Below are positions 1 through 41,887 of a stretch of 41,887 nucleotides of DNA, piece after piece. Source of the DNA: Bacteroidota bacterium (lineage in GTDB: Bacteria > Bacteroidota > Ignavibacteria > Palsa-1295); NCBI GenBank assembly GCA_021825235.1, contig JAKAIL010000003.1, positions 1-41,887 on the forward strand, in the 5' to 3' direction. How positions within the stretch are numbered: position 1 is the first letter of the stretch; every line of letters begins with the position of its first letter. The position numbers and the translations under genes are program-made. The notes under the pieces are model-generated. The model saw only the letters and a program-made list of their open reading frames with translations, had not been told where the DNA came from and searched no databases.

Positions 1-1
1 A

Positions 2-202
2 AATCTTTGGTTCGATGGCGAGGGTGATTTCCTCGAAGTAACTTTTTCGAACGCGCCGGGCTACATGGTGGAAACCGATAACGATGCCATCATGGCGCGT
101 GTGGATGGTGCCGGCAACGTGCTCGGCTTCTCCGTCATGGGTGTCAGCAAACTCGCGCGCGAAAAGCCGATCTCCATCGACCTGCACGCCCAAACGGCTT
201 GA
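2..202 (+). CDS. DUF2283-like small protein, 5'-truncated by window edge
   Basis: Frame 2 reads NLWFDGEGDFLEVTFSNAPGYMVETDNDAIMARVDGAGNVLGFSVMGVSKL...HAQTA*, resembling DUF2283 (xxDxxxDxLxI...DxxGxxxG) proteins often found near TA genes. Confidence 0.65.
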   Translation, partial: NLWFDGEGDFLEVTFSNAPGYMVETDNDAIMARVDGAGNVLGFSVMGVSKLAREKPISIDLHAQTA

Positions 203-276
203 ATACGAAACGAGCAGCGAATCGCATCGTGCGGCGGCATGGGCACGAACTAATTGCGAGCGCCGTTGCTCAAAGT

Positions 277-495
277 ATGCAAACCTACGCTGTCGAATCC
301 GCGAATGTCAATCTTTCTGTGCTGCTAACTTTGGCCGAGAAGGGGGAAGAGGTTCTTCTTACGAAAAAAAATCGTCCCATCGCGAAACTTGTACCGGTCG
401 ATGACGATGAGGCGTATCGCCGCGAAGCGCAGGAGTTTATGGGGTTCCTGAAGGGGATGCGGCCGTTTGAACGAGAAGACGACGATCGGATATGA
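277..495 (+). CDS. Phd/YefM-family antitoxin (VapB-like)
   Basis: MQTYAVESANVNLSVLLTLAEKGEEVLLTKKNRPIAKLVPV fits the Phd/YefM pattern (GEEVxITxxxxPxAxLVP); ATGA overlap with the PIN toxin. Confidence 0.85.
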   Translation: MQTYAVESANVNLSVLLTLAEKGEEVLLTKKNRPIAKLVPVDDDEAYRREAQEFMGFLKGMRPFEREDDDRI

Positions 496-866
496 ACGTG
501 CTGGATTCCTCCGCGTGGATCGAATATTTCCGTGGTAGCTCTCTCGCTCCGATTTTCTTGCCGATTGTCAAGGAACGAAAGAGTCTGATTGTTCCTGCAA
601 TTGCCATCTATGAAGTACACAAATGGGCGTTGCTCGAAAAAGGAGAGGATGAAGCGTTAGCTGCGTAGAACCGAATGCTGAAAGGCAATGTGATCTTGCT
701 TGACTCTCAGCTTGCAACGGATGCGTCCCGCCTCTCCATCGAGCATAAACTTCCCATGGCCGATGCGATTATCTATGCAACCACGCTCGCCAACGCCGCC
801 GAAGTCTGGACGACGGACGGCCACTTCGAGGGATTGCCGAACGTGCGGTGCTTCGAAAAAAATTGA
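492..866 (+). pseudogene. vapC: VapC PIN-domain toxin with in-frame TAG at 666-668
   Basis: MNVLDSSAWIEYF...IYEV...ALAA*NRMLKG...LPMADAIIYAT...WTTDGHF: PIN acidic motifs lie in one frame interrupted by a single stop. Confidence 0.85.
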
Positions 867-997
867 AAATTGCGCGCCGCCCAAAATTATTTCGTATTTC
901 TGTAGTGGCAAACGGCGCAACTCTCGCAGGCACACGCGGGAAAGTAGAGCCGGCCTGAAAAACGAAAGGTGCATGCCGGAAGTTTTTTAAACACAAG

Positions 998-1032
998 CCC
1001 GTTTGCCAGGAAGCGAACGGGATTTTTTATTT
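998..1032 (+). terminator. Intrinsic terminator; its 5' arm can alternatively pair with 906-915
   Basis: CCCGTTTGC-caggaa-GCGAACGGG followed by ATTTTTTATTTT. Confidence 0.7.
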
Positions 1033-1096
1033 TGTCTTTCGCAGCTTTTCGAGAAAATTTCGCAGCCTTTGAAGAACAGGAGGAAAGATACTTATC

Positions 1097-2047
1097 ATGA
1101 GAACTTTCTTTGCACTCATTACCATCCTAACGGTGCTCTTCGTATCGGAAACCATTCGCGCTCAAGGTTACAGAACGGAGGGCAAACCCGTGGTGCTTGC
1201 GGTCTGCCAAGAGGTTTGTGACGGGCAAGTTTCTCTCGATAGCATGAAGCGTCTATTGAGCACGGTTTCTGCTTCGCAGGTGTACGCTCCGGACACAACC
1301 TTTCACTACTACTATGATCAACCGACGGTTACCTACAGCGCGGATTCGAGAAATGGTGCCACTGCGGTGGAAATTGCGGTCGATTCGGGCGATTTTGTCC
1401 TGTTTCGATTGCTCGATTCAGTTGGCGGCGGTCAAGAGCGTGATCAACTAATGGCACCCGCATTGGGGCATGGTAATGTTGCCGTAGCAGAATTCCTCGC
1501 CGCACACGGAACCCGCCCGACTCCGGACGATCTTAGCGATTATCTGGCGGATAGGCGTTATGACACCCCCGAAGAACACCCAAGCCCTGGTAATCAGGAC
1601 AGCATGCTTGCCTTCTTTTTTTCAAATGGTATCGATCCGAACATGGAGGCAAGTGACGTCCTGTCCGATTTTAGTTGCTCCAGCTTTCTTAATATTGCTG
1701 CGGGAGTTCGTGACACTACCGCTGTTAGGTTCCTCCTTGCACACGGAGCAAAGGCTGATGGGTGTCCTAAATGCGCAGTGAGTGGAGGTTACCGCACTCC
1801 ACTTATCGAGGCCGTGGTAGCAGTCAACACGTATGGGGAGCAAAGGGGCTTCATTCCCCCAGGCGAACTTGGGGTCGTAAAGTTGTTGGTTGAGGCCGGG
1901 GCCAATGTGAACCAGACCGATGGAGGCTACTCTGTATTGTACTACGCAAAAGGACAGGCGAGTGGGTATGAAGGCGATGCGCCAGATGTGATTTATGAAG
2001 TAATTCAGTACCTTAAATCCAAGGGAGCCCTTGACCTTCACCAGTGA
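1097..2047 (+). CDS. Secreted ankyrin-repeat protein
   Basis: Signal peptide MRTFFALITILTVLFVSETIRA; ankyrin-like segments TPLIEAV, VVKLLVEAGANVN, VRFLLAHGAKAD; upstream AGGAGG. Confidence 0.8.
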   Translation: MRTFFALITILTVLFVSETIRAQGYRTEGKPVVLAVCQEVCDGQVSLDSMKRLLSTVSASQVYAPDTTFHYYYDQPTVTYSADSRNGATAVEIAVDSGDFVLFRLLDSVGGGQERDQLMAPALGHGNVAVAEFLAAHGTRPTPDDLSDYLADRRYDTPEEHPSPGNQDSMLAFFFSNGIDPNMEASDVLSDFSCSSFLNIAAGVRDTTAVRFLLAHGAKADGCPKCAVSGGYRTPLIEAVVAVNTYGEQRGFIPPGELGVVKLLVEAGANVNQTDGGYSVLYYAKGQASGYEGDAPDVIYEVIQYLKSKGALDLHQ

Positions 2048-2093
2048 TCATTGGGGCGGACGAGCTTTTTTGTAAACGTGAAAGGAACTAAGC

Positions 2094-2633
2094 ATGTACG
2101 GCATTTATCGAAACAACCTGTTGATGAAAGAACTCGGGATTGTCAATCTCAATGGGGAACCATTTAAGAAGACCTTCGAGGGGAAGGGCCTGAAACCTGC
2201 TGAGCTACCGGTTCTATGGCAGTTTGCGCTTGACGAGTACCTAAAATATGGGTACAAACTGGCGTCGGAAGGGCTGGATTTCGCCATTCTTAATCATCAG
2301 AAGGAGAGCCCGACCTGGGGAAAGCCGTCAGCGGCGGATATTCTTTTGCTGAAAGGCGGAAAGGTCGCCAGCTATTTTGACGAGGTGGGGAACCATAAGT
2401 GGAGCGTTGTAAAGTTGGAGCTTGCAGAAGCATTCCGAAAAGATCGGGAACTGAATTCGGATGAAGCGGGAAAGTTCGTTCTTCCATTCGACTTACCGGA
2501 ACGAATTCCCAACCCGCAGCGATTGGTGGAATTTTATTATCTTCGCGAGGAGTGGTCAACCCCGGGGCCGCTATCGCCTGCAATGATTTACGACGATGTG
2601 AGCGAACACTTCGGGCTTCGTACCGGCGCATAG
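2094..2633 (+). CDS. Hypothetical protein
   Basis: 179-aa ORF with ATG and upstream AAGGA; no recognised motif. Confidence 0.6.
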   Translation: MYGIYRNNLLMKELGIVNLNGEPFKKTFEGKGLKPAELPVLWQFALDEYLKYGYKLASEGLDFAILNHQKESPTWGKPSAADILLLKGGKVASYFDEVGNHKWSVVKLELAEAFRKDRELNSDEAGKFVLPFDLPERIPNPQRLVEFYYLREEWSTPGPLSPAMIYDDVSEHFGLRTGA

Positions 2634-2708
2634 CCGCGTATGGTTCGTTACTTTTGAAAAACGCAACTATTTCATCCATTTACTTTGAATCACATTAGGG
2701 GGACATCC

Positions 2709-3317
2709 ATGTTTTCACGGCCTGGGAACGAAAATGTGAGCGCACGAATTTCATTAGCTCTGAGGGCGCTGATTTTGGTTTTTGCAGTCCTGGCATTTTG
2801 CGACATTGCTTATTCTCAACCTTCGAATGATACTGCATCTCAGCCATTCACCCATCAGGATGTCATGGCGATGCAAAAGATTTATAATCAATTTAAGAAG
2901 GAAAGCATAGAACACAAAAGAATGGAAGAAAAATACAGGACGAACGCTCCATTCACGGATCTGGAAGATCGACTCGTAAACAATGACACTACATTACTGT
3001 TTAGAATAGAAAGTGACTTAATAAGCGAAACGAACTCCGGAAACCGCGGCCACATTGCGCTTTCTACTATCTACGGCGAGAGGAGCATGGCAGTCATCTT
3101 ATCAGATGATTTTGATAGCCCTAATTTTCAAGACATCCTACGTTCCTACGGTGCATCTAAGGGCGACTGGCTAATTATTAGTGGTGGCTTTCAAAGTTAC
3201 TTGGGCCACATCGGAGCTAACGGTGTTGCCTATACAAATGGTAACGGTAGGGTTAAGAATATACCAATCTTCAATGTTCGGGACATACATTATTACGAAG
3301 AAGAGCCCGGAGATTAA
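2709..3317 (+). CDS. Hypothetical exported/membrane-anchored protein (start uncertain)
   Basis: AT-richer ORF with hydrophobic N-terminal segment LALRALILVFAVLAFCDIAYSQ. Confidence 0.6.
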   Translation: MFSRPGNENVSARISLALRALILVFAVLAFCDIAYSQPSNDTASQPFTHQDVMAMQKIYNQFKKESIEHKRMEEKYRTNAPFTDLEDRLVNNDTTLLFRIESDLISETNSGNRGHIALSTIYGERSMAVILSDDFDSPNFQDILRSYGASKGDWLIISGGFQSYLGHIGANGVAYTNGNGRVKNIPIFNVRDIHYYEEEPGD

Positions 3318-3339
3318 CCATCGCTCTGCGTGGGGGCCT

Positions 3340-3498
3340 TTAACCCTCCCATCCCCGCTGCCCGCCGCGGCACGAAGCGCGGTGGCCATTATCTGAACTG
3401 GGATGCGTGGGATTTTCGGGATGGGTGGGATGCGTTCCCAAAAATCTTTTCCATCCCATAAGCTTGTCCTGAGCTCGCCGAAGGATCCCAGTTCAGAC
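3340..3498. repeat. Composite REP-like repeat, copy 1, with nested CTTGTCCTGAGCTCGCCGAAGG element
   Basis: Direct repeat of 4089-4228 (TTAACCCTCCCATCCCCGCTGCCCrCCGCGGC...); inner inverted repeat TCTGAACTGGGAT/ATCCCAGTTCAGA. Confidence 0.85.
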
Positions 3499-3499
3499 G

Positions 3500-3553
3500 G
3501 TGTGGCGCATGCTTCAGCTTGCGTCAAGGCCCAAGCTAAAGCATTGGCCACAC
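3500..3553. repeat. REP-like palindrome; degenerate copy near 6500-6546
   Basis: GTGTGGCGCATGCTTCAGCTTG...CAAGCTAAAGCATTGGCCACAC; core CAGCTTGCGTCA..CCCAAGCTAAAG recurs at ~6511-6536. Confidence 0.7.
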
Positions 3554-3622
3554 CCAAGCTAACCCCCCTGCCCGCCGCGCCGGGCGCGGCACGAAGCGCG
3601 GCGGCTGCGCGTTCCAATTTTC

Positions 3623-3820
3623 ATGCAGAGCTACGTCATAACACCCCAAAACGCCATTGAGCAACAGCAGCTTGCTCAGTTTCTCACGCAGTCTCATATT
3701 CCGGCAAAAGTGTTGACGGATGAAGAGAAAGAAGACATCGGAATGCTCCTTTTGATGTCGGAAGTGGATGTGAACGACACCGTTTCGGAAGAAGAGGTCC
3801 GTAAGATACTCCGTTCGTGA
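3623..3820 (+). CDS. Putative type II antitoxin
   Basis: 65-aa acidic protein (EEKEDIGMLLLM...VSEEEV) with GTGA overlap to the RelE-like toxin. Confidence 0.75.
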   Translation: MQSYVITPQNAIEQQQLAQFLTQSHIPAKVLTDEEKEDIGMLLLMSEVDVNDTVSEEEVRKILRS

Positions 3821-4086
3821 AGCTCGTACTTACCTCCCGATTTGCGAAAGACCTTCGGTCAATTCGTGATGTTTCGGTCAAGGCCGATGTCAATTCCGCG
3901 CTCGATAAGATGAAAGCTGCAAAGCGGTTAGAGGACCTTGGTGATGTAGTGAAGATGAAGGGCGCGAAAAACGCATTCCGAATGCGGGTAGGCGAATATC
4001 GGATTGGGTTTTATCTCGATGGCGACACAATTACTCTCGGCCGCTTCGCAAATCGAGAGGATATTTATCGGTTGTTCCCCTCGTGA
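3817..4086 (+). CDS. RelE/ParE-family toxin
   Basis: FAKDLRSI...VVKMKG..NAFRMRVGEYRIGF...REDIYRLFP is a typical RelE/StbE pattern. Confidence 0.9.
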   Translation: MKLVLTSRFAKDLRSIRDVSVKADVNSALDKMKAAKRLEDLGDVVKMKGAKNAFRMRVGEYRIGFYLDGDTITLGRFANREDIYRLFPS

Positions 4087-4088
4087 CG

Positions 4089-4228
4089 TTAACCCTCCCA
4101 TCCCCGCTGCCCACCGCGGCGGGCGCGGCACGAAGCGCGGCAGCATTGTCTGAACTGGGATGCGCGGGATTTGAGGGATGAGTTCCCGGAAATCTATTCC
4201 ATCCCATGAATCCCAGTTCAGACAATGC
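4089..4228. repeat. Composite REP-like repeat, copy 2
   Basis: Direct repeat of 3340-3498; contains a perfect 19-bp inverted repeat GCATTGTCTGAACTGGGAT (4143-4161 / 4210-4228). Confidence 0.85.
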
Positions 4229-4245
4229 CCAGATCTCGCGCTTTC

Positions 4246-5580
4246 TTAATTCCTCCGTCGCCGCCGGTTCCATCTGCGGTTGCCGGATTTCTTTTTCGGT
4301 GCCTCGCTTTGATTGGCGTGATGTTGCGGTCGTGGTGAACTGCTTGCGTGGCTGTGCTTTGGCCGATCGTTGCGCGCCTGAGCATCGCGAGGATGCTCGC
4401 GCCGCTCAAGTTTTTGATGTGGTCTCGGTGATTCGGCGTGGCGTGACTCTGGTTTGCCGAGATTGTGGTGTTCGACTGGGATCCGGACGCCGGTCAGTTT
4501 TTCGATGTCCTTGATAAAGGCCTTCTCGTCCGGCGCGCAGAAGGAGATGGCGATGCCATTGGCTCCGGCACGGCCGGTGCGACCAATGCGGTGGACGTAC
4601 GTCTCTGGAATATTTGGGATCTCGTAATTAAAGACGTATTCCAGATTGTCGATGTCGATGCCGCGTGCGGCGATATCGGTCGCGACGAGCACGCGAATCT
4701 TGCCGGTCTTGAAATTCGTCAGCGATTTTTGCCGCCGGTTTTGCGCTTTGTTCCCATGGATCGCTTCGGCTGAGATGCCATGCTGCTCGAGCGTCCTTGC
4801 CACAACGTCCGCGCCACGCTTTGTGCGCGTAAAAACCAGCGCTGAAGTAATTCGCGGATCATCAAGTAATTGCCTTAGCAGTTCTGATTTCTGGGACTTG
4901 TCAACGTAATATAGCTTCTGCTGAATAAGATCGACGGTTGTTGCAGGCGGTGTGACCGCAACTTTGACCGGTTGATACAGGATATTCTGCGATAGCTTCA
5001 CGATCGCTGGCGGCATCGTGGCGGAGAAGAAGAGAGATTGCCGCTCCTCAGGAAGTTCTGCGATGATGTCCTGCACATCGTGCACGAATCCCATGTCGAG
5101 CATGCGATCGGCTTCATCGAGCACGAGGATCTCGATGTGCCGCAGATCGACATATCCCTGGTCCATCAGATCGAGCAGCCGGCCTGGCGTGGCAACGATG
5201 ATATCGACACCGCGCCGGAGCGCTGCTGTCTGCGCGCCCTGCCCAACGCCACCAAAAATGACGGTGTTCGAAAGACGAACATGCCGGCCGTAGGCCTGGA
5301 AGCTTTCCTGTATCTGCACGGCGAGTTCACGCGTCGGCGTCAGAATGAGGCAGCGAATGTGCTTGTGTTTGCCGGACGGCTTGTGCTCGGAAAGAATTTG
5401 CAGAATAGGCACCGCGAACGCAACGGTCTTTCCGGTTCCCGTCTGCGCAATGCCGAGCAGATCGCTGCCATCGAGCACGATCGGAATGGCCCGCTGTTGA
5501 ATGGGGGTAGGCGTGCGATAGCCCTCTTCATGCAACGCACGAAGAAGAGGTTCGATGATACCGAGGTCGTTAAATAGCAT
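4246..5580 (-). CDS. rhlE: DEAD-box ATP-dependent RNA helicase (RhlE-like)
   Basis: Q motif PTPIQ, AQTGTGKT, PTRELA, TPGRL, DEAD, SAT, ARGID, HRIGRTGRAG; basic C-terminal tail. Confidence 0.95.
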   Translation of the reverse strand: MLFNDLGIIEPLLRALHEEGYRTPTPIQQRAIPIVLDGSDLLGIAQTGTGKTVAFAVPILQILSEHKPSGKHKHIRCLILTPTRELAVQIQESFQAYGRHVRLSNTVIFGGVGQGAQTAALRRGVDIIVATPGRLLDLMDQGYVDLRHIEILVLDEADRMLDMGFVHDVQDIIAELPEERQSLFFSATMPPAIVKLSQNILYQPVKVAVTPPATTVDLIQQKLYYVDKSQKSELLRQLLDDPRITSALVFTRTKRGADVVARTLEQHGISAEAIHGNKAQNRRQKSLTNFKTGKIRVLVATDIAARGIDIDNLEYVFNYEIPNIPETYVHRIGRTGRAGANGIAISFCAPDEKAFIKDIEKLTGVRIPVEHHNLGKPESRHAESPRPHQKLERREHPRDAQARNDRPKHSHASSSPRPQHHANQSEAPKKKSGNRRWNRRRRRN

Positions 5581-5702
5581 ATAGGCGGAAATGGAAATAA
5601 ACAGGCGTCCAGCCACAGAACAATGTGGCATCAGGAAACATCAGCGCCCTGTTATGTAAGCGTAATAGTCTCCTCGAATGTACGACATACGTGAATCTCC
5701 GA

Positions 5703-6446
5703 TTAATTGATAATCTCTCGCTCACTCTTTGCAAGCCGTTCTCGAAAAGCTTGTAGCTCTTCCGGCGATTGCCGCATCCAATCCGTAACCTCGCCAATGA
5801 TCTTGAGCGGTGCCGCGCTGCGATAGGAGCGTGTCAGGTTCCCAGGAAATTTCTTGTCGGTGACGTTGGGGTCGTTTTCAAAACTTCCGGTCGGTTCAAC
5901 GATATAGACGCGCTCGCGTCCCTCGCCTTTTGCCAGGTGCGCGGCAAGCCCCGCGCCATGCAGCATGGCTGTGAAATAAATGTGGTTCATCACGACGTCC
6001 GTTTTGTAATTGGACGTGCCCCCGGCCGTCAGAAGTTCGCCTACCTGTAGATCCGCTTTCGTTCCGTGGTAGAACGGGCCGGGGTCCGAGAGCTTATCCT
6101 TGGAGGAAGCCGCTAATTTATAGTTCCGATTGGCCCGATCAAGGTCGTTCAGCTTCTCATAACACTCTGCAATATTTTCATAGAGAACTGGGAAGGCTGC
6201 AGCGACAGTGACGTCATTTATTTTTAACGCAAATTGCAAAGCCGTTTCGAACCACTGTAACTTGGTGGCAATATCCGTTTCGTGCCGGGCAAGAGCATGA
6301 GCAGCGATAAATTTTTCGAGATCGTTCGTTGCATCTCGCCAGGCCTGAAGAAATATTCCGCCGGCCTCTTCCGTTTTTCCGGCTTCTTCCAACGCCATCC
6401 CTTGAATACAGAGCTTTACGACATGGTTATTTGGGCTGAATTCCAT
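5703..6446 (-). CDS. arr: Rifampin ADP-ribosyltransferase with N-terminal TPR-like domain
   Basis: C-terminal FYHGTKADL..G.LL..G..SNY...MNHIYFTA...VYIVEPTG.FENDPNVTDKKFPGN.TRSYRS is the Arr signature; N-terminal ~120 aa is helical TPR-like. Confidence 0.9.
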   Translation of the reverse strand: MEFSPNNHVVKLCIQGMALEEAGKTEEAGGIFLQAWRDATNDLEKFIAAHALARHETDIATKLQWFETALQFALKINDVTVAAAFPVLYENIAECYEKLNDLDRANRNYKLAASSKDKLSDPGPFYHGTKADLQVGELLTAGGTSNYKTDVVMNHIYFTAMLHGAGLAAHLAKGEGRERVYIVEPTGSFENDPNVTDKKFPGNLTRSYRSAAPLKIIGEVTDWMRQSPEELQAFRERLAKSEREIIN

Positions 6447-6604
6447 TTGCTGATTATTCCGACCTTGGGATTTGTTCGAACACCACTGCTGACTGAATCA
6501 ATGCGACTATCAGCTTGCGTCAGACCCAAGCTAAAGTATGGGTCACCGCTGATGAGTACAGGTTGTCACCCACTCGGTACGAATAATGAGGCAAATCCGA
6601 GGAT

Positions 6605-7147
6605 ATGGCAGGAATAGGGTTCCGATTCTGGATTATCTGTGCTCTTTTGATTCTTTTCGGTTGCGCCTCGAAAGAAGATGCTCCGATGAAGGCAACGGCT
6701 GAGTCCGCGCCGGAGGCTACCACTGCAGCAACTTCCGGCGTGCTCTCGGCGACAATAGGCGGGACTGCCTGGCAGGCGACGCCAGTCTCGAGCGAAGATA
6801 ATGATGACGCAATTGCAAGCGTCGATGCAAAGAGCGGATTGGTTACGATCCGTGGGACGCGAAATTCCGGGAGCGGACCTGAACTGGTCGAGATTACCCT
6901 CGAGTCTTCGCATCCAGGGACGTACAAGCTGTTTCCGGAATTCGGTCATTTGCAGACCGCGATCTATAGCATCGGCACGGACACATCGCAAGTCTATTTC
7001 ATTCAGGAGAAGCAATCCGGCGAAGCGATGATTTCGCAATCGGATGGCCGCCGCTTATCCGGCACATTTTCTTTCGATGCACGCAATACACAGGGCAAGG
7101 ACATTCGTGTCTCGAATGGGAAATTCGATGTAACGATAAAACAATAA
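6605..7147 (+). CDS. Lipoprotein (DUF6252-like)
   Basis: Lipobox LFGC; SATIGGTAW...LSGTFSFDA...VSNGKFDV. Confidence 0.7.
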   Translation: MAGIGFRFWIICALLILFGCASKEDAPMKATAESAPEATTAATSGVLSATIGGTAWQATPVSSEDNDDAIASVDAKSGLVTIRGTRNSGSGPELVEITLESSHPGTYKLFPEFGHLQTAIYSIGTDTSQVYFIQEKQSGEAMISQSDGRRLSGTFSFDARNTQGKDIRVSNGKFDVTIKQ

Positions 7148-7230
7148 ACACTCGCTCATAAGGTTCTTGCTTCCGGCACTTACATTCTGAACAGACGTAC
7201 CTCTGCCGCTGTTGCTATAGCTCGCAGCTC

Positions 7231-8414
7231 ATGAGAATCATCATTGTTGGAACGGCGTATCCGCTGCGCGGCGGGATTGCGCATTACATAGCGCTCCTGC
7301 GGGAAGCACTGGTGCGGCGCGGGCATGATGTCCGCATTCTGACCTTTAAGCGGCAATATCCGAAGCTGTTATTTCCAGGAAAATCACAGGAGGAGGTGGA
7401 TACCGGGCCGAGCGAGAGTCAGGAGAAGCTCCGCGAGCAGCTTGCCGTAACCGATATTGTGATCGACTCGATTAATCCAATCACCTGATGAAGGCCGGCG
7501 CTGTTGCGGCAAAGTTCCAACCCGATCTGATCCTCTTCAAATATTGGATTCCGTTTTTTGCTCCGGCTTATGGGGTGATTGCCCGCGTTGCCAAGCGGAT
7601 TGCAAGACGGAAGGGACAACGCCCGCCACGCATTGTCTTTATCGCGGATAATGTGGTTCCGCACGAGGCGCGTCCGGGCGATCTCCAGCTCACACGCTAC
7701 GCATTTCGCGCGGTGGATCACTTCATCGTGCATTCGGATGCAGTGGAGCGGGAACTGATGCGGGTGTATCCGAGCGCAAAATTTATCAAACTCCCGCACG
7801 GCATCTTTGAGATTTTTGGCGAACCAATGCCTATTTCCGATGCGCGGCGATTACTGGAGCTACCCCAGGATGTACCAGTGATTTTGTTCTTTGGATACAT
7901 CCGCAAGTATAAGGGTCTGGATATTCTCCTTCATGCCGTACCAAAGCTACTTGAGAAAATGCCGGAGCTTCGCATTGTCGTTGCAGGGGAATATTACGGT
8001 GACGAAGCAGAATACCGTTCGTTCATTTCATCGCTTGGCATTCCGGAACGAAATCTTCTGTTTGCAACAGATTATATTCCGAACGATGAGGTTGCGAAGT
8101 ATTTCTCCGCCGCGAACGTCGTGGTCTTACCATATCGAAGTGCTACGCAATCCGGCATCGTGCCCATCGCGTATCAATTCGATAAGCCCGTGATCGTTAC
8201 CGATGTTGGCGGATTGCGCGAGACCGTGGTGGACGGCGTCAGTGGCCTCATCGCGAGGGAAGCAACGCCAGAATTGGTAGCCGAGCAAGTGCTGCGCTTC
8301 TTCGATGAGCACTTAGAAGCGCGACTCGTCCAGGGCGTAAAGCAAGAGAAAAAGAAGTATTCGTGGGATACGTTTGCGGAAGGCATCGAGCGGATGATGG
8401 CATCACGTCAATGA
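7231..8414 (+). pseudogene. GT4-family glycosyltransferase split by apparent 1-bp deletion near 7487
   Basis: N-part (GTAYPLRGGIAHY) ends INPIT-TGA; C-part has FGYIRKYKG, PYRSATQSG, VTDVGGL; restoring a G gives continuous INPITWMKAG. Confidence 0.8.
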
Positions 8415-8431
8415 ATCCCCCTAGATAAGCT

Positions 8432-9418
8432 TCACCTCGCCGCGGTAAGCAGTTCGTCCAACGTGAGGAGTGTTGCATTCCAGGTGGCCCACTCTACTGC
8501 TTGCTGAAGCGCATCTGCTGGAGCAACGCCGTTCGCAATGGCATAGGTATAGGCGGCGCCAAAAACATCGCCGGAACCCGTCGGCTCCAGGACACGCGCC
8601 ATAGGAATGGGAACGTAATGGGTCTTGTCGCGGTGGGCATCGTACAACGTCGCTCCGCGTTCCGCCCGCGTGATAATAAGCGATTGCGGGCGAAGTGCAT
8701 TACGATTCTCTTGCACATAAGCGAGCAGCGCCTCTTCCGATTGCACTTCGGGATCTCCAAACCATCGCGCTTCGAGTTCATTGACCTGAATCGAATCGAC
8801 CAGCCGGAGCCATCGCTTCCAGTCCCGTACGCCGCGCAACTCATAGCGATAGCCGCTTGCAGAATCGTCGCCGGTTACCGAAAGTCCGGCGAACACGAGA
8901 GCATGAACGTCAAGATGTATGTATGGTCTTCGTTTGGCCCGGTCCAGAACAGCTTCCAATGTTCCTATAGATACATCGTAGCCGGACATCATATTGATAA
9001 AGAGCGCGTCGAGCGAGCTTATCAATTCCGGCGTGAGTTCTCGCTCCGTGAGTGTCGGGAGTATATTCGGGCAGTTCGCTGTCCGCTCTCCACGCTCGTC
9101 ATAGACCAGGTACACGCGGTTGGTCGGAAGATCGGTGTGCCACAATCCGGCCTCGCGGTCGATATGGCGGAAGCGCGCGAGCATCGGGTCCAGGAGTGGC
9201 CGGTCCGGTTCGGCGAGCCATGTGAGCGGAACGAAATGGTCCTTGGTGCCAGCATCGTTCATCATCCGCTCCATCGCGGCATAGACGTAAAGAATGCCGC
9301 CGAGGGCATGTCGGCGCGATCCACCCTGTTGTCCCCCCGCCTGTGGGGGTGTTAAAGGGGGAGCGTCCAAATGGACGATTTCGTCAATGCAGGGCTGCCC
9401 GATAATTCCGATTCGCAC
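8432..9418 (-). CDS. PfkB-family carbohydrate kinase
   Basis: QVNELEA, ITRAERGA, EPTGSGDVFGAAY (PfkB signature 2); probable GTG start at 9418. Confidence 0.85.
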   Translation of the reverse strand: MRIGIIGQPCIDEIVHLDAPPLTPPQAGGQQGGSRRHALGGILYVYAAMERMMNDAGTKDHFVPLTWLAEPDRPLLDPMLARFRHIDREAGLWHTDLPTNRVYLVYDERGERTANCPNILPTLTERELTPELISSLDALFINMMSGYDVSIGTLEAVLDRAKRRPYIHLDVHALVFAGLSVTGDDSASGYRYELRGVRDWKRWLRLVDSIQVNELEARWFGDPEVQSEEALLAYVQENRNALRPQSLIITRAERGATLYDAHRDKTHYVPIPMARVLEPTGSGDVFGAAYTYAIANGVAPADALQQAVEWATWNATLLTLDELLTAAR

Positions 9419-9537
9419 AGCTATAGAACTCCGCAACAGCTATCTTCTATCCCAAAGAATCATCCGGGGATTCCGTGGTTCGAGCGAGTCCGGCGGAACT
9501 ATTAAGGCTGTGAGCGGTTAACGTTCGTAGTTTGTCA

Positions 9538-10095
9538 ATGAAAAAACGCCTGTTGTCGCTTTTAGTGCTCGCCGCGAGTCTTTTTGCCTGTACTGCAAGT
9601 GCGCAAGTATCGGTGCATACGCCGCTGGAAGGAATCGTTGTGCGGCTCCATGCCATCCGGTTGAATGGAAGGGCGGACACATTAGATAGTTCCGTACCCT
9701 TTGAATTACATGCCAGGACCGATGTGGATGGGAAATTCATGTTCGGGTATGTGCCGCCCGGCACGTATGCCTTAGGGTGTTCGTATTCGGCTTGTAACCT
9801 TGCCGTCCACAAAATCAAACGTAGCGAGAGTACTGGCGCTTTGACCGAAGGAGGAAACAATGCTTCCAATGATCCTATAATCCGAATTTCGGTCGATGCG
9901 TGCGAAGGAATGGTCTGCAAGGTGGCGGTCGCGAATATTACACCGGACGATTGGTCCGATTCGCAACCCTCCACGACGACGAGAGTTGGAAGAGATTGGA
10001 GCAATCGAATGTCCTGGCTGAAAAACGGGGGTGGCATCATTCTACGTGTGGATGAAACAAGTTCCATAATTTCGGGGAAGATAGAGATAGAATAA
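9538..10095 (+). CDS. Hypothetical secreted protein
   Basis: Signal peptide MKKRLLSLLVLAASLFACTASA; TDVDGKFMFGYVPPGTY resembles carboxypeptidase-regulatory-like beta-sandwich segments. Confidence 0.65.
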   Translation: MKKRLLSLLVLAASLFACTASAQVSVHTPLEGIVVRLHAIRLNGRADTLDSSVPFELHARTDVDGKFMFGYVPPGTYALGCSYSACNLAVHKIKRSESTGALTEGGNNASNDPIIRISVDACEGMVCKVAVANITPDDWSDSQPSTTTRVGRDWSNRMSWLKNGGGIILRVDETSSIISGKIEIE

Positions 10096-10121
10096 ATTAA
10101 GGACCAATGAGTGATGATCCT

Positions 10122-11021
10122 TTACCTAATCTTCCGCTCCAAAAACGTTCGGTTCCAATTACCAAGCGTAGCAACTGTTTCGTACGAGCTTGTTAGAAAT
10201 TCGAGAATCGCCTCATCTGGCGAAGGAAAAATGCGCACATTGTTATAGGGTAAAATAAATTCACCGAGCGTGTCATTCCAATAGGCTCCTTGGGGTCGAA
10301 GGGGAGCTTTTTCCAATCCGGGAAGTGCAGGGTAGCGGTAGGCATAAAAAGCTGGTTCGGGTAGCCGGTTATCGCCAGGCCAGAATCCGGCAGCAAAGTG
10401 CTCCTCATCGTCGCCTACGCGTGCCATGCGGCCGGAGTGGGGAGGTGCACTGCATGGGTTCCCGCAATAGCGCGAGAGGGCCAAGTCGAACGATCCCCAA
10501 TAGAATTGGACCGGGCTGCTTTTGCCTGCAAATCCGGAACGGAACTTCTCGAATATGCCAGCTACCCCCGAAAGCACCACCCAAAACCGGCCAACGGCAT
10601 TTCGATCATACGAGCGATGGAGCATATCGGTGTCGAGTGGAATCTTATTCACCATTTCCTGCGGCGCAGGACTGAGATCGATTTCAATTCCCATAGCGTT
10701 GAGGGAGGACATCAGCCGTTGATAGAATTCCGCGACAGGGCGCGGCGCCAACTCGATCCCATCGGAATTCCCGGTACTATCCATCACTTCGACGATATGC
10801 GAAATAAAATCGAAGCGAATTTCCAGAAGTCGAGAGCCGAAAGGAAGTGGCCCGGTTGTAATTCCGCGCGCCCAGATCGCAAGCGCAACGTGCCACCACT
10901 CCGCAAGCCACGGTGCAAGCGCGAGCTTTATTTTCCCAGCGATTTGTGTGTAGAGATGGAGCGTCTCGTACGTGTCAAGCCACTCAGTATAAGGCAATTC
11001 CGGCCAATAAATTGATTCCAT
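10122..11021 (-). CDS. DUF5996 (Ava_C0101-like) protein
   Basis: WPELPY..W.DT..TLHLYTQI.GKIKL, F.GKSSPV.F.WGSFDLA, GFWPG...EPAFYAY.YP, LGEFILPY. Confidence 0.85.
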   Translation of the reverse strand: MESIYWPELPYTEWLDTYETLHLYTQIAGKIKLALAPWLAEWWHVALAIWARGITTGPLPFGSRLLEIRFDFISHIVEVMDSTGNSDGIELAPRPVAEFYQRLMSSLNAMGIEIDLSPAPQEMVNKIPLDTDMLHRSYDRNAVGRFWVVLSGVAGIFEKFRSGFAGKSSPVQFYWGSFDLALSRYCGNPCSAPPHSGRMARVGDDEEHFAAGFWPGDNRLPEPAFYAYRYPALPGLEKAPLRPQGAYWNDTLGEFILPYNNVRIFPSPDEAILEFLTSSYETVATLGNWNRTFLERKIR

Positions 11022-11070
11022 AATGCACGGTATTCGGCTGGAATGACACGAAGGAACCTTCTTAGGAATT

Positions 11071-12018
11071 CTAGATTACCATCTCTTCCTCCAGCTCGAA
11101 GCTGGAGAGGGTCCGCAGCGCCCGGAATCGGTCGTGAATGAGTTCCATCGATAGGTCCTCGATGCCTTCCGTCGAAAACTTAGAGCAGCAATAGCTTGCC
11201 AGGACCGTGCCATAAATGACGGCGCGCTTCGCATCTTCGTAGTCTTGCGAATTCCGGCGCGCCAGATAGCCAATGAACCCGCCCATGAACGTATCGCCTG
11301 CGCCGGTGGGATCGAAAATCTCTTCCAGCGGATACGCCGGTGCGGAAAAAATATGCTCATCGTAAAAGAGCAGTGCGCCGTGTTCGCCTTTCTTGATAAT
11401 GACGATTCGAGGTGATTCCTCCGCAAGCATTTCCTGCAACTTGCGTCCGGCAACGATCAGGCTTGGATGCTCGATCAGCAAGCGCGCCTCGCTATCGTTG
11501 ATGACGAGCGCGTTGGAAAGCTTAAGTGTGCGCTTGAGGCTCGCCAAGTGTCCTTCGATCCAGAAGTTCATCGTGTCCAGCAAAATCATTTTGGGCCGAC
11601 GGTCCAAGTGCTCAATCACTTGGCGCTGGAGATCGGGCTGGATGTTGCCAAGCACCAGGAAATCGGGCGATTTGAAGTGTTTGGGAACCTGCGGGTTGAA
11701 ATCGGCGAAGACATTTAGGTTCGTCGCGAGCGTGTCCCGCGTGTTCATGTCGTAATGATAGCGGCCATGCCAGGAGAAGGTCTTGCCACCGGGGACGATC
11801 TCGATGCCCGTGGTGTCTATGCCGCGAGTGCGGAATAGGTCCCATGCTCGTTCGGGGAAATCTTCGCCCACAACGCCAACCACACCCACACGCTCGGGCG
11901 CGAAATAGCTCGCGGCAAGTGAAATGAACGTGGCGCTGCCGCCCAGCGCATCTTCCAGCGTGGCGAATGGCGTTTCGATAATATCCAGTGCGAGTGAACC
12001 GACGATGAGTAGTGACAA
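11071..12018 (-). CDS. PfkB-family sugar/nucleoside kinase
   Basis: LLIVGSLALD.IETPF, LGGSAT, INDSEA, KKGEHGA, DPTGAGDTFMGG; probable TTG start at 12018. Confidence 0.9.
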   Translation of the reverse strand: MSLLIVGSLALDIIETPFATLEDALGGSATFISLAASYFAPERVGVVGVVGEDFPERAWDLFRTRGIDTTGIEIVPGGKTFSWHGRYHYDMNTRDTLATNLNVFADFNPQVPKHFKSPDFLVLGNIQPDLQRQVIEHLDRRPKMILLDTMNFWIEGHLASLKRTLKLSNALVINDSEARLLIEHPSLIVAGRKLQEMLAEESPRIVIIKKGEHGALLFYDEHIFSAPAYPLEEIFDPTGAGDTFMGGFIGYLARRNSQDYEDAKRAVIYGTVLASYCCSKFSTEGIEDLSMELIHDRFRALRTLSSFELEEEMVI

Positions 12019-12103
12019 AGTAAGTGCTAAAAGTGCTGTTAGTGCTGAGGTGCTAATATCTCTGCTGAGGGTGGGATAACACTGGTAGGACTGGGAAAGC
12101 TTC

Positions 12104-12147
12104 ATCCCGCCGGTGGACGCGGAAGCTCCAACTTCCACGGCGGGGAC
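12104..12147. repeat. REP-like palindrome, adjacent to ~8-mer AGTGCT repeats (12019-12070)
   Basis: TCCCGCCGGTGGA...TCCACGGCGGGGA imperfect inverted repeat. Confidence 0.55.
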
Positions 12148-12185
12148 TAACTTAGCCAGCAAAGGTGTTGTTGAAACAGACAAAA

Positions 12186-12497
12186 ATGGATACTACTTCA
12201 CGGTGGAACGCGAGTCCTGTGACTGCTTTGAAGCTCACATCGCTTTCCATGCTTGTGTGGGTCACAGCGCTTCTTACGAAAGCAGGGGTCGATGCATTCA
12301 TGTCGTCGGCCGCTCCCCATCTGCATGCATCGAGCCATGTGTGGGGTATTTTGTTCATGCCTCAGCTAATGCTGCTTGCATATTCAGCCTTTAGAATTCA
12401 CAAAATACCGTTTTGGAAAAATGTCCTGGTCACGTCAATTTTATCCATTGCCGTTGCGATTGTGATAAGTTTCGGTTTTTGCTGGATGATGTCATAA
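12186..12497 (+). CDS. Small hypothetical membrane protein
   Basis: About 3 hydrophobic segments; AT-richer DNA. Confidence 0.5.
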   Translation: MDTTSRWNASPVTALKLTSLSMLVWVTALLTKAGVDAFMSSAAPHLHASSHVWGILFMPQLMLLAYSAFRIHKIPFWKNVLVTSILSIAVAIVISFGFCWMMS

Positions 12498-12507
12498 GTG
12501 TGCAACG

Positions 12508-12846
12508 ATGGAATTGCTATGTGGCAAGTTGGGAATGATATTGCTTGGCATATTCTGTTTCCTCGTTGGTGCTCTGGTCGCTATTGTAGCAAGCCGTAAG
12601 AATATCAAAAGCAAACGTCCTCGCTGGTTAGCGCTTATTCTGCTTTCTGTGGGTTCATTTCTGGTTAGTGCGCAATTGTTGTTTCCTAAAGTTTTAGAGG
12701 ACCACTTTTCTCTGCTACGCTATGTCATTAAGGGTGTAGCTATTATGATGCCTGTCTATGTAAGTGTAGCGGCTGATTTTGTCCGATCCCTCAGAAGAAG
12801 GGGACATCACCCTTCTGCGAACCAGCAATCGAGTTCAATTCCATGA
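12508..12846 (+). CDS. Small hypothetical membrane protein
   Basis: About 3 hydrophobic segments separated by a basic loop (RKNIKSKRPR). Confidence 0.55.
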   Translation: MELLCGKLGMILLGIFCFLVGALVAIVASRKNIKSKRPRWLALILLSVGSFLVSAQLLFPKVLEDHFSLLRYVIKGVAIMMPVYVSVAADFVRSLRRRGHHPSANQQSSSIP

Positions 12847-12906
12847 TTAACGACTGGTCGGATGCTGCGAGGCACGTTCTGAGTTCAATGTTGTTGTTTT
12901 TTACAA

Positions 12907-13170
12907 ATGCGTTCAATATTCATTTACACACTCATCCTTCTCGGCCTCTATCTTTCCTGGCTCTCGACGCGACCGCGCTTCAAAAGCGGGCTCATCAATA
13001 CGGTGCTTTATGGTTTGTCCATGGGCTTTATTGCCGGCGGTATTGTGTCTCTCTTCCCTGCGCTCGATCATGAGTCCTGGCCGTGGCCTTTGGTTCTGAT
13101 CACCTTCGGGGCCGGATTATTGCCAACAGTAGTCGAACTATTAGAGAGGCGCTTTCCGAGACATTCCTAA
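12907..13170 (+). CDS. Small hypothetical membrane protein
   Basis: About 3 hydrophobic segments; ends just upstream of the GrpB gene. Confidence 0.55.
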   Translation: MRSIFIYTLILLGLYLSWLSTRPRFKSGLINTVLYGLSMGFIAGGIVSLFPALDHESWPWPLVLITFGAGLLPTVVELLERRFPRHS

Positions 13171-13177
13171 TTGATCG

Positions 13178-13750
13178 ATGCCCCGATCCCGCACCACCAC
13201 CGAAGAAGACATCCGCGCTGCCACGATTGGCGAGGTGCGCGCACTGAACGAACAGATTCGGCTGCTGGAATACGATCCCGCATGGCCGGTGCTTTTCGAG
13301 CTGGAGGCAGCCAAAATTCGGAGCGCGCTGGGGGAGCGCGTACTCCAGCTCGATCATGTCGGTTCCACTTCCGTTCCTGGACTTTCAGCGAAACCCATCC
13401 TCGATCTATTGCTCGCAGTCGAAAACTCTGCAGAGGAAGGTGCTTACGTTCCAGAAATGGAAGCGGCCGGATATGTTCTGCACAATCGGGAACCCAAATG
13501 GTACGAGCACCGCATGTTCAAAGGGACCGGTCCGGCGGTAAATCTCCATGTCTTTTCGACGGATTGCCCGGAGATCGAGCGCATGGTCCGCTTCCGCGAC
13601 TGGCTGCGTTCCAGCGAAGCCGACCGCGAACTCTACTTGTGCACTAAGCGCGAACTTGCCCAGCGCACCTGGAAATTCACTCAGAATTACGCGGATGCGA
13701 AGACGGAAGTGGTGGAAGAAATTCTAGAACGGGCAGGAAAATCTCTTTAG
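13178..13750 (+). CDS. GrpB/UPF0157-family protein
   Basis: YDPAWP..F..E, HVGSTSVPGLSAKPILD, NLHVF, FRDWLR, Y...KRELA, YADAK. Confidence 0.9.
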   Translation: MPRSRTTTEEDIRAATIGEVRALNEQIRLLEYDPAWPVLFELEAAKIRSALGERVLQLDHVGSTSVPGLSAKPILDLLLAVENSAEEGAYVPEMEAAGYVLHNREPKWYEHRMFKGTGPAVNLHVFSTDCPEIERMVRFRDWLRSSEADRELYLCTKRELAQRTWKFTQNYADAKTEVVEEILERAGKSL

Positions 13751-13892
13751 CGTAGGTAAAAAATTTGTCGCTGGTGTGTATGAATTTCTTACATTGCCCT
13801 TGCACTGAGAGGCCCTTGCACAGGCGAAACGCGTTGGATTACCAATTGCCATGCGCGGTGGAATGCTGGAGCCCTCATTCGGTTGCGAATTT

Positions 13893-15182
13893 ATGCGCGC
13901 CAAGGATAGCAAGGCGAAACGGCGACGGTGCGGAACTGCGCTCGTTATGGCAGGCATCGTCGTTGTCCTCCTTCACGGCTGCTTTGATTTTTCGATGCCA
14001 AGGTTCGACTTTGGAAGTAACTGGCACGGGCCATCCGATACAGGAGGCACTTCGTTAACCCCTCAAGTCTGGCAGCCCTACATTTCCGGTGCGTTTCAGG
14101 GCAGCGCGGATATTATCATCACCTGCGGCCCGGTGGAGCATGCCTTCTCGCGCTACGGAGTCATTCTTTCCGACGGGGTAACGAAGGACACGATCCAAGT
14201 CGATAGTGCGATCCTTTACGAGGCAACGGTAACTCTTTCCGGCCTGAAGGCGGGTACGACCTACACCGTCTGGTCTTACATAATGGGGCCTGCGGACTTG
14301 AGTCCACCGGCCACGTTCGTCGAGACGGACGATTTTGGGAACTGGAAACAGGTCGCGGACCCGCCCTTCTCGCCCTGCTACGGAAATCTCTATTTCGCGG
14401 CAGAAGCCAAGGCCTTTGTGGTGACGGGTTCGGCGTACCAGCGGTCGTTGTTCACGTACTCACCTTCTCTCAATCGGTGGGACAGCTTGAGCCTGGGTGC
14501 CTCGAACTTCGGAAATGCAGCCGTTGCAAATAATACGTGCTTCCTCACGTCCGGTTCGGGATTCGAACAGTTCGATCCCATCCAGGGAGAGTTCGTGTTC
14601 GATTGGAGTCCACCGCCTTCGGCTGCCGCCTGGCCTGGGCTTTTCTTCACAGATGCGACATCCCTGTATTGGAGTTCCGGAAGTTCCTACGCCACGGGTG
14701 GCTCGCAGTACGACCGTTCGCTCTGGAGATTTTCACTCGATTCGGAGACCTGGACGCGGTTGCACGATGCCCCAATCAATCCGGCCAACACGCTCAACTC
14801 CGGCTTTTTTGCAGACGGCAATTACGTCTTTTCCGGGATGCCATACCGCAACTCCGCAACGTGGCCGGACAGTTGCTGGCATTACAACGCTTCCACGGAT
14901 TCGTGGGCCGTTCAAGACGTGACTGATCCCACTTCCGGCACGCGGCAATTCGCAGGAGTGATGGGGCAGGGTTTTGCTTTTGCGCATTTTACCAGCTCGG
15001 GCGGGGGTACGATCTCGATTCTCACACCTGGCACGCAAACCTGGACGCCGATGGCTCCGCTGCCGCTGTGCACTGGCACCGTCTCCTGGTACTGGCAGGT
15101 CATGACGGACAGATCGAATCTGTACCTCATCTATGGTAACGCCAACGGTTCGCGGCGGGCCTGCTGGAAGTACGTTCCTTAG
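13893..15182 (+). CDS. Putative lipoprotein with FN3-like and Kelch-like repeats (start uncertain)
   Basis: VVVLLHGC lipobox; LSGLKAGTTYTV (FN3-like); repeated Y/F-x-P-x-x-x-x-W blades. Confidence 0.65.
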   Translation: MRAKDSKAKRRRCGTALVMAGIVVVLLHGCFDFSMPRFDFGSNWHGPSDTGGTSLTPQVWQPYISGAFQGSADIIITCGPVEHAFSRYGVILSDGVTKDTIQVDSAILYEATVTLSGLKAGTTYTVWSYIMGPADLSPPATFVETDDFGNWKQVADPPFSPCYGNLYFAAEAKAFVVTGSAYQRSLFTYSPSLNRWDSLSLGASNFGNAAVANNTCFLTSGSGFEQFDPIQGEFVFDWSPPPSAAAWPGLFFTDATSLYWSSGSSYATGGSQYDRSLWRFSLDSETWTRLHDAPINPANTLNSGFFADGNYVFSGMPYRNSATWPDSCWHYNASTDSWAVQDVTDPTSGTRQFAGVMGQGFAFAHFTSSGGGTISILTPGTQTWTPMAPLPLCTGTVSWYWQVMTDRSNLYLIYGNANGSRRACWKYVP

Positions 15183-15267
15183 CGATAAGCAATCCGCCTC
15201 CATTTGATTCTGTACTTTTCCCCCGGCGGGCATTAACTCCGTTCTCCATCCGTTCCTCGTCTCACGG

Positions 15268-17886
15268 ATGATCGCTCGGCTCGCTCTCGGATTCCTGCTT
15301 CTGCCAGCAATGGTGCTGGCGCAAGGCATGGACATGCGTAGCACGTCCAGCCAGGACTCGCTTCCCTTATTGCCGGAGGCAAAGCGATTGGTACATCCAC
15401 CCGGCGTGGCGCTCGTCCTTTCCGGCGGGGGACTCAAAGGCTTTGCCCATATTGGCGTGCTCGATGTGCTCGATTCTGCGCACGTTCCTATTGATTTAAT
15501 CACGGGTACCAGCATTGGAGCGGTGGTCGGAGGGCTGTATGCCGCCGGCTACACGCCGAAACAGCTCGAGCAATTTGCGGAGTCTATTAACTGGCCGGAT
15601 GTCCTTGGCCTAACCGGCGAATCCAATCGTTCCGAACGAACGCTTAGCGAAAAGGACATGAACCACTCGTTGCTCTCGCTACGCTTCACCGGATTTTTCG
15701 ATCCGGTCATTCCGCAAGCCATTTCGAATGGCGAACGGCTGACCATGCTGTTGAACGAAATGGTATTGGGGGCACCAGCGGGCGTTCCCCGCGATTTTCT
15801 TCGCGACCTTCGGGTTCCCTTCGTGGCTGTTACTACCGATATTGTCCATGGCACCCGCCGCCTGCTTACCCGTGGTGATTTGACGGAAGCACTCCGGGCG
15901 AGTGCAACACTGCCGCTCCGATTTAGTCCGCTGCCGATCAATACGGGTTCCACAGAGGGCGATTCTGCCATTCTGATGGATGGCGGGCTCATCTCGAACA
16001 TTCCAGCCGATGTCGCAAAGGAGTTCGGAGCGTCGCGCATCATTGTGTCCAACGCGACGGCGGGTCTCCACCCGCGTAACGAACTGAATACACCGTGGGA
16101 TGTAGCCGATCAGGTGATTACGCTGATGATGCTGCGGGAGAACGCCAAGGAACTCCGATATTCGAATTGTACCATTACCCCGGAACTTTCTGGAATCGAT
16201 GAGAACGATTATTCGAAAATTCCGGAGTTTATCGAAGCCGGTCGTGAAGCCGCGCGTGCCATGCTGCCGGAGATCGAGCGGGATATTGCAGCGGTAAAAG
16301 ATCCCACACCGCCTGCCGTACCGGAAGATACACTGTTGCCCGTGCTTCGCGCAATTCGAATGATCGGAACGCAGCACCGATATGTGGATTCCGCGGTCCT
16401 GTTCGATCGTTCCCTGCTCGACCAGCCATTACTGCGTTCCCAGAACATGAAGGCCATCGAGCAGCGAGTTCTCCAGGATTACCGGTCCCAGGGTTTCAGT
16501 TTGGTCCGAATCGATAGTGTGGTATTGCGGACAACTATTGGCCGCGCTGATTTATATGTAGATGAAGGCCACATTGGACGAATTGCCGTTCGCGGGAGCG
16601 AAAACACCGATACGGATTTTGCCTTGCGCGAAGTAGCATTTCACCCCGGTGATATTTTCCGCGCTACGGCGGGCAAACAATCGTTGCAAAATCTGACGGG
16701 TACCGGGCTATTCGATTTCGCGATTCTTCAAGTAGCCTACGATACCCTATGGCCTGGAACCCAGTATATTCGAACCGCAGATACATTTGCTTATCCGGAA
16801 GGTGCGCCATCGTTTGGGCCTTCGGTGATCCTCACCGTCCATTCGGAGAGTCCGAATGTGTTGCGCCTCGGCGTGCTGGCGGATAATGAATTCGGTGCTG
16901 AGTTTTCCGCGCAATTGGCGAACGAAAATATCAGTGGAAGCGGAATGGAATATGTGCTAACCGGAAGTATCGGTTCCCAGGCGCGGTCCGCTTCGTTGGC
17001 CTTTTCCGCGCCGCGTTTGCTGCACGGCTTCGGGGTGCTCGATGCACGCGCCTATGCTGGCTACCGTGATATTAACGCGTATGCCGTTCTTACGGATGTT
17101 ACCCAACAGAGCATCCGCAATACCGTGACGGATGTGGTGCGGGAATCGAGAGACTGGGGTATCCGCCTCCGCCTGGGTGGCCAGATCGAGCGCCTGGGTG
17201 CGCTAACCGTGGCACTCCGGGCCGAAAAGCAATCCTGGTTCAGTGTGCGCGACAGCGTGGGGGATAGCGGCTCGGACCAGGTGCGGGCACTGCGTGCTCA
17301 ATTGCTCCTCGATTCCCGCGATGATGCAAACTATCCTCATACCGGCAGTTACGTTCGCGGTTACGCAGAGACGGGCCTAACGCTGCTCGGAGTAGGAACG
17401 AATTACACGAAACTATTCGGAGAAGTAGCGCAGGCAATCCCGCTTTCTCCCCTGCATACCCTTATACCTCGGTTCCAGGTAGGCTTTGCCGATGCCGAAT
17501 TGCCCCGGCTCGAACAATTCGATTTGGGCGGCATGGAATCCTTTTATGGATTGAACGAATATGAATTGCGCGGAAAGCAGATGGTGGAAGGGAGCTTAAC
17601 CTACCAGATCGCAATCCCTCACGCTCTCTTTTTCCCGACGTTCGTCTCCGTGCGTTATGATGTGGGTGCTGTTTGGCCCGAGCCGGCTGCGATTAAATTC
17701 GAGTCCCTCTTGGACGGTATTGGCGCTCAGGTCGGAGTCAAAACGCCGCTCGGGCTCGCTCAGTTTGGAATCGGCGAGAATTTCCGCTTTGTTAAAGTAC
17801 CTGGTACGTCGCCGCTAAGGGAGCCATCGCATGTAATTGCGTGGAATGCTCCGCACTTCTACTTCTCGATCGGTTCCCGGCTGTAG
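15268..17886 (+). CDS. Patatin phospholipase-POTRA-Omp85 barrel fusion (PlpD/type Vd-like)
   Basis: Signal peptide; LSGGGLKG, GTSIG, DGG patatin motifs; POTRA-like VDEGHIGRIAVRG...LTGTGLF; barrel ending FYFSIGSRL. Confidence 0.85.
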   Translation: MIARLALGFLLLPAMVLAQGMDMRSTSSQDSLPLLPEAKRLVHPPGVALVLSGGGLKGFAHIGVLDVLDSAHVPIDLITGTSIGAVVGGLYAAGYTPKQLEQFAESINWPDVLGLTGESNRSERTLSEKDMNHSLLSLRFTGFFDPVIPQAISNGERLTMLLNEMVLGAPAGVPRDFLRDLRVPFVAVTTDIVHGTRRLLTRGDLTEALRASATLPLRFSPLPINTGSTEGDSAILMDGGLISNIPADVAKEFGASRIIVSNATAGLHPRNELNTPWDVADQVITLMMLRENAKELRYSNCTITPELSGIDENDYSKIPEFIEAGREAARAMLPEIERDIAAVKDPTPPAVPEDTLLPVLRAIRMIGTQHRYVDSAVLFDRSLLDQPLLRSQNMKAIEQRVLQDYRSQGFSLVRIDSVVLRTTIGRADLYVDEGHIGRIAVRGSENTDTDFALREVAFHPGDIFRATAGKQSLQNLTGTGLFDFAILQVAYDTLWPGTQYIRTADTFAYPEGAPSFGPSVILTVHSESPNVLRLGVLADNEFGAEFSAQLANENISGSGMEYVLTGSIGSQARSASLAFSAPRLLHGFGVLDARAYAGYRDINAYAVLTDVTQQSIRNTVTDVVRESRDWGIRLRLGGQIERLGALTVALRAEKQSWFSVRDSVGDSGSDQVRALRAQLLLDSRDDANYPHTGSYVRGYAETGLTLLGVGTNYTKLFGEVAQAIPLSPLHTLIPRFQVGFADAELPRLEQFDLGGMESFYGLNEYELRGKQMVEGSLTYQIAIPHALFFPTFVSVRYDVGAVWPEPAAIKFESLLDGIGAQVGVKTPLGLAQFGIGENFRFVKVPGTSPLREPSHVIAWNAPHFYFSIGSRL

Positions 17887-18104
17887 TACCTAAAAGCGAA
17901 TGCGTATTGTGCTCTGCGATAGGACCGCGCCAACTGTGGTTCCCATTTTCGGGGACAAGGACAACATCGGGTTTCCTTTCCGCGCGACGCGCATGGCAAG
18001 CATCTCCCTTGTCATTCCTGCGAATGCGGGTACTTAGGCCCCGGATCACACTAAACCTTGGGTCCCCGCTTTCACCAGAAGGACAAGTAAACCACTTGCA
18101 CCGT

Positions 18105-18135
18105 AAAAAACCCCGGAGCGAAATTCGCGCCGGGG
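18105..18135 (-). terminator. Intrinsic terminator of the 18204-19166 gene
   Basis: Minus strand CCCCGGCGCGAA-T-TTCGCTCCGGGG followed by TTTTTT. Confidence 0.75.
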
Positions 18136-18203
18136 CCTGTTCTTTCTCTTCTTTTAAGACGCCAGTAATAGGTTGGTCTTCGTTGTAACCCGCACTATAG
18201 GGT

Positions 18204-19166
18204 TTAGTTGTGAGTCAGTGAGATAAGAGAGCGGGTAAAATCTTCCTTGGTAAACGAGTTGCCATCGGCCGTCACGTACCACCAATCGTATTGATAGATA
18301 GGTCCGGCGAAGCACCCGTAATACTTGTACTCACGATTGAAGTCATAGTCGTCAACCGCACTGGTCTTGATGCGGATATCGGCCGTATGATTCCACGTTC
18401 CAGCCGGGACCGTCCAGGATTCGTCATCGACAATTACATCGCACGAAGTGGTGGGATTAGGCTCGTTGATGACGTCATAATCCCAGGTTTCATTCGTGTG
18501 GAAGTCCTTTAAAAAGACGCAGCGCTCTTTGATAATGGGTCCGGTTCCACCTTCGCGTTCCCAGATAAACGCCGAATCCAGGTGTTCGCTGTACCAGATG
18601 GTATCCGTTTGCCAGGTATAGTTTCCGGTATCGTTAAAGTCGTCCACGGTTGTACGAACGTAGCCGCCAATGCCCGATAGGATCGTATCCGCAGAAACGG
18701 CGCGGGCGAGCCCGCTCATCGAGGACATTCCGCTGACGGTATCGCCAGGCAGCACAAAGGCCCCATGCGTATTGTCGGCGTGTGTTGCTGAGACGTAATT
18801 GATCGTCACGAATGGACGCCCCGCATACGCATTCGCGACGCGATAGCTTATCTGATAGCGGAACAGTGAATCGCCGTTGGAAGCCAACTGATCGTAGCCC
18901 ATGGTGCGGACCGTATCGTTCGATCCGTCCAGCGTAGCAGCTACCGAGCCATCACTGTTGTAGATTTTCTCTACATTGGTGAAGGCATAGGTCCAGCCGG
19001 CATCCTTATGATAGAAGTAGTCGCTCATGTTGGGGGAACCGAGGGTTCCACGTGAGCCGCCCGGGCCTACTGGACCGTTTGGATTGACGGCGCAGGATGC
19101 AAGGACGGTACTGGCGAGTGCAACGCATGCTAAGCGCGCATGCCAGGAGATAATGGGGATTTTCAT
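18204..19166 (-). CDS. Hypothetical lipoprotein
   Basis: Lipobox VLASC; TVPAGTW motif near the C-terminus. Confidence 0.75.
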   Translation of the reverse strand: MKIPIISWHARLACVALASTVLASCAVNPNGPVGPGGSRGTLGSPNMSDYFYHKDAGWTYAFTNVEKIYNSDGSVAATLDGSNDTVRTMGYDQLASNGDSLFRYQISYRVANAYAGRPFVTINYVSATHADNTHGAFVLPGDTVSGMSSMSGLARAVSADTILSGIGGYVRTTVDDFNDTGNYTWQTDTIWYSEHLDSAFIWEREGGTGPIIKERCVFLKDFHTNETWDYDVINEPNPTTSCDVIVDDESWTVPAGTWNHTADIRIKTSAVDDYDFNREYKYYGCFAGPIYQYDWWYVTADGNSFTKEDFTRSLISLTHN

Positions 19167-19211
19167 CGGTGTTGTGTTAGGTTATAATGGATGAATAATT
19201 CAGGATGGATG

Positions 19212-19574
19212 TCAAATATTGGAAGCAACCAAACCTGGATGAGCAATCATCCAAGGAGCAAGCAGCCACGGAACCCGGGATCCAGACGCATCGCTGACGA
19301 TGCCCGGAGTCCGGGTTCCGGGCATCGTCGCCGATGCGTCCGCTGCTCGATAACAGGCAACCAAACTACGGGGTAGGAGATGATCCATCATCCACGGATG
19401 ATCGGTCATCCACGCGCTGCTACCCGAAGAACTCCGCATGTCGCAAGTAAGATGTGAACCGTGACGCACCCGCTCTCGGCGGGGACGACCCACGGCAAGG
19501 TCCGCTTTACAAAAGGGGCAGACGTGTTCCCAATCGTTTCCGACGTAAGAACAGGATGGACACGTTTTCAGCAT
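19212..19574 (-). CDS. Possible small zinc-ribbon protein; 3' half runs through repeats
   Basis: CPSC-x10-CPFC at the N-terminus; the rest overlaps palindromic repeats. Confidence 0.35.
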   Translation of the reverse strand: MLKTCPSCSYVGNDWEHVCPFCKADLAVGRPRRERVRHGSHLTCDMRSSSGSSAWMTDHPWMMDHLLPRSLVACYRAADASATMPGTRTPGIVSDASGSRVPWLLAPWMIAHPGLVASNI

Positions 19575-19749
19575 TGTCGTTAAGAATCTATTAGGTTAAA
19601 TCTCTATGTCAAACTCGGCGAAGCAAGAACCATCCAAGGATGAGCGGTCATCCGGCATAATGCTTTGTAAACTTGACATACCGTAATATAAGCGGCGAAC
19701 TGTCAGTTTCCCTGACACTTGCATGGTATTCTATAGAAAAGTAAAAATC

Positions 19750-19765
19750 GCCGAATGCGTGCCAA
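19750..19765 (-). promoter_or_regulatory. Possible sigma54 promoter
   Basis: TTGGCACGCATTCGGC (GG-N10-GC); palindrome GTATC-N5-GATAC upstream at 19844-19858. Confidence 0.45.
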
Positions 19766-20268
19766 ATTCAGCATGTCAAAATTAAATACTTATCTAATAG
19801 ACAGCGTCAACATTGCAAATTGGAATGACGACGAGGCAAAAGTGTATCAGAACGATACGGATTCATGAAGCGACGACCCATCACCGGTGGTTCAACAGGG
19901 AGGTCCACGGATGAGTGATCTGCCAGAGGATGTTCCATGCACCTGCAATCCGCCTGGAGGACTTAGATAGGGAATCCCGAGGCCAAGAGCTCCGAGGATA
20001 AATCAGTAGCGGCAGAAGCGCGGTAAGCACCGGCGGAAGAAACCGGACCCCGGTACGGGAAGCCTACCCAGGCCGAAGGATGCCATTAACAGAAGGCTCT
20101 GCGATAGGTACTAAGCATGCCGAGCAGCGCAGACCAAACAAGACCGCACGGCAAGAGGCCATGAGCGATCCTTGGAAGAGCGATCACCCCTGCCTGCTTA
20201 AGAACCAGTTGGGAACCTGCGAGACCCAACATCGAAATACCCTGCCGCAACAGAAATCACACGGCCGA

Positions 20269-20531
20269 GTCGACGAATCTTACTTATGAATAGGAAGATT
20301 TATTTACCGGTCTCTGTAAAATTTCTTTACCATCTGGAAGGAATGCGGGTGTTGTCTTGAGGACCGTAAAGGAACTTTCCGCGATCTTACAAAATAATTT
20401 AACATGGTTGACTTTCTGAAAATATAACGGTAAGAATATTCGAAGGAAAAATTCTGATACGAAGAAACAAAAATCTCATGCTTCCTTCAAAAGCATAAAA
20501 AAATTTTTGACAGGTAGTAAGATTTACTTAC
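20269..20531. promoter_or_regulatory. Array of 15-bp GTAAG-N5-CTTAC-like boxes upstream of operon A
   Basis: GGAAGATTTATTTAC 20293, GTAAAATTTCTTTAC 20316, GTAAAGGAACTTTCC 20366, GTAAGAATATTCGAA 20430, GTAAGATTTACTTAC 20517. Confidence 0.65.
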
Positions 20532-20597
20532 GAACATCGCGAGGAGTGTTAAAGAATTATCCGTCGAATCAAGCGAAATCGTGCAATTGATTGACGT

Positions 20598-20614
20598 GGG
20601 TATGCTGGTTGCTA
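20598..20614 (+). promoter_or_regulatory. Sigma54-like -24/-12 promoter of operon A
   Basis: GGGTATGCTGGTTGCTA (GG-N10-GC); nearly identical to the element upstream of operon B. Confidence 0.65.
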
Positions 20615-20735
20615 TGCGTGTTCCAATAATTTTTACAGGATGGGGAAACATGCGCGATGGAAACGTTGCGATGTCCTCCCATCAGCCATAATGATTGAGT
20701 CAAGCATCCACGGAAGGGGCGATTTACTATTTAAC

Positions 20736-21713
20736 ATGGAACAGAACGAAGCAACAAGCAGAAGAAAATTTTTGAAGGTCGCAGCCGCTGCCGGGGCTGT
20801 CATCGCGACCGGTGCCGGACTTAAGAAAGCATTCTCAGCGGATAATCCATCCGGCAGCGATTCGCTCTCGGCAAGCTCTTCCCCAGCCGATACTTCGGCA
20901 TCCGGAGCCGATACTGCCGCGGCTGGTGAGAAGCTAAAAGTTCTTACACCCAGCGGTACGCTTCTCGAAATTGACAGCGCCCATGCCTATGCTACGCAGC
21001 ACAAGCCGGTATCCAATGAAGAAGCACGTATCGGCATACCAGGCCGAAAGTTCGTGATGGTCATTGATCTCTCGAAGTGCGATGGCTGCCGGAAGTGTAC
21101 GAAGGCGTGTCAGAAAATGCACTTTACCCCACCGGACCGCGAGTGGATCAAGGTCTTCGAAATGAAGGATTCGGAAGAAACCGGATCTTACTGGATGCCG
21201 AAGCCCTGCTTCCATTGCGATAATCCTCCCTGCACGAAAGTCTGCCCCGTTGGAGCAACGTTCAAGCGGGAAGATGGCATTGTTCTCATCGATAATACCC
21301 GTTGCATTGGCTGCCGCTTCTGTATGGCGGCCTGCCCATACTCCACGCGGTACTTTAATTGGGAGCACCCTGCAGAAATTCCCGCCATGGCGGATATTCC
21401 GTACACGCCGGAACAAGGGTATCCGCGCCGCGTGGGAACTGCCGAAAAGTGCGATTTCTGTCCGGACATGATTCGTGAAGGGCGCATGCCGGCCTGTATC
21501 GATTCCTGTGATATGGGCGCACTCTATTTCGGCGATGAGAACGAAGATGCGGTAACCAATTCCAATGGTGAGACGGTCCGCTTAAGCACGTTGCTCGATC
21601 AGAACGCGGGATACCGTTTTATGGAAGAATTGGGAACGAAGCCACGCGTCTATTATCTCCCGCCCAAGAATCGCCGTTATCCGGAACCCGTGCATGCAAC
21701 GGTCGTCGGATAA
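20736..21713 (+). CDS. Tat-exported 4x[4Fe-4S] protein (NrfC/PsrB/DsrO family)
   Basis: SRRKFLK Tat motif; CDGCRKCTKAC, CFHCDNPPCTKVCP, CIGCRFCMAACP, KCDFC...PACIDSC. Confidence 0.92.
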   Translation: MEQNEATSRRKFLKVAAAAGAVIATGAGLKKAFSADNPSGSDSLSASSSPADTSASGADTAAAGEKLKVLTPSGTLLEIDSAHAYATQHKPVSNEEARIGIPGRKFVMVIDLSKCDGCRKCTKACQKMHFTPPDREWIKVFEMKDSEETGSYWMPKPCFHCDNPPCTKVCPVGATFKREDGIVLIDNTRCIGCRFCMAACPYSTRYFNWEHPAEIPAMADIPYTPEQGYPRRVGTAEKCDFCPDMIREGRMPACIDSCDMGALYFGDENEDAVTNSNGETVRLSTLLDQNAGYRFMEELGTKPRVYYLPPKNRRYPEPVHATVVG

Positions 21714-21766
21714 TACCATCGTACAGTAGAGTAGAACGGTACCATCAGCCGCCACAAACCTTTATT

Positions 21767-23272
21767 ATGGAACACATTACAAAACAGAAGAACGGAGTAG
21801 CAATGGCTCTTGCCGGAGGAGAAACGGGCGAGAGCCGTGGAGATTTTCCACTTCCGACTGGACCGGGCATCGAAAGCATACGCCAGCATTATTTGCGCCC
21901 CATTGCGCCGGGTAATTTTGGGACGCGAAGCAAGTATTGGATTGCTGGGCTCCTTGTTGTTATGGCATGGGGGCTTTATGCCTACATCCATCAACTACAG
22001 ATGGGTCTCGAAGCCACGGCGATGCGGAACTATGTGTCATGGGGGCTCTATATTGCTACCTTCGTCTTTATTATCGGCATCAGCCATTCGGGCACTCTGG
22101 TCTCAGCCATCCTCCGGGTGACGAATCAGGAATGGCGGCGACCGATTACGCGATCGGCGGAGCTTCTGACGGCCGTCGCACTTATGTTCGGTGGGCTAAT
22201 GCCCATCATCGACATGGGGCGTCCGGACCGCGTGCTCAACCTGATCTTTTACGGACGTATTCAATCCCCCTTACTGTGGGATGTTTTGTGCGTCACGACT
22301 TACTTTACGGGAAGTGTGATGTTCTTGTATTTGCCGATGATCCCGGACATTGCACTGGCGAAGAAGCGGTTTGCTACAACCGGCTCGAAGTTTCGGCTTT
22401 GGGTCTACGATAAGCTTTCGATGGGCTGGCAGGGAACTCCGGAGCAATGGCGCCGGCTCGAACGCGCCATGCGAGTCATGACCGTCATGATCATTCCGAT
22501 CGCGGTTTCCGTACACACCGTGATCTCCTATATCTTTGCAATGACCTTACGGGCAGGATGGGATAGCACCGTGTTCGGGCCCTATTTCGTCGTCGGTGCA
22601 CTGTATTCTGGTTCCGCCGGCGTGATCCTGGTAATGGCGGCATTCCGCAAAATCTATCACCTGGAAGAATTTATTACTCCGCGCCATTTTGACTTAATGG
22701 GGAAAATCGTGCTATCGCTCACGATGATTTATGCCTATTTCAATCTCAATGAATATTGGATCCCAGCGTATAAAATGGCCTCCGGGGAAGCGCCACTGCT
22801 GCACTCGCTCTTCTCCGGTAACCTTTCTACTCTCTTCTGGACCTTACAGTTCGGGACGGTGCTGATTCCCATCATTATCCTGGCCACTCCACGTGGTCGC
22901 AGGCCTACCCTTTCGGTTATTGCTTGCATCATCATCGTGGTCGGTGCCTGGGTGAAGCGATACGCCATTGTCATTCCCGTGCTTGAGCATCCATTCCTTC
23001 CGATGCAGCATGCCCCGCAATCGTGGACGCATTACTTCCCCAATTGGGTGGAATTCTCCGTTGTTGGTGGTATGCTGGCCGGAATATTCTTAGTCCTTAC
23101 CCTCTTTTCGAAGTTCTTCCCCATTAGTTCCATCTGGGAAGTGGAAGAAGGCGTCCACCGATCGGAACATTCGGCGCACGATCACTCATCCGGTCAATCG
23201 CACCTTGCAGCAAATGGGAAGGACACTAATCACAAACACATTCCTGCAGTCGAGGAGGCCTTCGCGCAATGA
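21767..23272 (+). CDS. NrfD/PsrC-family quinone-interacting membrane subunit (ActC/QrcD-like)
   Basis: WGLYIATFVF.IGISHSGTLVSAIL, WRRPITR.AE, DMGRP.R, SPLLWD, SVHTV.S; many TM helices. Confidence 0.92.
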   Translation: MEHITKQKNGVAMALAGGETGESRGDFPLPTGPGIESIRQHYLRPIAPGNFGTRSKYWIAGLLVVMAWGLYAYIHQLQMGLEATAMRNYVSWGLYIATFVFIIGISHSGTLVSAILRVTNQEWRRPITRSAELLTAVALMFGGLMPIIDMGRPDRVLNLIFYGRIQSPLLWDVLCVTTYFTGSVMFLYLPMIPDIALAKKRFATTGSKFRLWVYDKLSMGWQGTPEQWRRLERAMRVMTVMIIPIAVSVHTVISYIFAMTLRAGWDSTVFGPYFVVGALYSGSAGVILVMAAFRKIYHLEEFITPRHFDLMGKIVLSLTMIYAYFNLNEYWIPAYKMASGEAPLLHSLFSGNLSTLFWTLQFGTVLIPIIILATPRGRRPTLSVIACIIIVVGAWVKRYAIVIPVLEHPFLPMQHAPQSWTHYFPNWVEFSVVGGMLAGIFLVLTLFSKFFPISSIWEVEEGVHRSEHSAHDHSSGQSHLAANGKDTNHKHIPAVEEAFAQ

Positions 23273-23925
23273 AAATTCTAAGATGCTCTCTACTATTCGT
23301 GCTCGCACTATTCCTGTTCAGCGTGCATGTACGCCGCTCTCTGGCCATGGACTCTATGGGCGGTATGGCGATGGATTCCGCAGGCGCCAGCACCGCCGCT
23401 GTGAGCGCGAGTGGCGCCGGCGATTCCTCCGCTTCCAATGCCAAACTTACGCTCGCTGTAACGGATGGCGATACGGTTTGGAACGTCCAGGCGAACTTTA
23501 TCGGCCCGGATTCAACCGGCAAGATCGGACCGCTCGCCAATCAGACCGTTAGCTTTTACGTCAAACGGCTCTTTGGCATCATGCCGATGCGAGACGATGA
23601 TAACACGGGAACGACGGATGATTCCGGAAACGCCGTGATTCAAATGCCGAAAAACATTCCCGGTGGTACCACCGGGATGCTCACGATCATTGCTCGTGTG
23701 GAACAAGACGATCAAACCGGTTTGGTCGCCGCCAGCGATTCTGGACATTGGGGGAAGGTCGTTCCTCTCGAGGCTAATCCATTCCCACGCGCGCTGTGGG
23801 AGCCCAATGCGCCCATTTCCATGATCATCGTTTTTGTCATTCTCTTCGGTGGCGTATGGTCCACCTACGGATTTGTAGTAACTCAACTTGTAACCATTAA
23901 AAAGGAACACCAGAATGAAGCATAA
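23269..23925 (+). CDS. Hypothetical periplasmic protein with C-terminal TM anchor
   Basis: Signal peptide, Met-rich start, beta-rich core (TTDDSGNA), C-terminal hydrophobic helix; ATGA-coupled to the nrfD-like gene. Confidence 0.8.
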   Translation: MKILRCSLLFVLALFLFSVHVRRSLAMDSMGGMAMDSAGASTAAVSASGAGDSSASNAKLTLAVTDGDTVWNVQANFIGPDSTGKIGPLANQTVSFYVKRLFGIMPMRDDDNTGTTDDSGNAVIQMPKNIPGGTTGMLTIIARVEQDDQTGLVAASDSGHWGKVVPLEANPFPRALWEPNAPISMIIVFVILFGGVWSTYGFVVTQLVTIKKEHQNEA

Positions 23926-24343
23926 ATCAGTATCCTCCCTTAGTGCTATCTTTCTTTCGATAGCCATTGCGGGGTTCATCGTTGCGTTTATTGTGACGAA
24001 TTCACCTGCAAGCAATGCCGGGAAATGGATGGCGCCAGCCTCCGCGAATAACATGAAAAATCCGGTCGCGAAGACGCCGGTCTCCATTCAGGACGGCAGG
24101 AAAATATTCAATAAAGAATGCAGTTCCTGCCACGGGCCAAAAGGTTTGGGCAATGGCCCAAAGGCGGGCGACCTGAATATTCAACCCAGCAACCTTGCCT
24201 CCCATTTGGTACAGAGCCAAAGCGATGGAGCGATCTTCTGGAAGATCACCACGGGCAATAAGCCGATGCCAACGTTTCGGACGGCCTATTCCGATCAAGA
24301 CCGTTGGAACCTTGTGAACTTTGTACGCACGCTGGGAAAGTAA
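23915..24343 (+). CDS. Monoheme class I cytochrome c
   Basis: CSSCH; SDGAIFWKITTG..PMP.F (distal Met); N-terminal hydrophobic segment. Confidence 0.9.
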   Translation: MKHKSVSSLSAIFLSIAIAGFIVAFIVTNSPASNAGKWMAPASANNMKNPVAKTPVSIQDGRKIFNKECSSCHGPKGLGNGPKAGDLNIQPSNLASHLVQSQSDGAIFWKITTGNKPMPTFRTAYSDQDRWNLVNFVRTLGK

Positions 24344-24428
24344 ACGGAAGCATTTATCTCATTTCCGCGCATCCACAGCCCCCTTTACTGTCAATGCGCA
24401 ACCCTGTTCATTTATCAGAACTACTACC

Positions 24429-25697
24429 ATGAAACGATTCATCACGATTCAATTACTCCTGCTGGCAAGCGCGGTTCTGCTGTTGGTCTCCGTAACCAAA
24501 AGCAACGCCATGCCGATATTCGCTCGCAAGTATGGCTTCAAATGTTCGTATTGCCATACCACGATTCCGCGTTTGAACGAGACGGGATTTCGGTTCCGGG
24601 CCGCGGGCTTCCGGCTGCCAAGCGATATCGGTGGGCCACAACCCGATGAAAATTACCAACTCGGTAACTATCTTGCAATAGCGCTTACGGGTGCACTGTC
24701 TAATAACACAACAAATCCTCCGGGCGCAGCTTCTACTTCTACCTTTTCCATGGGACTCGATCAGATTATGGTGGCCGCGGCTGGTGCGATGACCCCGGAG
24801 ATGTCCGGCGATGTACATTTGATGTACGATCCAATGAGCGGCACATTCGGGCTCGATAAAGCCTATGCGCAATACACCACCGGTGCCGAAAATGGATTCT
24901 TCACTGCCAAGCTGGGCGTGCTCGATCCGTTCCAGGGCTATCAGGCCTCGGATGAGGCGATGGGGCTTTCGGATCCACTCATAAAAGCCGACGCTGCGGT
25001 TGGACCCAATGGTTCCACGCTCTTCACGTCCGGTGGGCTTCCACAATTCGGATTGGAACTTGGATATACCTGGCCGACGACGGCTGTACGAGCTTCGGTC
25101 CTGGGTGGCGTGTTTAATTCCAGTGGCCAACCAATGCCCGTCGAGGGAACCGGTGGTAAACCGGTGGGACCCTCACAGAATAGCGTTGATTTTCAACTCT
25201 TCGTTACGCAGTTCCTGAATCAGGAAGGGGCCGGACTTTCGGGGTACTTCTACATGGGCAGTATCGACCTTCCGACCGGAGTTAGTTCCAGTTCGCCCGA
25301 TAGCAATGTCTTTCAGGATAAGTTCATTCGCTATGCGATCTACGGAACGCTTCCCATCTCCTCGTTTCAGGTGCTGGCCGGTTGGCAACAGGGAACCGAT
25401 AATAGCTGGGACTCCACGACCTTTGCGAAGGGTAGCGACTTTTCGAGTTCCGGATTCTTTGGTGAACTCGATTACCAGCTCGCTCCGCTTCTGGGCGTGG
25501 GCGTCCGCTATGATCAATTCGATCCCTGGACGAAGCAATCCGATAATCTAATAAACGGTGTGGCTGGCTTTGTCAATTATGCCGTTGGGGACGGGCTCCA
25601 ATTCGTTGGAGAATATCAGTCACTTACTACTCAGCAAGGCCCCGGACAAAAAGAGACCGACGGTAGCTTTGGAATCAACGTGATCTGGATTCACTAA
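24429..25697 (+). CDS. cyc2: Cyc2-like fused monoheme cytochrome-porin (copy A)
   Basis: After the signal peptide: AMPIFARKYGFKCSYCHTTIPRLNETGFRFRAAGF, matching the Cyc2 AxPxFAR[Q/K][T/Y]-x3-CxxCH-x3-PxL motif; beta-strand-rich remainder. Confidence 0.88.
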   Translation: MKRFITIQLLLLASAVLLLVSVTKSNAMPIFARKYGFKCSYCHTTIPRLNETGFRFRAAGFRLPSDIGGPQPDENYQLGNYLAIALTGALSNNTTNPPGAASTSTFSMGLDQIMVAAAGAMTPEMSGDVHLMYDPMSGTFGLDKAYAQYTTGAENGFFTAKLGVLDPFQGYQASDEAMGLSDPLIKADAAVGPNGSTLFTSGGLPQFGLELGYTWPTTAVRASVLGGVFNSSGQPMPVEGTGGKPVGPSQNSVDFQLFVTQFLNQEGAGLSGYFYMGSIDLPTGVSSSSPDSNVFQDKFIRYAIYGTLPISSFQVLAGWQQGTDNSWDSTTFAKGSDFSSSGFFGELDYQLAPLLGVGVRYDQFDPWTKQSDNLINGVAGFVNYAVGDGLQFVGEYQSLTTQQGPGQKETDGSFGINVIWIH

Positions 25698-25752
25698 GAA
25701 GTCGTAGAACGCTATGAAGCTGGCTGCAAAAGGCGGCCTGCTAAGGTTATGT

Positions 25753-25786
25753 ATGGGAGATGCCTGAGAGGCATCTCCCATTTTTT
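25753..25786 (+). terminator. Intrinsic terminator of operon A
   Basis: ATGGGAGATGCCT-GAG-AGGCATCTCCCAT followed by TTTTT. Confidence 0.9.
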
Positions 25787-25809
25787 GTCGTATTTCTGCA
25801 TTTCCTCCT

Positions 25810-26417
25810 ATGAAACAAGAACGTTCTCTTTCGACCCAGCCGCTCGTACCGTTGATCTGCACAATCCGGAACAGCCGCGTCATGTTCGAGGCGGACTTAG
25901 CCAGATTGTATGGCGTTAGCACAAAGCGTTTTAACCAAGCATTTAATCGAAATCGTCTCCGATTTCCGGAGGATTTTGCATTTCAGCTTTCAGCTGTAAG
26001 AATGTAAGATACTTCCATTAGAAACACAAGAGCTCCTTTTGAGGTCGCAATTTGCGACCTCAAACAACGAGAAAGAAAATAAGGGGATGCCGACGCTATC
26101 TGCCCTGGGCCCTCACCGAGCACGGCGCGCTTATGGCCGCAAATATTCTTCGAAGTAAACGTACTCGCGAAATGAGTGTCTTTATCATTCGAGCGTTCGC
26201 AAAACTACGCGAGGAAACTGCTGCAAATGCGGTAATCCTCAAACGCTTTGCGGAGATTGATAGGACATTGCTTGTGCATGAAAAGGAGCTGCGAAAGCTT
26301 TATCAACAGCTCCGTCCACTGCTGGCTCCTGGCGAAGTGTCATCCAAACGAAGAATCGGATTTCGAACTCCCGGTGAAGAGGGCTCTCTCACATCAAGCA
26401 GGGATGGGCGAAAGTAG
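25810..26417 (+). pseudogene. ORF6N (KilA-N-like) DNA-binding protein, frameshifted
   Basis: IRNSRVMFEADLARLYGVSTKRFNQA..RN..RFPEDFAFQLS, then LRSQFATS, then RRYLPWALTEHGALMAANILRS and KRRIGF, not in one continuous frame. Confidence 0.85.
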
Positions 26418-26439
26418 CATGTCGCAATATGTAACCAGT

Positions 26440-26973
26440 TCAAGCATTCGCCACTCGTTTCAGGAAGCAGACTCGTGAAATGGCATCATATATCGCATGG
26501 CTGCCAATGTGCTCATAGCCGAGCGCTTCATTCATGTGGATAGCTTCAGCATTTTCCGGATGCTGGAATGTAAAGATCCATTCGATACCGCGCGATTTAC
26601 ATTCCGCTTCAAGTGTGCTCTTTAGTTCACGGGCGATCCCTTGCCGGCGGAATTCCGGCTCGACCCACAGATCGAAAATCTCTGCAAAGCGCATGGAAGA
26701 CCCAATGATTGGAATAAGAAGTTTCCAGGTATTTTCCGTGACCGTTGGTTCCGAAGGGTTTGAAGTGCGAACCATGATAGCGCCGACGGAACGATTAGCA
26801 GTTTGAGCAACGAAGCTAAAGTTCTGACTTTCCTCTAGGAAGCTTCGGATCAGGGCCTCCCGTTTGGCCTTAGCTCCCTGCCAATCGAAGCCCTCCCGAT
26901 CGCAGGAACGCTGGTCGATGGAAAGCAGAAGTGGGAGATCGACCATCGTGGCGCGGTGTAGGGAATAATCCAT
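26440..26973 (-). CDS. GNAT-family N-acetyltransferase
   Basis: LWVEPEFRRQGIA acetyl-CoA motif; N..AI.MNEALGY. Confidence 0.85.
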   Translation of the reverse strand: MDYSLHRATMVDLPLLLSIDQRSCDREGFDWQGAKAKREALIRSFLEESQNFSFVAQTANRSVGAIMVRTSNPSEPTVTENTWKLLIPIIGSSMRFAEIFDLWVEPEFRRQGIARELKSTLEAECKSRGIEWIFTFQHPENAEAIHMNEALGYEHIGSHAIYDAISRVCFLKRVANA

Positions 26974-27041
26974 AGCCAGTGGAACGCCATCCTGGGCAAG
27001 AACGTCATTGAGGGACTCTAAGAAGCTCGAACGAAAGCAAT

Positions 27042-27070
27042 AAAAAACCCTCTCCGTTCGAGAGGGTTTT
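27042..27070 (-). terminator. Intrinsic terminator of operon B
   Basis: AAAACCCTCTC-loop-GAGAGGGTTTT with a T-tract on the minus strand. Confidence 0.85.
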
Positions 27071-27092
27071 CAGTGTGATCTTCTCTAACCGA

Positions 27093-28535
27093 TTACTTTT
27101 TCAGGCTCTGTAGGAACGCTACGAGCTCATGGAATTCGCTATCGGAAACATCGACGGGGTCCATACCGGCATCGCTGGCCTTTTTGGTCGGATGAAGTAG
27201 GCGATCGACCAGCGTATCGGGTCCGAGTTTGTCCGCGGCGCCAAGAAGCGCTGGGGCTTTATCGGTTCCCTCACCATTCTCGCCGTGGCATTGGTCGCAC
27301 GAGTTATCCAGAAAAACGCCTTTACCGGCTTTTGCCGCCGGACTCAACGCGGCGGCAGCATTGGCAGTGGAACCACCAACCACTTCCGGCACAAACGGGG
27401 AAGTCATAAACGCGTTCGCGAGAGAATCCTGCTTGGTAATCTGTTTTGCAACTGAGGGATCGTTCGTATCCTGATAGTTGCTTTGCCATCCAAGAAAGAG
27501 AAGCGCGCAAAATACGATCGCAAAGGAAAACGATGCGACGGGCCGCTTCCACGGTCGTCGTTCCAAGCGGCGATCCAGGAACGGTAACACCACAAGTATG
27601 AGTGCAATGATACCGGGGATCACCACAATGCCAATTACGGAATATGCACCGCTCCAATATTTCAGCCATTGGAACATCGGAAGGTAATACCACTCGGGCC
27701 GAGGAAGGAAGGACGTATCGGCGGGATTTGCCTTCGGCCCAAGACCTACCGGATAAAGGTAGGCGAGCAATCCAAGCGTGCCAATCAGGACCGTCGCAAA
27801 TGCGATATCCATCAGGACCTGCTTGGGGTAAAATTGCTCCGCCTTTTGCTGTGGCATAATCGGATGTTCGGAGACCGGTCCAGCGCTTCCGGCTTTGCGG
27901 AAGAGATAGACGTGAAGCCCCACGAAGAGGAAAATGCACGATGGAATCAGAAATACGTGAGCGACGAAGAAACGGGACAATGTAAGTGTTCCCATCTCCG
28001 TGCCACCCCGCAGGAGCTCCTTAATCCAGTTCCCAACGAGCGGTACTTCGCCGGCAATGTTTGTCCCAACCGCCGTAGCGAAATAGGCTTTCTGGTCCCA
28101 GGGAAGTAAATAACCGGTGAATGCCATGAGGATCACCAGGCCAAACAGTCCCAAACCTGAAAGCCATAGAATTTCCCGACGCCCTTTGTAGGAGCCAAAG
28201 AAATACGTTTGCCCCATGTGGACGAGGAGCGTTACAACCATGGCACTCGAACCATACGAGTGCAGGCTCCGAAGGAACGATCCAGCAGTAACGACCTTCG
28301 TAATGTATTCGATCGTCGTATGGGCGTGATCGGCGCTCGCGACATAATACATCGCAAGAAAGACTCCGGTCACAATCTGCGAAAGCAGAATGTAAAGGAG
28401 TCCCGAGCCAAAGACGTACGACCACCGCGCGCCACCGGGGATTGGTTCATTCAGCGCTTCATCGGCCAGATGAAAGATTCCCGTTCGTTCATCGAGCCAG
28501 CGCATGAAGCGTAAGCTGCGTAAATGCTTTCTCAT
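27093..28535 (-). CDS. Cytochrome b (b + subunit IV) fused to a C-terminal monoheme cytochrome c
   Basis: RSLH...LLVH and AH-x14-H heme b ligands, FTGYLLPWDQ, PEWY Qo motif, C-terminal CDQCH. Confidence 0.93.
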   Translation of the reverse strand: MRKHLRSLRFMRWLDERTGIFHLADEALNEPIPGGARWSYVFGSGLLYILLSQIVTGVFLAMYYVASADHAHTTIEYITKVVTAGSFLRSLHSYGSSAMVVTLLVHMGQTYFFGSYKGRREILWLSGLGLFGLVILMAFTGYLLPWDQKAYFATAVGTNIAGEVPLVGNWIKELLRGGTEMGTLTLSRFFVAHVFLIPSCIFLFVGLHVYLFRKAGSAGPVSEHPIMPQQKAEQFYPKQVLMDIAFATVLIGTLGLLAYLYPVGLGPKANPADTSFLPRPEWYYLPMFQWLKYWSGAYSVIGIVVIPGIIALILVVLPFLDRRLERRPWKRPVASFSFAIVFCALLFLGWQSNYQDTNDPSVAKQITKQDSLANAFMTSPFVPEVVGGSTANAAAALSPAAKAGKGVFLDNSCDQCHGENGEGTDKAPALLGAADKLGPDTLVDRLLHPTKKASDAGMDPVDVSDSEFHELVAFLQSLKK

Positions 28536-29206
28536 GCCATCACCTCCTTCGTTTTGACGAGGTTACGGAATGATTGATAGCGCACCTTCAGATGACCCTC
28601 TTCGATTTTGGATTCGAGTGAATCCATATCTCGCGGCGGGGGCCCTGAAATCAGTTTGCCGGTTGCCGCAAACTTACCACCATGGCACGGGCATTTGAAT
28701 TGGTGATCGTCATCGACATACTTAACCGAGCAGCCCAAGTGTGGACAGACCGCCGTTAGCACCGCCGGTTGGCCGTCTGCGCCTTTGATTACGTACACCA
28801 CCTTTTCGGAATTGACTTTTCTCCAACCATCGAGTTGGGTAATCGAGATCGTCTTCTTTTGTGGTGTGCTCAGGTCACCCAAATCATCCACGGAACCCAG
28901 GTCGGTCCATTCCGTTTCCTGGGAAACCCGGAGCAGCGGATCGATCGCGAACCGAAACAGCGGTACGGAAAGCGCGCCTGCTACTCCCACGGTTCCGATT
29001 CCGAGGAACCATCCGAGGAACCGGCGCCGCGCCACAGACTCCGCCGCACCGAGCGTGCCACCGGCGGCCGTATGTTCGTGCCCGGAAGTCATCTCTAAAT
29101 GCGAAGCATCATGCGCCGAGCGCCCATTCGTTGGAATGGGCGCCCGTTGCTGGATTTCGTTGGATGACCGATTATCCGTTACTTCTTCTTTTGACTTTCG
29201 AGCCAT
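28532..29206 (-). CDS. Rieske [2Fe-2S] subunit (true start may be ATG 29092)
   Basis: ARRRFLG Tat motif plus TM helix; CPHLGC and CPCHGGKF boxes; GPPPR. Confidence 0.93.
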   Translation of the reverse strand: MARKSKEEVTDNRSSNEIQQRAPIPTNGRSAHDASHLEMTSGHEHTAAGGTLGAAESVARRRFLGWFLGIGTVGVAGALSVPLFRFAIDPLLRVSQETEWTDLGSVDDLGDLSTPQKKTISITQLDGWRKVNSEKVVYVIKGADGQPAVLTAVCPHLGCSVKYVDDDHQFKCPCHGGKFAATGKLISGPPPRDMDSLESKIEEGHLKVRYQSFRNLVKTKEVMA

Positions 29207-29520
29207 GCCGTCAGTGTGTTAAGTTCTTCATCGGAACCAGTGAACTTTTTCATGTGCTTTTTGCCATGCTGTTCCACTTCCTTGTGCAGCCACTGCTTCA
29301 TCCAGTCCTGCGTATGGCGGTCGCCAACGTCGGAAAGATCGGGTGGTGGATACTTCGCACCTTCCGGCGGCTCGCTGGTATGATGAATACCCTGCGAGGA
29401 GATCGAATGGCACTTGTTGCACCCGTTATCGAGGAAAAGGCTCTTTCCCGAATTGCTTTTGAGTGTGGCGCTCGTGAGTAAACCGGTCGCGAGCAAACCT
29501 AAGAATAGTGTTTTCTTCAT
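29179..29520 (-). CDS. Small periplasmic monoheme cytochrome c
   Basis: Signal peptide MKKTLFLGLLATGLL; CNKCH; PPDLSDVG; KKHMKKF. Confidence 0.9.
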   Translation of the reverse strand: MKKTLFLGLLATGLLTSATLKSNSGKSLFLDNGCNKCHSISSQGIHHTSEPPEGAKYPPPDLSDVGDRHTQDWMKQWLHKEVEQHGKKHMKKFTGSDEELNTLTAWLESQKKK

Positions 29521-29543
29521 CGAATTATTATCCTTCCTTTGAT

Positions 29544-30899
29544 TTATTGGAACCAACTGACACGCAGCGCAAAGGCATTATTCTGTGCTGTTCCCAGCAA
29601 GCTCTCTCCATTCGAAGTCGGAGTCTTTGTGCTCGTGGCAGCGTAGGAGGCGGTGAGCGAGAACCCATCGCCGAAATTATAGTCCACGTAGCCCGTAATC
29701 ACGTTAATGTTATCGATGCTGGCGTTCGAATTGTCTGGCGTTACTGCATCGTAGCGCGCGCCAACGCCGATGAGGTCCGTAACCGGATAATCGGCTTCGC
29801 CGAACCAGCCAGAGCTGCTGATATCCGGGCCATACGAGAAGGTTTTCAGAGCCCAGCTATTATCGGAACCGTGTTCATAGCCGCCTTCCAGAAGGACCTT
29901 CGCGACGGGAATCGGGTAACTCGCATAGATCGCATAGCGGCTGAATTTATTTTGCCAGAATTCCGAATCGACATTGGTCGAAGCAGAGCCCGTGTTAATG
30001 TCGGCGTTTCCAAGGTAGTACGCCGCGGAAATACCGCCACCATCCTCGGTCAGGATATAGTTGGCCCAAAACATATAGTCAAAGGAATTAGCGGAGGGGG
30101 CTTGCCCTGCACCGACGCCGGTCGGTTTACCGGCCACGGCTGCCGAAGGCTTTCCGCCGGCATAGGTATAACCACTCAGGACTTCCGCATGTACCGTCGC
30201 TTCACCGAAGACATATCCGAGATCGATTCCCATATTGGAACCAGTCAGTCCGGTGTACGTGGGCTTTACCCCGCCATTCTGATAATTATACAAGCTGATT
30301 GCATACCCCGAATTCATCTTCGGGCTGCCACTCCACCCACGATCGGAGCCGCCGTAGCCCATGAAGGTATTAAGCTTTCCAATGCGTGCCGAGAACCAGG
30401 AATCTTCGGTACCCGTGTAATAACCAACAGAAGCCGTCGAAACTTCGAGGCTGCCATTGGTGCTGAACCCGAGTTCCGATTCTGATGAGATATTCGGCGT
30501 TAGAGCGCCGAATATGGCATAGATAGAACCACCGGTGAAGGCCATGTTCATGTTGCTAACCGAGGGCGATCCGGATGCCGCCGCGGTTGCCGACGACTGA
30601 TTCACGGCAAAATTCAGCCTGCCCGCGAAGTAGTCCCCGATGTTATACGATGCTTGTTTCTGCCCGATTTCGTCCGGCATCCGGTAACCGGCTGCACGGA
30701 ATTTCCAGCCGAATTCGTTCAGTTTCGGAATTACGTCATGGCAGCTGCCGCAGCCAAGGCCGTACTTCCGCGCGAAATTAGGCATCGCGCTGGCCGTGTG
30801 TAGTATGGGAATTACGGGCGATGCCGAAATCGCGAAGAGTGCAAGCAGGAGCGCCATCACCCGTAGTGTCTGTTGGAGTTGTAAGCTATGAGAACGCAT
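29544..30899 (-). CDS. cyc2: Cyc2-like fused monoheme cytochrome-porin (copy B)
   Basis: AMPNFARKYGLGCGSCHDVIPKLNEFGWKFRAAGYRMP Cyc2 motif after the signal peptide; beta-barrel-like body ending ALRVSWFQ. Confidence 0.9.
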   Translation of the reverse strand: MRSHSLQLQQTLRVMALLLALFAISASPVIPILHTASAMPNFARKYGLGCGSCHDVIPKLNEFGWKFRAAGYRMPDEIGQKQASYNIGDYFAGRLNFAVNQSSATAAASGSPSVSNMNMAFTGGSIYAIFGALTPNISSESELGFSTNGSLEVSTASVGYYTGTEDSWFSARIGKLNTFMGYGGSDRGWSGSPKMNSGYAISLYNYQNGGVKPTYTGLTGSNMGIDLGYVFGEATVHAEVLSGYTYAGGKPSAAVAGKPTGVGAGQAPSANSFDYMFWANYILTEDGGGISAAYYLGNADINTGSASTNVDSEFWQNKFSRYAIYASYPIPVAKVLLEGGYEHGSDNSWALKTFSYGPDISSSGWFGEADYPVTDLIGVGARYDAVTPDNSNASIDNINVITGYVDYNFGDGFSLTASYAATSTKTPTSNGESLLGTAQNNAFALRVSWFQ

Positions 30900-31070
30900 A
30901 GTGTTTCTTTGGTTATGGTTGAAGTTCGAAGGCCAGGATCCGCTATCCGTGGTCCGGCGTGTGGCCAACAGTGTTCCGAAATTCGGAACCCCGCCCCGCA
31001 AACCGGAAGCAGCGTCGGCGATGCTCGGACTCTACGGACCTCGGGCTCCCGGCCTTTGAGGCGCTTGGCC

Positions 31071-31087
31071 TATCAAGCAGCATACCT
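31071..31087 (-). promoter_or_regulatory. Sigma54-like promoter of operon B
   Basis: Minus strand AGGTATGCTGCTTGATA versus GGGTATGCTGGTTGCTA of operon A. Confidence 0.6.
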
Positions 31088-31142
31088 ACCGGTACTATTT
31101 GCGGGAATTAAAGGATTTTGAGCACCCGGAAGATTTCAATCA

Positions 31143-31383
31143 GTTAAGTTTACTTACAGCGTTAATAAAATCTTTCACACACGTTTTATGAACCCGTAAA
31201 AACATTGCTATGCACGAGAACTATTTTCCAGAAACCGTAGGAATTAATAGTCAAATATTCTTACGCGCGAACGATCTAAAGGTGAATATTTCTTTTACAC
31301 ATCGTAGGGGTGCATTGCAATCGCTCCCTGTTTCATGCAAATTTCTTAACTGGGAATGAGAAAGACGCGCTAACAAATCTTAC
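31143..31383. promoter_or_regulatory. Array of GTAAG-N5-CTTAC-like boxes upstream of operon B
   Basis: GTTAAGTTTACTTAC 31143, GTCAAATATTCTTAC 31250, TGCAAATTTCTTAAC 31336, GCTAACAAATCTTAC 31369. Confidence 0.65.
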
Positions 31384-31515
31384 GGACTACGGACAGTGGA
31401 AAGTGGACAACGGATAGTGGATAATGGAAAGTACCGTGGACAACGGATAGTGGATAGTACCGCCTGAGTAGTCTCCATTATCCACTATCCACTATCCACT
31501 TTCCACTTTCCACTA
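31381..31515. repeat. Inverted arrays of degenerate 7-bp tandem repeats
   Basis: (AGTGGAT/AACGGAT/AGTGGAA)n followed by (TCCACTA/TCCACTT)n. Confidence 0.9.
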
Positions 31516-34500
31516 CTGAAACAGTTTCCGGAACTTCTCCCGCCATTCCGAGAAGATTTCGTAAATCGTCGGGATGACCACCAGCGTAAGGATCGTGGAC
31601 GTAATGACGCCGCCGATCACCGCACGGCCCAGCGGAGCCCGGAAATCCGCGCCTTCTCCCGCGCCGATAGCTACCGGGATCATGCCCGCGATCAGCGCAA
31701 GCGTCGTCATCATAATTGGACGCAACCGCACCCGGCCCGCCTCGATGAGCGCCTCCCGCAATGGCATACCTCCTTCGTGTTGCCATTTCGCAAAGTCGAT
31801 GAGAAGGATCGCGTTCTTCGCTACGATACCCATCAGAAGCATGATACCGATCAGCGCCATTACGTTCAGCGTATCGCCCGTGATGAGCAGCGCAAGCACC
31901 ACGCCGATCAGCGAGAGCGGAAGCGAAATCAGGATCGCAACCGGATCTAAGAACGAGCCGAATTGCACCACTAAGATCAGGTACATCAGCAATATCGCAA
32001 GACCAAGCGCCTCGAAGATCGCTACATAGAACTCCCCTTGTTGCTGCACCTGGCCGCCATTCGTTACCCGAATGCCCGGCGGTAGTTTTAGCTTCGCTAC
32101 CGCGCTATTGATATCCTGGGACACCTGCCCGAGCGAACGGCCCTGCGTATTGCACTCCACGTTGATGACCCGGTCCTGGTTCAAATGGTCTATCTCCGCT
32201 GGGCCAAGACCTTGCGTTATGTTCGCAATCTGCCCGAGTGGAACAATTCCTGCTCCGCCCGAACCGCCTGCCTGAGTGGGAGCGACCACCAAGGGAACTT
32301 GTGCCAGATTCGCGGCGGACTCCCGCGCTTCCGGAGCCAGCCGCACCGTCACATCACGCGTCTTGCCGGTCGGATCGACCCAGTCGCCCGTCTTCAGGCC
32401 GGCGAAGGCCGGAAGCAGCGATTGGGCGACCTGGCCCACCGTCAGCCCCATCGACCCAATCAGACCGCGACGCAAAGTGACTTCGATTTCCGGCTTTTGC
32501 CCTTTGGTCGAAAGCCCAATATCCGCCGTGCCGGGGACCTTCCGAATGGCGTCCTCGATCATCAGCGAAGCGTGCTCCATACTCGCTTCGTCCGAGCCCT
32601 GGACCTGTAGCTGCACTTCCTTTTGCGCGCCGCCGAACCCGCTGGAAAACACGTACGCGTCCACGCCGCCAATGGTCGCAAGCTGTTTGCGGAAGACTTC
32701 CGCGAGTTCCCATTGCGCCAGCGAGCGGTCCGCTTTCGGAATCAGCTTTACATAGATAGAGGCTTGCGTCACATCGCCGGAACCGGATGACGTGCCCAGC
32801 ATCGTCGTTTCGCTGCCAATCGTCGTGTACGTGTAGGCGACTTCCCGGTGGGCCCGCAGCAGGTTGGTAAGCTCCTGCGTCTTCGCCAGGGTATAGCCAA
32901 GGCTGGAACCCGGCGGTGCCTCCACCGAGATCGTGAGTTCCGAGCGGTCGCTGTTCGGAACGAAGCCGGAGCCGCCGTATTTGGCTTGCACGAAGAGCGC
33001 ACCGAAAAATGCAACCACGGCGATCACCACCATCCACCACCGATGGTCCAGCGCCCACGCGATAATGCCGCGATACCCATCCGCGGTCCGATTGAACCAG
33101 GTATTGAACGCATCCAGCCACGGATACATAATCCCGAGCACGCCTAAGCCAAGCAGCAGGTAACTTAGGAGGGGGGTGGCCAACCCGTACACAAGCCCGC
33201 CAAGCCCAAACAAGAAGGATGCAATGCCAAGTATGGTCGGGAGCGTTTTCCGGCGCGTGTGGACTACGGTATGGGGGTCCGGCCAGTAGGCCGAAAGCAT
33301 CGGGTCCAGCGAGAAGCTCACGAAGAGCGATACGAGCACCGCGCACGCTACGGTAAGCGCGAACGGCTTGAACCATTGGCCGGAAAGACCGCCCATGAAC
33401 GCGACTGGAACGAAAACGGCAACGATAGAAAACGTCGTTGCCGTTACCGCCAAACCGATTTCATTCGTTCCATTATGGGCGGCCGTCAGGTGGTCCTCGC
33501 CGAGTTCCACATGGCGCACGATGTTCTCGCGGACGACGATCGCATCGTCTATCAGAATCCCAATCGCGAGCGAAAGGCCCATGAGCGACATCGTGTTCAG
33601 CGTAAAGCCGGCCGCCAGCACCGCCATAAACGCTGCGAGAACAGAAACAGGCAAGGCGAGGCCGGTGATAACCGTCGAACGCCACGAATTCAGGAACAAG
33701 AAGACGACCAGCACCGTAAGCAACGCGCCTTCGAAGAGGGTCTCTTTTACGTTCTCCACCGAGCGCGTGACCTGAACGCCCTGGTCTTTCACAATATCGA
33801 GTGTGGTTCCCGGAGGTAGCGTCTTTTTAATGCCGGCAATAGCCGCGCGAACAGCATCTGCCACCGTAGCCGTGCTGGCGCCTTTCGCTTTGGTAATATC
33901 CAAGCCCACACACGCTTCGCCATTGAATAGCGCCATCGTTCGTGCCTCTTGCGCGGTATCCGCAACAGAGGCAACATCCTGCAAGCGAATGACTTGCCCG
34001 TTGCGCGTGGCAATCGGCACATAGTTGAAGTCGTTCGGATTTTCTATCCTTCCCTGAAGCCGAATGGACTGCTCTGTGAGTGGCGTTTGCAAGGAACCCA
34101 CCGGTGCCGCAAGGTTCTGCGCCTCGAGCGCCTGCACGACCTGCGCTACGCTCACTCCGTTCGCTTCCAAATCCCTGGGGCGGACATTTACCGCGATCTC
34201 GCGATTGACGGCCCCTTCAATGGCGACCTGCGCGACTCCATCGATGGCCGAAAGAGCTTTCTTGATTTCCGGATCGGCAAGCGATGTTAAATCTGCCGGC
34301 GTCATACCGGGCGAACGCAGCACGAGCGAAACAATCGGCAATTGGTCCGGATCGAATTTCTCGAGGATCGGCGGCTTCATCTCCGTCGGCAGGTCATTCT
34401 GGATGGTCGAGATGGCATCCCGTACATCCGCCATCGCTTCGTCGGGATTCTTCGAAAAGACGAATTGGATTGTGATTAGCCCAAAGCCATCGAGCGATTG

Positions 34501-34746
34501 CGAGGTCATTTTATCGAGGCCGCTTATGGATCCAAATGCCTCTTCCATACGGTCCACGACTTCGCGTTCCACCTGCTCCGGCGAGGCGCCCGGATAGGGG
34601 ACGGCAACGACCACAATGGGGTTTGTAATGTCCGGGAACTCGTCTATTTGCAGATTTGCAAGGGCAAACAGTCCAAAGATGACCAGCGCAATCATCGTTA
34701 CCACCGTAACGACGGGTCGCTTGATCGCAAAATCGGAAATAAACAA
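31513..34746 (-). CDS. RND efflux permease (AcrB/MdtC-like)
   Basis: FISDFAIKRPV, GILIDDAIVVRENI, IVAKNAILLIDF, RLRPIMMTT; 1077 aa. Confidence 0.95.
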   Translation of the reverse strand: MFISDFAIKRPVVTVVTMIALVIFGLFALANLQIDEFPDITNPIVVVAVPYPGASPEQVEREVVDRMEEAFGSISGLDKMTSQSLDGFGLITIQFVFSKNPDEAMADVRDAISTIQNDLPTEMKPPILEKFDPDQLPIVSLVLRSPGMTPADLTSLADPEIKKALSAIDGVAQVAIEGAVNREIAVNVRPRDLEANGVSVAQVVQALEAQNLAAPVGSLQTPLTEQSIRLQGRIENPNDFNYVPIATRNGQVIRLQDVASVADTAQEARTMALFNGEACVGLDITKAKGASTATVADAVRAAIAGIKKTLPPGTTLDIVKDQGVQVTRSVENVKETLFEGALLTVLVVFLFLNSWRSTVITGLALPVSVLAAFMAVLAAGFTLNTMSLMGLSLAIGILIDDAIVVRENIVRHVELGEDHLTAAHNGTNEIGLAVTATTFSIVAVFVPVAFMGGLSGQWFKPFALTVACAVLVSLFVSFSLDPMLSAYWPDPHTVVHTRRKTLPTILGIASFLFGLGGLVYGLATPLLSYLLLGLGVLGIMYPWLDAFNTWFNRTADGYRGIIAWALDHRWWMVVIAVVAFFGALFVQAKYGGSGFVPNSDRSELTISVEAPPGSSLGYTLAKTQELTNLLRAHREVAYTYTTIGSETTMLGTSSGSGDVTQASIYVKLIPKADRSLAQWELAEVFRKQLATIGGVDAYVFSSGFGGAQKEVQLQVQGSDEASMEHASLMIEDAIRKVPGTADIGLSTKGQKPEIEVTLRRGLIGSMGLTVGQVAQSLLPAFAGLKTGDWVDPTGKTRDVTVRLAPEARESAANLAQVPLVVAPTQAGGSGGAGIVPLGQIANITQGLGPAEIDHLNQDRVINVECNTQGRSLGQVSQDINSAVAKLKLPPGIRVTNGGQVQQQGEFYVAIFEALGLAILLMYLILVVQFGSFLDPVAILISLPLSLIGVVLALLITGDTLNVMALIGIMLLMGIVAKNAILLIDFAKWQHEGGMPLREALIEAGRVRLRPIMMTTLALIAGMIPVAIGAGEGADFRAPLGRAVIGGVITSTILTLVVIPTIYEIFSEWREKFRKLFQ

Positions 34747-34791
34747 GTGCGGTCCCTAAGTGCTAAAGTACTGAGTGCTGAAGTGGCCCTA

Positions 34792-36024
34792 CTATTTTGC
34801 CGGTGGTGCGTTGGGCGGAGTCTGGGGCGTATCGGTGATAGTCTTCACTTTAGATCCCAGCGCAATATCCATGGCTGCGCCGCGAAGAACGGTATCGCCG
34901 GTGGAAACTCCGGAAGTAACTTCGATAAGATTATCTTTGGTATCCAGCGTCCCCAGAGTAATAAGCACGCGTTCCACCACCCCGCCTTTTACTCGCATGA
35001 CGGCCGGTGTAATGGTTCGGTGGTCAATCGCGTCCGTTGGTAAGGCGAGGGCGTTTTTCACGCTACTGGCTATGCGGCCTTCGGCATACAGCCCACCGAC
35101 CAGCGTTTTGCCGGTGTTCGGAATGTCCGCATAAATTCTCACCTGCCGCGTCACCGGATCGGCGGTCGGATTGATCCGCGCAACCACGCCCTGGAATTTG
35201 CGACCGGGATAGCCCGTAATATCGAATTGAACAGGTAATCCTATATGGACCACTTCCAAGGCATCCGCCGGAACGGTTCCCTGCAACTCGAGCGTCGAAG
35301 GATCGACGATGGTATATAACTGGGTGCCTTGCTGGACCACATCTCCGACGGAAACGCTTTTTTCGCTCACAATTCCCGAGAACGGAGCTCGGACCGTGGC
35401 ATATCCCAGTTGTTTCTCTGCACTCGCCAAAGCAGCGATTGCCTGTGCCACGCCCGCCTGTGCGGCGACTGTTGCTTTTCGAGCTTCATCCACACTCTGC
35501 TGCGAAATCGCTCCGGCCTTCAGCAGTGTTTCCTGGCGTTCCTGTTCGCGCTGAGCTACGTCCAAAGCGCTCTTAGCGTTCGTGACTCCGTTTTTGGCGC
35601 TGGTCACTGCATCGGTGAGTGCGCTATTGTCGATGGTGGCGATTACTTGTCCTTCTCGAACCGGGGAACCCTGATCGACCATCGTTCGCAGGACCGACCC
35701 CGAAATCTGCGCGCGGACGACGGCCTGATCGCGTGGAACTAACGTGCCGCTAATCACGGGCCCGCTTTCGATTTGCTGCACGTGCGCCACGACGTAACTT
35801 TCCGGTCCAAGCTCCATCGCCGGCGGCGGGCCTGCTGGAGGCGCCTTATGACAGGACGCAACGAAAAAGGTGGCAAGGGCGAGGAACGCGAACCTATATA
35901 GGGACGGACGGACTTTGGGCCTATGCGCGCCTTCCCCACTCTTCTCCTCCCGCGAGCGGGGGGACAGAGGAGGGTAAGACACCTGCGTATCGTAATTCGT
36001 CATTCGAAAATGGTTATTGATCAT
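34792..36024 (-). CDS. RND membrane fusion (periplasmic adaptor) lipoprotein
   Basis: FVASC lipobox; VRAQISG.V...VDQG..V..GQ, VRAPFSG.V, INPTADPVTR; ATGA-coupled to tolC. Confidence 0.92.
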   Translation of the reverse strand: MINNHFRMTNYDTQVSYPPLSPRSREEKSGEGAHRPKVRPSLYRFAFLALATFFVASCHKAPPAGPPPAMELGPESYVVAHVQQIESGPVISGTLVPRDQAVVRAQISGSVLRTMVDQGSPVREGQVIATIDNSALTDAVTSAKNGVTNAKSALDVAQREQERQETLLKAGAISQQSVDEARKATVAAQAGVAQAIAALASAEKQLGYATVRAPFSGIVSEKSVSVGDVVQQGTQLYTIVDPSTLELQGTVPADALEVVHIGLPVQFDITGYPGRKFQGVVARINPTADPVTRQVRIYADIPNTGKTLVGGLYAEGRIASSVKNALALPTDAIDHRTITPAVMRVKGGVVERVLITLGTLDTKDNLIEVTSGVSTGDTVLRGAAMDIALGSKVKTITDTPQTPPNAPPAK

Positions 36025-37511
36025 GGTGCGGTTGCCCCCGAAGCTGCGCCCGTGTTAAGTGGAGCGGTAAGGCCTTGTGAAGAAGTTTGTGCTTGCGCGG
36101 CGGGCGAGGATGCGGCTTGTTCGGTAACGGCTCCCTGGGCTCCCGATGCCGCAACTGGCGCTTGCGCTGGATTTACCGGCAAGTCCTTCAGGAGCGATAA
36201 TTTAGCTCGGGCCACCTGATAATCACGAATGGCGGTCGCCCAGTTGGCCCGCGCCTGCTCCTCCTGAATCCTCGCATCATCCAGCTCGACTTGTGTGGAA
36301 ATGCCCTGCTCAAACCGGACATTGGCGATCTGGTATGCGCGCTGGGCTTCGCCGGTCGTACTCTCGGTCGCGCGCAGGTTTGCTTCGGCGGAGTGCAATT
36401 GGTTGAGCGCGACACGGGTATCGAGCGCGGCGGCTTCGCGAGTCTGGACGAGCCGTGCCTCGGCTTGTTCCACGCCGCCCTCGGCTTCTTCGATATTTCC
36501 GGCGATATTGCCTCCGGTATAGATGGGAATGGAGAGCGTAATGCCAGCCGTCCAGTTGGTCAGCCAGTCGTTCGAGTTTGGGAAGAGATTGGCGGGGTAC
36601 GCGACGGGCGAATAGGCGGAGCTAATGGAAATCTGCGGCCATTGAGCGCTTTCCGCAACGCGCACCTGCGCTTTGGAGGCGGTGAGGTTGTCCACCGCCT
36701 GCCGAACACTTGCGCGCTCATTGGTGGCTGTGTCGCTCATCATTGCAAAGCGGGCTTGTGAGTCAATAATCGGTGTCGTGAGGACCAGCGAATCGTCGAG
36801 CGGGTCATTGAGCAACTGCTTGAGGCGATAATACGCCACTGCCCGGTTGTCCTCGCTTTGTAGCACGATGGGGACCTGGTTATCGCGGGCCACTTTAGCG
36901 CGTAGCGCATCGAATTCAGCCTTCTGGCCGACCTTGTAGGCCAGATCGGTCTGCCGATAGACTTCCTGCGCCTCAGCCAGGGCATCGCGGGCAATCTTAA
37001 CGATGGTATCGGCAAGTATTGCGTCGTAATAGCTTTGGGTAACATCGAGCACGAGCTGCGCCTGGGCGGCGGTAAGGTCGATATCGGCGGCGTGCTCCCG
37101 CGCATTTGCGGCGTCCCGCTGGGCGGTGAGTCTTCCGCCGGTGAAGATATTTTGGGACGCGCTGATCCCGAGGGTGTAGGTATTGGGCCGTCCAAAGGGT
37201 AGGTTCTTAAAGAGGGAACCCAACGAAGCGGCGGTACCGGTATCGGGTCCCGAGGAGAGTCCGCTATATTGGGACTTGAGTGTCCGGGTATAGTTTGCCG
37301 AGATACCCACCTGCGGCAGCATTCCGCTCAGGGCAACCGCTTGCCCACCCTTCGCGGCCTGGACCTCACCTTGTGCCAGCTCGATTTCTTCGCCGCGATG
37401 GAGCGCAGTGTTGATGGCATCATCCAGGGAGATGGCAACCACATTGGATTGTGCGAATGCGATGGATGAATGGCCGATTATTGCTGCAAGGAGCAGTACG
37501 CAGGGGCGCAT
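36021..37511 (-). CDS. TolC-family outer membrane efflux protein (start uncertain; ORF extends to 37700)
   Basis: ISLDDAINTAL, LPQVGISANY, V.Q.YYD.ILA, RFEQGISTQVELDDA; signal peptide from MRPCVLLLAAII. Confidence 0.9.
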   Translation of the reverse strand: MRPCVLLLAAIIGHSSIAFAQSNVVAISLDDAINTALHRGEEIELAQGEVQAAKGGQAVALSGMLPQVGISANYTRTLKSQYSGLSSGPDTGTAASLGSLFKNLPFGRPNTYTLGISASQNIFTGGRLTAQRDAANAREHAADIDLTAAQAQLVLDVTQSYYDAILADTIVKIARDALAEAQEVYRQTDLAYKVGQKAEFDALRAKVARDNQVPIVLQSEDNRAVAYYRLKQLLNDPLDDSLVLTTPIIDSQARFAMMSDTATNERASVRQAVDNLTASKAQVRVAESAQWPQISISSAYSPVAYPANLFPNSNDWLTNWTAGITLSIPIYTGGNIAGNIEEAEGGVEQAEARLVQTREAAALDTRVALNQLHSAEANLRATESTTGEAQRAYQIANVRFEQGISTQVELDDARIQEEQARANWATAIRDYQVARAKLSLLKDLPVNPAQAPVAASGAQGAVTEQAASSPAAQAQTSSQGLTAPLNTGAASGATAP

Positions 37512-37668
37512 TTTTTCCCCCTTTCTCCCCCCGCGAGCGGGGAGAGAAAGGGGGGAAAAGCGAGAGCGTTGTGTGAAAGGCATTATCATTCCGCGCGGGT
37601 AAGACGCCGAAATACGTCGGATATTGTGAGAAGATTCGGGAAACCAGTAGATAGTGCGGGAAATGATG

Positions 37669-37722
37669 AATGTAGAATGGTGAATGATGAATTGCGGCAT
37701 TCATCATTCACCATTCTACATT
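37669..37722. repeat. Perfect 24-bp inverted repeat built from heptamers
   Basis: AATGTAGAATGGTGAATGATGAAT-tgcggc-ATTCATCATTCACCATTCTACATT. Confidence 0.9.
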
Positions 37723-37772
37723 ATTGCTGTCATTGGCGCGAACGCGGGCAGCAGCCGGCGTTCGGCGGTACG

Positions 37773-38306
37773 CTACTCTCTGGTCGTATGGCAGTTACCG
37801 CAGCTAAAGCCCTTGCCGGTCTTCGGGTCGAACAGCGGCATACTAAGGAGGTTGGCCATCGAGGGTTTCACGGTCTTGTCCATGAATTCCATCCACTGTG
37901 GTTTATCGCGCACGAGCTTTTGGAACAGTGCCCTGGTATTCGGTAGCTTAGGCAGTTCGGGATTGGGCATCTTGAACTGTCCGTTGTGAGCGCCTTCGCC
38001 ATGGCAGGTAGCACACTTCATATCGCGAAACTTCTTGGCGTCGAATTGTACGAAGATGGGCTTGATCTTCGGCATGATAACGTCCTTCATGTATGCCTTT
38101 CGTTGGTCATGGGTCATTTTTTCCCAGTTGATGACAGAGTCCGCCTTGACGACGGTGTCGGTAACGTGCAGGCTATCGGCGGGGCCGGACGTACGCAGCA
38201 TGTTCGGCCGGGGATAATCGGTTATTCCGCGATTGCTCATCCATCCCGTCGTTGGCAGCAGAGATGTAATCCAAAGAGCTATAAAAGATAGGAGAGTGAG
38301 ATTCAT
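37773..38306 (-). CDS. Putative diheme c-type cytochrome
   Basis: N-terminal hydrophobic segment; CATCH and CGNCH, each preceded by a Met-containing helix (YMKDVIMP, FMDKTVKPSM). Confidence 0.75.
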   Translation of the reverse strand: MNLTLLSFIALWITSLLPTTGWMSNRGITDYPRPNMLRTSGPADSLHVTDTVVKADSVINWEKMTHDQRKAYMKDVIMPKIKPIFVQFDAKKFRDMKCATCHGEGAHNGQFKMPNPELPKLPNTRALFQKLVRDKPQWMEFMDKTVKPSMANLLSMPLFDPKTGKGFSCGNCHTTRE

Positions 38307-38397
38307 TGGTTCAAAAAGGCTAATCGCTAATCCGGCTGATTGCTCCACCGGCTTTCATTCTAACGCGTTCCCACGAGGAGATGATTAGGTTAAAAAG

Positions 38398-39183
38398 CTA
38401 TAAACGAGAAACGAGTGTGTTAAGAATCCCGTAAGAGTAATGTCGCGCAACGTCCCTGACGAAAGAGAGGAAATCCATGGGCGCGGAGTGATCGGCTTTG
38501 TCGGAGATGGCTCGAATTACGAGATAGGGAACTTTGTACTCGTGGCATACCTGGGCTACCGCCGCACCTTCCATTTCGACACACAGCACGTTTGGAATCT
38601 CCACGCGTAAAGTTTCCAGCTTTTCTCGGTGCGCGATAAATTGGTCGCCGCTGGCGATGGTACCGACATGAACGCTCCGCGTAGCGCCGAACTTCCATGG
38701 ATGATCGCTCATCGGATGATCGCTCATCCCTGCAGCGCTAGACGAGATGTATTCTTCGGCGGCTTTCCTGGCAAGGACTACGAGGCGCTCCTCGACGGGG
38801 AAGTAGCTAATTCCGAGAAAGGGAATGGCATATTTAGGAAGCATTCCTCCCGCATCATCGCTGATGCGGGCGGCGCTGACATCGAAATCGTGTTGAATGA
38901 GCCGGTCGGCGATAACCACATCGCCGACATCGAGGTGCGTGGCAACCGCCCCCGCGACGCCGGTGAAAATAATGCAATCGACGTTGAAGCGTTCGATGAG
39001 GGCGGTCGCAGTGGCTGCTGCGGCGACTTTACCCCATCGGGAAAAAACTAAGACGGCATCGCATCCCTTAAAGCGCCCTATGTGATATTCGCGTCCCGCA
39101 ACGAATTGGCTGGCATCTCGCTGGAAGTCTTCTGCAATGCGTTCAATTTCCTCGGGCATTGCGCCGATAATACCAAGTTTCAT
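38398..39183 (-). CDS. mtnN: 5'-methylthioadenosine/S-adenosylhomocysteine nucleosidase
   Basis: IIGAMPEE, GKVAAA, IFTGVAGA, GTIASGDQF, VEMEGAAVAQVC, IRAISDKAD. Confidence 0.95.
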   Translation of the reverse strand: MKLGIIGAMPEEIERIAEDFQRDASQFVAGREYHIGRFKGCDAVLVFSRWGKVAAAATATALIERFNVDCIIFTGVAGAVATHLDVGDVVIADRLIQHDFDVSAARISDDAGGMLPKYAIPFLGISYFPVEERLVVLARKAAEEYISSSAAGMSDHPMSDHPWKFGATRSVHVGTIASGDQFIAHREKLETLRVEIPNVLCVEMEGAAVAQVCHEYKVPYLVIRAISDKADHSAPMDFLSFVRDVARHYSYGILNTLVSRL

Positions 39184-39193
39184 GATGGGTAGC

Positions 39194-40018
39194 TTATGCA
39201 ATTCGTCCGTGCGTACATCGAGCTACCAGTTCGCTGGCAGCATATAGGGCGAAGAGAATAGCGGTGATCCAAAAGCTGGGTGGCAAACTCGTAGCGCATG
39301 CAATGAGAATCCCGGCTGAGACGGCGACGAGGGCGATACAGACCGAGGCAATCATACCCTGCCAGAAGGTCCGCGCCAGTCGGGCGGCAATCCCTGCCGG
39401 TCCGATAATGAGCGCGAAGACCAATAAAATGCCGACGACCTGGCTTGCGAGGGTGACGGCAATTGCAACGATTACCATAAACGCAATGGACATTCCTGCG
39501 AGAGAAATACCTCGAGCCTCGGCAAGATCGGGTTGGATACTTGCAAAGAAGAGTCGTCGCGAGAAGAGCAGCAAGCCGATAAGTGTACCGGCCGCCAGCC
39601 AGATCATTTGAGAGATCGCGGCTGAGGAAACACCGAAGATGTTCCCGAAGAGAATAGCGGAGGCTTGCCCGGAAAATCCACGATAGAGCGCAAGGAAGAG
39701 CAATCCTACACCAAGGGCGATGGAGAGGACCATTCCGATGGCAATATCGCGCTGCTCGATGCGATTGCCGAACGCACCCATCAGTGCTCCGGCGAGGGCG
39801 GAAATTCCAAGCATTCCGAACATGGGACTGATGGCAAGAAGCGCGGCGCCGGTTGCGCCTGTAAAGCCAATGTGTGCTAAAGCGTGAGCAGCAAAGCTGG
39901 TGCGGCGAATGACCACGAAATAGCCGATCACCGCACTGAGCGCACCCGCGAGCGAGCCCGCGATAAGCGCATGCTGGACGAAATCATAAGTGAGATAACT
40001 CGTCAGGATTTCAAGCAT
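39194..40018 (-). CDS. Metal (Zn/Mn) ABC transporter permease (ZnuB-like)
   Basis: FAAHALAHIGFTGA, ILFGNIFGV, A.ARG, QVVGILLVFAL. Confidence 0.9.
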   Translation of the reverse strand: MLEILTSYLTYDFVQHALIAGSLAGALSAVIGYFVVIRRTSFAAHALAHIGFTGATGAALLAISPMFGMLGISALAGALMGAFGNRIEQRDIAIGMVLSIALGVGLLFLALYRGFSGQASAILFGNIFGVSSAAISQMIWLAAGTLIGLLLFSRRLFFASIQPDLAEARGISLAGMSIAFMVIVAIAVTLASQVVGILLVFALIIGPAGIAARLARTFWQGMIASVCIALVAVSAGILIACATSLPPSFWITAILFALYAASELVARCTHGRIA

Positions 40019-40221
40019 GGAATGCTTGAGCAAATCTTAGGAGGAGTAAATTCCCCACGGCCAAAGAAAACTTCTGATCACGTTATCCTGAGTAAAGTTC
40101 GGTGGAGCGAAGCTGAACCGTACGTGTCCCCTGGTTCGTGTATTTTTTTGTCCAACGAGAGGGAACCCTTCTAGTTCTCTCTCGGCTTTAATCGCAGCTT
40201 CATTTTTTTGCAAACTTTCCG

Positions 40222-41517
40222 ATGATAAGGTCATCATTTACACTTCGTTTCACAATCGCATTTTTGCTCCACTCCACTTTGTTTGCTCTTTTCACATCCA
40301 ACATACGTGCGCAGATGATTTCCGGTAGTTGGGAGGATGCGTCCACAATAGGGTTTACCGCGCGTTATGGCCTGACATCCAATGTAATCGGTGGGAAGAT
40401 ATACGTTTTTGGAGGGATTTCTAGTGGTTCTGTTGTAAATACACTGGAAGTGTTTGATCCCGCAACCGATTCTTGGAGTACCCCCGAAACCGCAGGTCTT
40501 GCATCGCCTCGAGCGTTTCACACTGCTTCGGAAGTCGGTGGCAAGATCTATATTATAGGGGGGATAACGCAGACATCCTCAACCTATCCTGATAGCATGG
40601 TTGATGTATTCGACCCAGCTACGAGTAGTTGGAGTTCACTGGTCACATCGGGTACCTTTATTCCGCGTCTCTGGCATTGTGCAGCAGCCGTCGGAAACAA
40701 AATATATGTGTTTGGGGGGGATACAACATTTCAAGCTGTTCCAACAATTACGAAAACGGTCCAAGTCTTAGACCTCGCGACGAAGGCCTGGAGTACCCTC
40801 ACTACAACCGGCAAATTCATTCCTCCATTCCTGTCCACCTGCAACGTGATTGGCAGTAAAATATATTTTACAGGTGGTGAGGATTCCACTGGCAACCATA
40901 GCCTGAGCACCTACGAAATTTTTGATCCGGTAACAAATTCATGGACCATCCCTGCGACTGAGGGTAGTATGGTTGCTAGAGGCGGACAAGCTTCAGCCTA
41001 TGTGGACTCCAATTTAATAGTTTTTGGCGGCTTCGGCGCATCATCTGACATTTCTTCAACGCAAGCCCTTTATATATCAAAAAACGAATGGTATACCCCC
41101 TCATTCGGAGATGGTTTCATTGCACGCGATGCATTGACTGCAAGCACTGTAAACAATGAAATTTTCACAATCGGTGGTGAGAATAATGCTAGCGTAGCGC
41201 TTAGTATTAATGAAATGCTTACGTTGAAAAGTGACATTGTCACTCTAAACAACGCAGATTCAGCATTGGACATATTTCCCAACCCCGCGACAAGCATTCT
41301 CCATATCCTTTGCAACGTAGCTCCTATAAGGGAGATTGTAATTTTTGATGCGCTCGGTAGAAAGGCCCTTGATATCGAAGAGAAAGTGCATTCTATATCG
41401 ACCGACGGGCAACAAGACTACGCCGTTGACCTCCAATCATTATCACCTGGAAATTATTTTATTGAAATTCGAACTAACGAGGAGAATTCTTGGCAGCGTT
41501 TATCCATTTTACGTTAG
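40222..41517 (+). CDS. Kelch-repeat protein with T9SS C-terminal sorting domain
   Basis: Repeated KIYxxGG...FDPxTxxW blades; CTD IFPNPA...IFDALGR...LSPGNYFIEI. Confidence 0.9.
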   Translation: MIRSSFTLRFTIAFLLHSTLFALFTSNIRAQMISGSWEDASTIGFTARYGLTSNVIGGKIYVFGGISSGSVVNTLEVFDPATDSWSTPETAGLASPRAFHTASEVGGKIYIIGGITQTSSTYPDSMVDVFDPATSSWSSLVTSGTFIPRLWHCAAAVGNKIYVFGGDTTFQAVPTITKTVQVLDLATKAWSTLTTTGKFIPPFLSTCNVIGSKIYFTGGEDSTGNHSLSTYEIFDPVTNSWTIPATEGSMVARGGQASAYVDSNLIVFGGFGASSDISSTQALYISKNEWYTPSFGDGFIARDALTASTVNNEIFTIGGENNASVALSINEMLTLKSDIVTLNNADSALDIFPNPATSILHILCNVAPIREIVIFDALGRKALDIEEKVHSISTDGQQDYAVDLQSLSPGNYFIEIRTNEENSWQRLSILR

Positions 41518-41583
41518 GTACAGGAGGAATTGCCACATTGTTTCATTCGGCTGAGTGCCGCTTGATCTAATTCGTCTTCGGAA

Positions 41584-41887
41584 TTATGCGTGCTGGTGCT
41601 CCGCTTCCGTAACGTTGCCTTCGGTGGCGACGATAAAGATTCTTCCTTCCGCTCGTACGACCAGCATGTGCATGCCATAGAGCTTGCTCAAGGATTCTTC
41701 GGAAATCACCGATTCCACCGGGCCGATAGAAGCGCCGCCGCCGGCCACGTAGAGCACGCGGTCCATTACGCGGATGAGCGGATTGATGTCGTGGGCCACG
41801 AAGAGGACGGTGGCACCGGTCTCGTGCTGAATGTGGTGAACGGTATCGATCATTCGTGCTTGATGTTTGGGGTCTAGCTGATGAGCG
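41584..41887 (-). CDS. Metal ABC transporter ATPase, C-terminal part (ZnuC-like), truncated by window edge
   Basis: LDPKHQ...VLFVAHDINPL...DRVLYV...LSKLYG; His-containing tail. Confidence 0.85.
   Translation of the reverse strand, partial: AHQLDPKHQARMIDTVHHIQHETGATVLFVAHDINPLIRVMDRVLYVAGGGASIGPVESVISEESLSKLYGMHMLVVRAEGRIFIVATEGNVTEAEHQHA

What the first reader, a model, noticed from the sequence alone, without database searches (positions are those of the whole stretch)
20269..31383. Twin Cyc2 conduits wired to two different quinone-pool modules: candidate undescribed extracellular electron-transfer system
Seen: two convergent, terminator-bounded operons. A: NrfC-NrfD-unknown-cyt c-Cyc2. 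B: Cyc2-cyt c-Rieske-cyt b/c. Each encodes an outer membrane, periplasmic and inner membrane component. Established: Cyc2 is a fused cytochrome-porin Fe(II) oxidase in Acidithiobacillus and Zetaproteobacteria; NrfD-family and Rieske/cyt b complexes exchange electrons with quinones. Inference: a likely FCB-group organism, a group not known for this metabolism, has two parallel, co-regulated wires between the cell surface and the menaquinone pool. They may differ in direction or redox potential (metal oxidation versus reduction). No terminal oxidase is in the window, so direction and substrate are unresolved. Novelty needs a database check.
Basis: partly seen in the sequence, partly recalled or inferred. 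Interest (0 to 1): 0.92.

Follow-up and report, generated by a model that had tools for sequence, protein, structure and literature searches.

The report
Two Cyc2 iron conduits with quinone modules
A Kapabacteria-like bacterium from mine drainage carries two outer-membrane cytochrome-porins of the Cyc2 iron-oxidase family, each in one operon with its own quinone-linked membrane complex, a gene linkage that recurs across several soil and sediment phyla and bears on what these widespread Cyc2 relatives do.

Summary
Operon A (+, 20640-25697) encodes a TAT-exported NrfC/ActB-type FeS protein, an ActC-like NrfD subunit, an Ig-domain membrane protein, an anchored monoheme cytochrome c and Cyc2A. Operon B (-, 30899-27093) encodes Cyc2B, a soluble cytochrome c, a Rieske protein and a cytochrome b with a fused cytochrome c. 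Each ends in a strong hairpin terminator. Both Cyc2 candidates meet every published sequence criterion for Cyc2 and model as 16-strand porins. FeGenie HMMs could not be run. The linkage is not chance. Among 80 related loci from named genomes, 17 have Rieske/cyt b and 6 have NrfC/ActC within 4 kb of cyc2, spread over Acidobacteriota, Gemmatimonadota, Myxococcota, Ignavibacteria and Kapaibacterium. The modules are extra paralogs: the genome also has a canonical ACIII, a caa3-type oxidase, a second Rieske/cyt b and a third Cyc2-like cluster. I found no RuBisCO, bd or cbb3 oxidase, or molybdoenzyme. The Cyc2-to-bc1/ACIII idea and Cyc2 in Ignavibacteriales MAGs are already published; I found no paper describing the operon-level coupling or the reduced ACIII-like module. 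Direction is unresolved. I lean towards quinol-to-Fe(III) over uphill Fe(II) oxidation. Verdict: new variant of a known kind, moderately high interest.

The parts
20640..21713 (+). NrfC/ActB2-type periplasmic 4x[4Fe-4S] subunit with a TAT signal (SRRKFLK). The probable true start is the methionine at about 20736.
   Evidence: Pfam Fer4_11 E 2e-22 and TAT_signal. NCBIfam DsrO 194.1 bits, below the cut-off of 200. It aligns only to residues 788-1012 of the genome's own 1037-aa ActB. PDB hits: PsrB 2vpw_B 3.9e-32, ACIII ActB 6f0k_B 5.8e-23.
21767..23272 (+). ActC-like NrfD-family quinone-interacting membrane subunit
   Evidence: Pfam NrfD 3.8e-36. The best solved relatives are the four ACIII ActC chains: 6btm_C 1.3e-61, 8k9e_C, 6lod_C, 6f0k_C. 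It is 32% identical to the genome's canonical ActC, against 40-51% to Cyc2-linked copies in other phyla.
23269..23925 (+). 218-aa protein of no Pfam family: signal peptide, one Ig-like domain, conserved PFPRALWEP motif and a C-terminal membrane helix. Probable subunit of the ACIII-like module, at the position where Acidobacteriota have ActD.
   Evidence: No Pfam hit even at E 1. 39 relatives beside the window's own protein were found; most of the ~300-aa forms carry Big_1 PF02369 (alignment A3). In Terriglobia locus L071 the ActC homolog (672 aa) is fused to a Big_1 domain and a similar C-terminal helix. Complex prediction with ActC gave weak support: 0.53 against a best control of 0.00.
23915..24343 (+). 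Monoheme class I cytochrome c with a hydrophobic N-terminal anchor (ActE-like position)
   Evidence: Pfam Cytochrome_CBB3 1.5e-14, Cytochrom_C 2.4e-12. Weak NCBIfam hit to Leptospirillum-type cytochrome 579: 40 bits, cut-off 280.
24429..25697 (+). Cyc2A: fused monoheme cytochrome-porin, 422 aa
   Evidence: Carries AMPIFARKY-GFK-CSYCH-TTI-PRL, which matches the published motifs. AF2 pLDDT 88.2, pTM 0.84, 16 long strands. Foldseek finds 16-strand porins including OprO 4rjw and OprP 2o4v.
25753..25781 (+). Intrinsic terminator of operon A
   Evidence: 13-pair stem, 7 GC pairs, T-run.
29544..30899 (-). Cyc2B: fused monoheme cytochrome-porin, 451 aa, paralog of Cyc2A
   Evidence: 35% identical to Cyc2A over the full length, E 9e-80. 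Carries AMPNFARKY-GLG-CGSCH-DVI-PKL. AF2 pLDDT 79.6, pTM 0.78, 16 long strands.
29179..29556 (-). Soluble monoheme cytochrome c with a cleavable-looking signal peptide. The probable start is MKKTLF at 29520.
   Evidence: Pfam Cytochrom_C 1.3e-08. Homologs sit between cyc2 and the Rieske gene in L015, L018 and in genus relatives.
28532..29206 (-). Rieske [2Fe-2S] subunit with a TAT-like RRRFLG motif. Box I is CPHLGC and box II is CPCHGGKF.
   Evidence: Pfam Rieske 1.6e-12. Motifs read. 36% identical over 94 residues to the genome's second Rieske protein.
27093..28535 (-). Cytochrome b (both halves, PEWY present) fused to a C-terminal monoheme cytochrome c
   Evidence: Pfam Cytochrome_B 7.2e-44, Cytochrom_B_C 4.3e-11, Cytochrom_C 2.8e-08 at residues 401-479. 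40% identical to the genome's second cytochrome b over 142 residues, against 44-52% to Cyc2-linked copies in Acidobacteriota.
27043..27071 (-). Intrinsic terminator of operon B
   Evidence: 12-pair stem, T-run.

Best explanation
Shown: the region encodes two paralogous Cyc2-family outer-membrane cytochrome-porins. Each is transcribed with class I cytochrome(s) c and with its own extra copy of a quinone-interacting inner-membrane complex.
- Operon A has a reduced ACIII-like module: an ActB2-type FeS protein, ActC, an Ig-domain membrane subunit and an anchored monoheme cytochrome c. It has no ActA, no B1 domain, no ActD and no ActF.
- Operon B has a Rieske/cytochrome b complex whose cytochrome c is fused to cytochrome b.

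Inferred: each operon is a self-contained electron chain between the menaquinone pool and a dissolved extracellular redox species, most probably iron, that enters the Cyc2 barrel. The hardware is reversible in principle.

My committed reading of direction is outward. Menaquinol is oxidised by the bc complex or the ACIII-like module, which conserves energy. Electrons then pass to cytochrome c and to the Cyc2 heme, and reduce soluble high-potential Fe(III), which is stable in acidic mine drainage. This gives an oxygen-dependent heterotroph an alternative electron sink. The third Cyc2-like cluster on C230, with a dihaem c4-like cytochrome and no quinone module, is the better candidate for plain Fe(II) oxidation towards the caa3-type oxidase.

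I put about 0.85 on the hardware reading and about 0.45 on the outward direction. The confidence given is for the direction-specific statement.
For: Hardware:
- The family assignments and motifs are listed under parts.
- Both Cyc2 proteins model as 16-strand porins with a small N-terminal helical haem domain.
- The profile of this family matches a second Cyc2-like family over 371 columns: hhalign 99.7%, E 1e-26.

Coupling is not chance:
- Of 80 related loci, Rieske plus cyt b lie within 4 kb of cyc2 in 17 (15 on the same strand). NrfC plus ActC lie within 4 kb in 6 (all on the same strand). Either is present in 22 and both in 1 (L024, Ignavibacteria).
- Among the 40 loci with at least 4 kb on both sides, the counts are 10, 5 and 14.
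- The linked loci span Acidobacteriota, Gemmatimonadota, Myxococcota, Ignavibacteria and Kapaibacterium.
- In Acidobacteriota the ACIII-like version carries a true ActD (PF11821, E 1.8e-17 to 5.7e-28, 3 of 3 tested) and a monoheme cytochrome c before cyc2.
- Among the 11 class relatives whose cyc2 regions I fetched, the operon B type is present in 7 and the operon A type in 2.

Dedicated paralogs: the genome also has ActABCDEF plus SCO1 plus COX2 (C23), COX1 (C179) and a second Rieske/cyt b (C323/C170).

Direction:
- The operons contain the quinol-side enzyme and no oxidase.
- In this 92% complete genome I found no RuBisCO, no bd oxidase, no FixO/cbb3 and no molybdopterin enzyme. There is therefore no evident need for uphill NADH production and no other anaerobic acceptor.
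- MqnA/MqnD homologs point to menaquinone.
- Rieske box II reads CPCHGGKF, which I recall as the low-potential, menaquinol-type form.
- All 4 listed DNA holders, from one study, are labelled mine drainage metagenome.
- A. ferrooxidans is modelled with ubiquinol to bc1 (PetII) to cytochrome c to Cyc2 to Fe(III), and with a second Cyc2 paralog raised during Fe(III) reduction (PMC7735108, passages).
Against: - Every Cyc2-family protein tested biochemically was tested as an Fe(II) oxidase: A. ferrooxidans Cyc2, Leptospirillum Cyt572 and Cyc2PV-1 at +208 mV (PMC8406198; PMC13741234).
- At neutral pH no common soluble Fe(III) species lies above a Rieske/cytochrome c chain, and the pH of the habitat is unknown to me.
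- Most hosts of the linked loci are soil Acidobacteriota and Gemmatimonadota, not known iron reducers.
- Absence calls rest on a 92% complete, 346-contig MAG. The ATP-citrate-lyase search was uninformative because its control rang nowhere.
- Operon A encodes no soluble carrier.
- There is no expression or activity data.
- 26 Cyc2 copies with enough flank show neither linkage, so coupling is optional for the family.
Confidence: 0.45

Rival explanations
1. Same hardware used inward. Fe(II) is oxidised at Cyc2 and electrons go to cytochrome c. They are then pushed uphill by the proton-motive force through the dedicated bc complex and the ACIII-like module, both running in reverse, into menaquinone and on to NDH-1. 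This is the 'uphill branch' of known iron oxidisers, equivalent to petI of A. ferrooxidans.
For: - It is the published model for Cyc2 organisms (PMC5566968; PMC13741234; Tenderiales preprint).
- A. ferrooxidans keeps a separate bc1 (petI) for this purpose.
- All tested Cyc2 proteins oxidise Fe(II).
- The mine drainage label suggests a habitat rich in Fe(II).
- Two NuoD matches lie at contig ends, so there may be two NDH-1 complexes.
- Cytochrome c A weakly resembles cytochrome 579.
Against: - No RuBisCO was found and nothing else points to autotrophy, so the reducing power has no obvious use.
- Menaquinone makes the uphill step larger than with ubiquinone (plus recalled potentials).
- The operons lack the oxidase that an iron oxidiser needs most.
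- The hosts of the linked loci come from lineages known to me as heterotrophs (recalled).
Confidence: 0.3
2. Common-acceptor hub. Cyc2 (an Fe(II):cytochrome c oxidoreductase) and the bc or ACIII-like complex (a quinol:cytochrome c oxidoreductase) both reduce the same co-encoded cytochrome c, which the caa3-type oxidase re-oxidises. No electrons pass between Cyc2 and the quinone pool. The operon simply groups cytochrome c reductases of an aerobic high-potential chain.
For: - It needs no reversed enzyme and no unusual acceptor.
- A COX1/COX2 oxidase exists in the genome.
- The cytochrome c genes lie between the two reductases in operon B.
Against: - The genome already has a canonical ACIII next to COX2 and a second Rieske/cyt b, so extra quinol oxidoreductases would be redundant.
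- In several Acidobacteriota loci cyc2 abuts the Rieske gene with no separate cytochrome c gene, for example L028, L049 and L093.
Confidence: 0.12
3. The conduit handles something other than iron, such as Mn(II)/Mn(III) complexes, humic or other soluble redox shuttles. In that case the Cyc2 label misleads about the substrate.
For: - The function of cluster 3-like Cyc2 is called the most uncertain (PMC8406198).
- Cyc2 is proposed for Mn(II) oxidation in Ca. Manganitrophaceae (PMC9040806).
- The family is large and mostly in soil phyla: 3520 representatives at E <= 1e-3 (taxa).
Against: - No positive evidence for any other substrate.
- The habitat label is iron-related.
- The conserved cytochrome motif is shared with proven Fe(II) oxidases.
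Confidence: 0.08
4. The adjacency has no functional meaning: the genes lie together by accident of genome arrangement.
For: - 26 Cyc2 copies with at least 4 kb of flank on both sides have neither module nearby.
- Gene order varies: cyc2 comes before or after the bc genes, and two loci have them on opposite strands.
Against: - 17 of 80 and 6 of 80 loci show the linkages across at least five phyla, mostly on the same strand and tightly spaced. By my rough estimate, a random gene lies within 4 kb of a Rieske/cyt b operon in well under 1% of cases.
- The bc label needs 14 changes on the Cyc2 tree, so the linkage was kept or rebuilt many times.
Confidence: 0.05

Closest known systems
Acidithiobacillus ferrooxidans iron system: rus operon (cyc2, cyc1, cox, rus), cyc2B/cyc1B pair, petI and petII bc1 operons
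   Same: Two Cyc2 paralogs and two separate quinone-linked complexes in one organism. One published model runs bc1 in reverse for Fe(II) oxidation, another runs it forward to Cyc2 for Fe(III) reduction (PMC7735108). The habitat is acidic mine water.
   Different: - There, cyc2 sits with the oxidase and the bc1 genes are in other operons. Here cyc2 is in the same operon as the quinone module and no oxidase is present.
- Ubiquinone there, menaquinone (futalosine genes) here.
- No rusticyanin is seen here.
- One module here is ACIII-like, not bc1.
- The host here looks heterotrophic.
Leptospirillum Cyt572-Cyt579 chain (Cyc2 cluster 3)
   Same: - A fused monoheme cytochrome-porin. Its mature N-terminus YPGFARKYNF (PMC13741234) matches the xPxFARKY start predicted here after the signal peptide.
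- Relatives of Cyt572 are reported mainly from Acidobacteria and Nitrospira (PMC10654088). This is the same taxon mix as the relatives found here.
   Different: Cluster membership was not tested here because I had no FeGenie HMMs and no named Cyt572 sequence. Cyt572 is longer (570 aa). The passages I read report no operon link to bc or ACIII-like genes.
Neutrophilic iron-oxidiser model Cyc2 to Cyc1 to ACIII or bc1 (Mariprofundus, Gallionellaceae)
   Same: The same three tiers and the same two alternative inner-membrane entry points to the quinone pool (PMC5566968; PMC10734462).
   Different: In that model the link is inferred from co-occurrence and expression, not from shared operons. The ACIII there is the full ActABCDEF complex. 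The hosts are autotrophs with cbb3 oxidases, and no match to the cbb3 subunit FixO was found here.
Alternative complex III (solved: 6btm, 6f0k, 6lod, 8k9e)
   Same: ActC is the best solved relative of the NrfD subunit (E about 1e-61). The FeS subunit matches the C-terminal B2 part of ActB. A monoheme cytochrome c sits at the ActE position.
   Different: The module lacks the pentahaem ActA, the B1 domain of ActB, ActD and ActF. It has an Ig-domain membrane protein instead. It is a relative of ACIII, not a member.
Porin-multihaem conduits (MtrCAB/CymA, MtoAB, PioAB)
   Same: An outer-membrane barrel plus cytochrome, linked through periplasmic carriers to a quinol-side enzyme and encoded together.
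   Different: Those use a 26-strand barrel with decahaem wires (PMC8406198). Here there is one haem in a 16-strand barrel, which is thought to handle only dissolved species. This genome has no multihaem cytochrome apart from ActA.

Membership tests
Cyc2 fused cytochrome-porin (criteria of Keffer et al. 2021, PMC8406198) | N-terminal signal peptide | tested here: met
   Judged by reading the sequence only; no SignalP run. Both proteins have a hydrophobic N-terminus ending SNA/ASA just before the motif. AF2 models residues 2-20 and 2-24 as a lone helix. Cyt572 is cleaved at the equivalent site.
Cyc2 fused cytochrome-porin | Exactly one CXXCH haem motif | tested here: met
   CSYCH in Cyc2A and CGSCH in Cyc2B. 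79 of 80 related loci also have exactly one.
Cyc2 fused cytochrome-porin | AXPXFAR[Q/K][T/Y] motif shortly upstream of CXXCH | tested here: met
   AMPIFARKY and AMPNFARKY, each three residues before the first Cys (motif). Among relatives, only 43 of 80 fit a relaxed form of the whole motif; the last position often differs.
Cyc2 fused cytochrome-porin | PXL motif about 4 residues after CXXCH | tested here: met
   TTI-PRL and DVI-PKL.
Cyc2 fused cytochrome-porin | Length of at least 365 aa and a 16-strand beta-barrel porin | tested here: met
   422 and 451 aa. The AF2 models have 16 long strands each: pLDDT 88.2 and 79.6. Foldseek, run on Cyc2A only, finds PorB 3.2e-12, OprO 4rjw 2.1e-09 and OprP 2o4v 4.1e-09.
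Cyc2 fused cytochrome-porin | Score above the FeGenie Cyc2 HMM cut-off and cluster (1, 2 or 3) assignment | not testable with these tools
Pfam and NCBIfam have no matching model. Cluster 3 is my guess from the taxon mix.
Cyc2 fused cytochrome-porin | Haem attached, outer-membrane location, Fe(II) oxidase activity | not testable with these tools
   Needs expression and assay.
Alternative complex III | ActC-type NrfD subunit | tested here: met
   The four ActC chains are the best PDB matches, E 1.3e-61 to 8.2e-61, nearly full length.
Alternative complex III | ActB with both the B1 (molybdopterin-like) and B2 (FeS) domains | tested here: not met
   The protein has 357 aa and aligns only to residues 788-1012 of the genome's 1037-aa ActB.
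Alternative complex III | Pentahaem ActA, ActD and ActF subunits | tested here: not met
   The only ORF in the genome with three or more CXXCH motifs is ActA on C23. The 218-aa protein has no ActD match even at E 1. There is no second NrfD gene in the window. ActD is present in the Acidobacteriota counterparts.
Rieske/cytochrome b complex (bc1/b6f kind) | Rieske cluster-binding boxes, cytochrome b with both halves and a Qo-site PEWY | tested here: met
   CPHLGC and CPCHG; PEWY; Pfam Cytochrome_B plus Cytochrom_B_C on one polypeptide. The four haem-ligand histidines were judged by eye only.
Rieske/cytochrome b complex (bc1/b6f kind) | Separate cytochrome c1 or f subunit | tested here: not met
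   No c1/f gene is present. A class I monoheme domain is fused to the C-terminus of cytochrome b, residues 401-479. It is a variant architecture.
DsrMKJOP (DsrO/DsrP) | Scores above the NCBIfam equivalog cut-offs, and DsrMKJ partners | tested here: not met
   DsrO scores 194.1 against 200 and DsrP 119.2 against 350. There are no DsrM, DsrK or DsrJ genes in the operon.

The most novel reading that the evidence does not exclude
The Cyc2 relatives that fill genomes of heterotrophic Acidobacteriota, Gemmatimonadota, Ignavibacteria and Kapabacteria are not iron oxidases. They are the terminal reductases of an unrecognised, energy-conserving extracellular respiration. In it, menaquinol is oxidised by a dedicated Rieske/cyt b complex or a reduced ACIII-like complex, and electrons leave through a single-haem porin to soluble high-potential metals: Fe(III) at low pH, and ligand-bound Fe(III) or Mn(III) elsewhere. 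Metagenomic counts of 'iron oxidation potential' based on cyc2 would then be wrong for these phyla.
Probability: 0.3. Interest if true: 0.85.

Novelty: new variant of a known kind. Interest (0 to 1): 0.62.

Why it matters
Cyc2 is the main marker gene used to infer microbial iron oxidation from metagenomes. Yet the function of its largest and most diverse branch, found in organisms not known to oxidise iron, is openly called uncertain (PMC8406198).

A conserved operon link between such Cyc2 genes and dedicated quinone-side complexes is genomic evidence for the long-assumed contact between Cyc2 and the quinone pool. It also gives a compact, clonable unit of three to five genes for testing direction and substrate.

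If the chain runs outward, cyc2-based iron-oxidation inventories for soils, aquifers and mine waters would need revision. If it runs inward, it is the first case I know of where the uphill branch is encoded together with the oxidase-independent entry point.

The reduced ACIII-like module, with an Ig-domain subunit or with ActD, also adds a form to the NrfD-type complexes.

Tried and rejected
- Expression: no RNA holder was listed for window 21500-31000.
- Rfam: no family at gathering score anywhere in the window.
- Upstream regions: the 1.1-kb non-coding stretch before operon A and the region before operon B share only chance-size blastn matches (29-37 nt) with genus relatives, so no regulatory element was found.
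- Pfam and NCBIfam have no model that matches Cyc2A or Cyc2B.
- The cluster look-up gave only 'hypothetical protein' names.
- The ESM Atlas gave only porin and cytochrome c cluster names, commonest phylum Acidobacteriota, plus one cluster with Porin_O_P in 20% of members.
- My first, strict motif pattern matched only 38 of 80 loci and a relaxed one 43 of 80. The published last position [T/Y] is often L, F or E in this family. My genome-wide pattern search therefore missed the third Cyc2-like gene (FAH instead of FAR), which the profile search found.
- DsrOP reading: rejected, below cut-offs and without partners.
- Classical MenB: the best hit scored 175 bits against a cut-off of 342.7, so it was not called. 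Futalosine genes were found instead.
- ATP-citrate lyase: no match, but the control rang nowhere, so this is uninformative.
- I built no tree of cytochrome b or ActC with unlinked reference copies. The claim that the Cyc2-linked modules form their own lineages rests only on pairwise identities.
- Supplementary files, which hold the Cyc2 trees and FeGenie neighbourhood tables of the cited papers, were closed. They might already list Kapabacteria sequences or these gene neighbourhoods.

Full report
**Anatomy.** The window is contig C37 of a 3.84-Mb, 346-contig genome that is 92% complete.

On the + strand, five tightly packed genes run from 20640 to 25697:
- a TAT-exported protein with four FeS-cluster motifs;
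- an NrfD-family membrane protein;
- a 218-aa protein with no Pfam family;
- a monoheme cytochrome c with a hydrophobic N-terminus;
- a 422-aa protein with one CXXCH near its N-terminus.

On the - strand, four genes run from 30899 to 27093:
- a 451-aa paralog of that last protein (35% identity, E 9e-80);
- a small soluble cytochrome c;
- a Rieske protein;
- a cytochrome b that carries both its halves and a C-terminal cytochrome c domain.

The two strongest hairpin-plus-T-run sites of the region lie just after the last gene of each operon. The operons converge, but a GNAT gene and a small ORF lie between them. Upstream of operon A there are about 1.1 kb without a convincing ORF or any Rfam match.

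**Are the two porin-like proteins Cyc2?** Keffer et al. (PMC8406198, passages read) define the family by five features:
- a signal peptide;
- one CXXCH;
- an AXPXFAR[Q/K][T/Y] motif just upstream, said to be unique to Cyc2;
- a PXL motif just downstream;
- a length of at least 365 aa with a 16-strand porin.

Cyc2A reads AMPIFARKY-GFK-CSYCH-TTI-PRL and Cyc2B reads AMPNFARKY-GLG-CGSCH-DVI-PKL. The mature N-terminus of purified Leptospirillum Cyt572 is quoted as YPGFARKYNF (PMC13741234). That is the same position as the residue after the predicted cleavage sites here.

AlphaFold2 with family alignments gave confident models: Cyc2A pLDDT 88.2 and pTM 0.84; Cyc2B pLDDT 79.6 and pTM 0.78. Each has two short N-terminal helices around the haem motif, 16 long strands and one short extra hairpin. 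Foldseek of the Cyc2A model against the PDB returned 16-strand general porins: PorB 3.2e-12, Omp32 and OmpT. It also returned OprO 4rjw and OprP 2o4v, the two templates named in the Cyc2 literature.

A profile of the family matches a second Cyc2-like family, which the sequence search had picked up only by its N-terminus, over 371 columns (hhalign 99.7%, E 1e-26).

Two things could not be tested: scoring with the FeGenie HMMs, and therefore the cluster number. The taxon mix of relatives fits what is written about relatives of Cyt572 (PMC10654088), so cluster 3 is my guess.

**The inner-membrane modules.** The NrfD protein's best solved relatives are the four ActC chains of alternative complex III (E about 1e-61, near full length). 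The FeS protein matches only the C-terminal FeS part of ActB. The module has no pentahaem ActA, no B1 domain, no ActD and no ActF, so it is a relative of ACIII and not a member.

The 218-aa protein has 39 relatives beside the window's own protein. Most of the ~300-aa forms carry a Big_1 Ig-like domain, and all 38 aligned sequences, the window's included, share a PFPR-x-x-W core and a C-terminal helix. In a Terriglobia locus (L071) the ActC homolog is fused to just such a domain and helix.

A fold-based binding test of ActC with residues 60-218 of this protein gave weak support:
- The score was 0.53 against 0.00 for the best of 3 controls.
- That mark was reached by 58 of 80 solved complexes and 2 of 110 mismatched pairs.
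- At 0.60 or under, it was reached by only 7 of those 80 and by both mismatches that passed.
- The runs agree in at least 77% of their contacts, and the partner pLDDT is at least 71.

In Acidobacteriota the same position holds a true ActD (3 of 3 tested, E 1.8e-17 to 5.7e-28), followed by a monoheme cytochrome c and cyc2.

Operon B is a complete Rieske/cytochrome b complex: CPHLGC and CPCHG boxes, and PEWY. It lacks a c1 or f subunit, whose place is taken by the fused cytochrome c.

**Recurrence.** A scan of one genome per species found 99 relatives of Cyc2A, of which 80 were kept. By their record titles they are:
- 44 Acidobacteriota, 6 Ignavibacteria, 5 Gemmatimonadota;
- 4 Bacteroidota, 4 Myxococcota (including two cultured Anaeromyxobacter);
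- 3 Kapaibacterium, 3 Eisenbacteria, 2 Nitrospirota, 2 Gammaproteobacteria;
- 7 others.

79 of the 80 have exactly one CXXCH, preceded by a P-x-F-A-R-like motif.

I ran tblastn with the window's proteins against these loci:
- Rieske plus cyt b lie within 4 kb of cyc2 in 17 of 80 loci (15 on the same strand).
- NrfC plus ActC lie within 4 kb in 6 of 80 (all on the same strand).
- Either is present in 22 and both in 1. That one is L024, an Ignavibacteria MAG arranged like the window.
- Two further loci (L071, L084) have NrfC/ActC slightly beyond 4 kb.
- Among the 40 loci with at least 4 kb on both sides, the numbers are 10, 5 and 14.

On a Cyc2 tree of 84 copies plus 16 outgroup rows, the bc-linked copies (21, plus 1 linked to both) need 14 changes. 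The shuffled mean is 19.3, and 1 of 500 shuffles was as low. The linkage is therefore spread over many branches.

The window's two paralogs fall with three other Kapaibacterium copies in one clade (SH-aLRT 99), inside a Bacteroidota/Ignavibacteria clade of 13 rows (98). That indicates a duplication within this lineage rather than two imports. Cyc2B sits on a long branch (0.85), so its exact place is unsure.

I then searched 401 sampled genomes of the host's class. 160 match the profile at E <= 1e-10, but most match only the N-terminal 60-150 positions. Full-length matches (E <= 1e-100) occur in 12 genomes including the host; 9 of these are in its genus.

For 11 relatives I fetched the surrounding regions:
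- The operon B type is present in 7.
- The operon A type is present in 2.
- One relative (G060) has the A type and a cytochrome c-Rieske-cyt b cluster about 20 kb apart on one contig.
- Two of these loci (L131, L133) repeat the gene order and identities of L015 and L014 and are not independent of them.

**Genome context.** The host also has:
- a canonical ActABCDEF followed by SCO1 and COX2 (C23);
- COX1 (C179);
- a second Rieske/cyt b split over two contig ends (C323, C170);
- a third Cyc2-like cluster on C230, consisting of a CarboxypepD_reg-domain protein, a 413-aa Cyc2-like protein with FAHKY in place of FARKY, a dihaem cytochrome c and a lipoprotein-like monoheme cytochrome c.

The window's cytochrome b is 40% identical to the other copy, and its ActC is 32% identical to the canonical one. 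Both figures are lower than their identities to Cyc2-linked copies in other phyla (44-52% and 40-51%).

I found no cytochrome bd, no FixO (cbb3), no RuBisCO large subunit and no molybdopterin enzyme. No ORF other than ActA has three or more CXXCH motifs. The ATP-citrate-lyase search was uninformative. MqnA/MqnD homologs indicate menaquinone made by the futalosine route. There are NuoD matches on four contigs, two of them long matches at contig ends. All absences hold only for a 92% complete draft.

The stretch 21500-31000 is held almost whole (0.92-0.99 of sampled words) by 4 DNA runs of one study labelled mine drainage metagenome. One of these runs may be the source of the assembly.

**Mechanism.** The parts list is shown. 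That each operon is one electron chain between menaquinone and a dissolved extracellular species is inferred from co-transcription, from the dedicated paralogs, and from the recurrence of the link.

Direction is not shown by anything here. For the uphill, inward reading:
- every biochemical test of the family has been an Fe(II) oxidation test;
- it is the standard model for Cyc2 organisms;
- A. ferrooxidans keeps a dedicated bc1 (petI) for this purpose.

For the outward reading:
- the operons contain the quinol-side enzyme and not the oxidase, unlike the rus operon;
- the host shows no carbon-fixation marker and no other anaerobic acceptor;
- menaquinol offers a large driving force towards soluble Fe(III) at low pH;
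- the Rieske box II form is the one I recall as low-potential;
- a published A. ferrooxidans model has Cyc2 acting as the terminal Fe(III) reductase fed by bc1, with a second Cyc2 paralog raised under those conditions.

I put outward at 0.45, inward at 0.30, a common-acceptor hub at 0.12, another substrate at 0.08 and chance adjacency at 0.05.

**Novelty.** Known already:
- Cyc2 as a fused cytochrome-porin;
- its spread into many phyla, including Ignavibacteriales and Zixibacteria MAGs (PMC8478452) and Krumholzibacteria and Aminicenantes (PMC7914226);
- the ACIII/bc1 entry points to the quinone pool, possibly with opposite directions.

Not found in the library:
- Any link of Kapabacteria with Cyc2. 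Two library records (one listed) hold both words, and the listed one makes no link.
- Any paper placing cyc2 in one operon with Rieske/cyt b genes or with an NrfCD/ACIII-like module. The searches were made, and I read passages.

**Verdict.** A real, recurrent and functionally suggestive gene arrangement, and a new variant of a known kind of system.

Noticed in passing
Own genome contig C230 = L136:5555-9337 (- strand): A third Cyc2-like cluster. It consists of a CarboxypepD_reg-domain protein (297 aa), a 413-aa Cyc2-like cytochrome-porin with FAHKY in place of FARKY, a dihaem cytochrome c (280 aa) and a lipoprotein-like monoheme cytochrome c (198 aa). There is no quinone module beside it. Similar divergent copies lie 3-5 kb downstream of the operon B type in genus relatives (L125, L127, L130).
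   Followed up: partly
window 19575-20735: About 1.1 kb upstream of operon A has no convincing ORF, no Rfam match and no conservation with the two relatives that carry the operon A type.
   Followed up: partly
window 31391-31511: A long imperfect inverted repeat: 44-nt arms, 86% complementary, 33 nt apart, built from GTGGA[AT]A-like heptamers. It lies just beyond the stop of the AcrB-family gene and about 400 nt upstream of Cyc2B. It could be a terminator or a protein-binding array.
   Followed up: partly
L071:18362-20380 (Terriglobia MAG): A 672-aa ActC homolog fused at its C-terminus to a Big_1 Ig-like domain and a membrane helix resembling the window's 218-aa protein. It lies about 6 kb from a cyc2 gene.
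   Followed up: partly
window 15268-17886: An 872-aa protein that joins a patatin-like phospholipase domain to POTRA and Omp85 barrel domains.
   Followed up: no
window 5703-6446: A 247-aa protein with a rifampin ADP-ribosyltransferase (Arr-ms) domain, E 3.5e-46.
   Followed up: no
window 31513-37700: An RND efflux operon (AcrB-family pump, HlyD-type adaptor, outer-membrane factor) directly upstream of operon B on the same strand.
   Followed up: no
Own genome contig C336 = L011:3009-5143: A 420-aa protein with only a weak COX1 match (38 bits), next to a DUF1858/DUF2249 protein. It may be an NnrS-like or other haem-copper-related membrane protein rather than an oxidase.
   Followed up: no
L024:8642-9799 and L091:16678-17928: In an Ignavibacteria locus and an Acidobacteria locus, the NrfC-ActC pair is followed by a tetrahaem class I cytochrome c (385 and 416 aa). 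This is a third variant of the ACIII-like module. In L024 that cytochrome directly precedes cyc2; in L091 the module lies about 3 kb downstream of cyc2.
   Followed up: no
Own genome contigs C130 and C283: Two long NuoD (49-kDa subunit) matches, each at a contig end, suggest two NDH-1 complexes.
   Followed up: no

Follow-up and report, generated by a model that had tools for sequence, protein, structure and literature searches.

Background

Transcription from sigma-54 promoters requires enhancer-binding activators bound upstream, and the NtrB/NtrC-glnAp2 system is the paradigm of such enhancer-dependent transcription. Sigma-54 promoters usually carry a C at position -12 and conform to TGGCAC-N5-TTGC, with GG and GC 10 bases apart. 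Their activator sites lie on one helical face some 60-150 bp upstream, and transcripts begin about 12 nt past the -12 element in a manner that depends on rpoN and on the ATPase of the activator. In LuxO-Qrr and GlrK/GlrR-GlmY, a two-component system has an adjacent sigma-54-dependent small RNA. Cyc2-type fused cytochrome-porins consist of a signal sequence, one CXXCH motif and a C-terminal beta-barrel of about 400 residues. The cyc2 gene is a marker for inferring microbial Fe(II) oxidation in metagenomes, and what is known of its induction comes largely from Acidithiobacillus.

Two described systems are of particular relevance here. In Myxococcus xanthus, NmpR of the NmpRSTU system is an NtrC-like regulator that binds GCGCA-N5-TGCGC at two or more sites before sigma-54 promoters; according to the cited sections, it controls its own operon and a regulon of oxygen utilisation that includes cytochrome-related genes (PMC11841059). 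In Acidithiobacillus ferrooxidans, RegB/RegA controls the rus operon, whose first gene is cyc2. In the cited sections of that study, the rus promoters that were mapped depend on sigma-70, RegA does not belong to the AAA+ activators, and sigma-54 dependence is confined to the tet and cyd operons; this sigma-70-type promoter is the only mapped cyc2 promoter that we found in print (PMC5506826). Full-text literature searches returned no report of sigma-54 control of cyc2, and the words cytochrome and respirat- are absent from the main text of a 2025 survey of sigma-54 regulons.

Two Cyc2-like operons and their upstream elements

The analysed stretch of 41,887 nucleotides, hereafter the window, contains two Cyc2-like operons. 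Operon A (20736..25697, plus strand) encodes a TAT-signal Fe-S protein (DsrO/QrcC-like), an NrfD-type membrane subunit, an unknown protein, a cytochrome c and the Cyc2-like cytochrome-porin A (about 24429-25697). Operon B (27093..30899, minus strand) encodes the Cyc2-like cytochrome-porin B (30899-29544), a Rieske protein (29206-28532) and a cytochrome b/c fusion (28535-27093). Both Cyc2-like proteins have a hydrophobic N-terminus followed by a single CXXCH haem motif (...KCSYCHT... in A and ...GCGSCHD... in B). Their profile search assigned no Pfam or NCBIfam family, and the Atlas clusters nearest to them, at TM 0.72-0.83 to predicted models, carry the names 'Porin family protein' and 'putative Cytochrome c domain-containing protein'. 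The name cyc2, a label given in the preliminary description, fits this predicted architecture, and the two operons encode putative iron-oxidising outer-membrane cytochromes. A long imperfect inverted repeat (31391..31511; 44-nt arms, 86% complementary, GTGGATA-type heptads) stands between the upstream AcrB-like gene and the cyc2B control region, and is likely a terminator or insulator.

The preliminary description had proposed a shared sigma-54-like promoter from two 17-mers, GGGTATGCTGGTTGCTA at 20598-20614 (+) and AGGTATGCTGCTTGATA at 31087-31071 (-), which were recovered at these positions and are identical at 15 of 17 bases. The -24/-12 (sigma-54-type) element of operon A is GGTATGCTGGTTGC (20599..20612, plus strand; GG at 20599-20600; GG-N10-GC), and that of operon B is GGTATGCTGCTTGA (31073..31086, minus strand; GG at 31086-31085; GG-N10-GA). 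The predicted start sites are at about 20624 (+) and about 31061 (-), respectively. The GG-N10 geometry of the proposed promoter holds at both operons, but its -12 part has to be corrected, as B and most orthologues have TTGA rather than TTGC.

Taken alone, these elements are modest. Of the 12 specified positions of the consensus TGGCACG-N4-TTGCW, A matches 9 and B matches 8, and sites of this quality are frequent (1486 in the genome at 9/12 with GG and GC forced, 119 of them intergenic). The shared core GGTATGCTGNTTGNTA has only the A and B copies in the 3.84-Mb genome, the next best being 11 sites with two mismatches. The best local alignment between the two upstream regions is a 22-nt stretch with a score of 24, compared to 19.6 +/- 2.2 for shuffles (maximum 28). 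The likeness of A and B is by itself weak and not significant; the signal is above chance because the orthologues show it, and not because of the A/B pair.

GTAAG-N5-CTTAC boxes were scored by matches to the 10 specified bases within 305 nt upstream of each GG. The putative proximal activator box of operon A, GTAAGATTTACTTAC (20517..20531), matches at 10/10 positions and is centred 75 bp upstream of the first G of GG, and that of operon B, GTAAGTAAACTTAAC (31143..31157), matches at 8/10 and is centred 64 bp upstream of GG. As described earlier, these boxes end 67 bp (A) and 56 bp (B) before the start of the respective 17-mer. Farther upstream, operon A has distal boxes at 20293-20307 (8/10), 20316-20330 (8/10) and 20366-20380 (7/10), and a weak box, GTAAGAATATTCGAA (20430..20444), which is 162 bp from GG and, with 6/10 matches, falls under the 7-of-10 threshold. 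Operon B has a distal box, GTAAGAATATTTGAC (31250..31264, 8/10), 171 bp upstream of GG, and a far distal weak box, GTAAGATTTGTTAGC (31369..31383, 7/10). The sequence GTAAGAATATT, reported as common to both regions, was found at 20430-20440 in A and 31264-31254 in B. The box arrays are present upstream of both operons as proposed, but the assignment of some distal A boxes may need correction: they may instead serve a possible divergent -24/-12-like site on the minus strand (GGTATTTCGATGTT, 20228..20241), and box 20316-20330 sits 82 bp upstream of this site.

Boxes with at least 8/10 matches number three in A and three in B, whereas 592 other upstream regions average 0.12 per 300 nt and none of them reaches three (gene calls in the genome scans were crude longest-ORF calls). 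At least 7/10 matches are found in five boxes in A and seven in B, against a mean of 0.92 in other upstream regions, some of these 7-of-10 matches overlapping one another or looking spurious. When 1687 intergenic regions were ranked by GTAA[AG] half-sites, region A was first, B seventh, and the region of a regulator operon on contig C256 fourth. The perfect GTAA-N7-TTAC is not enriched genome-wide (52 in total and 13 intergenic versus, e.g., 46 and 14 at N11).

Conservation and helical phasing in related genomes

Examination of orthologous upstream regions for a shared motif, a check proposed in the preliminary description, revealed that the -24/-12 element is conserved together with a palindromic box at phased spacing. 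GGTAY-N5-TTG occurs at most 300 nt from the start codon in seven of eight orthologous upstream regions of other genomes, the eighth having GGAAC-N5-TTG, compared to 10 of 1511 other upstream regions of the window's genome. Over 11 cyc2-type sites the bases G, G, A, T, T, G and the 10-base GG spacing are invariant; the DNA flanking the conserved element is unalignable among orthologues (about 25% identity). The operon A element reads GGTATGACAATTGA in genome G005 and GGAACAGTGGTTGT in G003, and the operon B element is kept in G001, G002, G010, G012, G026 and the metagenome locus L057. In G005 and G026 the element begins just 29 and 33 nt ahead of the predicted start codon, and these short distances imply either an mRNA with almost no leader or a wrongly placed start codon.

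The -12 base is A at B and at 7 of the 11 cyc2-type sites, and T at one. In a test of usage in this genome's lineage, upstream-oriented GG[CT]A[CT]-N5-TTGA has 14 sites versus 2-9 at seven other spacings, and GG[CT]A[CT]-N5-TTGC has 13 versus 3-6. The upstream region of a ClpC-like gene contains TGGCACAATCGTTGAA, which is kept in G001 and G010, with TGGCATAATCGTTGAA in G012; Clp-type proteases are reported among sigma-54 targets in Bacteroidota in the cited part of PMC12316311. Judged by these sequence patterns, this lineage appears to use TTGA at -12, although the base still departs from the textbook C.

The distance between the box and the GG is restricted to few values. Orthologous A proximal boxes lie 73 bp (G005) and 62 bp (G003) from GG, and over 11 sites the box centre is 72-75 bp from GG at seven and 62-64.5 bp at four, including the second cyc2 of G018. 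A strict composite, GTAAR-N5-YTTAC-N54-76-GGHAY-N5-TTG, was searched in 35 family genomes and gave 22 matches in 15 of them; its reversal, used as a control, gave 7. The spacings of the 22 matches fall exclusively at 62-63, 72-75 or 81-84 bp, and the other 13 allowed values are empty. The classes are about one helical turn apart (10-10.5 bp period; Rayleigh p about 1e-7, though p-values here and below overstate significance, since related genomes are not independent). In 224 kb of retrieved loci the composite is found only before cyc2 and actB operons, plus one weak match, and of the intergenic sites of the window's genome that are spaced at 60-78 bp, just A, B and a single weak one pass.

A candidate activator

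The genome (92% complete) has one copy of rpoN, encoding activator-interacting, core-binding and DNA-binding domains, so the absence of rpoN that the preliminary description listed as counting against its proposal does not hold. A profile search identified eight full Sigma54_activat proteins, all with E below 1e-68. None is encoded on the window's contig C37, in agreement with the earlier proposal of an activator outside the window. The conservation of the -24/-12 element and the phased box in orthologous operons and across the family supports a single activator encoded elsewhere that would drive both operons.

We consider the NtrC-family response regulator on contig C256 to be the probable box-binding activator, with odds moderately above even. 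Its operon comprises the iron-sulfur repair gene RIC, hemN, a kinase and the regulator. The latter has Pfam domains Response_reg (99.9 bits), Sigma54_activat (234 bits) and HTH_8 (Fis-type HTH, 45 bits), a GAFTGA-type loop that reads GSFTGA, and the ESELFGH motif. The partner kinase is soluble and has a PAS domain most similar to flavin-binding redox sensors; the nearest matches are 3ewk_A (E = 3e-24), NifL 2gj3 and Aer 8dik. Assignment of the pair as NtrB/NtrC, AtoS/AtoC or ZraS/ZraR equivalogs was rejected because the scores are under the NCBIfam cut-offs (AtoC 456.6 vs 714; NtrC 446.6 vs 558.6; ZraR 385.3 vs 760; AtoS 197.8 vs 646), and the pair was filed at the NtrC-family level only.

The C256 regulator has an orthologue in all 15 composite-positive genomes, and the composite is found in none of the 11 family genomes that do not have it (Fisher p = 4e-4). 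The C256-type operon adjoins either the cyc2B-Rieske-cytochrome b cluster or a third Cyc2-like (cyc2C) cluster in G004, G009, G010, G018 and G026. Composites lie 0.6-9 kb from the C256-type regulator in G016, G020, G022, G026 and G027; in G020 the composite is directly 5' of the PAS kinase gene. Boxes with 8-10 of 10 matches precede the RIC start in six genomes (G000-G004 and G009). Next to the RIC operon there is a conserved small-RNA-like gene with boxes 83-84 bp before TGGCAC/TGGAAC in five of them (G004, where the contig ends, was left out) and an extra box at 63 bp in G002 and G009. Its -12 region is degenerate (TTCG, TTCT, TGTT or TGCA), and it matched no Rfam family.

The promoters and boxes could also be real but served by another enhancer-binding protein, in the first place the near-universal receiver-AAA+ protein of contig C205, or else an unassembled one, with C256 being just a co-regulated neighbour. 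G001, G002 and G010 share orthologues of five of the eight activators. By its distribution the C205 type is a possible activator: it is found in 14 of the 15 composite-positive genomes, missing only from G026 (67% complete). In G010, which is without RIC-hemN, no box with at least 9/10 matches precedes the kinase-regulator operon. However, 10 of the 11 composite-free genomes have a C205-type protein as well, there is no box-rich region near the C205 gene, and the half-site ranking flags C256 alone among the activator contigs. Of the 15 composite-positive genomes, 6 lack the C133 type, 7 the C202 type and 5 the C94 type. Within the set of five activators shared with G001, G002 and G010, the other four fit worse than C256, which is favoured by its linkage to cyc2 and by the boxes at its own locus, and we regard a different activator as unlikely.

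Discussion

Our main proposal, to which we give a probability of roughly 0.7, is that an enhancer-dependent sigma-54 promoter drives each of the two cyc2 operons, with the C256 regulator as the candidate activator. The elements are present, conserved in orthologous operons and strictly phased across the family, and the genome has rpoN and activators. Given the conserved promoters and the boxes at a fixed helical phase, one redox-sensing two-component system probably turns both operons on together.

By analogy with NtrC-type systems, RpoN-polymerase would wait on the -24/-12 element as a closed complex, and the start would be blocked until an AAA+ enhancer-binding protein remodels this complex by ATP hydrolysis. 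The activator could occupy the 5-N5-5 dyad GTAAG-N5-CTTAC first as dimers and then as oligomers. The proximal dyad centre, about 64-75 bp upstream of GG, would correspond to roughly -88 to -99 from the predicted starts, and DNA looping would bring the activator to the polymerase. In this way, cellular redox or oxygen status could co-induce both Cyc2 conduits with other electron-transfer genes and the regulator-adjacent small RNA.

The boxes might instead be operators for a regulator outside the enhancer-binding class, such as a global repressor responding to oxygen or NO or a CRP/FNR-like protein, that works at housekeeping promoters, with GGTAY-N5-TTGM not read by sigma-54. RIC and hemN, both preceded by the boxes, are classic targets of oxygen/NO regulators in other bacteria, and one box in G000 and G001 directly adjoins the RIC start, with no sigma-54 core that would fit downstream of it. 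The predominance of A at -12 could be read in the same way, and the sigma-70 scan that was used does not cover the housekeeping promoters of Bacteroidota-type bacteria. On the other hand, the 10-bp phasing of box and GG-N10-TTG at 22 sites in 15 genomes is expected of an activator touching the sigma-54 polymerase, not of an operator. Many family composites have textbook cores (canonical TGGCAY-N5-TTGC), e.g. TGGCATGGTCTTTGCT, and a GG-anchored alignment of upstream regions showed no other conserved promoter block. The 5-N5-5 dyad is also the geometry reported for the NtrC-like NmpR in the cited sections of PMC11841059, and on balance we find the operator explanation quite improbable. That the motifs are chance likenesses in AT-rich intergenic DNA with no regulatory role, to which the A-versus-B alignment, not significant by itself, and the about 2.6-fold intergenic enrichment of TAAGAA-type hexamers, shared with other AT-rich words, might point, is effectively refuted by the box counts without equal among the control regions, the conservation in orthologous regions far above background, and the phased composite spacings.

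Returning to the sigma-54 proposal, we tentatively speculate that the C256 pair could be a family-wide sigma-54 master switch for extracellular and periplasmic electron-transfer modules, although we put this wider role at somewhat less than an even chance. Its possible targets, suggested with the same reserve, are the three Cyc2-like clusters, multihaem and NapC/NirT cytochromes, its own operon and a dedicated small RNA. If true, Cyc2-type iron oxidation would gain its first defined transcriptional regulon outside Acidithiobacillus, and sigma-54 would routinely read TTGA at -12. The mechanism is textbook, and the finding extends a known principle rather than introducing a new one. A defined promoter, operator and candidate sensor bring the question within reach of work in a heterologous host, although the organism is uncultured, and the box with the phased -24/-12 element provides a sequence signature for finding co-regulated electron-transfer genes in related genomes.

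Comparison with known systems

The proposed system, predicted from sequence, shares with NmpR, as described in the cited sections (PMC11841059), the 5-N5-5 dyads, the presence of two or more sites before sigma-54 promoters, sites at its own operon and a putative regulon tied to oxygen and cytochrome-related genes. It differs in the dyad itself (GTAAG-N5-CTTAC), in having a single soluble flavin-type PAS kinase in place of a multi-kinase phosphorelay, in phylum, and in its targets, which are Cyc2-like cytochrome-porins with quinone-side complexes.

As in NtrB/NtrC-glnAp2, a PAS-HisKA-ATPase kinase is paired with a receiver-AAA+-Fis-HTH regulator, and dyads lie about 100 bp before GG-N10-GC; in contrast, the context here is RIC-hemN and cytochromes rather than glnA, the -12 base is mostly A, and the scores are sub-equivalog. 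The similarity to LuxO-Qrr and GlrR-GlmY is in an NtrC-family gene beside a short terminator-ended RNA gene, with regulator sites and a -24 element before the RNA, but the predicted RNA described here has no Rfam family and a degenerate -12 region. Finally, as in RegB/RegA-rus, a redox-responding two-component system would be placed over a cyc2-headed operon with downstream electron carriers; unlike in the cited description of that system (PMC5506826), here a -24/-12 element heads the cyc2 operons directly.

Candidate promoters and dyads of the two cyc2 operons

The window spans an entire contig (C37), and the genome to which it belongs has 3.84 Mb in 346 contigs and is 92% complete. Operon A, on the forward strand, encodes a TAT-signal Fe-S protein similar to DsrO/QrcC, an NrfD-type membrane subunit, an unknown protein, a cytochrome c and a CXXCH protein, which is 420 aa long and carries a signal peptide and a single CXXCH motif. 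On the reverse strand, operon B encodes a second CXXCH signal-peptide protein, followed by a Rieske protein and a fusion of cytochromes b and c. Pfam and NCBIfam contain no family for either CXXCH protein; in the Atlas, the clusters nearest to them are porin-like or cytochrome-c-like. Both proteins fit the Cyc2 cytochrome-porin architecture, on which the label rests. Gene calls made within our scripts are crude.

The preliminary description had proposed a sigma-54-like 17-mer upstream of each operon; both were found where it had placed them and share 15 of 17 bases. Sigma-54 geometry is seen in both cores, with GC at -12 in operon A (GGTATGCTGGTTGC, 20599-20612) and GA in operon B (GGTATGCTGCTTGA, 31086-31073). 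The match to the textbook sigma-54 consensus is modest (9 of 12 positions for A, 8 of 12 for B), and the degenerate core common to both has no other mismatch-free occurrence in the genome. Each operon is preceded within 305 nt by three GTAAG-N5-CTTAC dyads, hereafter boxes, that match at 8 or more of 10 positions, against a mean of 0.12 in 592 other upstream regions, none of which reaches three. When 1687 intergenic regions are ranked by GTAA[AG] half-sites, operon A comes first and operon B seventh. Pairwise alignment of the A and B regions is not significant alone, and their similarity is confined to 22 nt, without extended paralogy; a duplication was therefore ruled out.

Perfect GTAA-N7-TTAC dyads are not more frequent genome-wide than those with other spacings, and k-mer enrichment tests were uninformative, being dominated by AT-richness. 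The sigma-70 scan found two sites per region (expected, 1.5 +/- 1.1 and 1.0 +/- 1.0), none of which coincides with the motifs; its coverage does not extend to Bacteroidota-type housekeeping promoters. In three metatranscriptome runs from the same study, sequence words of this stretch are almost absent, and no contig matched positions 20000-31600.

A whole-genome consensus scan with GG and GC forced gave almost no intergenic enrichment, and a spacer-length control was used in its place. In this genome, upstream-oriented intergenic GG[CT]A[CT]-N5-TTGA occurs at 14 sites and the TTGC variant at 13, against 2-9 and 3-6 sites, respectively, at seven other spacer lengths. One TTGA site is found 27 nt before the start of a ClpC-like chaperone gene on contig C81 (locus L013, ~1864-1877, reverse strand; further loci, L075-L078; TGGCACAATCGTTGAA, TGGCAC-N5-TTGA). 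It is kept in the related genomes G001 and G010, and G012 has TGGCATAATCGTTGAA (TGGCAT-N5-TTGA); G002 has TTGCAC where the others have TGGCAC. Passages of a 2025 survey name Clp-type proteases among the sigma-54 targets of Bacteroidota (PMC12316311). The spacer control, the ClpC-like site and this survey support, but do not prove, that TTGA may be acceptable at -12 in this genome.

Several other features were observed in the window. A possible divergent -24/-12-like site (GGTATTTCGATGTT, 20228-20241, reverse strand), with a box at 20316-20330 located 82 bp upstream, faces a non-coding stretch and the genes at 19574-18204. This stretch of ~700 bp (19575-20290) has ordinary G+C content, no ORF of at least 70 aa and no Rfam family, and folding of 19800-20290 on the reverse strand shows no excess energy (z = 0.2). 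No Rfam family reaches the gathering score over 19000-32000. Directly after the AcrB-like gene, at 31391-31511, lies a long imperfect hairpin, with 44-nt arms that are 86% complementary and GTGGATA/GTGGAAA heptad repeats; a similar tandem array, of GTGGATGATCGGTCATC, is present upstream of the Rieske gene in the relative G004. The predicted 5' leader of cyc2B contains a perfect palindrome (GTTCCGAATTTCGGAAC, 30973-30989, reverse strand), which was not seen by eye in the G001 orthologue.

Conservation of the elements

Orthologous operons were taken from related genomes and one metagenome contig. The metagenome scan added a single independent orthologue: the upstream regions of loci L057 and L058 are identical, and L059 is identical to the named MAG locus L017. 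Around the -24/-12 element the orthologous upstream regions have no alignable similarity; GGTAY-N5-TTG(A/C) is kept in every cyc2B orthologue (G001, G012, G002, G010, G026 and L057). The two usable orthologues of operon A have GGTATGACAATTGA (G005) and GGAACAGTGGTTGT (G003); that of G004 was left out of the count, as the contig end cuts its upstream DNA at 65 bp. Of 8 orthologous upstream regions, 7 contain the a-priori pattern GGTAY-N5-TTG, versus 10 of 1511 other such regions in the window's own genome. In G018, which belongs to another genus, the second cyc2 has GGAATGGATGTTGC. The 11 sites show no variation in GG, in TTG or in the A at position four; 9 of them have the G following GGTAY, equivalent to the G of TGGCACG, and the -12 base is A in seven, C in three and T in one. 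Two orthologous sites have almost no leader ahead of the predicted start codon.

A strict composite of box and core, searched in all 35 family genomes, gave 22 matches in 15 genomes, versus 7 for the reversed control. Many matches in other genera have canonical cores (e.g. TGGCATGGTCTTTGCT, TGGCACGACCTTTGCA). Genes that follow these matches code, among others, for cytochromes (multihaem, NapC/NirT and dihaem), a CRP-family regulator, YceI-like proteins, pyruvate:ferredoxin oxidoreductase and a radical-SAM protein, as well as for a PAS histidine kinase in G020. The composite is missing from the first cyc2 of G018 and from the cyc2 genes of G011 and G053.

Candidate activator

The absence of rpoN from the genome, which had been named as an argument against sigma-54 control, can be set aside, as one copy with all three domains is present. 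The genome encodes eight full enhancer-binding proteins, all on contigs other than C37, in agreement with the earlier proposal that the activator is encoded outside the window. Three relatives that carry a composite have orthologues of five of these proteins.

Among these five, the regulator encoded on contig C256 stands out by its co-occurrence with the composite, its synteny and the boxes at its own locus. It combines receiver, AAA+ and HTH_8 domains, and its loop motif is GSFTGA. Orthologues are present in 24 of 35 family genomes: all 15 composite-bearing genomes have one, and none of the 11 genomes lacking it has a composite (Fisher p = 4e-4, for genomes that share ancestry). The activator types of contigs C133, C202 and C94 are absent from 6, 7 and 5 of the 15 composite genomes, respectively. 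The C205-type protein may be an alternative activator; it is present in 33 of 35 family genomes, and therefore its distribution is uninformative either way.

For the C256 regulator, its kinase-regulator operon, with or without hemN, adjoins the cyc2B-Rieske-cytochrome b or the third Cyc2-like (cyc2C) cluster in G010, G004, G018, G026 and G009. In the fragmented assembly of the present genome (G000), the cyc2B, cyc2C and regulator blocks are split over C37, C230 and C256. The regulator operon starts with RIC, an iron-sulfur cluster repair gene, in G000, G001, G002, G003, G004 and G009, and in these six genomes boxes matching at 8-10 of 10 positions precede RIC; in G010 no strong box was found upstream of the kinase operon. 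Just 3' of the C256 regulator gene there is a 9/10 box (GTAAGTAATTCTGAC, 14374-14388 of locus L056), ~50 nt before a 110-aa ORF without a family.

The partner kinase has one PAS domain, whose closest solved relatives are 3ewk_A, NifL (2gj3) and Aer (8dik). 3ewk is the FAD-binding MmoS sensor domain, and the PAS domains of NifL and Aer bind FAD as well; we therefore infer that the kinase is a putative flavin-based redox sensor.

Small-RNA-like gene and the cyc2C cluster

Just upstream of the RIC-hemN-kinase-regulator operon lies a small-RNA-like gene (L056 on contig C256, ~8919-9155, forward strand), which is single-copy in G000 and also present in G001, G002, G003 and G009. In these five genomes boxes are located 83-84 bp upstream of its TGGCAC/TGGAAC element (83 bp in G000), with additional ones at 63 bp in G009 and G002; the -12 region is degenerate. 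After the element comes a conserved, RNA-like stretch of ~100 nt with the core ...TTGCATTCCGATGA...GACGACAAGAAAAAGGCGAC..., ending in an intrinsic terminator formed by a GC hairpin and a T-run. Rfam gave only sub-threshold matches in this region and no family.

The cyc2C cluster encodes a Cyc2-like protein together with a CarboxypepD_reg-like protein and c-type cytochromes. GTAAG-N5-CTTAC boxes are present upstream (contig C230, ~16340-16700, reverse strand; L082, 4100-4480; L083, 2120-2460), with a 10/10 match in G004. Next to these boxes, the TGGCAY element either shows GG-N9-GC or lacks a clear -12 element, and its GG is directly flanked by one box.

Phasing of boxes and core elements

Measured from the first G, the centre of the proximal box lies 75, 73 and 62 bp upstream at the operon A sites; for operon B the distances are 64, ~73.5, 72, 73, 74, 75 and 62 bp, and for the second cyc2 of G018 the distance is 62.5 bp. 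The composite matches have spacings of 62 (seven matches) and 63 (two), 72 (four), 73 (one) and 75 (one), and 81 (three), 82 (two), 83 (one) and 84 bp (one); none of the 22 falls on the 13 remaining values permitted by the pattern. With a period of 10-10.5 bp, the Rayleigh test gives R ~0.83-0.86 and p ~1e-7 for matches that share ancestry and are not phylogenetically independent. Such a pattern, with three peaks each separated by one helical turn, would be expected of an activator obliged to face the polymerase, but not of boxes that serve as an operator independent of the -24 element.

Proposed regulation and comparison with known systems

Enhancer-dependent sigma-54 transcription via NtrC-family regulators is a textbook mechanism, and judged from their sequence both cyc2 operons appear to have the features that it requires. 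The elements are present, conserved and in phase, the machinery is encoded, and one two-component system is co-distributed with and linked to them. We suggest that RpoN polymerase would occupy the -24/-12 elements, and that the phosphorylated C256 regulator would bind the dyads and open the complexes. The signal may be redox or oxygen status, and both Cyc2 conduits would be induced jointly with the cyc2C cluster and the small RNA. The novelty is in the target, the cyc2 operons; full-text literature on cyc2 combined with sigma-54, RpoN or enhancer-binding terms yielded no report of sigma-54 control. Research on iron oxidation gains a concrete, testable regulatory circuit.

NmpR of Myxococcus xanthus, as described in passages of PMC11841059, binds GCGCA-N5-TGCGC and controls oxygen-utilisation genes. 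The candidate system resembles it in having 5-N5-5 dyads, more than one site and a putatively autoregulated operon. In contrast to the sigma-54-type element predicted on the cyc2 operons here, the rus (cyc2) promoters of Acidithiobacillus ferrooxidans are described in passages of PMC5506826 as sigma-70 dependent and under RegB/RegA control.

Follow-up and report, generated by a model that had tools for sequence, protein, structure and literature searches.

The alternative complex III (ACIII; ActABCDEF) has solved structures from Rhodothermus marinus (6F0K) and Flavobacterium johnsoniae (6BTM). Members of its wider family work both ways, ACIII oxidizing quinol and the QrcABCD complex of sulfate reducers reducing quinone, and Qrc shows that the family can act as an electrogenic quinone reductase (PMC13059093). 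In the pathway outlined for Mariprofundus and Gallionellaceae in PMC4643136, Cyc2 is combined with a full actAB1B2CDEF set, the link being drawn from genome co-occurrence and proteomics.

We analyzed a 41,887-nucleotide stretch of DNA from a Bacteroidota bacterium of the class Ignavibacteria (the window; contig JAKAIL010000003.1), whose source DNA was present in four runs of a single study labelled mine drainage metagenome. Positions 20736–25697 carry five close-packed genes, all in one direction (Table 1), and the gene content described in the initial annotation was confirmed, each gene lying on the + strand at the position listed. The gene 2 stop and gene 3 (23269) overlap by 4 bases and genes 3 and 4 by 11 bases, and the other intergenic gaps are 53 and 85 bases. 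No terminator-like site was found on the + strand across genes 1 to 5, the sole + strand terminator, a strong one, lying 3′ of cyc2a. Genes 1–5 make up a predicted single operon, cyc2a included, and this anatomy counts for a shared path.

Table 1 Features of the five-gene operon and of the neighboring cyc2b operon, in positions of the window.
Feature	Position	Strand	Evidence
Gene 1, Tat-exported four-cluster Fe-S subunit (ActB2/DsrO/PsrB-like), 325 aa	20736..21713	+	SRRKFLK; Fer4_11 2e-22
Gene 2, ActC-like NrfD-family membrane subunit, 501 aa; presumed quinone site and proton path	21767..23272	+	PF03916 125.8 bits, E 3.8e-36
Gene 3, conserved unknown subunit, 218 aa	23269..23925	+	Signal peptide and disordered linker, then an Ig-like beta-sandwich and, at the C-terminus, a membrane helix with a basic tail
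Gene 4, monohaem cytochrome c (ActE-like), 142 aa, N-terminal signal or anchor	23915..24343	+	One CXXCH; Cytochrome_CBB3 1.5e-14
Gene 5, Cyc2a, fused cytochrome-porin of the Cyc2 family, 422 aa	24429..25697	+	AMPIFARKY + CSYCH + PRL
Intrinsic terminator after gene 5	25753..25790 (hairpin 25753-25781)	+	Stem 13 pairs (7 G-C), loop 3, T-run
Terminator-like hairpin ending the Cyc2b/Rieske/cytochrome b operon	27043..27071	-	Stem 12 pairs, T-run
Cytochrome b (b6 + subunit IV type) fused to a C-terminal monohaem cytochrome c, 480 aa	27093..28535	-	Cytochrome_B 7.2e-44; Cytochrom_B_C 4.3e-11; Cytochrom_C 2.8e-8
Rieske 2Fe-2S subunit, 224 aa	28532..29206	-	PF00355 1.6e-12; PetC-like matches below cut-off
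Monohaem cytochrome c, 125 aa	29179..29556	-	Cytochrom_C 1.3e-8
Cyc2b, second Cyc2-family gene, first in its operon	29544..30899	-	AMPNFARKY...CGSCH...PKL

The only solved relatives of the membrane subunit were ACIII ActC chains (6btm_C with 212 bits over the full length, 8k9e_C, 6lod_C, and 6f0k_C, plus weak ActF matches), and it was 32% identical to the ActC of its own genome. A quick tree of 33 rows placed it in a separate clade from canonical ActC (SH-aLRT 99). At the quinone site it reads D149/D172/I256 where ActC has H/D/D: D169 of R. marinus is retained, whereas H139 has become D and D253 has become I, and since two of these three charged residues are changed, the quinone chemistry of the cassette is an assumption. 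Of the ActC proton-path residues named in PMC5928083, the protein keeps most, 11 of the 13 on the cytoplasmic side and 4 of the 6 on the periplasmic side. DsrP, the best NCBIfam match of this protein, was rejected as its identity, the 119 bits being far under the cut-off of 350.

The ORF finder starts gene 1 at ATG 20640, and the SRRKFLK motif lies nine residues past ATG 20736. This motif and 16 Cys residues bear out the claim of a 4x[4Fe-4S] protein with its own Tat signal, with Pfam TAT_signal scoring 18.2 bits, below its cut-off of 22.7. The Cys residues, as read from the translation, form four motifs (CX2CX2CX3C, CX2CX4CX3CP, CX2CX2CX3CP, and CX2CX11CX3C) whose spacing would fit four cubane clusters, and a Ser/Ala/Asp-rich linker of ~70 residues stands behind the signal. 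The best NCBIfam match was DsrO (194.1 bits, cut-off 200), the PDB matches were PsrB (2vpw_B, 115 bits) and ActB (6f0k_B, 86 bits), and the protein was 30% identical to the C-terminal part (residues 788–1012) of the genome's own ActB. The label NrfC/NrfD of the initial annotation was the wrong name: an NrfC identity was rejected at 130 bits against an NCBIfam cut-off of 377.6.

The other three genes had been described as an unknown protein, a monohaem cytochrome, and Cyc2, and all three descriptions stood. Sequence searches of Pfam, NCBIfam, and the PDB gave nothing for the 218-aa protein. It was present in 27 of the 33 other cassette loci, its Bacteroidales members being fused to cytochrome c. 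Its AF2 model (pLDDT 74.5) placed strands at residues 59–159 and a helix at 183–217, and Foldseek gave weak matches to Ig and macroglobulin domains; it is a constant subunit of the cassette, modeled as an Ig-like sandwich carried by a membrane helix at the C-terminus. A complex model of this protein with the NrfD subunit scored 0.50 against 0.00 for the best of three controls. Among reference pairs, 116 of 157 solved complexes attain this mark, as do 2 of 215 mismatched pairs, and scores of at most 0.60 comprised 18 of the 157 solved complexes plus both passing mismatches. At least 88% of contacts were common to the runs, with a partner pLDDT of at least 73, and the model weakly suggests that the two proteins may associate. 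The 142-aa cytochrome is conserved across cassette loci, carries a K/E-W-x-x-P motif behind its hydrophobic N-terminus, and is 30% identical to the genome's own ActE.

Cyc2a probably starts at ATG 24429 (the ORF finder takes TTG 24321). It had zero matches in Pfam and NCBIfam; its AMPIFARKY, followed after three residues by CSYCH, the single CXXCH near the N-terminus, and four residues on by PRL, agrees with the Cyc2 signature AXPXFAR[Q/K][T/Y] + CXXCH + PXL given in PMC8406198. The AF2 model has 16 strands at low confidence (pLDDT 50.8, pTM 0.58), which counts against the proposed path.

Like ACIII, the four-gene cassette joins an ActC homologue to a periplasmic four-cluster Fe-S partner, comparable to the ActB2 part, and to a monohaem cytochrome comparable to ActE, and by this analogy it is likely to act between quinol and cytochrome c. 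Unlike ACIII, it has the Ig-like single-pass subunit, is co-operonic with an outer-membrane protein, and is without pentahaem ActA, the molybdopterin-like ActB1 domain, ActD, and ActF, so that it reads as a cut-down ACIII-like module and not as NrfCD proper. The minimal ACIII-like module proposed earlier is in keeping with the matches of the membrane, Fe-S, and cytochrome subunits. As had been reported, the locus holds no molybdopterin subunit, NrfA, or ActA; it contains no multihaem protein, PF00384 had zero matches in the assembled genome (92% complete), and the one ORF genome-wide with three or more CXXCH was an ActA, belonging to the canonical ACIII that contig C23 encodes. The QrcABCD complex likewise pairs NrfC/NrfD-type proteins with periplasmic c-type cytochromes, but the cassette is without hexahaem QrcA and QrcB and scored 90 bits with the QrcD model (cut-off 570) and 135.8 with QrcC (cut-off 400). 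Best NCBIfam matches to DsrO and DsrP recall DsrMKJOP, but DsrM, K, and J are absent from the locus and the solved structures indicate ActC and no Dsr chain. In clade II nitrous oxide reducers, NosGH with NosC1/C2 comprises an NrfC/NrfD-like pair and monohaem cytochromes c, has no catalytic subunit of its own, and feeds a periplasmic enzyme; by description alone, we take the cassette to be of a comparable kind, although the window showed no nos genes.

The five-gene order with Cyc2 recurred in four further distinct sequences (L004 with its 99.9% twin L079, L080, L028, and L029), with 72–78% nucleotide identity over the cassette; the arrangement is therefore not chance. In L028 and L029, Cyc2 was 32–39% identical to Cyc2a and the cassette proteins 55–77%, so the position of Cyc2 next to the cassette persists while the porin diverges. 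The four genes are widespread in Bacteroidota, and the initial annotation had reasoned that a cassette usually found without cyc2, and serving a reductase encoded elsewhere, would speak against coupling. The first part was borne out, cyc2 being present in only three of the 33 other cassette loci and absent from 30. The second was not: the usual neighbor, in place of a reductase encoded elsewhere, was an adjacent DUF5777 outer-membrane barrel with ~130-aa cytochrome-like or small haem proteins in 17 of the 33, among them all nine phylum-sample genomes outside the class, or a caa3 oxidase operon directly downstream in three. In the Bacteroidales loci L019, L021, and L024 (also L098, L100, and L102), the cassette is followed by SCO1, COX1, COX3, COX4, COX2 (with a cytochrome c domain), and CtaB. 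Since these partners are periplasmic or at the outer membrane, the output of the cassette would be a periplasmic c-type haem. The cassettes with the DUF5777 barrel, for which our literature search found no published description, contain the same four proteins, including the Ig-like subunit (NrfD identity 40–65%), and likewise have no catalytic subunit; the outer-membrane partner here is instead a bona fide Cyc2-family cytochrome-porin, to whose profile DUF5777 shows no similarity (hhalign probability 1.25%).

A cyc2 census of 201 genomes of the class gave 23 full-length Cyc2 matches, 22 of which were examined. A quinone-pool module adjoined 17 of the 22 (the cassette in 2, an ActA/ActB/NrfD type in 5, and Rieske/cytochrome b in 10). 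Within the genus, the cassette was found in three of nine genomes and Cyc2-like matches in all nine, which indicates that Cyc2 does not depend on the cassette. The earlier proposal of coupling to Cyc2 agrees with how the operon is built, with its conservation in five distinct sequences, and with this class-wide adjacency.

Gene content and neighborhood suggest that electrons pass directly between the membrane quinone pool and extracellular iron. From these, the homologies, and the operon anatomy, we infer that genes 1–4 would form a four-subunit inner-membrane complex, a relative of ACIII. The ActC-type subunit would bind menaquinone or menaquinol on its periplasmic side and conserve energy, the Fe-S protein seated on it would pass electrons to or from the monohaem cytochrome, the Ig-like protein may be structural, and Cyc2a would be the outer-membrane end of a five-protein path joining the quinone pool to surface iron or another redox-active solute. 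The menaquinone pool and Cyc2 are probably linked electronically, whichever the direction; no other recognizable outer-membrane redox system was found in the genome, which counts for a path through Cyc2. The full course from menaquinol through the Fe-S protein and cytochrome c to Cyc2 and an external acceptor, as the electron exit of a heterotroph, is a tentative proposal, at somewhat less than even chances.

To name Cyc2 the terminal partner, as the initial annotation did, presupposes a direction; that from quinol to Cyc2 is slightly favored. In each of the two quinone-linked cyc2 operons, Cyc2 stands with a module of the quinol:cytochrome c type and no oxidase is included, and RuBisCO was not found in the genome, leaving CO2-fixing reverse flow without evident need. 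CO2 fixation may still be encoded, the assembly being 92% complete and the control of the ATP-citrate lyase search having given no signal. The genome showed no lithoautotrophic trait, and many cassette relatives belong to aerobic heterotrophs such as Flavobacterium and Chitinophagaceae, which are not known to oxidize iron. Fe(III)-reducing taxa with Cyc2 homologues, Ignavibacteriaceae among them, are reported in PMC6344600. These points make it rather unlikely, though a possibility to be taken seriously, that electrons run the other way, from Fe(II) oxidized by Cyc2a through cytochrome c to the Fe-S/ActC-like complex and, driven by pmf, into menaquinone as an 'uphill' branch. That course would agree with PMC8406198, in which the Cyc2 proteins characterized so far are Fe(II) oxidases, and with the neutrophilic iron oxidizer model of PMC4643136 (Cyc2 to Cyc1 to ACIII or bc1 to quinone), in which Cyc2 also meets an ACIII- or bc-type module at the inner membrane; here, in contrast, a reduced four-gene module shares one operon with cyc2, in a member of the Bacteroidota. 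The mine drainage label, the retained proton-path residues, through which membrane potential could drive the module, and an A-type haem-copper oxidase in the genome, available to a downhill branch, suit it as well.

The same oxidase, the SCO1/COX/CtaB run directly downstream of Bacteroidales cassettes, and the accessory status of the cassette in the genus would also suit a second ACIII that feeds a periplasmic cytochrome c pool and a caa3 oxidase, cyc2a being adjacent through shared regulation or gene mobility. We consider this improbable: genes 1–5 are continuous up to one terminator, Cyc2 keeps its place in five distinct sequences despite its strong divergence, two more kinds of quinone module adjoin cyc2 in the class, and the genome already encodes the canonical ACIII beside cox genes on C23. 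With this ACIII and a Rieske/cytochrome b complex present, the cassette is redundant as a general complex III, which counts against the main proposal too. More doubtful still is metal handling in place of energy metabolism, in which electrons derived from quinol, or taken up, would alter the redox state of Cu, Fe, or Mn, as a metal that is toxic or in short supply, at the outer membrane and so serve resistance or uptake. An RND efflux permease (CusA/CzcA family, 465 bits, cut-off 701) does adjoin the second cyc2 operon, and the L003 cassette is flanked by CusB-like/AcrB-family genes and a P-type cation ATPase, but this adjacency is loose and comes from individual loci, and an energy-coupled ActC-type subunit with retained proton-path residues exceeds the needs of a detoxifying reductase.

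Cyc2b is 35% identical to Cyc2a, and the ORF finder extends it to TTG 31001. Its orthologues lead the same operon in three other genomes, being 74–78% identical in G173 and G165 and 62% in G089. The window holds two pairs of cyc2 and a quinone module, Cyc2a with the cassette and Cyc2b with Rieske/cytochrome b.

The operon under study (20736-25697, forward strand) comprises five genes, and its gene content, coordinates, hairpin and domain searches bore out in every item what the initial annotation had observed of it. No terminator-like element was found on the forward strand within the five-gene cluster. The upstream stretch was single-copy in its own genome and, by blastn, matched none of the related loci L004, L028, L029 and L065-L070, and no Rfam family reached its gathering score across the whole window. 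The window DNA was present in four DNA runs labelled mine drainage metagenome, all from one study and one of them perhaps its source, and the closest named record was a Candidatus Kapaibacterium genome (L004).

Features of the window and of comparison loci
Feature	Position	Strand	Remarks
Gene 1, Fe-S protein, 325 aa	20736-21713	+	twin-arginine SRRKFLK, then Ser/Ala/Asp-rich linker
Gene 2, NrfD-family protein, 501 aa	21767-23272	+	PF03916, 125.8 bits
Gene 3, 218 aa	23269-23925	+	no family match; 4-base overlap with gene 2
Gene 4, monohaem class I cytochrome c, 142 aa	23915-24343	+	11-base overlap with gene 3
Gene 5 (Cyc2a), 422 aa	from 24429	+	likely ATG start; no Pfam or NCBIfam model matched
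Hairpin	25753-25781	+	13 pairs and T-run, directly after gene 5
Upstream stretch, 1.16 kb	19575-20735		no convincing ORF; G+C-rich core at ~19860-20290
Cyc2b	29544-30899	-	first gene of neighbouring operon; 35% identical to Cyc2a
872-aa protein	15268-17886		Pfam domains in text
121-aa ORF	26052-26417		between the two cyc2 operons
GNAT acetyltransferase	26440-26973	-	between the two cyc2 operons
RND efflux permease (1077 aa), then ORFs of 410 and 559 aa	31513-37700	-	directly beyond Cyc2b operon
Third Cyc2-like gene (413 aa) with its cytochrome cluster	contig C230 ~13280-16340 (L078 6555-10337)		same genome (G000) as the window
Two complete four-gene cassettes in tandem	L053 (G366) 7915-15089
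Conserved 388-398 aa protein	L003 12766-13932; L008/L085 3174-4370		after cassette
Ten-haem MtrA-like cytochrome and adjacent ~800-aa protein	L028 14108-17491; L068 15409-18879; L069 3749-7202		same genus

Genes 1-4, hereafter the cassette, were compared with known NrfD-type systems. In a phmmer search of solved structures, gene 2 matched ActC of four species only (~210 bits, full length), plus weak matches to ActF; the best chain was 6btm_C at 212 bits, with query residues 47-460 aligned to chain residues 29-444, and no PsrC or other NrfD-family chain appeared at E 0.001. The ten-helix NrfD-like ActC of alternative complex III (ACIII, ActABCDEF) is therefore matched over its full length. A canonical ACIII is encoded elsewhere in the genome, on contig C23 (pentahaem ActA, 1037-aa ActB, ActC, ActD, ActE and ActF), and the cassette proteins were 32% identical to its ActC and 30% to its ActE, while gene 1 was 30% identical to the C-terminal Fe-S part of its ActB (residues 788-1012). 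PF03916 detected only two NrfD-family genes in the genome, gene 2 and that of the C23 ACIII. Whereas monohaem ActE and the four-cluster ActB2 part both have counterparts in the cassette, pentahaem ActA and an ActB with a molybdopterin-like B1 domain are absent from the locus, the genome's only copies lying on C23; ActD and the second NrfD-like subunit ActF are likewise absent, and gene 3 gave no BLAST match to ActD. As judged from these comparisons, the cassette is a cut-down relative of ACIII, with ActB2-, ActC- and ActE-like parts and one new protein, and without ActA, ActB1, ActD and ActF.

The name NrfC/NrfD used in the initial annotation was not upheld (NrfC 130 bits against a cut-off of 377.6), while its description as a minimal ACIII-like module was, gene 2 having matched only ActC and ActF structures. 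Gene 1 carries four Cys motifs like those of four-cluster ferredoxins (Pfam Fer4_11, 2e-22); its best NCBIfam model was DsrO, at 194.1 bits against a cut-off of 200, and TtrB, QrcC and NrfC scored far under their cut-offs. The NrfCD pair of nitrite reductase would have NrfA/NrfB partners, which were not found, the genome having no pentahaem protein besides ActA. For QrcABCD, QrcC reached 135.8 (cut-off 400) and QrcD 90 (cut-off 570), and for DsrMKJOP, DsrP reached 119.2 (cut-off 350); partner genes of either system are missing from the locus. Model scores thus exclude equivalog-level membership in NrfC, QrcCD and DsrP. The assembled genome, which is 92% complete, held no molybdopterin enzyme by PF00384 and only one ORF with at least three haem motifs.

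A quick maximum-likelihood tree of 64 rows, with SH-aLRT support only, contained a canonical ActC group (12 rows, support 97), an ActA/ActB-type group (18 rows, 86) and a cassette group (33 rows, 99). The NrfD phylogeny proposed in the initial annotation thus separated the cassette group from canonical ActC; for QrcD, DsrP, PsrC and CbcU, the relation was judged instead from HMM scores and the PDB search, which returned ActC and ActF only. The window protein and three Cyc2-linked relatives formed one clade (support 100). Because this clade adjoined cassettes of Chitinophagaceae and Saprospiraceae (99) and not the cassette found in a second genome from Ignavibacteria, its own class, the tree hints at cassette transfer within the phylum Bacteroidota.

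Passages of PMC5928083 (Sousa et al.) place three charged residues, His139, Asp169 and Asp253 (R. marinus numbering), in the quinol pocket of ActC. The corresponding residues in the window are D149, D172 and I256, so that the middle Asp alone was kept. The H, D, D triad was present in 12/12 canonical ActC rows; across the cassette and ActA/ActB-type groups (51 rows), neither the triad His nor the second Asp occurred. With these two residues replaced, the quinone pocket is remodelled, and quinone reactivity of the module is assumed. Among the proton-path residues named in the same passages, 11 of the 13 checked cytoplasmic and four of the six periplasmic positions were kept in the window; several were lost in many Flavobacterium and Bacteroidales cassettes.

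Gene 3 relatives were found in 27 of 33 other cassette loci, and in Bacteroidales the protein is fused behind cytochrome c. In its AlphaFold model (pLDDT 74.5), a signal helix is followed by disorder over residues 24-55, a beta-sandwich spans residues 59-159, and the chain ends in a membrane helix (183-217) carrying a basic tail. There was no PDB sequence match (best E 2.5), and Foldseek returned generic Ig-like/macroglobulin domains only (best E 9.8e-4, TM 0.34/0.59), so no family identity was assigned. The multimer modelling suggested in the initial annotation gave weak support for a complex of gene 3 with the ActC-like subunit: the score was 0.50 against 0.00 for the best of three controls, with at least 88% of contacts in agreement between runs and a partner pLDDT of at least 73. 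The score mark is reached by 116/157 solved complexes and 2/215 mismatches; those reaching it with a score of 0.60 or less are just 18 of the 157 solved complexes and both of the passing mismatches. Synteny, translational overlap and this weak model lead us to infer that gene 3 encodes a structural subunit.

Gene 5 was assigned by its signature. According to passages of PMC8406198 (Keffer et al.), Cyc2 proteins are at least 365 residues long, with a signal peptide, one CXXCH motif and a porin of 16 strands, and the CXXCH carries a family-specific AXPXFAR[Q/K][T/Y] just upstream and PXL four residues downstream. Cyc2a reads AMPIFARKY-GFK-CSYCH-TTI-PRL and Cyc2b, encoded in the neighbouring operon, AMPNFARKY-GLG-CGSCH-DVI-PKL, both in agreement with the published motif; the Cyc2a length from its likely ATG also exceeds the published minimum. 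The hydrophobic N-terminus of Cyc2a (model helix 2-19), ending in ...KSNA directly before the motif, is a putative signal peptide. Its AlphaFold (AF2) model, built from a ten-row alignment, has 16 strands, but confidence is low (mean pLDDT 50.8, pTM 0.58). By its signature, gene 5 is a member of the Cyc2 family. Further products of the Cyc2b operon are a monohaem cytochrome c, a Rieske protein and a fusion of cytochrome b with cytochrome c; a hairpin closes this operon as well.

The distribution of the cassette was surveyed in several samples. Among 201 genomes of the class, NrfD matches of at least 338 bits occurred in 19, including the window's own; all others were at most 250 bits and represented canonical ActC. 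Four of the 19 (G000, G060, G050 and G090) had the cassette and 15 the ActA/ActB1/ActB2/NrfD/tetrahaem type. In a phylum sample of 401 genomes, 16 matched at E 1e-90 or better, and all nine outside the class had the cassette. Scanning species-representative genomes yielded 25 loci (21 cassette, three ActB-large type, one canonical ACIII). Neighbours were counted in 33 cassette loci other than the window: 17 had a DUF5777 outer-membrane barrel with a ~130-aa cytochrome-like protein, some adding an EB_dh haem-domain protein or a six-haem MtrC/F-like cytochrome; three had a caa3 oxidase operon directly downstream; three had Cyc2 (L004, L028 and L029); and ten had none of these, eight of them being short or truncated stretches. 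In one of the other two, a Bacillota locus (L020), cupredoxin proteins come next. A metagenome scan added 27 loci, five of them near-identical to earlier loci or to each other; they included one more distinct Cyc2-linked cassette (L080), and the rest repeated the three patterns above. Nearly always, what lies next to the cassette is a redox protein of the periplasm or outer membrane.

The possibility that the DUF5777 barrel is a split Cyc2 was rejected at the sequence level (hhalign probability 1.25%), and the small cytochromes beside it are without the Cyc2 motif; given no profile similarity, the two barrels are analogous at most. A literature search on 'DUF5777' returned no papers. In L053, the tandem cassettes follow genes for a six-haem MtrC/F-like cytochrome, an EB_dh protein, a small cytochrome and a DUF5777 barrel. 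The conserved 388-398 aa protein after the cassette in two Bacteroidota loci without this barrel has no Pfam match and may be another kind of partner.

The surroundings of cyc2 were then considered from the side of the class. With a Cyc2 profile of ten sequences and a limit of E 1e-10, 83 of the 201 genomes gave a match. Near-whole-model matches numbered 23, in 20 genomes, and 22 of these 23 matches were examined for neighbours. Ten lay beside Rieske/cytochrome b genes, five beside an ActA/ActB/NrfD-type complex and two beside the cassette (plus a third, partial match in G050), and five had no such neighbour in view, three being near a contig end; these genomes are kin and not independent, and the counts are given without a statistic. 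In the class, cyc2 is usually accompanied by one of three kinds of quinone-pool oxidoreductase. Operons of the Cyc2b type are also present in other members of the genus and family (G173, G089, G006 and G157). Five loci from one family of the class (L032 and L040-L043; G118, G159, G135, G021 and G052) and an Eisenbacteria genome (L013), where Cyc2 lies upstream of the ActA/ActB/NrfD cluster, share eight genes: Cyc2, monohaem cytochrome, pentahaem ActA, split ActB1/ActB2, NrfD, tetrahaem cytochrome and a 236-aa CarboxypepD_reg protein, an ACIII/Qrc-like cluster without ActD/ActF. The ten-haem MtrA-like cytochrome found within a few kb of cyc2 in L028, L068 and L069 adjoins a ~800-aa protein that may be a porin; in the window's genome, no ORF exceeds five haem motifs.

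Taken together, the operon probably encodes an electron path that joins Cyc2 to the menaquinone pool, whichever way it runs, and that would lead through the ActC-like subunit, the Fe-S protein and the monohaem cytochrome. As passages of PMC13059093 describe ACIII as oxidising quinol and the related Qrc as reducing quinone electrogenically, the family itself gives no direction. We tentatively lean towards transfer from quinol to Cyc2, since no CO2-fixation marker was found, both quinone-linked cyc2 operons hold a quinone module and no oxidase, and cassette relatives live in heterotrophs. RuBisCO was not found in the genome, and ATP-citrate lyase (PF16114) gave no match there, nor in control genomes, so that this negative carries no weight; among the oxidases, an A-type haem-copper enzyme was clear, a single COX1-like match was weak, and FixO/cbb3 gave no match. 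The reverse course, as the uphill branch of Fe(II) oxidation, agrees with the known activity of Cyc2 and with the model for proteobacterial iron oxidisers in passages of PMC4643136, and is a somewhat doubtful reading here.

The initial annotation had made Cyc2 the terminal partner of the module. In the co-occurrence survey cyc2 was mostly absent from cassette loci (present in 3/33), but the usual neighbour was an adjacent barrel or caa3 oxidase and not a reductase encoded elsewhere. Within the genus, Cyc2-like matches occurred in 9/9 genomes and the cassette in only 3/9, and the cassette is therefore an accessory partner; that it adjoins cyc2 incidentally seems improbable. One cassette with no listed partner (L003) lies among CusB-like, AcrB-family and P-type ATPase genes; a metal-handling role is the least probable of these explanations. 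More broadly than the quinone link to Cyc2, the reduced ActC-type complex could, rather speculatively, be a dedicated inner-membrane terminal for outer-membrane redox porins across Bacteroidota, the DUF5777 barrel and small cytochrome being swapped here for Cyc2. If so, the module swap would for the first time name an inner-membrane partner of Cyc2 genetically, and Cyc2, in reductase mode, would be the exit of menaquinol-driven respiration on extracellular iron in a heterotroph.

The step between Cyc2 in the outer membrane and the quinone pool is open in models of microbial iron oxidation. Passages of PMC4643136 had proposed ACIII or bc1 as the functional partner of Cyc2, mainly from co-occurrence, and the module family is known already. 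New are the presence of the cassette in one operon with a protein bearing the Cyc2 signature, the adjoining second Cyc2 operon with a Rieske/cytochrome b complex, and the usual adjacency of cyc2 genes and quinone modules across the class. Literature term searches returned neither the cassette nor a cyc2-linked reduced ACIII, and in PMC8076601 a term search found no passage on NosG, NosH or monohaem. Candidates for the Cyc2-quinone step, the four-gene ACIII-like module and Rieske/cytochrome b, are here written into operons, a pattern repeated across the class. With few and clearly delimited genes, the locus lends itself to expression, reconstitution and structural studies, allows a test of Cyc2-type porins in electron export as well as uptake, and gives a functional hint for a widespread Bacteroidota cassette whose partner proteins have no known role.

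Several further genes were observed in the same genome. The third, more divergent Cyc2-like gene on C230 has an N-terminal profile match of 72.6 bits; its neighbours encode dihaem and monohaem cytochromes c and a CarboxypepD_reg-like protein, and a quinone module is absent. This cluster is found again in G089, G165 and G006 (L067, L066 and L068). The RND permease beyond the Cyc2b operon scored 465 bits with the CusA/CzcA family, under the cut-off of 701. The 872-aa protein upstream of the operon combines patatin-like phospholipase, POTRA and Omp85 domains.

Follow-up and report, generated by a model that had tools for sequence, protein, structure and literature searches.

Cyc2 is widely used as a metagenomic marker gene for microbial iron oxidation. 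The published criteria for the family (Keffer et al. 2021, PMC8406198) are a signal peptide, one CXXCH close to the N-terminus, an AXPXFAR[Q/K][T/Y] motif upstream of the haem site, PXL four residues after the haem site, a length of at least 365 aa and a 16-stranded porin like OprO/OprP. In the excerpts of the literature used here, all Cyc2 proteins tested in vitro are Fe(II) oxidases, and Fe(III) reduction is shown for none of them. In the chain of Acidithiobacillus ferrooxidans (Cyc2-rusticyanin-CycA1-bc1, petI), carriers in the periplasm link an outer-membrane Cyc2 with a Rieske/cytochrome b complex and with the quinone pool, and the same excerpts give proposals for both directions: uphill for Fe(II) oxidation, and outward for anaerobic Fe(III) respiration, in which electrons pass from the quinone pool through bc1, cytochrome c and rusticyanin to Cyc2. 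A clade of Rieske/cytochrome b complexes with a fused cytochrome c, "PEWY-cyt c", has also been described (Kao and Hunte 2014, PMC4122944).

The window, the whole 41,887-nucleotide stretch of DNA analysed here, comes from an uncultured bacterium and is contained in four runs of a single study labelled mine drainage metagenome. Judged from their sequences, four of its genes appear to make up an entire electron wire linking the cell's quinone pool with dissolved extracellular iron:

27043..27071, minus strand: intrinsic terminator, a stem of 12 pairs and then a T run, 22 nt past the cytochrome b stop
27093..28535, minus strand: cytochrome b (b6 and subunit IV parts) fused to a class I cytochrome c, 480 aa
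28532..29206, minus strand: Rieske iron-sulfur protein, 224 aa, Tat-exported (Pfam Rieske, 1.6e-12)
29179..29520, minus strand: small periplasmic monohaem cytochrome c, 113 aa, CNKCH (Pfam Cytochrom_C, 1.3e-08)
29544..30899, minus strand: cyc2A, fused monohaem cytochrome-porin, 451 aa, the start being the ATG that yields a signal peptide
31391..31511: inverted repeat with 44-nt arms of GTGGAWA-like units, immediately after an RND pump gene

The order of transcription, from 30899 to 27093, would be cyc2A, the soluble cytochrome c, the Tat-Rieske protein and the cytochrome b-cytochrome c fusion, after which the strong terminator closes the operon. The cyc2A stop lies 23 nt before the start of the small cytochrome c gene, which overlaps the Rieske gene by up to 28 nt, and the cytochrome b start overlaps the Rieske stop by 4 nt. 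The inverted repeat is probably a separator between the RND pump operon and the cyc2 operon. A preliminary description of the locus had Cyc2 co-transcribed with the Rieske and cytochrome b genes; the tight packing, the single terminator and the conserved gene order argue for one operon, judged from the genes themselves. All the sequence features that it listed are present in the window, as are its three genes, but it had left out the fourth, the 113-aa cytochrome between cyc2 and the Rieske gene. Such a Cyc2-Rieske/cytochrome b operon was not found described in the literature searched.

Cyc2A has a hydrophobic N-terminus, taken by eye as a signal peptide, followed by AMPNFARKY (38-46), its only CXXCH (CGSCH, 50-54), PKL (58-60; CGSCHDVIPKL in full) and a predicted beta barrel, at a length above the published minimum. 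Residues F42, R44, C50, C53, H54 and L60 are invariant among 35 aligned relatives. An AlphaFold2 model (pLDDT 83.5, pTM 0.79) has 16-17 DSSP strand segments, and its top Foldseek matches are porins of 16 strands; OprP (2o4v) ranks seventh and OprO (4rjw) twentieth. By the criteria of PMC8406198 on motifs, length and modelled fold, Cyc2A is a Cyc2-family protein, as had been proposed. The protein has no match in Pfam or NCBIfam, and none of its 86 homologues carries a source name saying Cyc2. The small cytochrome c has a signal peptide without a lipobox Cys and shares 28% identity with the cytochrome c domain at the C-terminus of the cytochrome b fusion.

The Rieske protein carries a Tat motif (RRRFL, 60-64), box I (CPHLGC, 154-159) and box II (CPCHGGKF, 172-179). 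Box II has Gly and Phe at the positions of the Ser and Tyr of high-potential forms (CPCHGS.Y), and its low-potential type, lacking both hydrogen-bond donors, is as first described. Low-potential Rieske proteins with menaquinol as their substrate have potentials near +100 to +160 mV. The nearest solved relatives are 8hn2 (CPCHGAKY) and 5cxm (CPCHGAEF). A structural paper associates the Ser-to-Ala and Tyr-to-Phe losses with potentials of +160 and +135 mV, versus about +300 mV, and a potential near or below +135 to +160 mV is predicted for the window protein. This type is the norm of the organism and not special to the operon, since the second Rieske protein of the genome (box II CRCHGGKF) likewise lacks Ser and Tyr and futalosine genes are present. 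The quinone biosynthesis genes, proposed earlier as a check, agree with it: in this genome (92% complete), two matches to the futalosine (menaquinone) pathway were found, and neither MenA nor the ubiquinone hydroxylase was. Together these matches suggest a menaquinone pool.

The fusion protein matches Pfam Cytochrome_B (7.2e-44), Cytochrom_B_C (4.3e-11) and Cytochrom_C (2.8e-08, residues 401-479). Its haem ligands are spaced H-x13-H at 92-106 and H-x14-H at 193-208, and aligned to Rhodobacter cytochrome b it has a one-residue insertion in helix D. WSYVFGSG lies at 38-45, PEWY at 280-283 and CDQCH at 413-417 within the Cytochrom_C domain. The conserved Cys that binds haem ci lies near the start of helix A; residues 1-60 contain no Cys, hence no covalent haem ci site is expected. 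In this feature the protein differs from b6f and Firmicute-type complexes with haem ci. The b6-like spacing, missing haem ci Cys, PEWY and fused CDQCH domain noted previously are thus all present, but PEWY together with a fused C-terminal cytochrome c marks a known clade: four haem-ligand His in helices B and D, PEWY and a C-terminal class I cytochrome c are the features of "PEWY-cyt c" (PMC4122944). In a cytochrome b tree built from the loci of this analysis, without the published clade members, the window protein clusters with Cyc2-linked, c-fused forms of Ignavibacteriota, Thermoanaerobaculia and Pyrinomonadaceae, separate from 25 cytochromes b of its own class. Elsewhere in the genome there is another, short Rieske/cytochrome b pair as well as a full alternative complex III (ACIII).

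A second Cyc2 operon lies 1.4 kb from the first and combines an FeS/NrfD module with a cytochrome c and cyc2B:

20640..25697, plus strand: second Cyc2 operon
20640-21713, plus strand: Tat FeS protein, DsrO/QrcC-like
21767-23272, plus strand: NrfD-type membrane subunit
23269-23925, plus strand: uncharacterised 218-aa protein
23915-24343, plus strand: monohaem cytochrome c
24429-25697, plus strand: cyc2B, its product 37% identical to Cyc2A
25753-25781: terminator of the second Cyc2 operon

Cyc2B has the motifs AMPIFARKY and CSYCHTTIPRL. The same five genes are found in another locus (L018) at 62-77% identity. The cytochrome c beside Cyc2B scores 40 bits against the NCBIfam cytochrome 579 model, below the cut-off of 280. 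The module is not an ACIII, as it lacks the pentahaem ActA, the molybdopterin-like ActB part and the full ActC-F set; a full ActA-F set is found on contig C23 of the genome. A third Cyc2-like gene, on another contig, forms with a dihaem cytochrome c gene a cluster similar to the beginning of the rus operon in A. ferrooxidans.

Linkage of this kind recurs. Among 59 related loci, 20 place Rieske and/or cytochrome b genes no more than 6 kb from Cyc2 (on the same strand in 19 of these) and six have FeS and NrfD genes within the same distance, so that quinol:cytochrome c oxidoreductase genes of either type are linked to Cyc2 in 26. The linked loci span three or four phyla, and some belong to Gemmatimonadota and Blastocatellia. 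Gene orders vary between phyla, and the partner modules fall into two unrelated kinds, with cytochromes b from two lineages or more. The phyla of the carriers are known as menaquinone users; the quinone genes reported above are those of the window's genome. A haem-copper oxidase occurs in each of the 24 carrier genomes tested; in the window's genome it is of the A type, with its genes on contigs other than that of the window. RuBisCO was found in none of the 24, and an ATP-citrate-lyase-sized match in neither of two genomes (G000 and G001), the sole citrate-synthase-family match being of ordinary size. In the window's genome just one ORF, that of ActA, contains at least three CXXCH motifs, and no multihaem outer-membrane route was seen there.

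Gene content, packing and linkage are observed; how electrons would move among the complex, the cytochrome c and Cyc2 is inferred from them. The reading that we tentatively favour over uphill Fe(II) oxidation is outward flow, from menaquinol through Cyc2 to dissolved Fe(III). The inner-membrane Rieske/cytochrome b complex, with its c1-like haem fused to cytochrome b, would oxidise menaquinol via an energy-conserving Q cycle and pass electrons to the small soluble periplasmic cytochrome c, from which they would exit via outer-membrane Cyc2 to a dissolved high-potential acceptor. The likeliest acceptor would be Fe(III) in acidic, iron-rich water during oxygen shortage, and the host an oxygen-respiring bacterium without sign of autotrophy. 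The FeS/NrfD-cytochrome c-Cyc2B operon could be a second branch of the same kind. In principle the wire would be reversible and may also accept electrons from Fe(II).

Outward flow is favoured by the operon structure, the conserved linkage across loci and the dedicated Rieske/cytochrome b copies, by the menaquinone pool and predicted Rieske potential, and by the lack of RuBisCO in the 24 carriers, which leaves no evident sink for uphill electrons. It is further favoured by the lack of another outer-membrane multihaem route, the mine drainage label and the proposal of Fe(III) respiration in A. ferrooxidans, as far as the excerpts give it. Both partner types also belong to classes (Rieske/cytochrome b and FeS/NrfD) whose established direction is from quinol to cytochrome c. 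The Fe(III)/Fe(II) couple lies at about 0 +/- 100 mV at pH 7 and at +770 mV at acid pH (PMC8406198). With the Rieske protein at about +130 to +160 mV, the acceptor would have to lie above this value, which suits dissolved Fe(III) at acid pH, or some other high-potential dissolved acceptor, but not Fe(III) at pH 7. Several observations speak against outward flow: the window's Qo motif is PEWY and not the PAWY of two acidophiles with the same cytochrome b type (PMC4122944), aerobic Fe(II) oxidation is open to carriers that all have an oxidase, the third Cyc2-like cluster resembles the start of the rus operon, and the Cyc2 proteins tested in vitro, within the excerpts used, are Fe(II) oxidases. 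The linked loci of Gemmatimonadota and Blastocatellia count against it too, neutral soils being where these groups are typically found.

Somewhat less probable than outward flow, though a serious contender, is Fe(II) oxidation coupled to an uphill branch. Here Cyc2A would feed cytochrome c, and a Rieske/cytochrome b complex driven in reverse by the proton motive force would reduce menaquinone and ultimately NAD(P)H, with the third Cyc2 cluster and the oxidase as the downhill branch. Partial sources report Fe(II) oxidation in vitro by Cyc2 from three clusters and give the model for iron oxidisers as Cyc2 to Cyc1 to ACIII or bc1 to quinone, and the window holds both partner types as operons. The cytochrome b of Leptospirillum, whose bc complex is proposed in such a source to run in reverse, belongs to the same c-fused clade as the window's (PMC4122944), and the window's genome itself has an A-type oxidase and the rus-like third cluster. 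At pH 7 a gap of only 0-180 mV separates the Fe(II) couple (PMC8406198) from menaquinone, which lies at about -80 mV (PMC4122944); at acid pH electrons would face an implausible climb of about 850 mV, and menaquinone in any case makes it steeper than ubiquinone would. On the two carbon-fixation routes covered, RuBisCO and ATP-citrate lyase, the usual purpose of uphill flow is missing, and the absence of RuBisCO weakens the preliminary description's alternative of uphill reverse transport, if this is taken to serve autotrophy. It is rather improbable that Fe(II) oxidation runs downhill only, from Cyc2A through the small cytochrome c to an oxidase, with the Rieske/cytochrome b complex working forward and placed in the operon solely as another donor to that cytochrome c, possibly as part of a supercomplex with the oxidase. 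This would accord with the oxidase in every carrier, with carriers that look heterotrophic and could use Fe(II) as an extra energy source, and with a small cytochrome c paralogous to the one in the cytochrome b fusion. A shared cytochrome c pool, however, fails to explain why dedicated quinol:cytochrome c modules of unrelated kinds and lineages are repeatedly found beside Cyc2 in several phyla and varied gene orders, and the oxidase genes are on other contigs. Least probable is a substrate other than iron (Mn(II)/Mn(III), copper or a small redox shuttle) or a non-respiratory role in reductive iron uptake or Fe(II) detoxification. The substrate of Cyc2A is not readable from its sequence, and partial sources propose Cyc2 for Mn(II) oxidation in Candidatus Manganitrophaceae and list many carriers that are not known iron oxidisers; yet iron is the substrate of all tested family members, the habitat is labelled as iron-rich mine drainage, and a complete energy-conserving quinol oxidase would be a heavy investment for uptake or detoxification.

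Outward flow, if extended to the carriers at large, would mean that aerobic heterotrophs of soil and sediment phyla (Ignavibacteriota/Kapaibacteria, Acidobacteriota and Gemmatimonadota) couple complex III-type enzymes to Cyc2 as a terminal reductase for dissolved Fe(III), which we advance with somewhat more reserve than for the window itself. If true, this would be a simple, undescribed, energy-conserving iron respiration in abundant soil phyla that does without multihaem cytochromes; Cyc2 could then no longer be read as marking iron oxidation only, and many assignments of "iron oxidisers" would have to be re-examined. If electrons instead flow inward, the operon would be the first operon-level support for the long-proposed uphill model of Cyc2, cytochrome c and complex III, extended to heterotrophs.

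The window resembles A. ferrooxidans in how Cyc2 is joined to the quinone pool. In that organism, however, cyc2 (rus operon) and the pet genes are in separate operons, the quinone is ubiquinone, cytochrome c1 is separate and the carriers are rusticyanin and a dihaem c4, whereas in the window a single operon encodes Cyc2, a Rieske protein of the low-potential type, a b-fused cytochrome c and a monohaem carrier, the pool is of the menaquinone type and no autotrophy genes were found. Mariprofundus ferrooxydans PV-1, which we take to be a ubiquinone-type autotroph, is proposed in a partial source to use Cyc2PV-1, Cyc1 and ACIII (or bc1) as one conduit. The window's FeS-NrfD-x-cytochrome c-Cyc2B operon is this idea in operon form, but its module lacks the pentahaem ActA and molybdopterin-like ActB1 part of the PV-1 ACIII, the complete ACIII being elsewhere in the genome. 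Like the window, Leptospirillum (Cyt572-Cyt579-bc) encodes an outer-membrane cytochrome of the Cyc2 family, and its cytochrome b falls in the c-fused clade (PMC4122944); the cytochrome c adjoining Cyc2B weakly resembles Cyt579; unlike the window, its genes are reported not to be clustered, its Qo motif is PAWY and it is an acidophilic autotroph. The nearest solved Rieske domains are those of the Chlorobaculum tepidum menaquinol:cytochrome c oxidoreductase and Synechocystis PetC3 (+160 and +135 mV), which share the loss of Ser with the window and, in PetC3, that of Tyr. These complexes feed a photosynthetic reaction centre or thylakoid chain and have neither a Cyc2 partner nor a cytochrome c fused to cytochrome b.

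Cyc2A is encoded by the first gene of a four-gene operon (30899-27093), which joins a putative outer-membrane cytochrome to the components of a Rieske/cytochrome b (bc) complex:

30899-29544, minus strand: cyc2, from the ATG at 30899, encoding Cyc2A (451 aa); an ORF without Pfam or NCBIfam match
29520-29179, minus strand: small cytochrome c; an ORF named by Pfam and NCBIfam
29206-28532, minus strand: Rieske protein; an ORF named by Pfam and NCBIfam
28535-27093, minus strand: cytochrome b, 480 aa; an ORF named by Pfam and NCBIfam

The successive genes are separated by a gap of 23 nt, an overlap of at most 28 nt and an overlap of 4 nt, and a terminator-like stem of 12 pairs followed by a T run lies 22 nt past the cytochrome b stop. 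Upstream, cyc2 lies about 500 nt from an RND efflux operon. We infer that the four genes are co-transcribed; a promoter scan gave no more sites than shuffled controls. The RND operon itself ends, directly after the pump gene, in an inverted repeat (31391-31511) with 44-nt arms built from 7-nt GTGGAWA-like units.

Cyc2 proteins are described as at least 365 aa long, with a signal peptide, a single CXXCH preceded by an AXPXFAR[Q/K][T/Y] motif, a PXL four residues beyond this haem site and a 16-stranded porin barrel resembling OprO/OprP (Keffer et al. 2021, PMC8406198). The corresponding string in Cyc2A is AMPNFARKY-GLG-CGSCH-DVI-PKL. An AlphaFold2 model made with 35 relatives as input (pLDDT 83.5, pTM 0.79) has 16-17 strand segments, and its top Foldseek matches are 16-stranded porins, among them OprP (rank 7) and OprO (rank 20). 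In the ESM Atlas, Cyc2A matches mainly unnamed Acidobacteriota clusters and one cluster in which 20% of members carry Porin_O_P. A sequence search of the PDB gave no match at E ≤1, and none of 86 homologues has a source name that says Cyc2. The related-locus search, run with 16 closer alignment rows, used subfamily-specific patterns that place classical iron oxidisers outside its reach, and homology to named Cyc2 is thus not established.

The cytochrome b carries Cytochrome_B, Cytochrom_B_C and Cytochrom_C domains in a single chain. The residue-level features given in the preliminary description are all present. Rieske box II reads CPCHGGKF (172-179), together with CPHLGC at 154-159, and cytochrome b has the b6-like H-x14-H spacing at 193-208 beside H-x13-H at 92-106, with a one-residue insertion in helix D relative to Rhodobacter cytochrome b. 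No Cys occurs in its residues 1-60, consistent with the reported lack of the haem ci ligand; PEWY is intact at 280-283, and the CDQCH of the fused domain is at 413-417.

The nearest solved Rieske domains are 8hn2 (box II CPCHGAKY), 9rk4 (CPCHGSKY) and 5cxm (CPCHGAEF). A structural paper puts Chlorobaculum tepidum (Ala in place of Ser) at +160 mV, PetC3 (Ala for Ser, Phe for Tyr) at +135 mV and high-potential forms at about +300 mV, and attributes the difference to box II hydrogen bonds. With Gly and Phe at these positions, the Rieske protein of the operon is predicted from its sequence to lie near or below +135 to +160 mV. A second Rieske protein in the genome, encoded on contig C323, has CRCHGGKF as its box II, so a low-potential box II is not peculiar to the operon. 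Quinone biosynthesis genes, which the preliminary description had named as a check, point towards menaquinone: the genome, which is 92% complete, has two futalosine-pathway matches and no match to MenA, ubiquinone hydroxylase or bd oxidase.

A contig scan gave 59 loci that encode relatives, and these loci were searched with the proteins of the window. The operon is also present in a relative whose chromosome is complete (locus L007). A Rieske protein (at least 55 bits) and/or a cytochrome b (at least 100 bits) lies beside the Cyc2 gene at 20 loci, at 19 of these on the same strand; six loci have FeS and NrfD genes instead, and 33 have neither type of partner. At 18 of these 33 the flank is shorter than 4 kb on one or both sides, and at 15 it reaches 4 kb or more on each side. 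By label, bc linkage is found at 9 of 34 Acidobacteriota loci, 4/7 in Ignavibacteriota, 3/7 in Bacteroidota and 4/6 in Gemmatimonadota. The bc genes are downstream of cyc2 in Ignavibacteriota and upstream in Gemmatimonadota and Pyrinomonadaceae. Box II has both Ser and Tyr in one of the 20 neighbouring Rieske matches listed (at least 45 bits). One Kapaibacterium locus (L013, about 3800-10230) has two tandem Cyc2 paralogues, followed by two small cytochromes c, a Rieske protein and a cytochrome b fused to a cytochrome c. The name 'Candidatus Acidiferrum' was considered for Acidobacteriota records among the loci and dropped; one paper uses it for a genus of Ferrovaceae.

Cyc2-like matches are rare in the phylum. 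In a sample of 401 of its genomes, including the one studied here, seven have a Cyc2-like match and 158 a cytochrome b match (E ≤1e-30), all of those listed at 39% identity or less. At 29 cytochrome b loci from this sample, 25 proteins are 354-361 aa long without a fusion and four are 463-477 aa; no Cyc2 gene lies in the 1.5-kb flanks of any of the 29. For 48 cytochromes b, a quick maximum-likelihood tree was computed, with ORFs below 300 aa or 120 bits excluded and thus the genome's own partial copy on C323; the program flagged long branches. The cytochrome b of the operon clusters with six Cyc2-linked sequences labelled Ignavibacteriota or Bacteroidota (SH-aLRT 99), joined next by one Thermoanaerobaculia sequence (95) and then by three of Pyrinomonadaceae type (100). 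A long, fully supported branch parts this group from 25 short forms of its class. Four Cyc2-linked cytochromes b from Acidobacteriota are placed with the short forms, so at least two cytochrome b lineages have become linked to Cyc2.

The genome encodes further Cyc2-like proteins:

20640-25697, plus strand: second Cyc2 operon, encoding a Tat FeS protein (DsrO/QrcC-like), an NrfD-type subunit, an unknown 218-aa protein, a monohaem cytochrome c and the haem-porin Cyc2B
contig C230, 12554-16336 cluster (locus L003): third Cyc2-like gene, 413 aa, with PLFAHKY...CFTCH

The second operon is convergent with the first at a distance of 1.4 kb and has its own terminator (unit 20640-25781). Cyc2B and Cyc2A share 37% identity (E 1e-79), and the Kapaibacterium record L018 carries all five genes at 62-77% identity. 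Between the two operons, at 25810-26417, are two short adjacent ORFs with weak ORF6N similarity (Pfam E 0.009), which may be a broken ORF6N gene. On C230, a dihaem and then a monohaem cytochrome c follow the Cyc2-like gene, and the gene before it encodes a protein of 297 aa in which a CarboxypepD_reg domain and, by eye, a C..H..M motif are present; a cupredoxin reading of this protein was unconfirmed, Pfam giving CarboxypepD_reg alone. Elsewhere in the genome are a full alternative complex III (ACIII, ActA-F) and an A-type oxidase, and ActA is the only ORF with at least three CXXCH motifs. A weak COX1 match on contig C336 (38 bits; locus L068, 281-2783), a divergent 420-aa protein whose neighbours are a DUF1858/DUF2249 protein and an FeS-assembly protein, was not counted as an oxidase and is probably not a respiratory one.

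Other genes of the window include the following:

5703-6446, minus strand: 247-aa protein with a rifampin ADP-ribosyltransferase domain (Pfam Arr-ms, 3.5e-46)
15268-17886, plus strand: 872-aa fusion of patatin-like phospholipase, POTRA and Omp85 barrel domains
40222-41517, plus strand: Kelch-repeat protein with a terminal Por_Secre_tail (type IX secretion) sorting domain, consistent with an organism of the Bacteroidota/Ignavibacteriota group

Published potentials bear on the direction of electron flow through the operon's products. Menaquinone lies at about -80 mV and ubiquinone at about +90 mV (Kao and Hunte 2014, PMC4122944), and Fe(III)/Fe(II) at +770 mV at pH 2 and 0 ± 100 mV at pH 7 (Keffer et al. 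2021, PMC8406198). Measured Cyc2 haem potentials (-130, +208 and +560 mV) span too wide a range to constrain Cyc2A. Cyc2 of PV-1 and of Ghiorsea have been produced in E. coli carrying the haem-maturation system. We tentatively favour outward flow through the bc complex and Cyc2. Since this route crosses the Rieske centre, it would need an acceptor above +135 to +160 mV, which fits dissolved Fe(III) at acid pH but not Fe(III) at pH 7. As to habitat, the sole evidence is that four runs of one study, two of them possible sources of the DNA, are labelled 'mine drainage metagenome'; no RNA run was among those containing the stretch.

Uphill flow from Fe(II) to the quinone pool is a somewhat less likely reading. 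The climb to menaquinone would be modest at pH 7 and about 850 mV at pH 2. Its usual purpose appears to be missing. RuBisCO is absent from all 24 tested carriers of linked Cyc2 loci (the genome itself, 17 of the 20 with bc linkage and all six with FeS/NrfD linkage; L026, L039 and L060 were left out), every one of which has a strong COX1 match. In the genome and a complete relative, a search with the citrate-synthase family (PF00285) gave one match each, the frames being 403 and 459 aa long, and no ATP-citrate-lyase-like protein; PF16114 (ATP-citrate lyase) had no match in four genomes, with control genomes equally silent. Oxidation that runs downhill only, with cytochrome c shared, is improbable, and a different substrate or role more improbable still. 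On balance, outward flow stays the tentative choice.

In the full-text literature, with subscription journals and figshare supplements outside this scope, no description was found of an operon that joins cyc2 to Rieske/cytochrome b or NrfD-type genes, and the available text of Tamre and Fournier 2025 has nothing on bc complexes. FeGenie screens have reported Cyc2 genes in Ignavibacteriales genomes. In layout, the C230 cluster resembles the first part of the rus operon of A. ferrooxidans, and for A. ferrooxidans both directions have been proposed through bc1 and Cyc2; for neutrophiles, the proposed route leads from Cyc2 through Cyc1 and then ACIII or bc1 into quinone. The complex itself is of a known type, since a 'PEWY-cyt c' clade of cytochrome b with a class I cytochrome c at the C-terminus has been published, its spread being ascribed to gene transfer, with Acidobacteria, Planctomycetes and Nitrospira among the groups concerned (Kao and Hunte 2014, PMC4122944). 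The same study places Leptospirillum in this clade, with PAWY as its motif; according to one paper, the genes in Leptospirillum lie unclustered.
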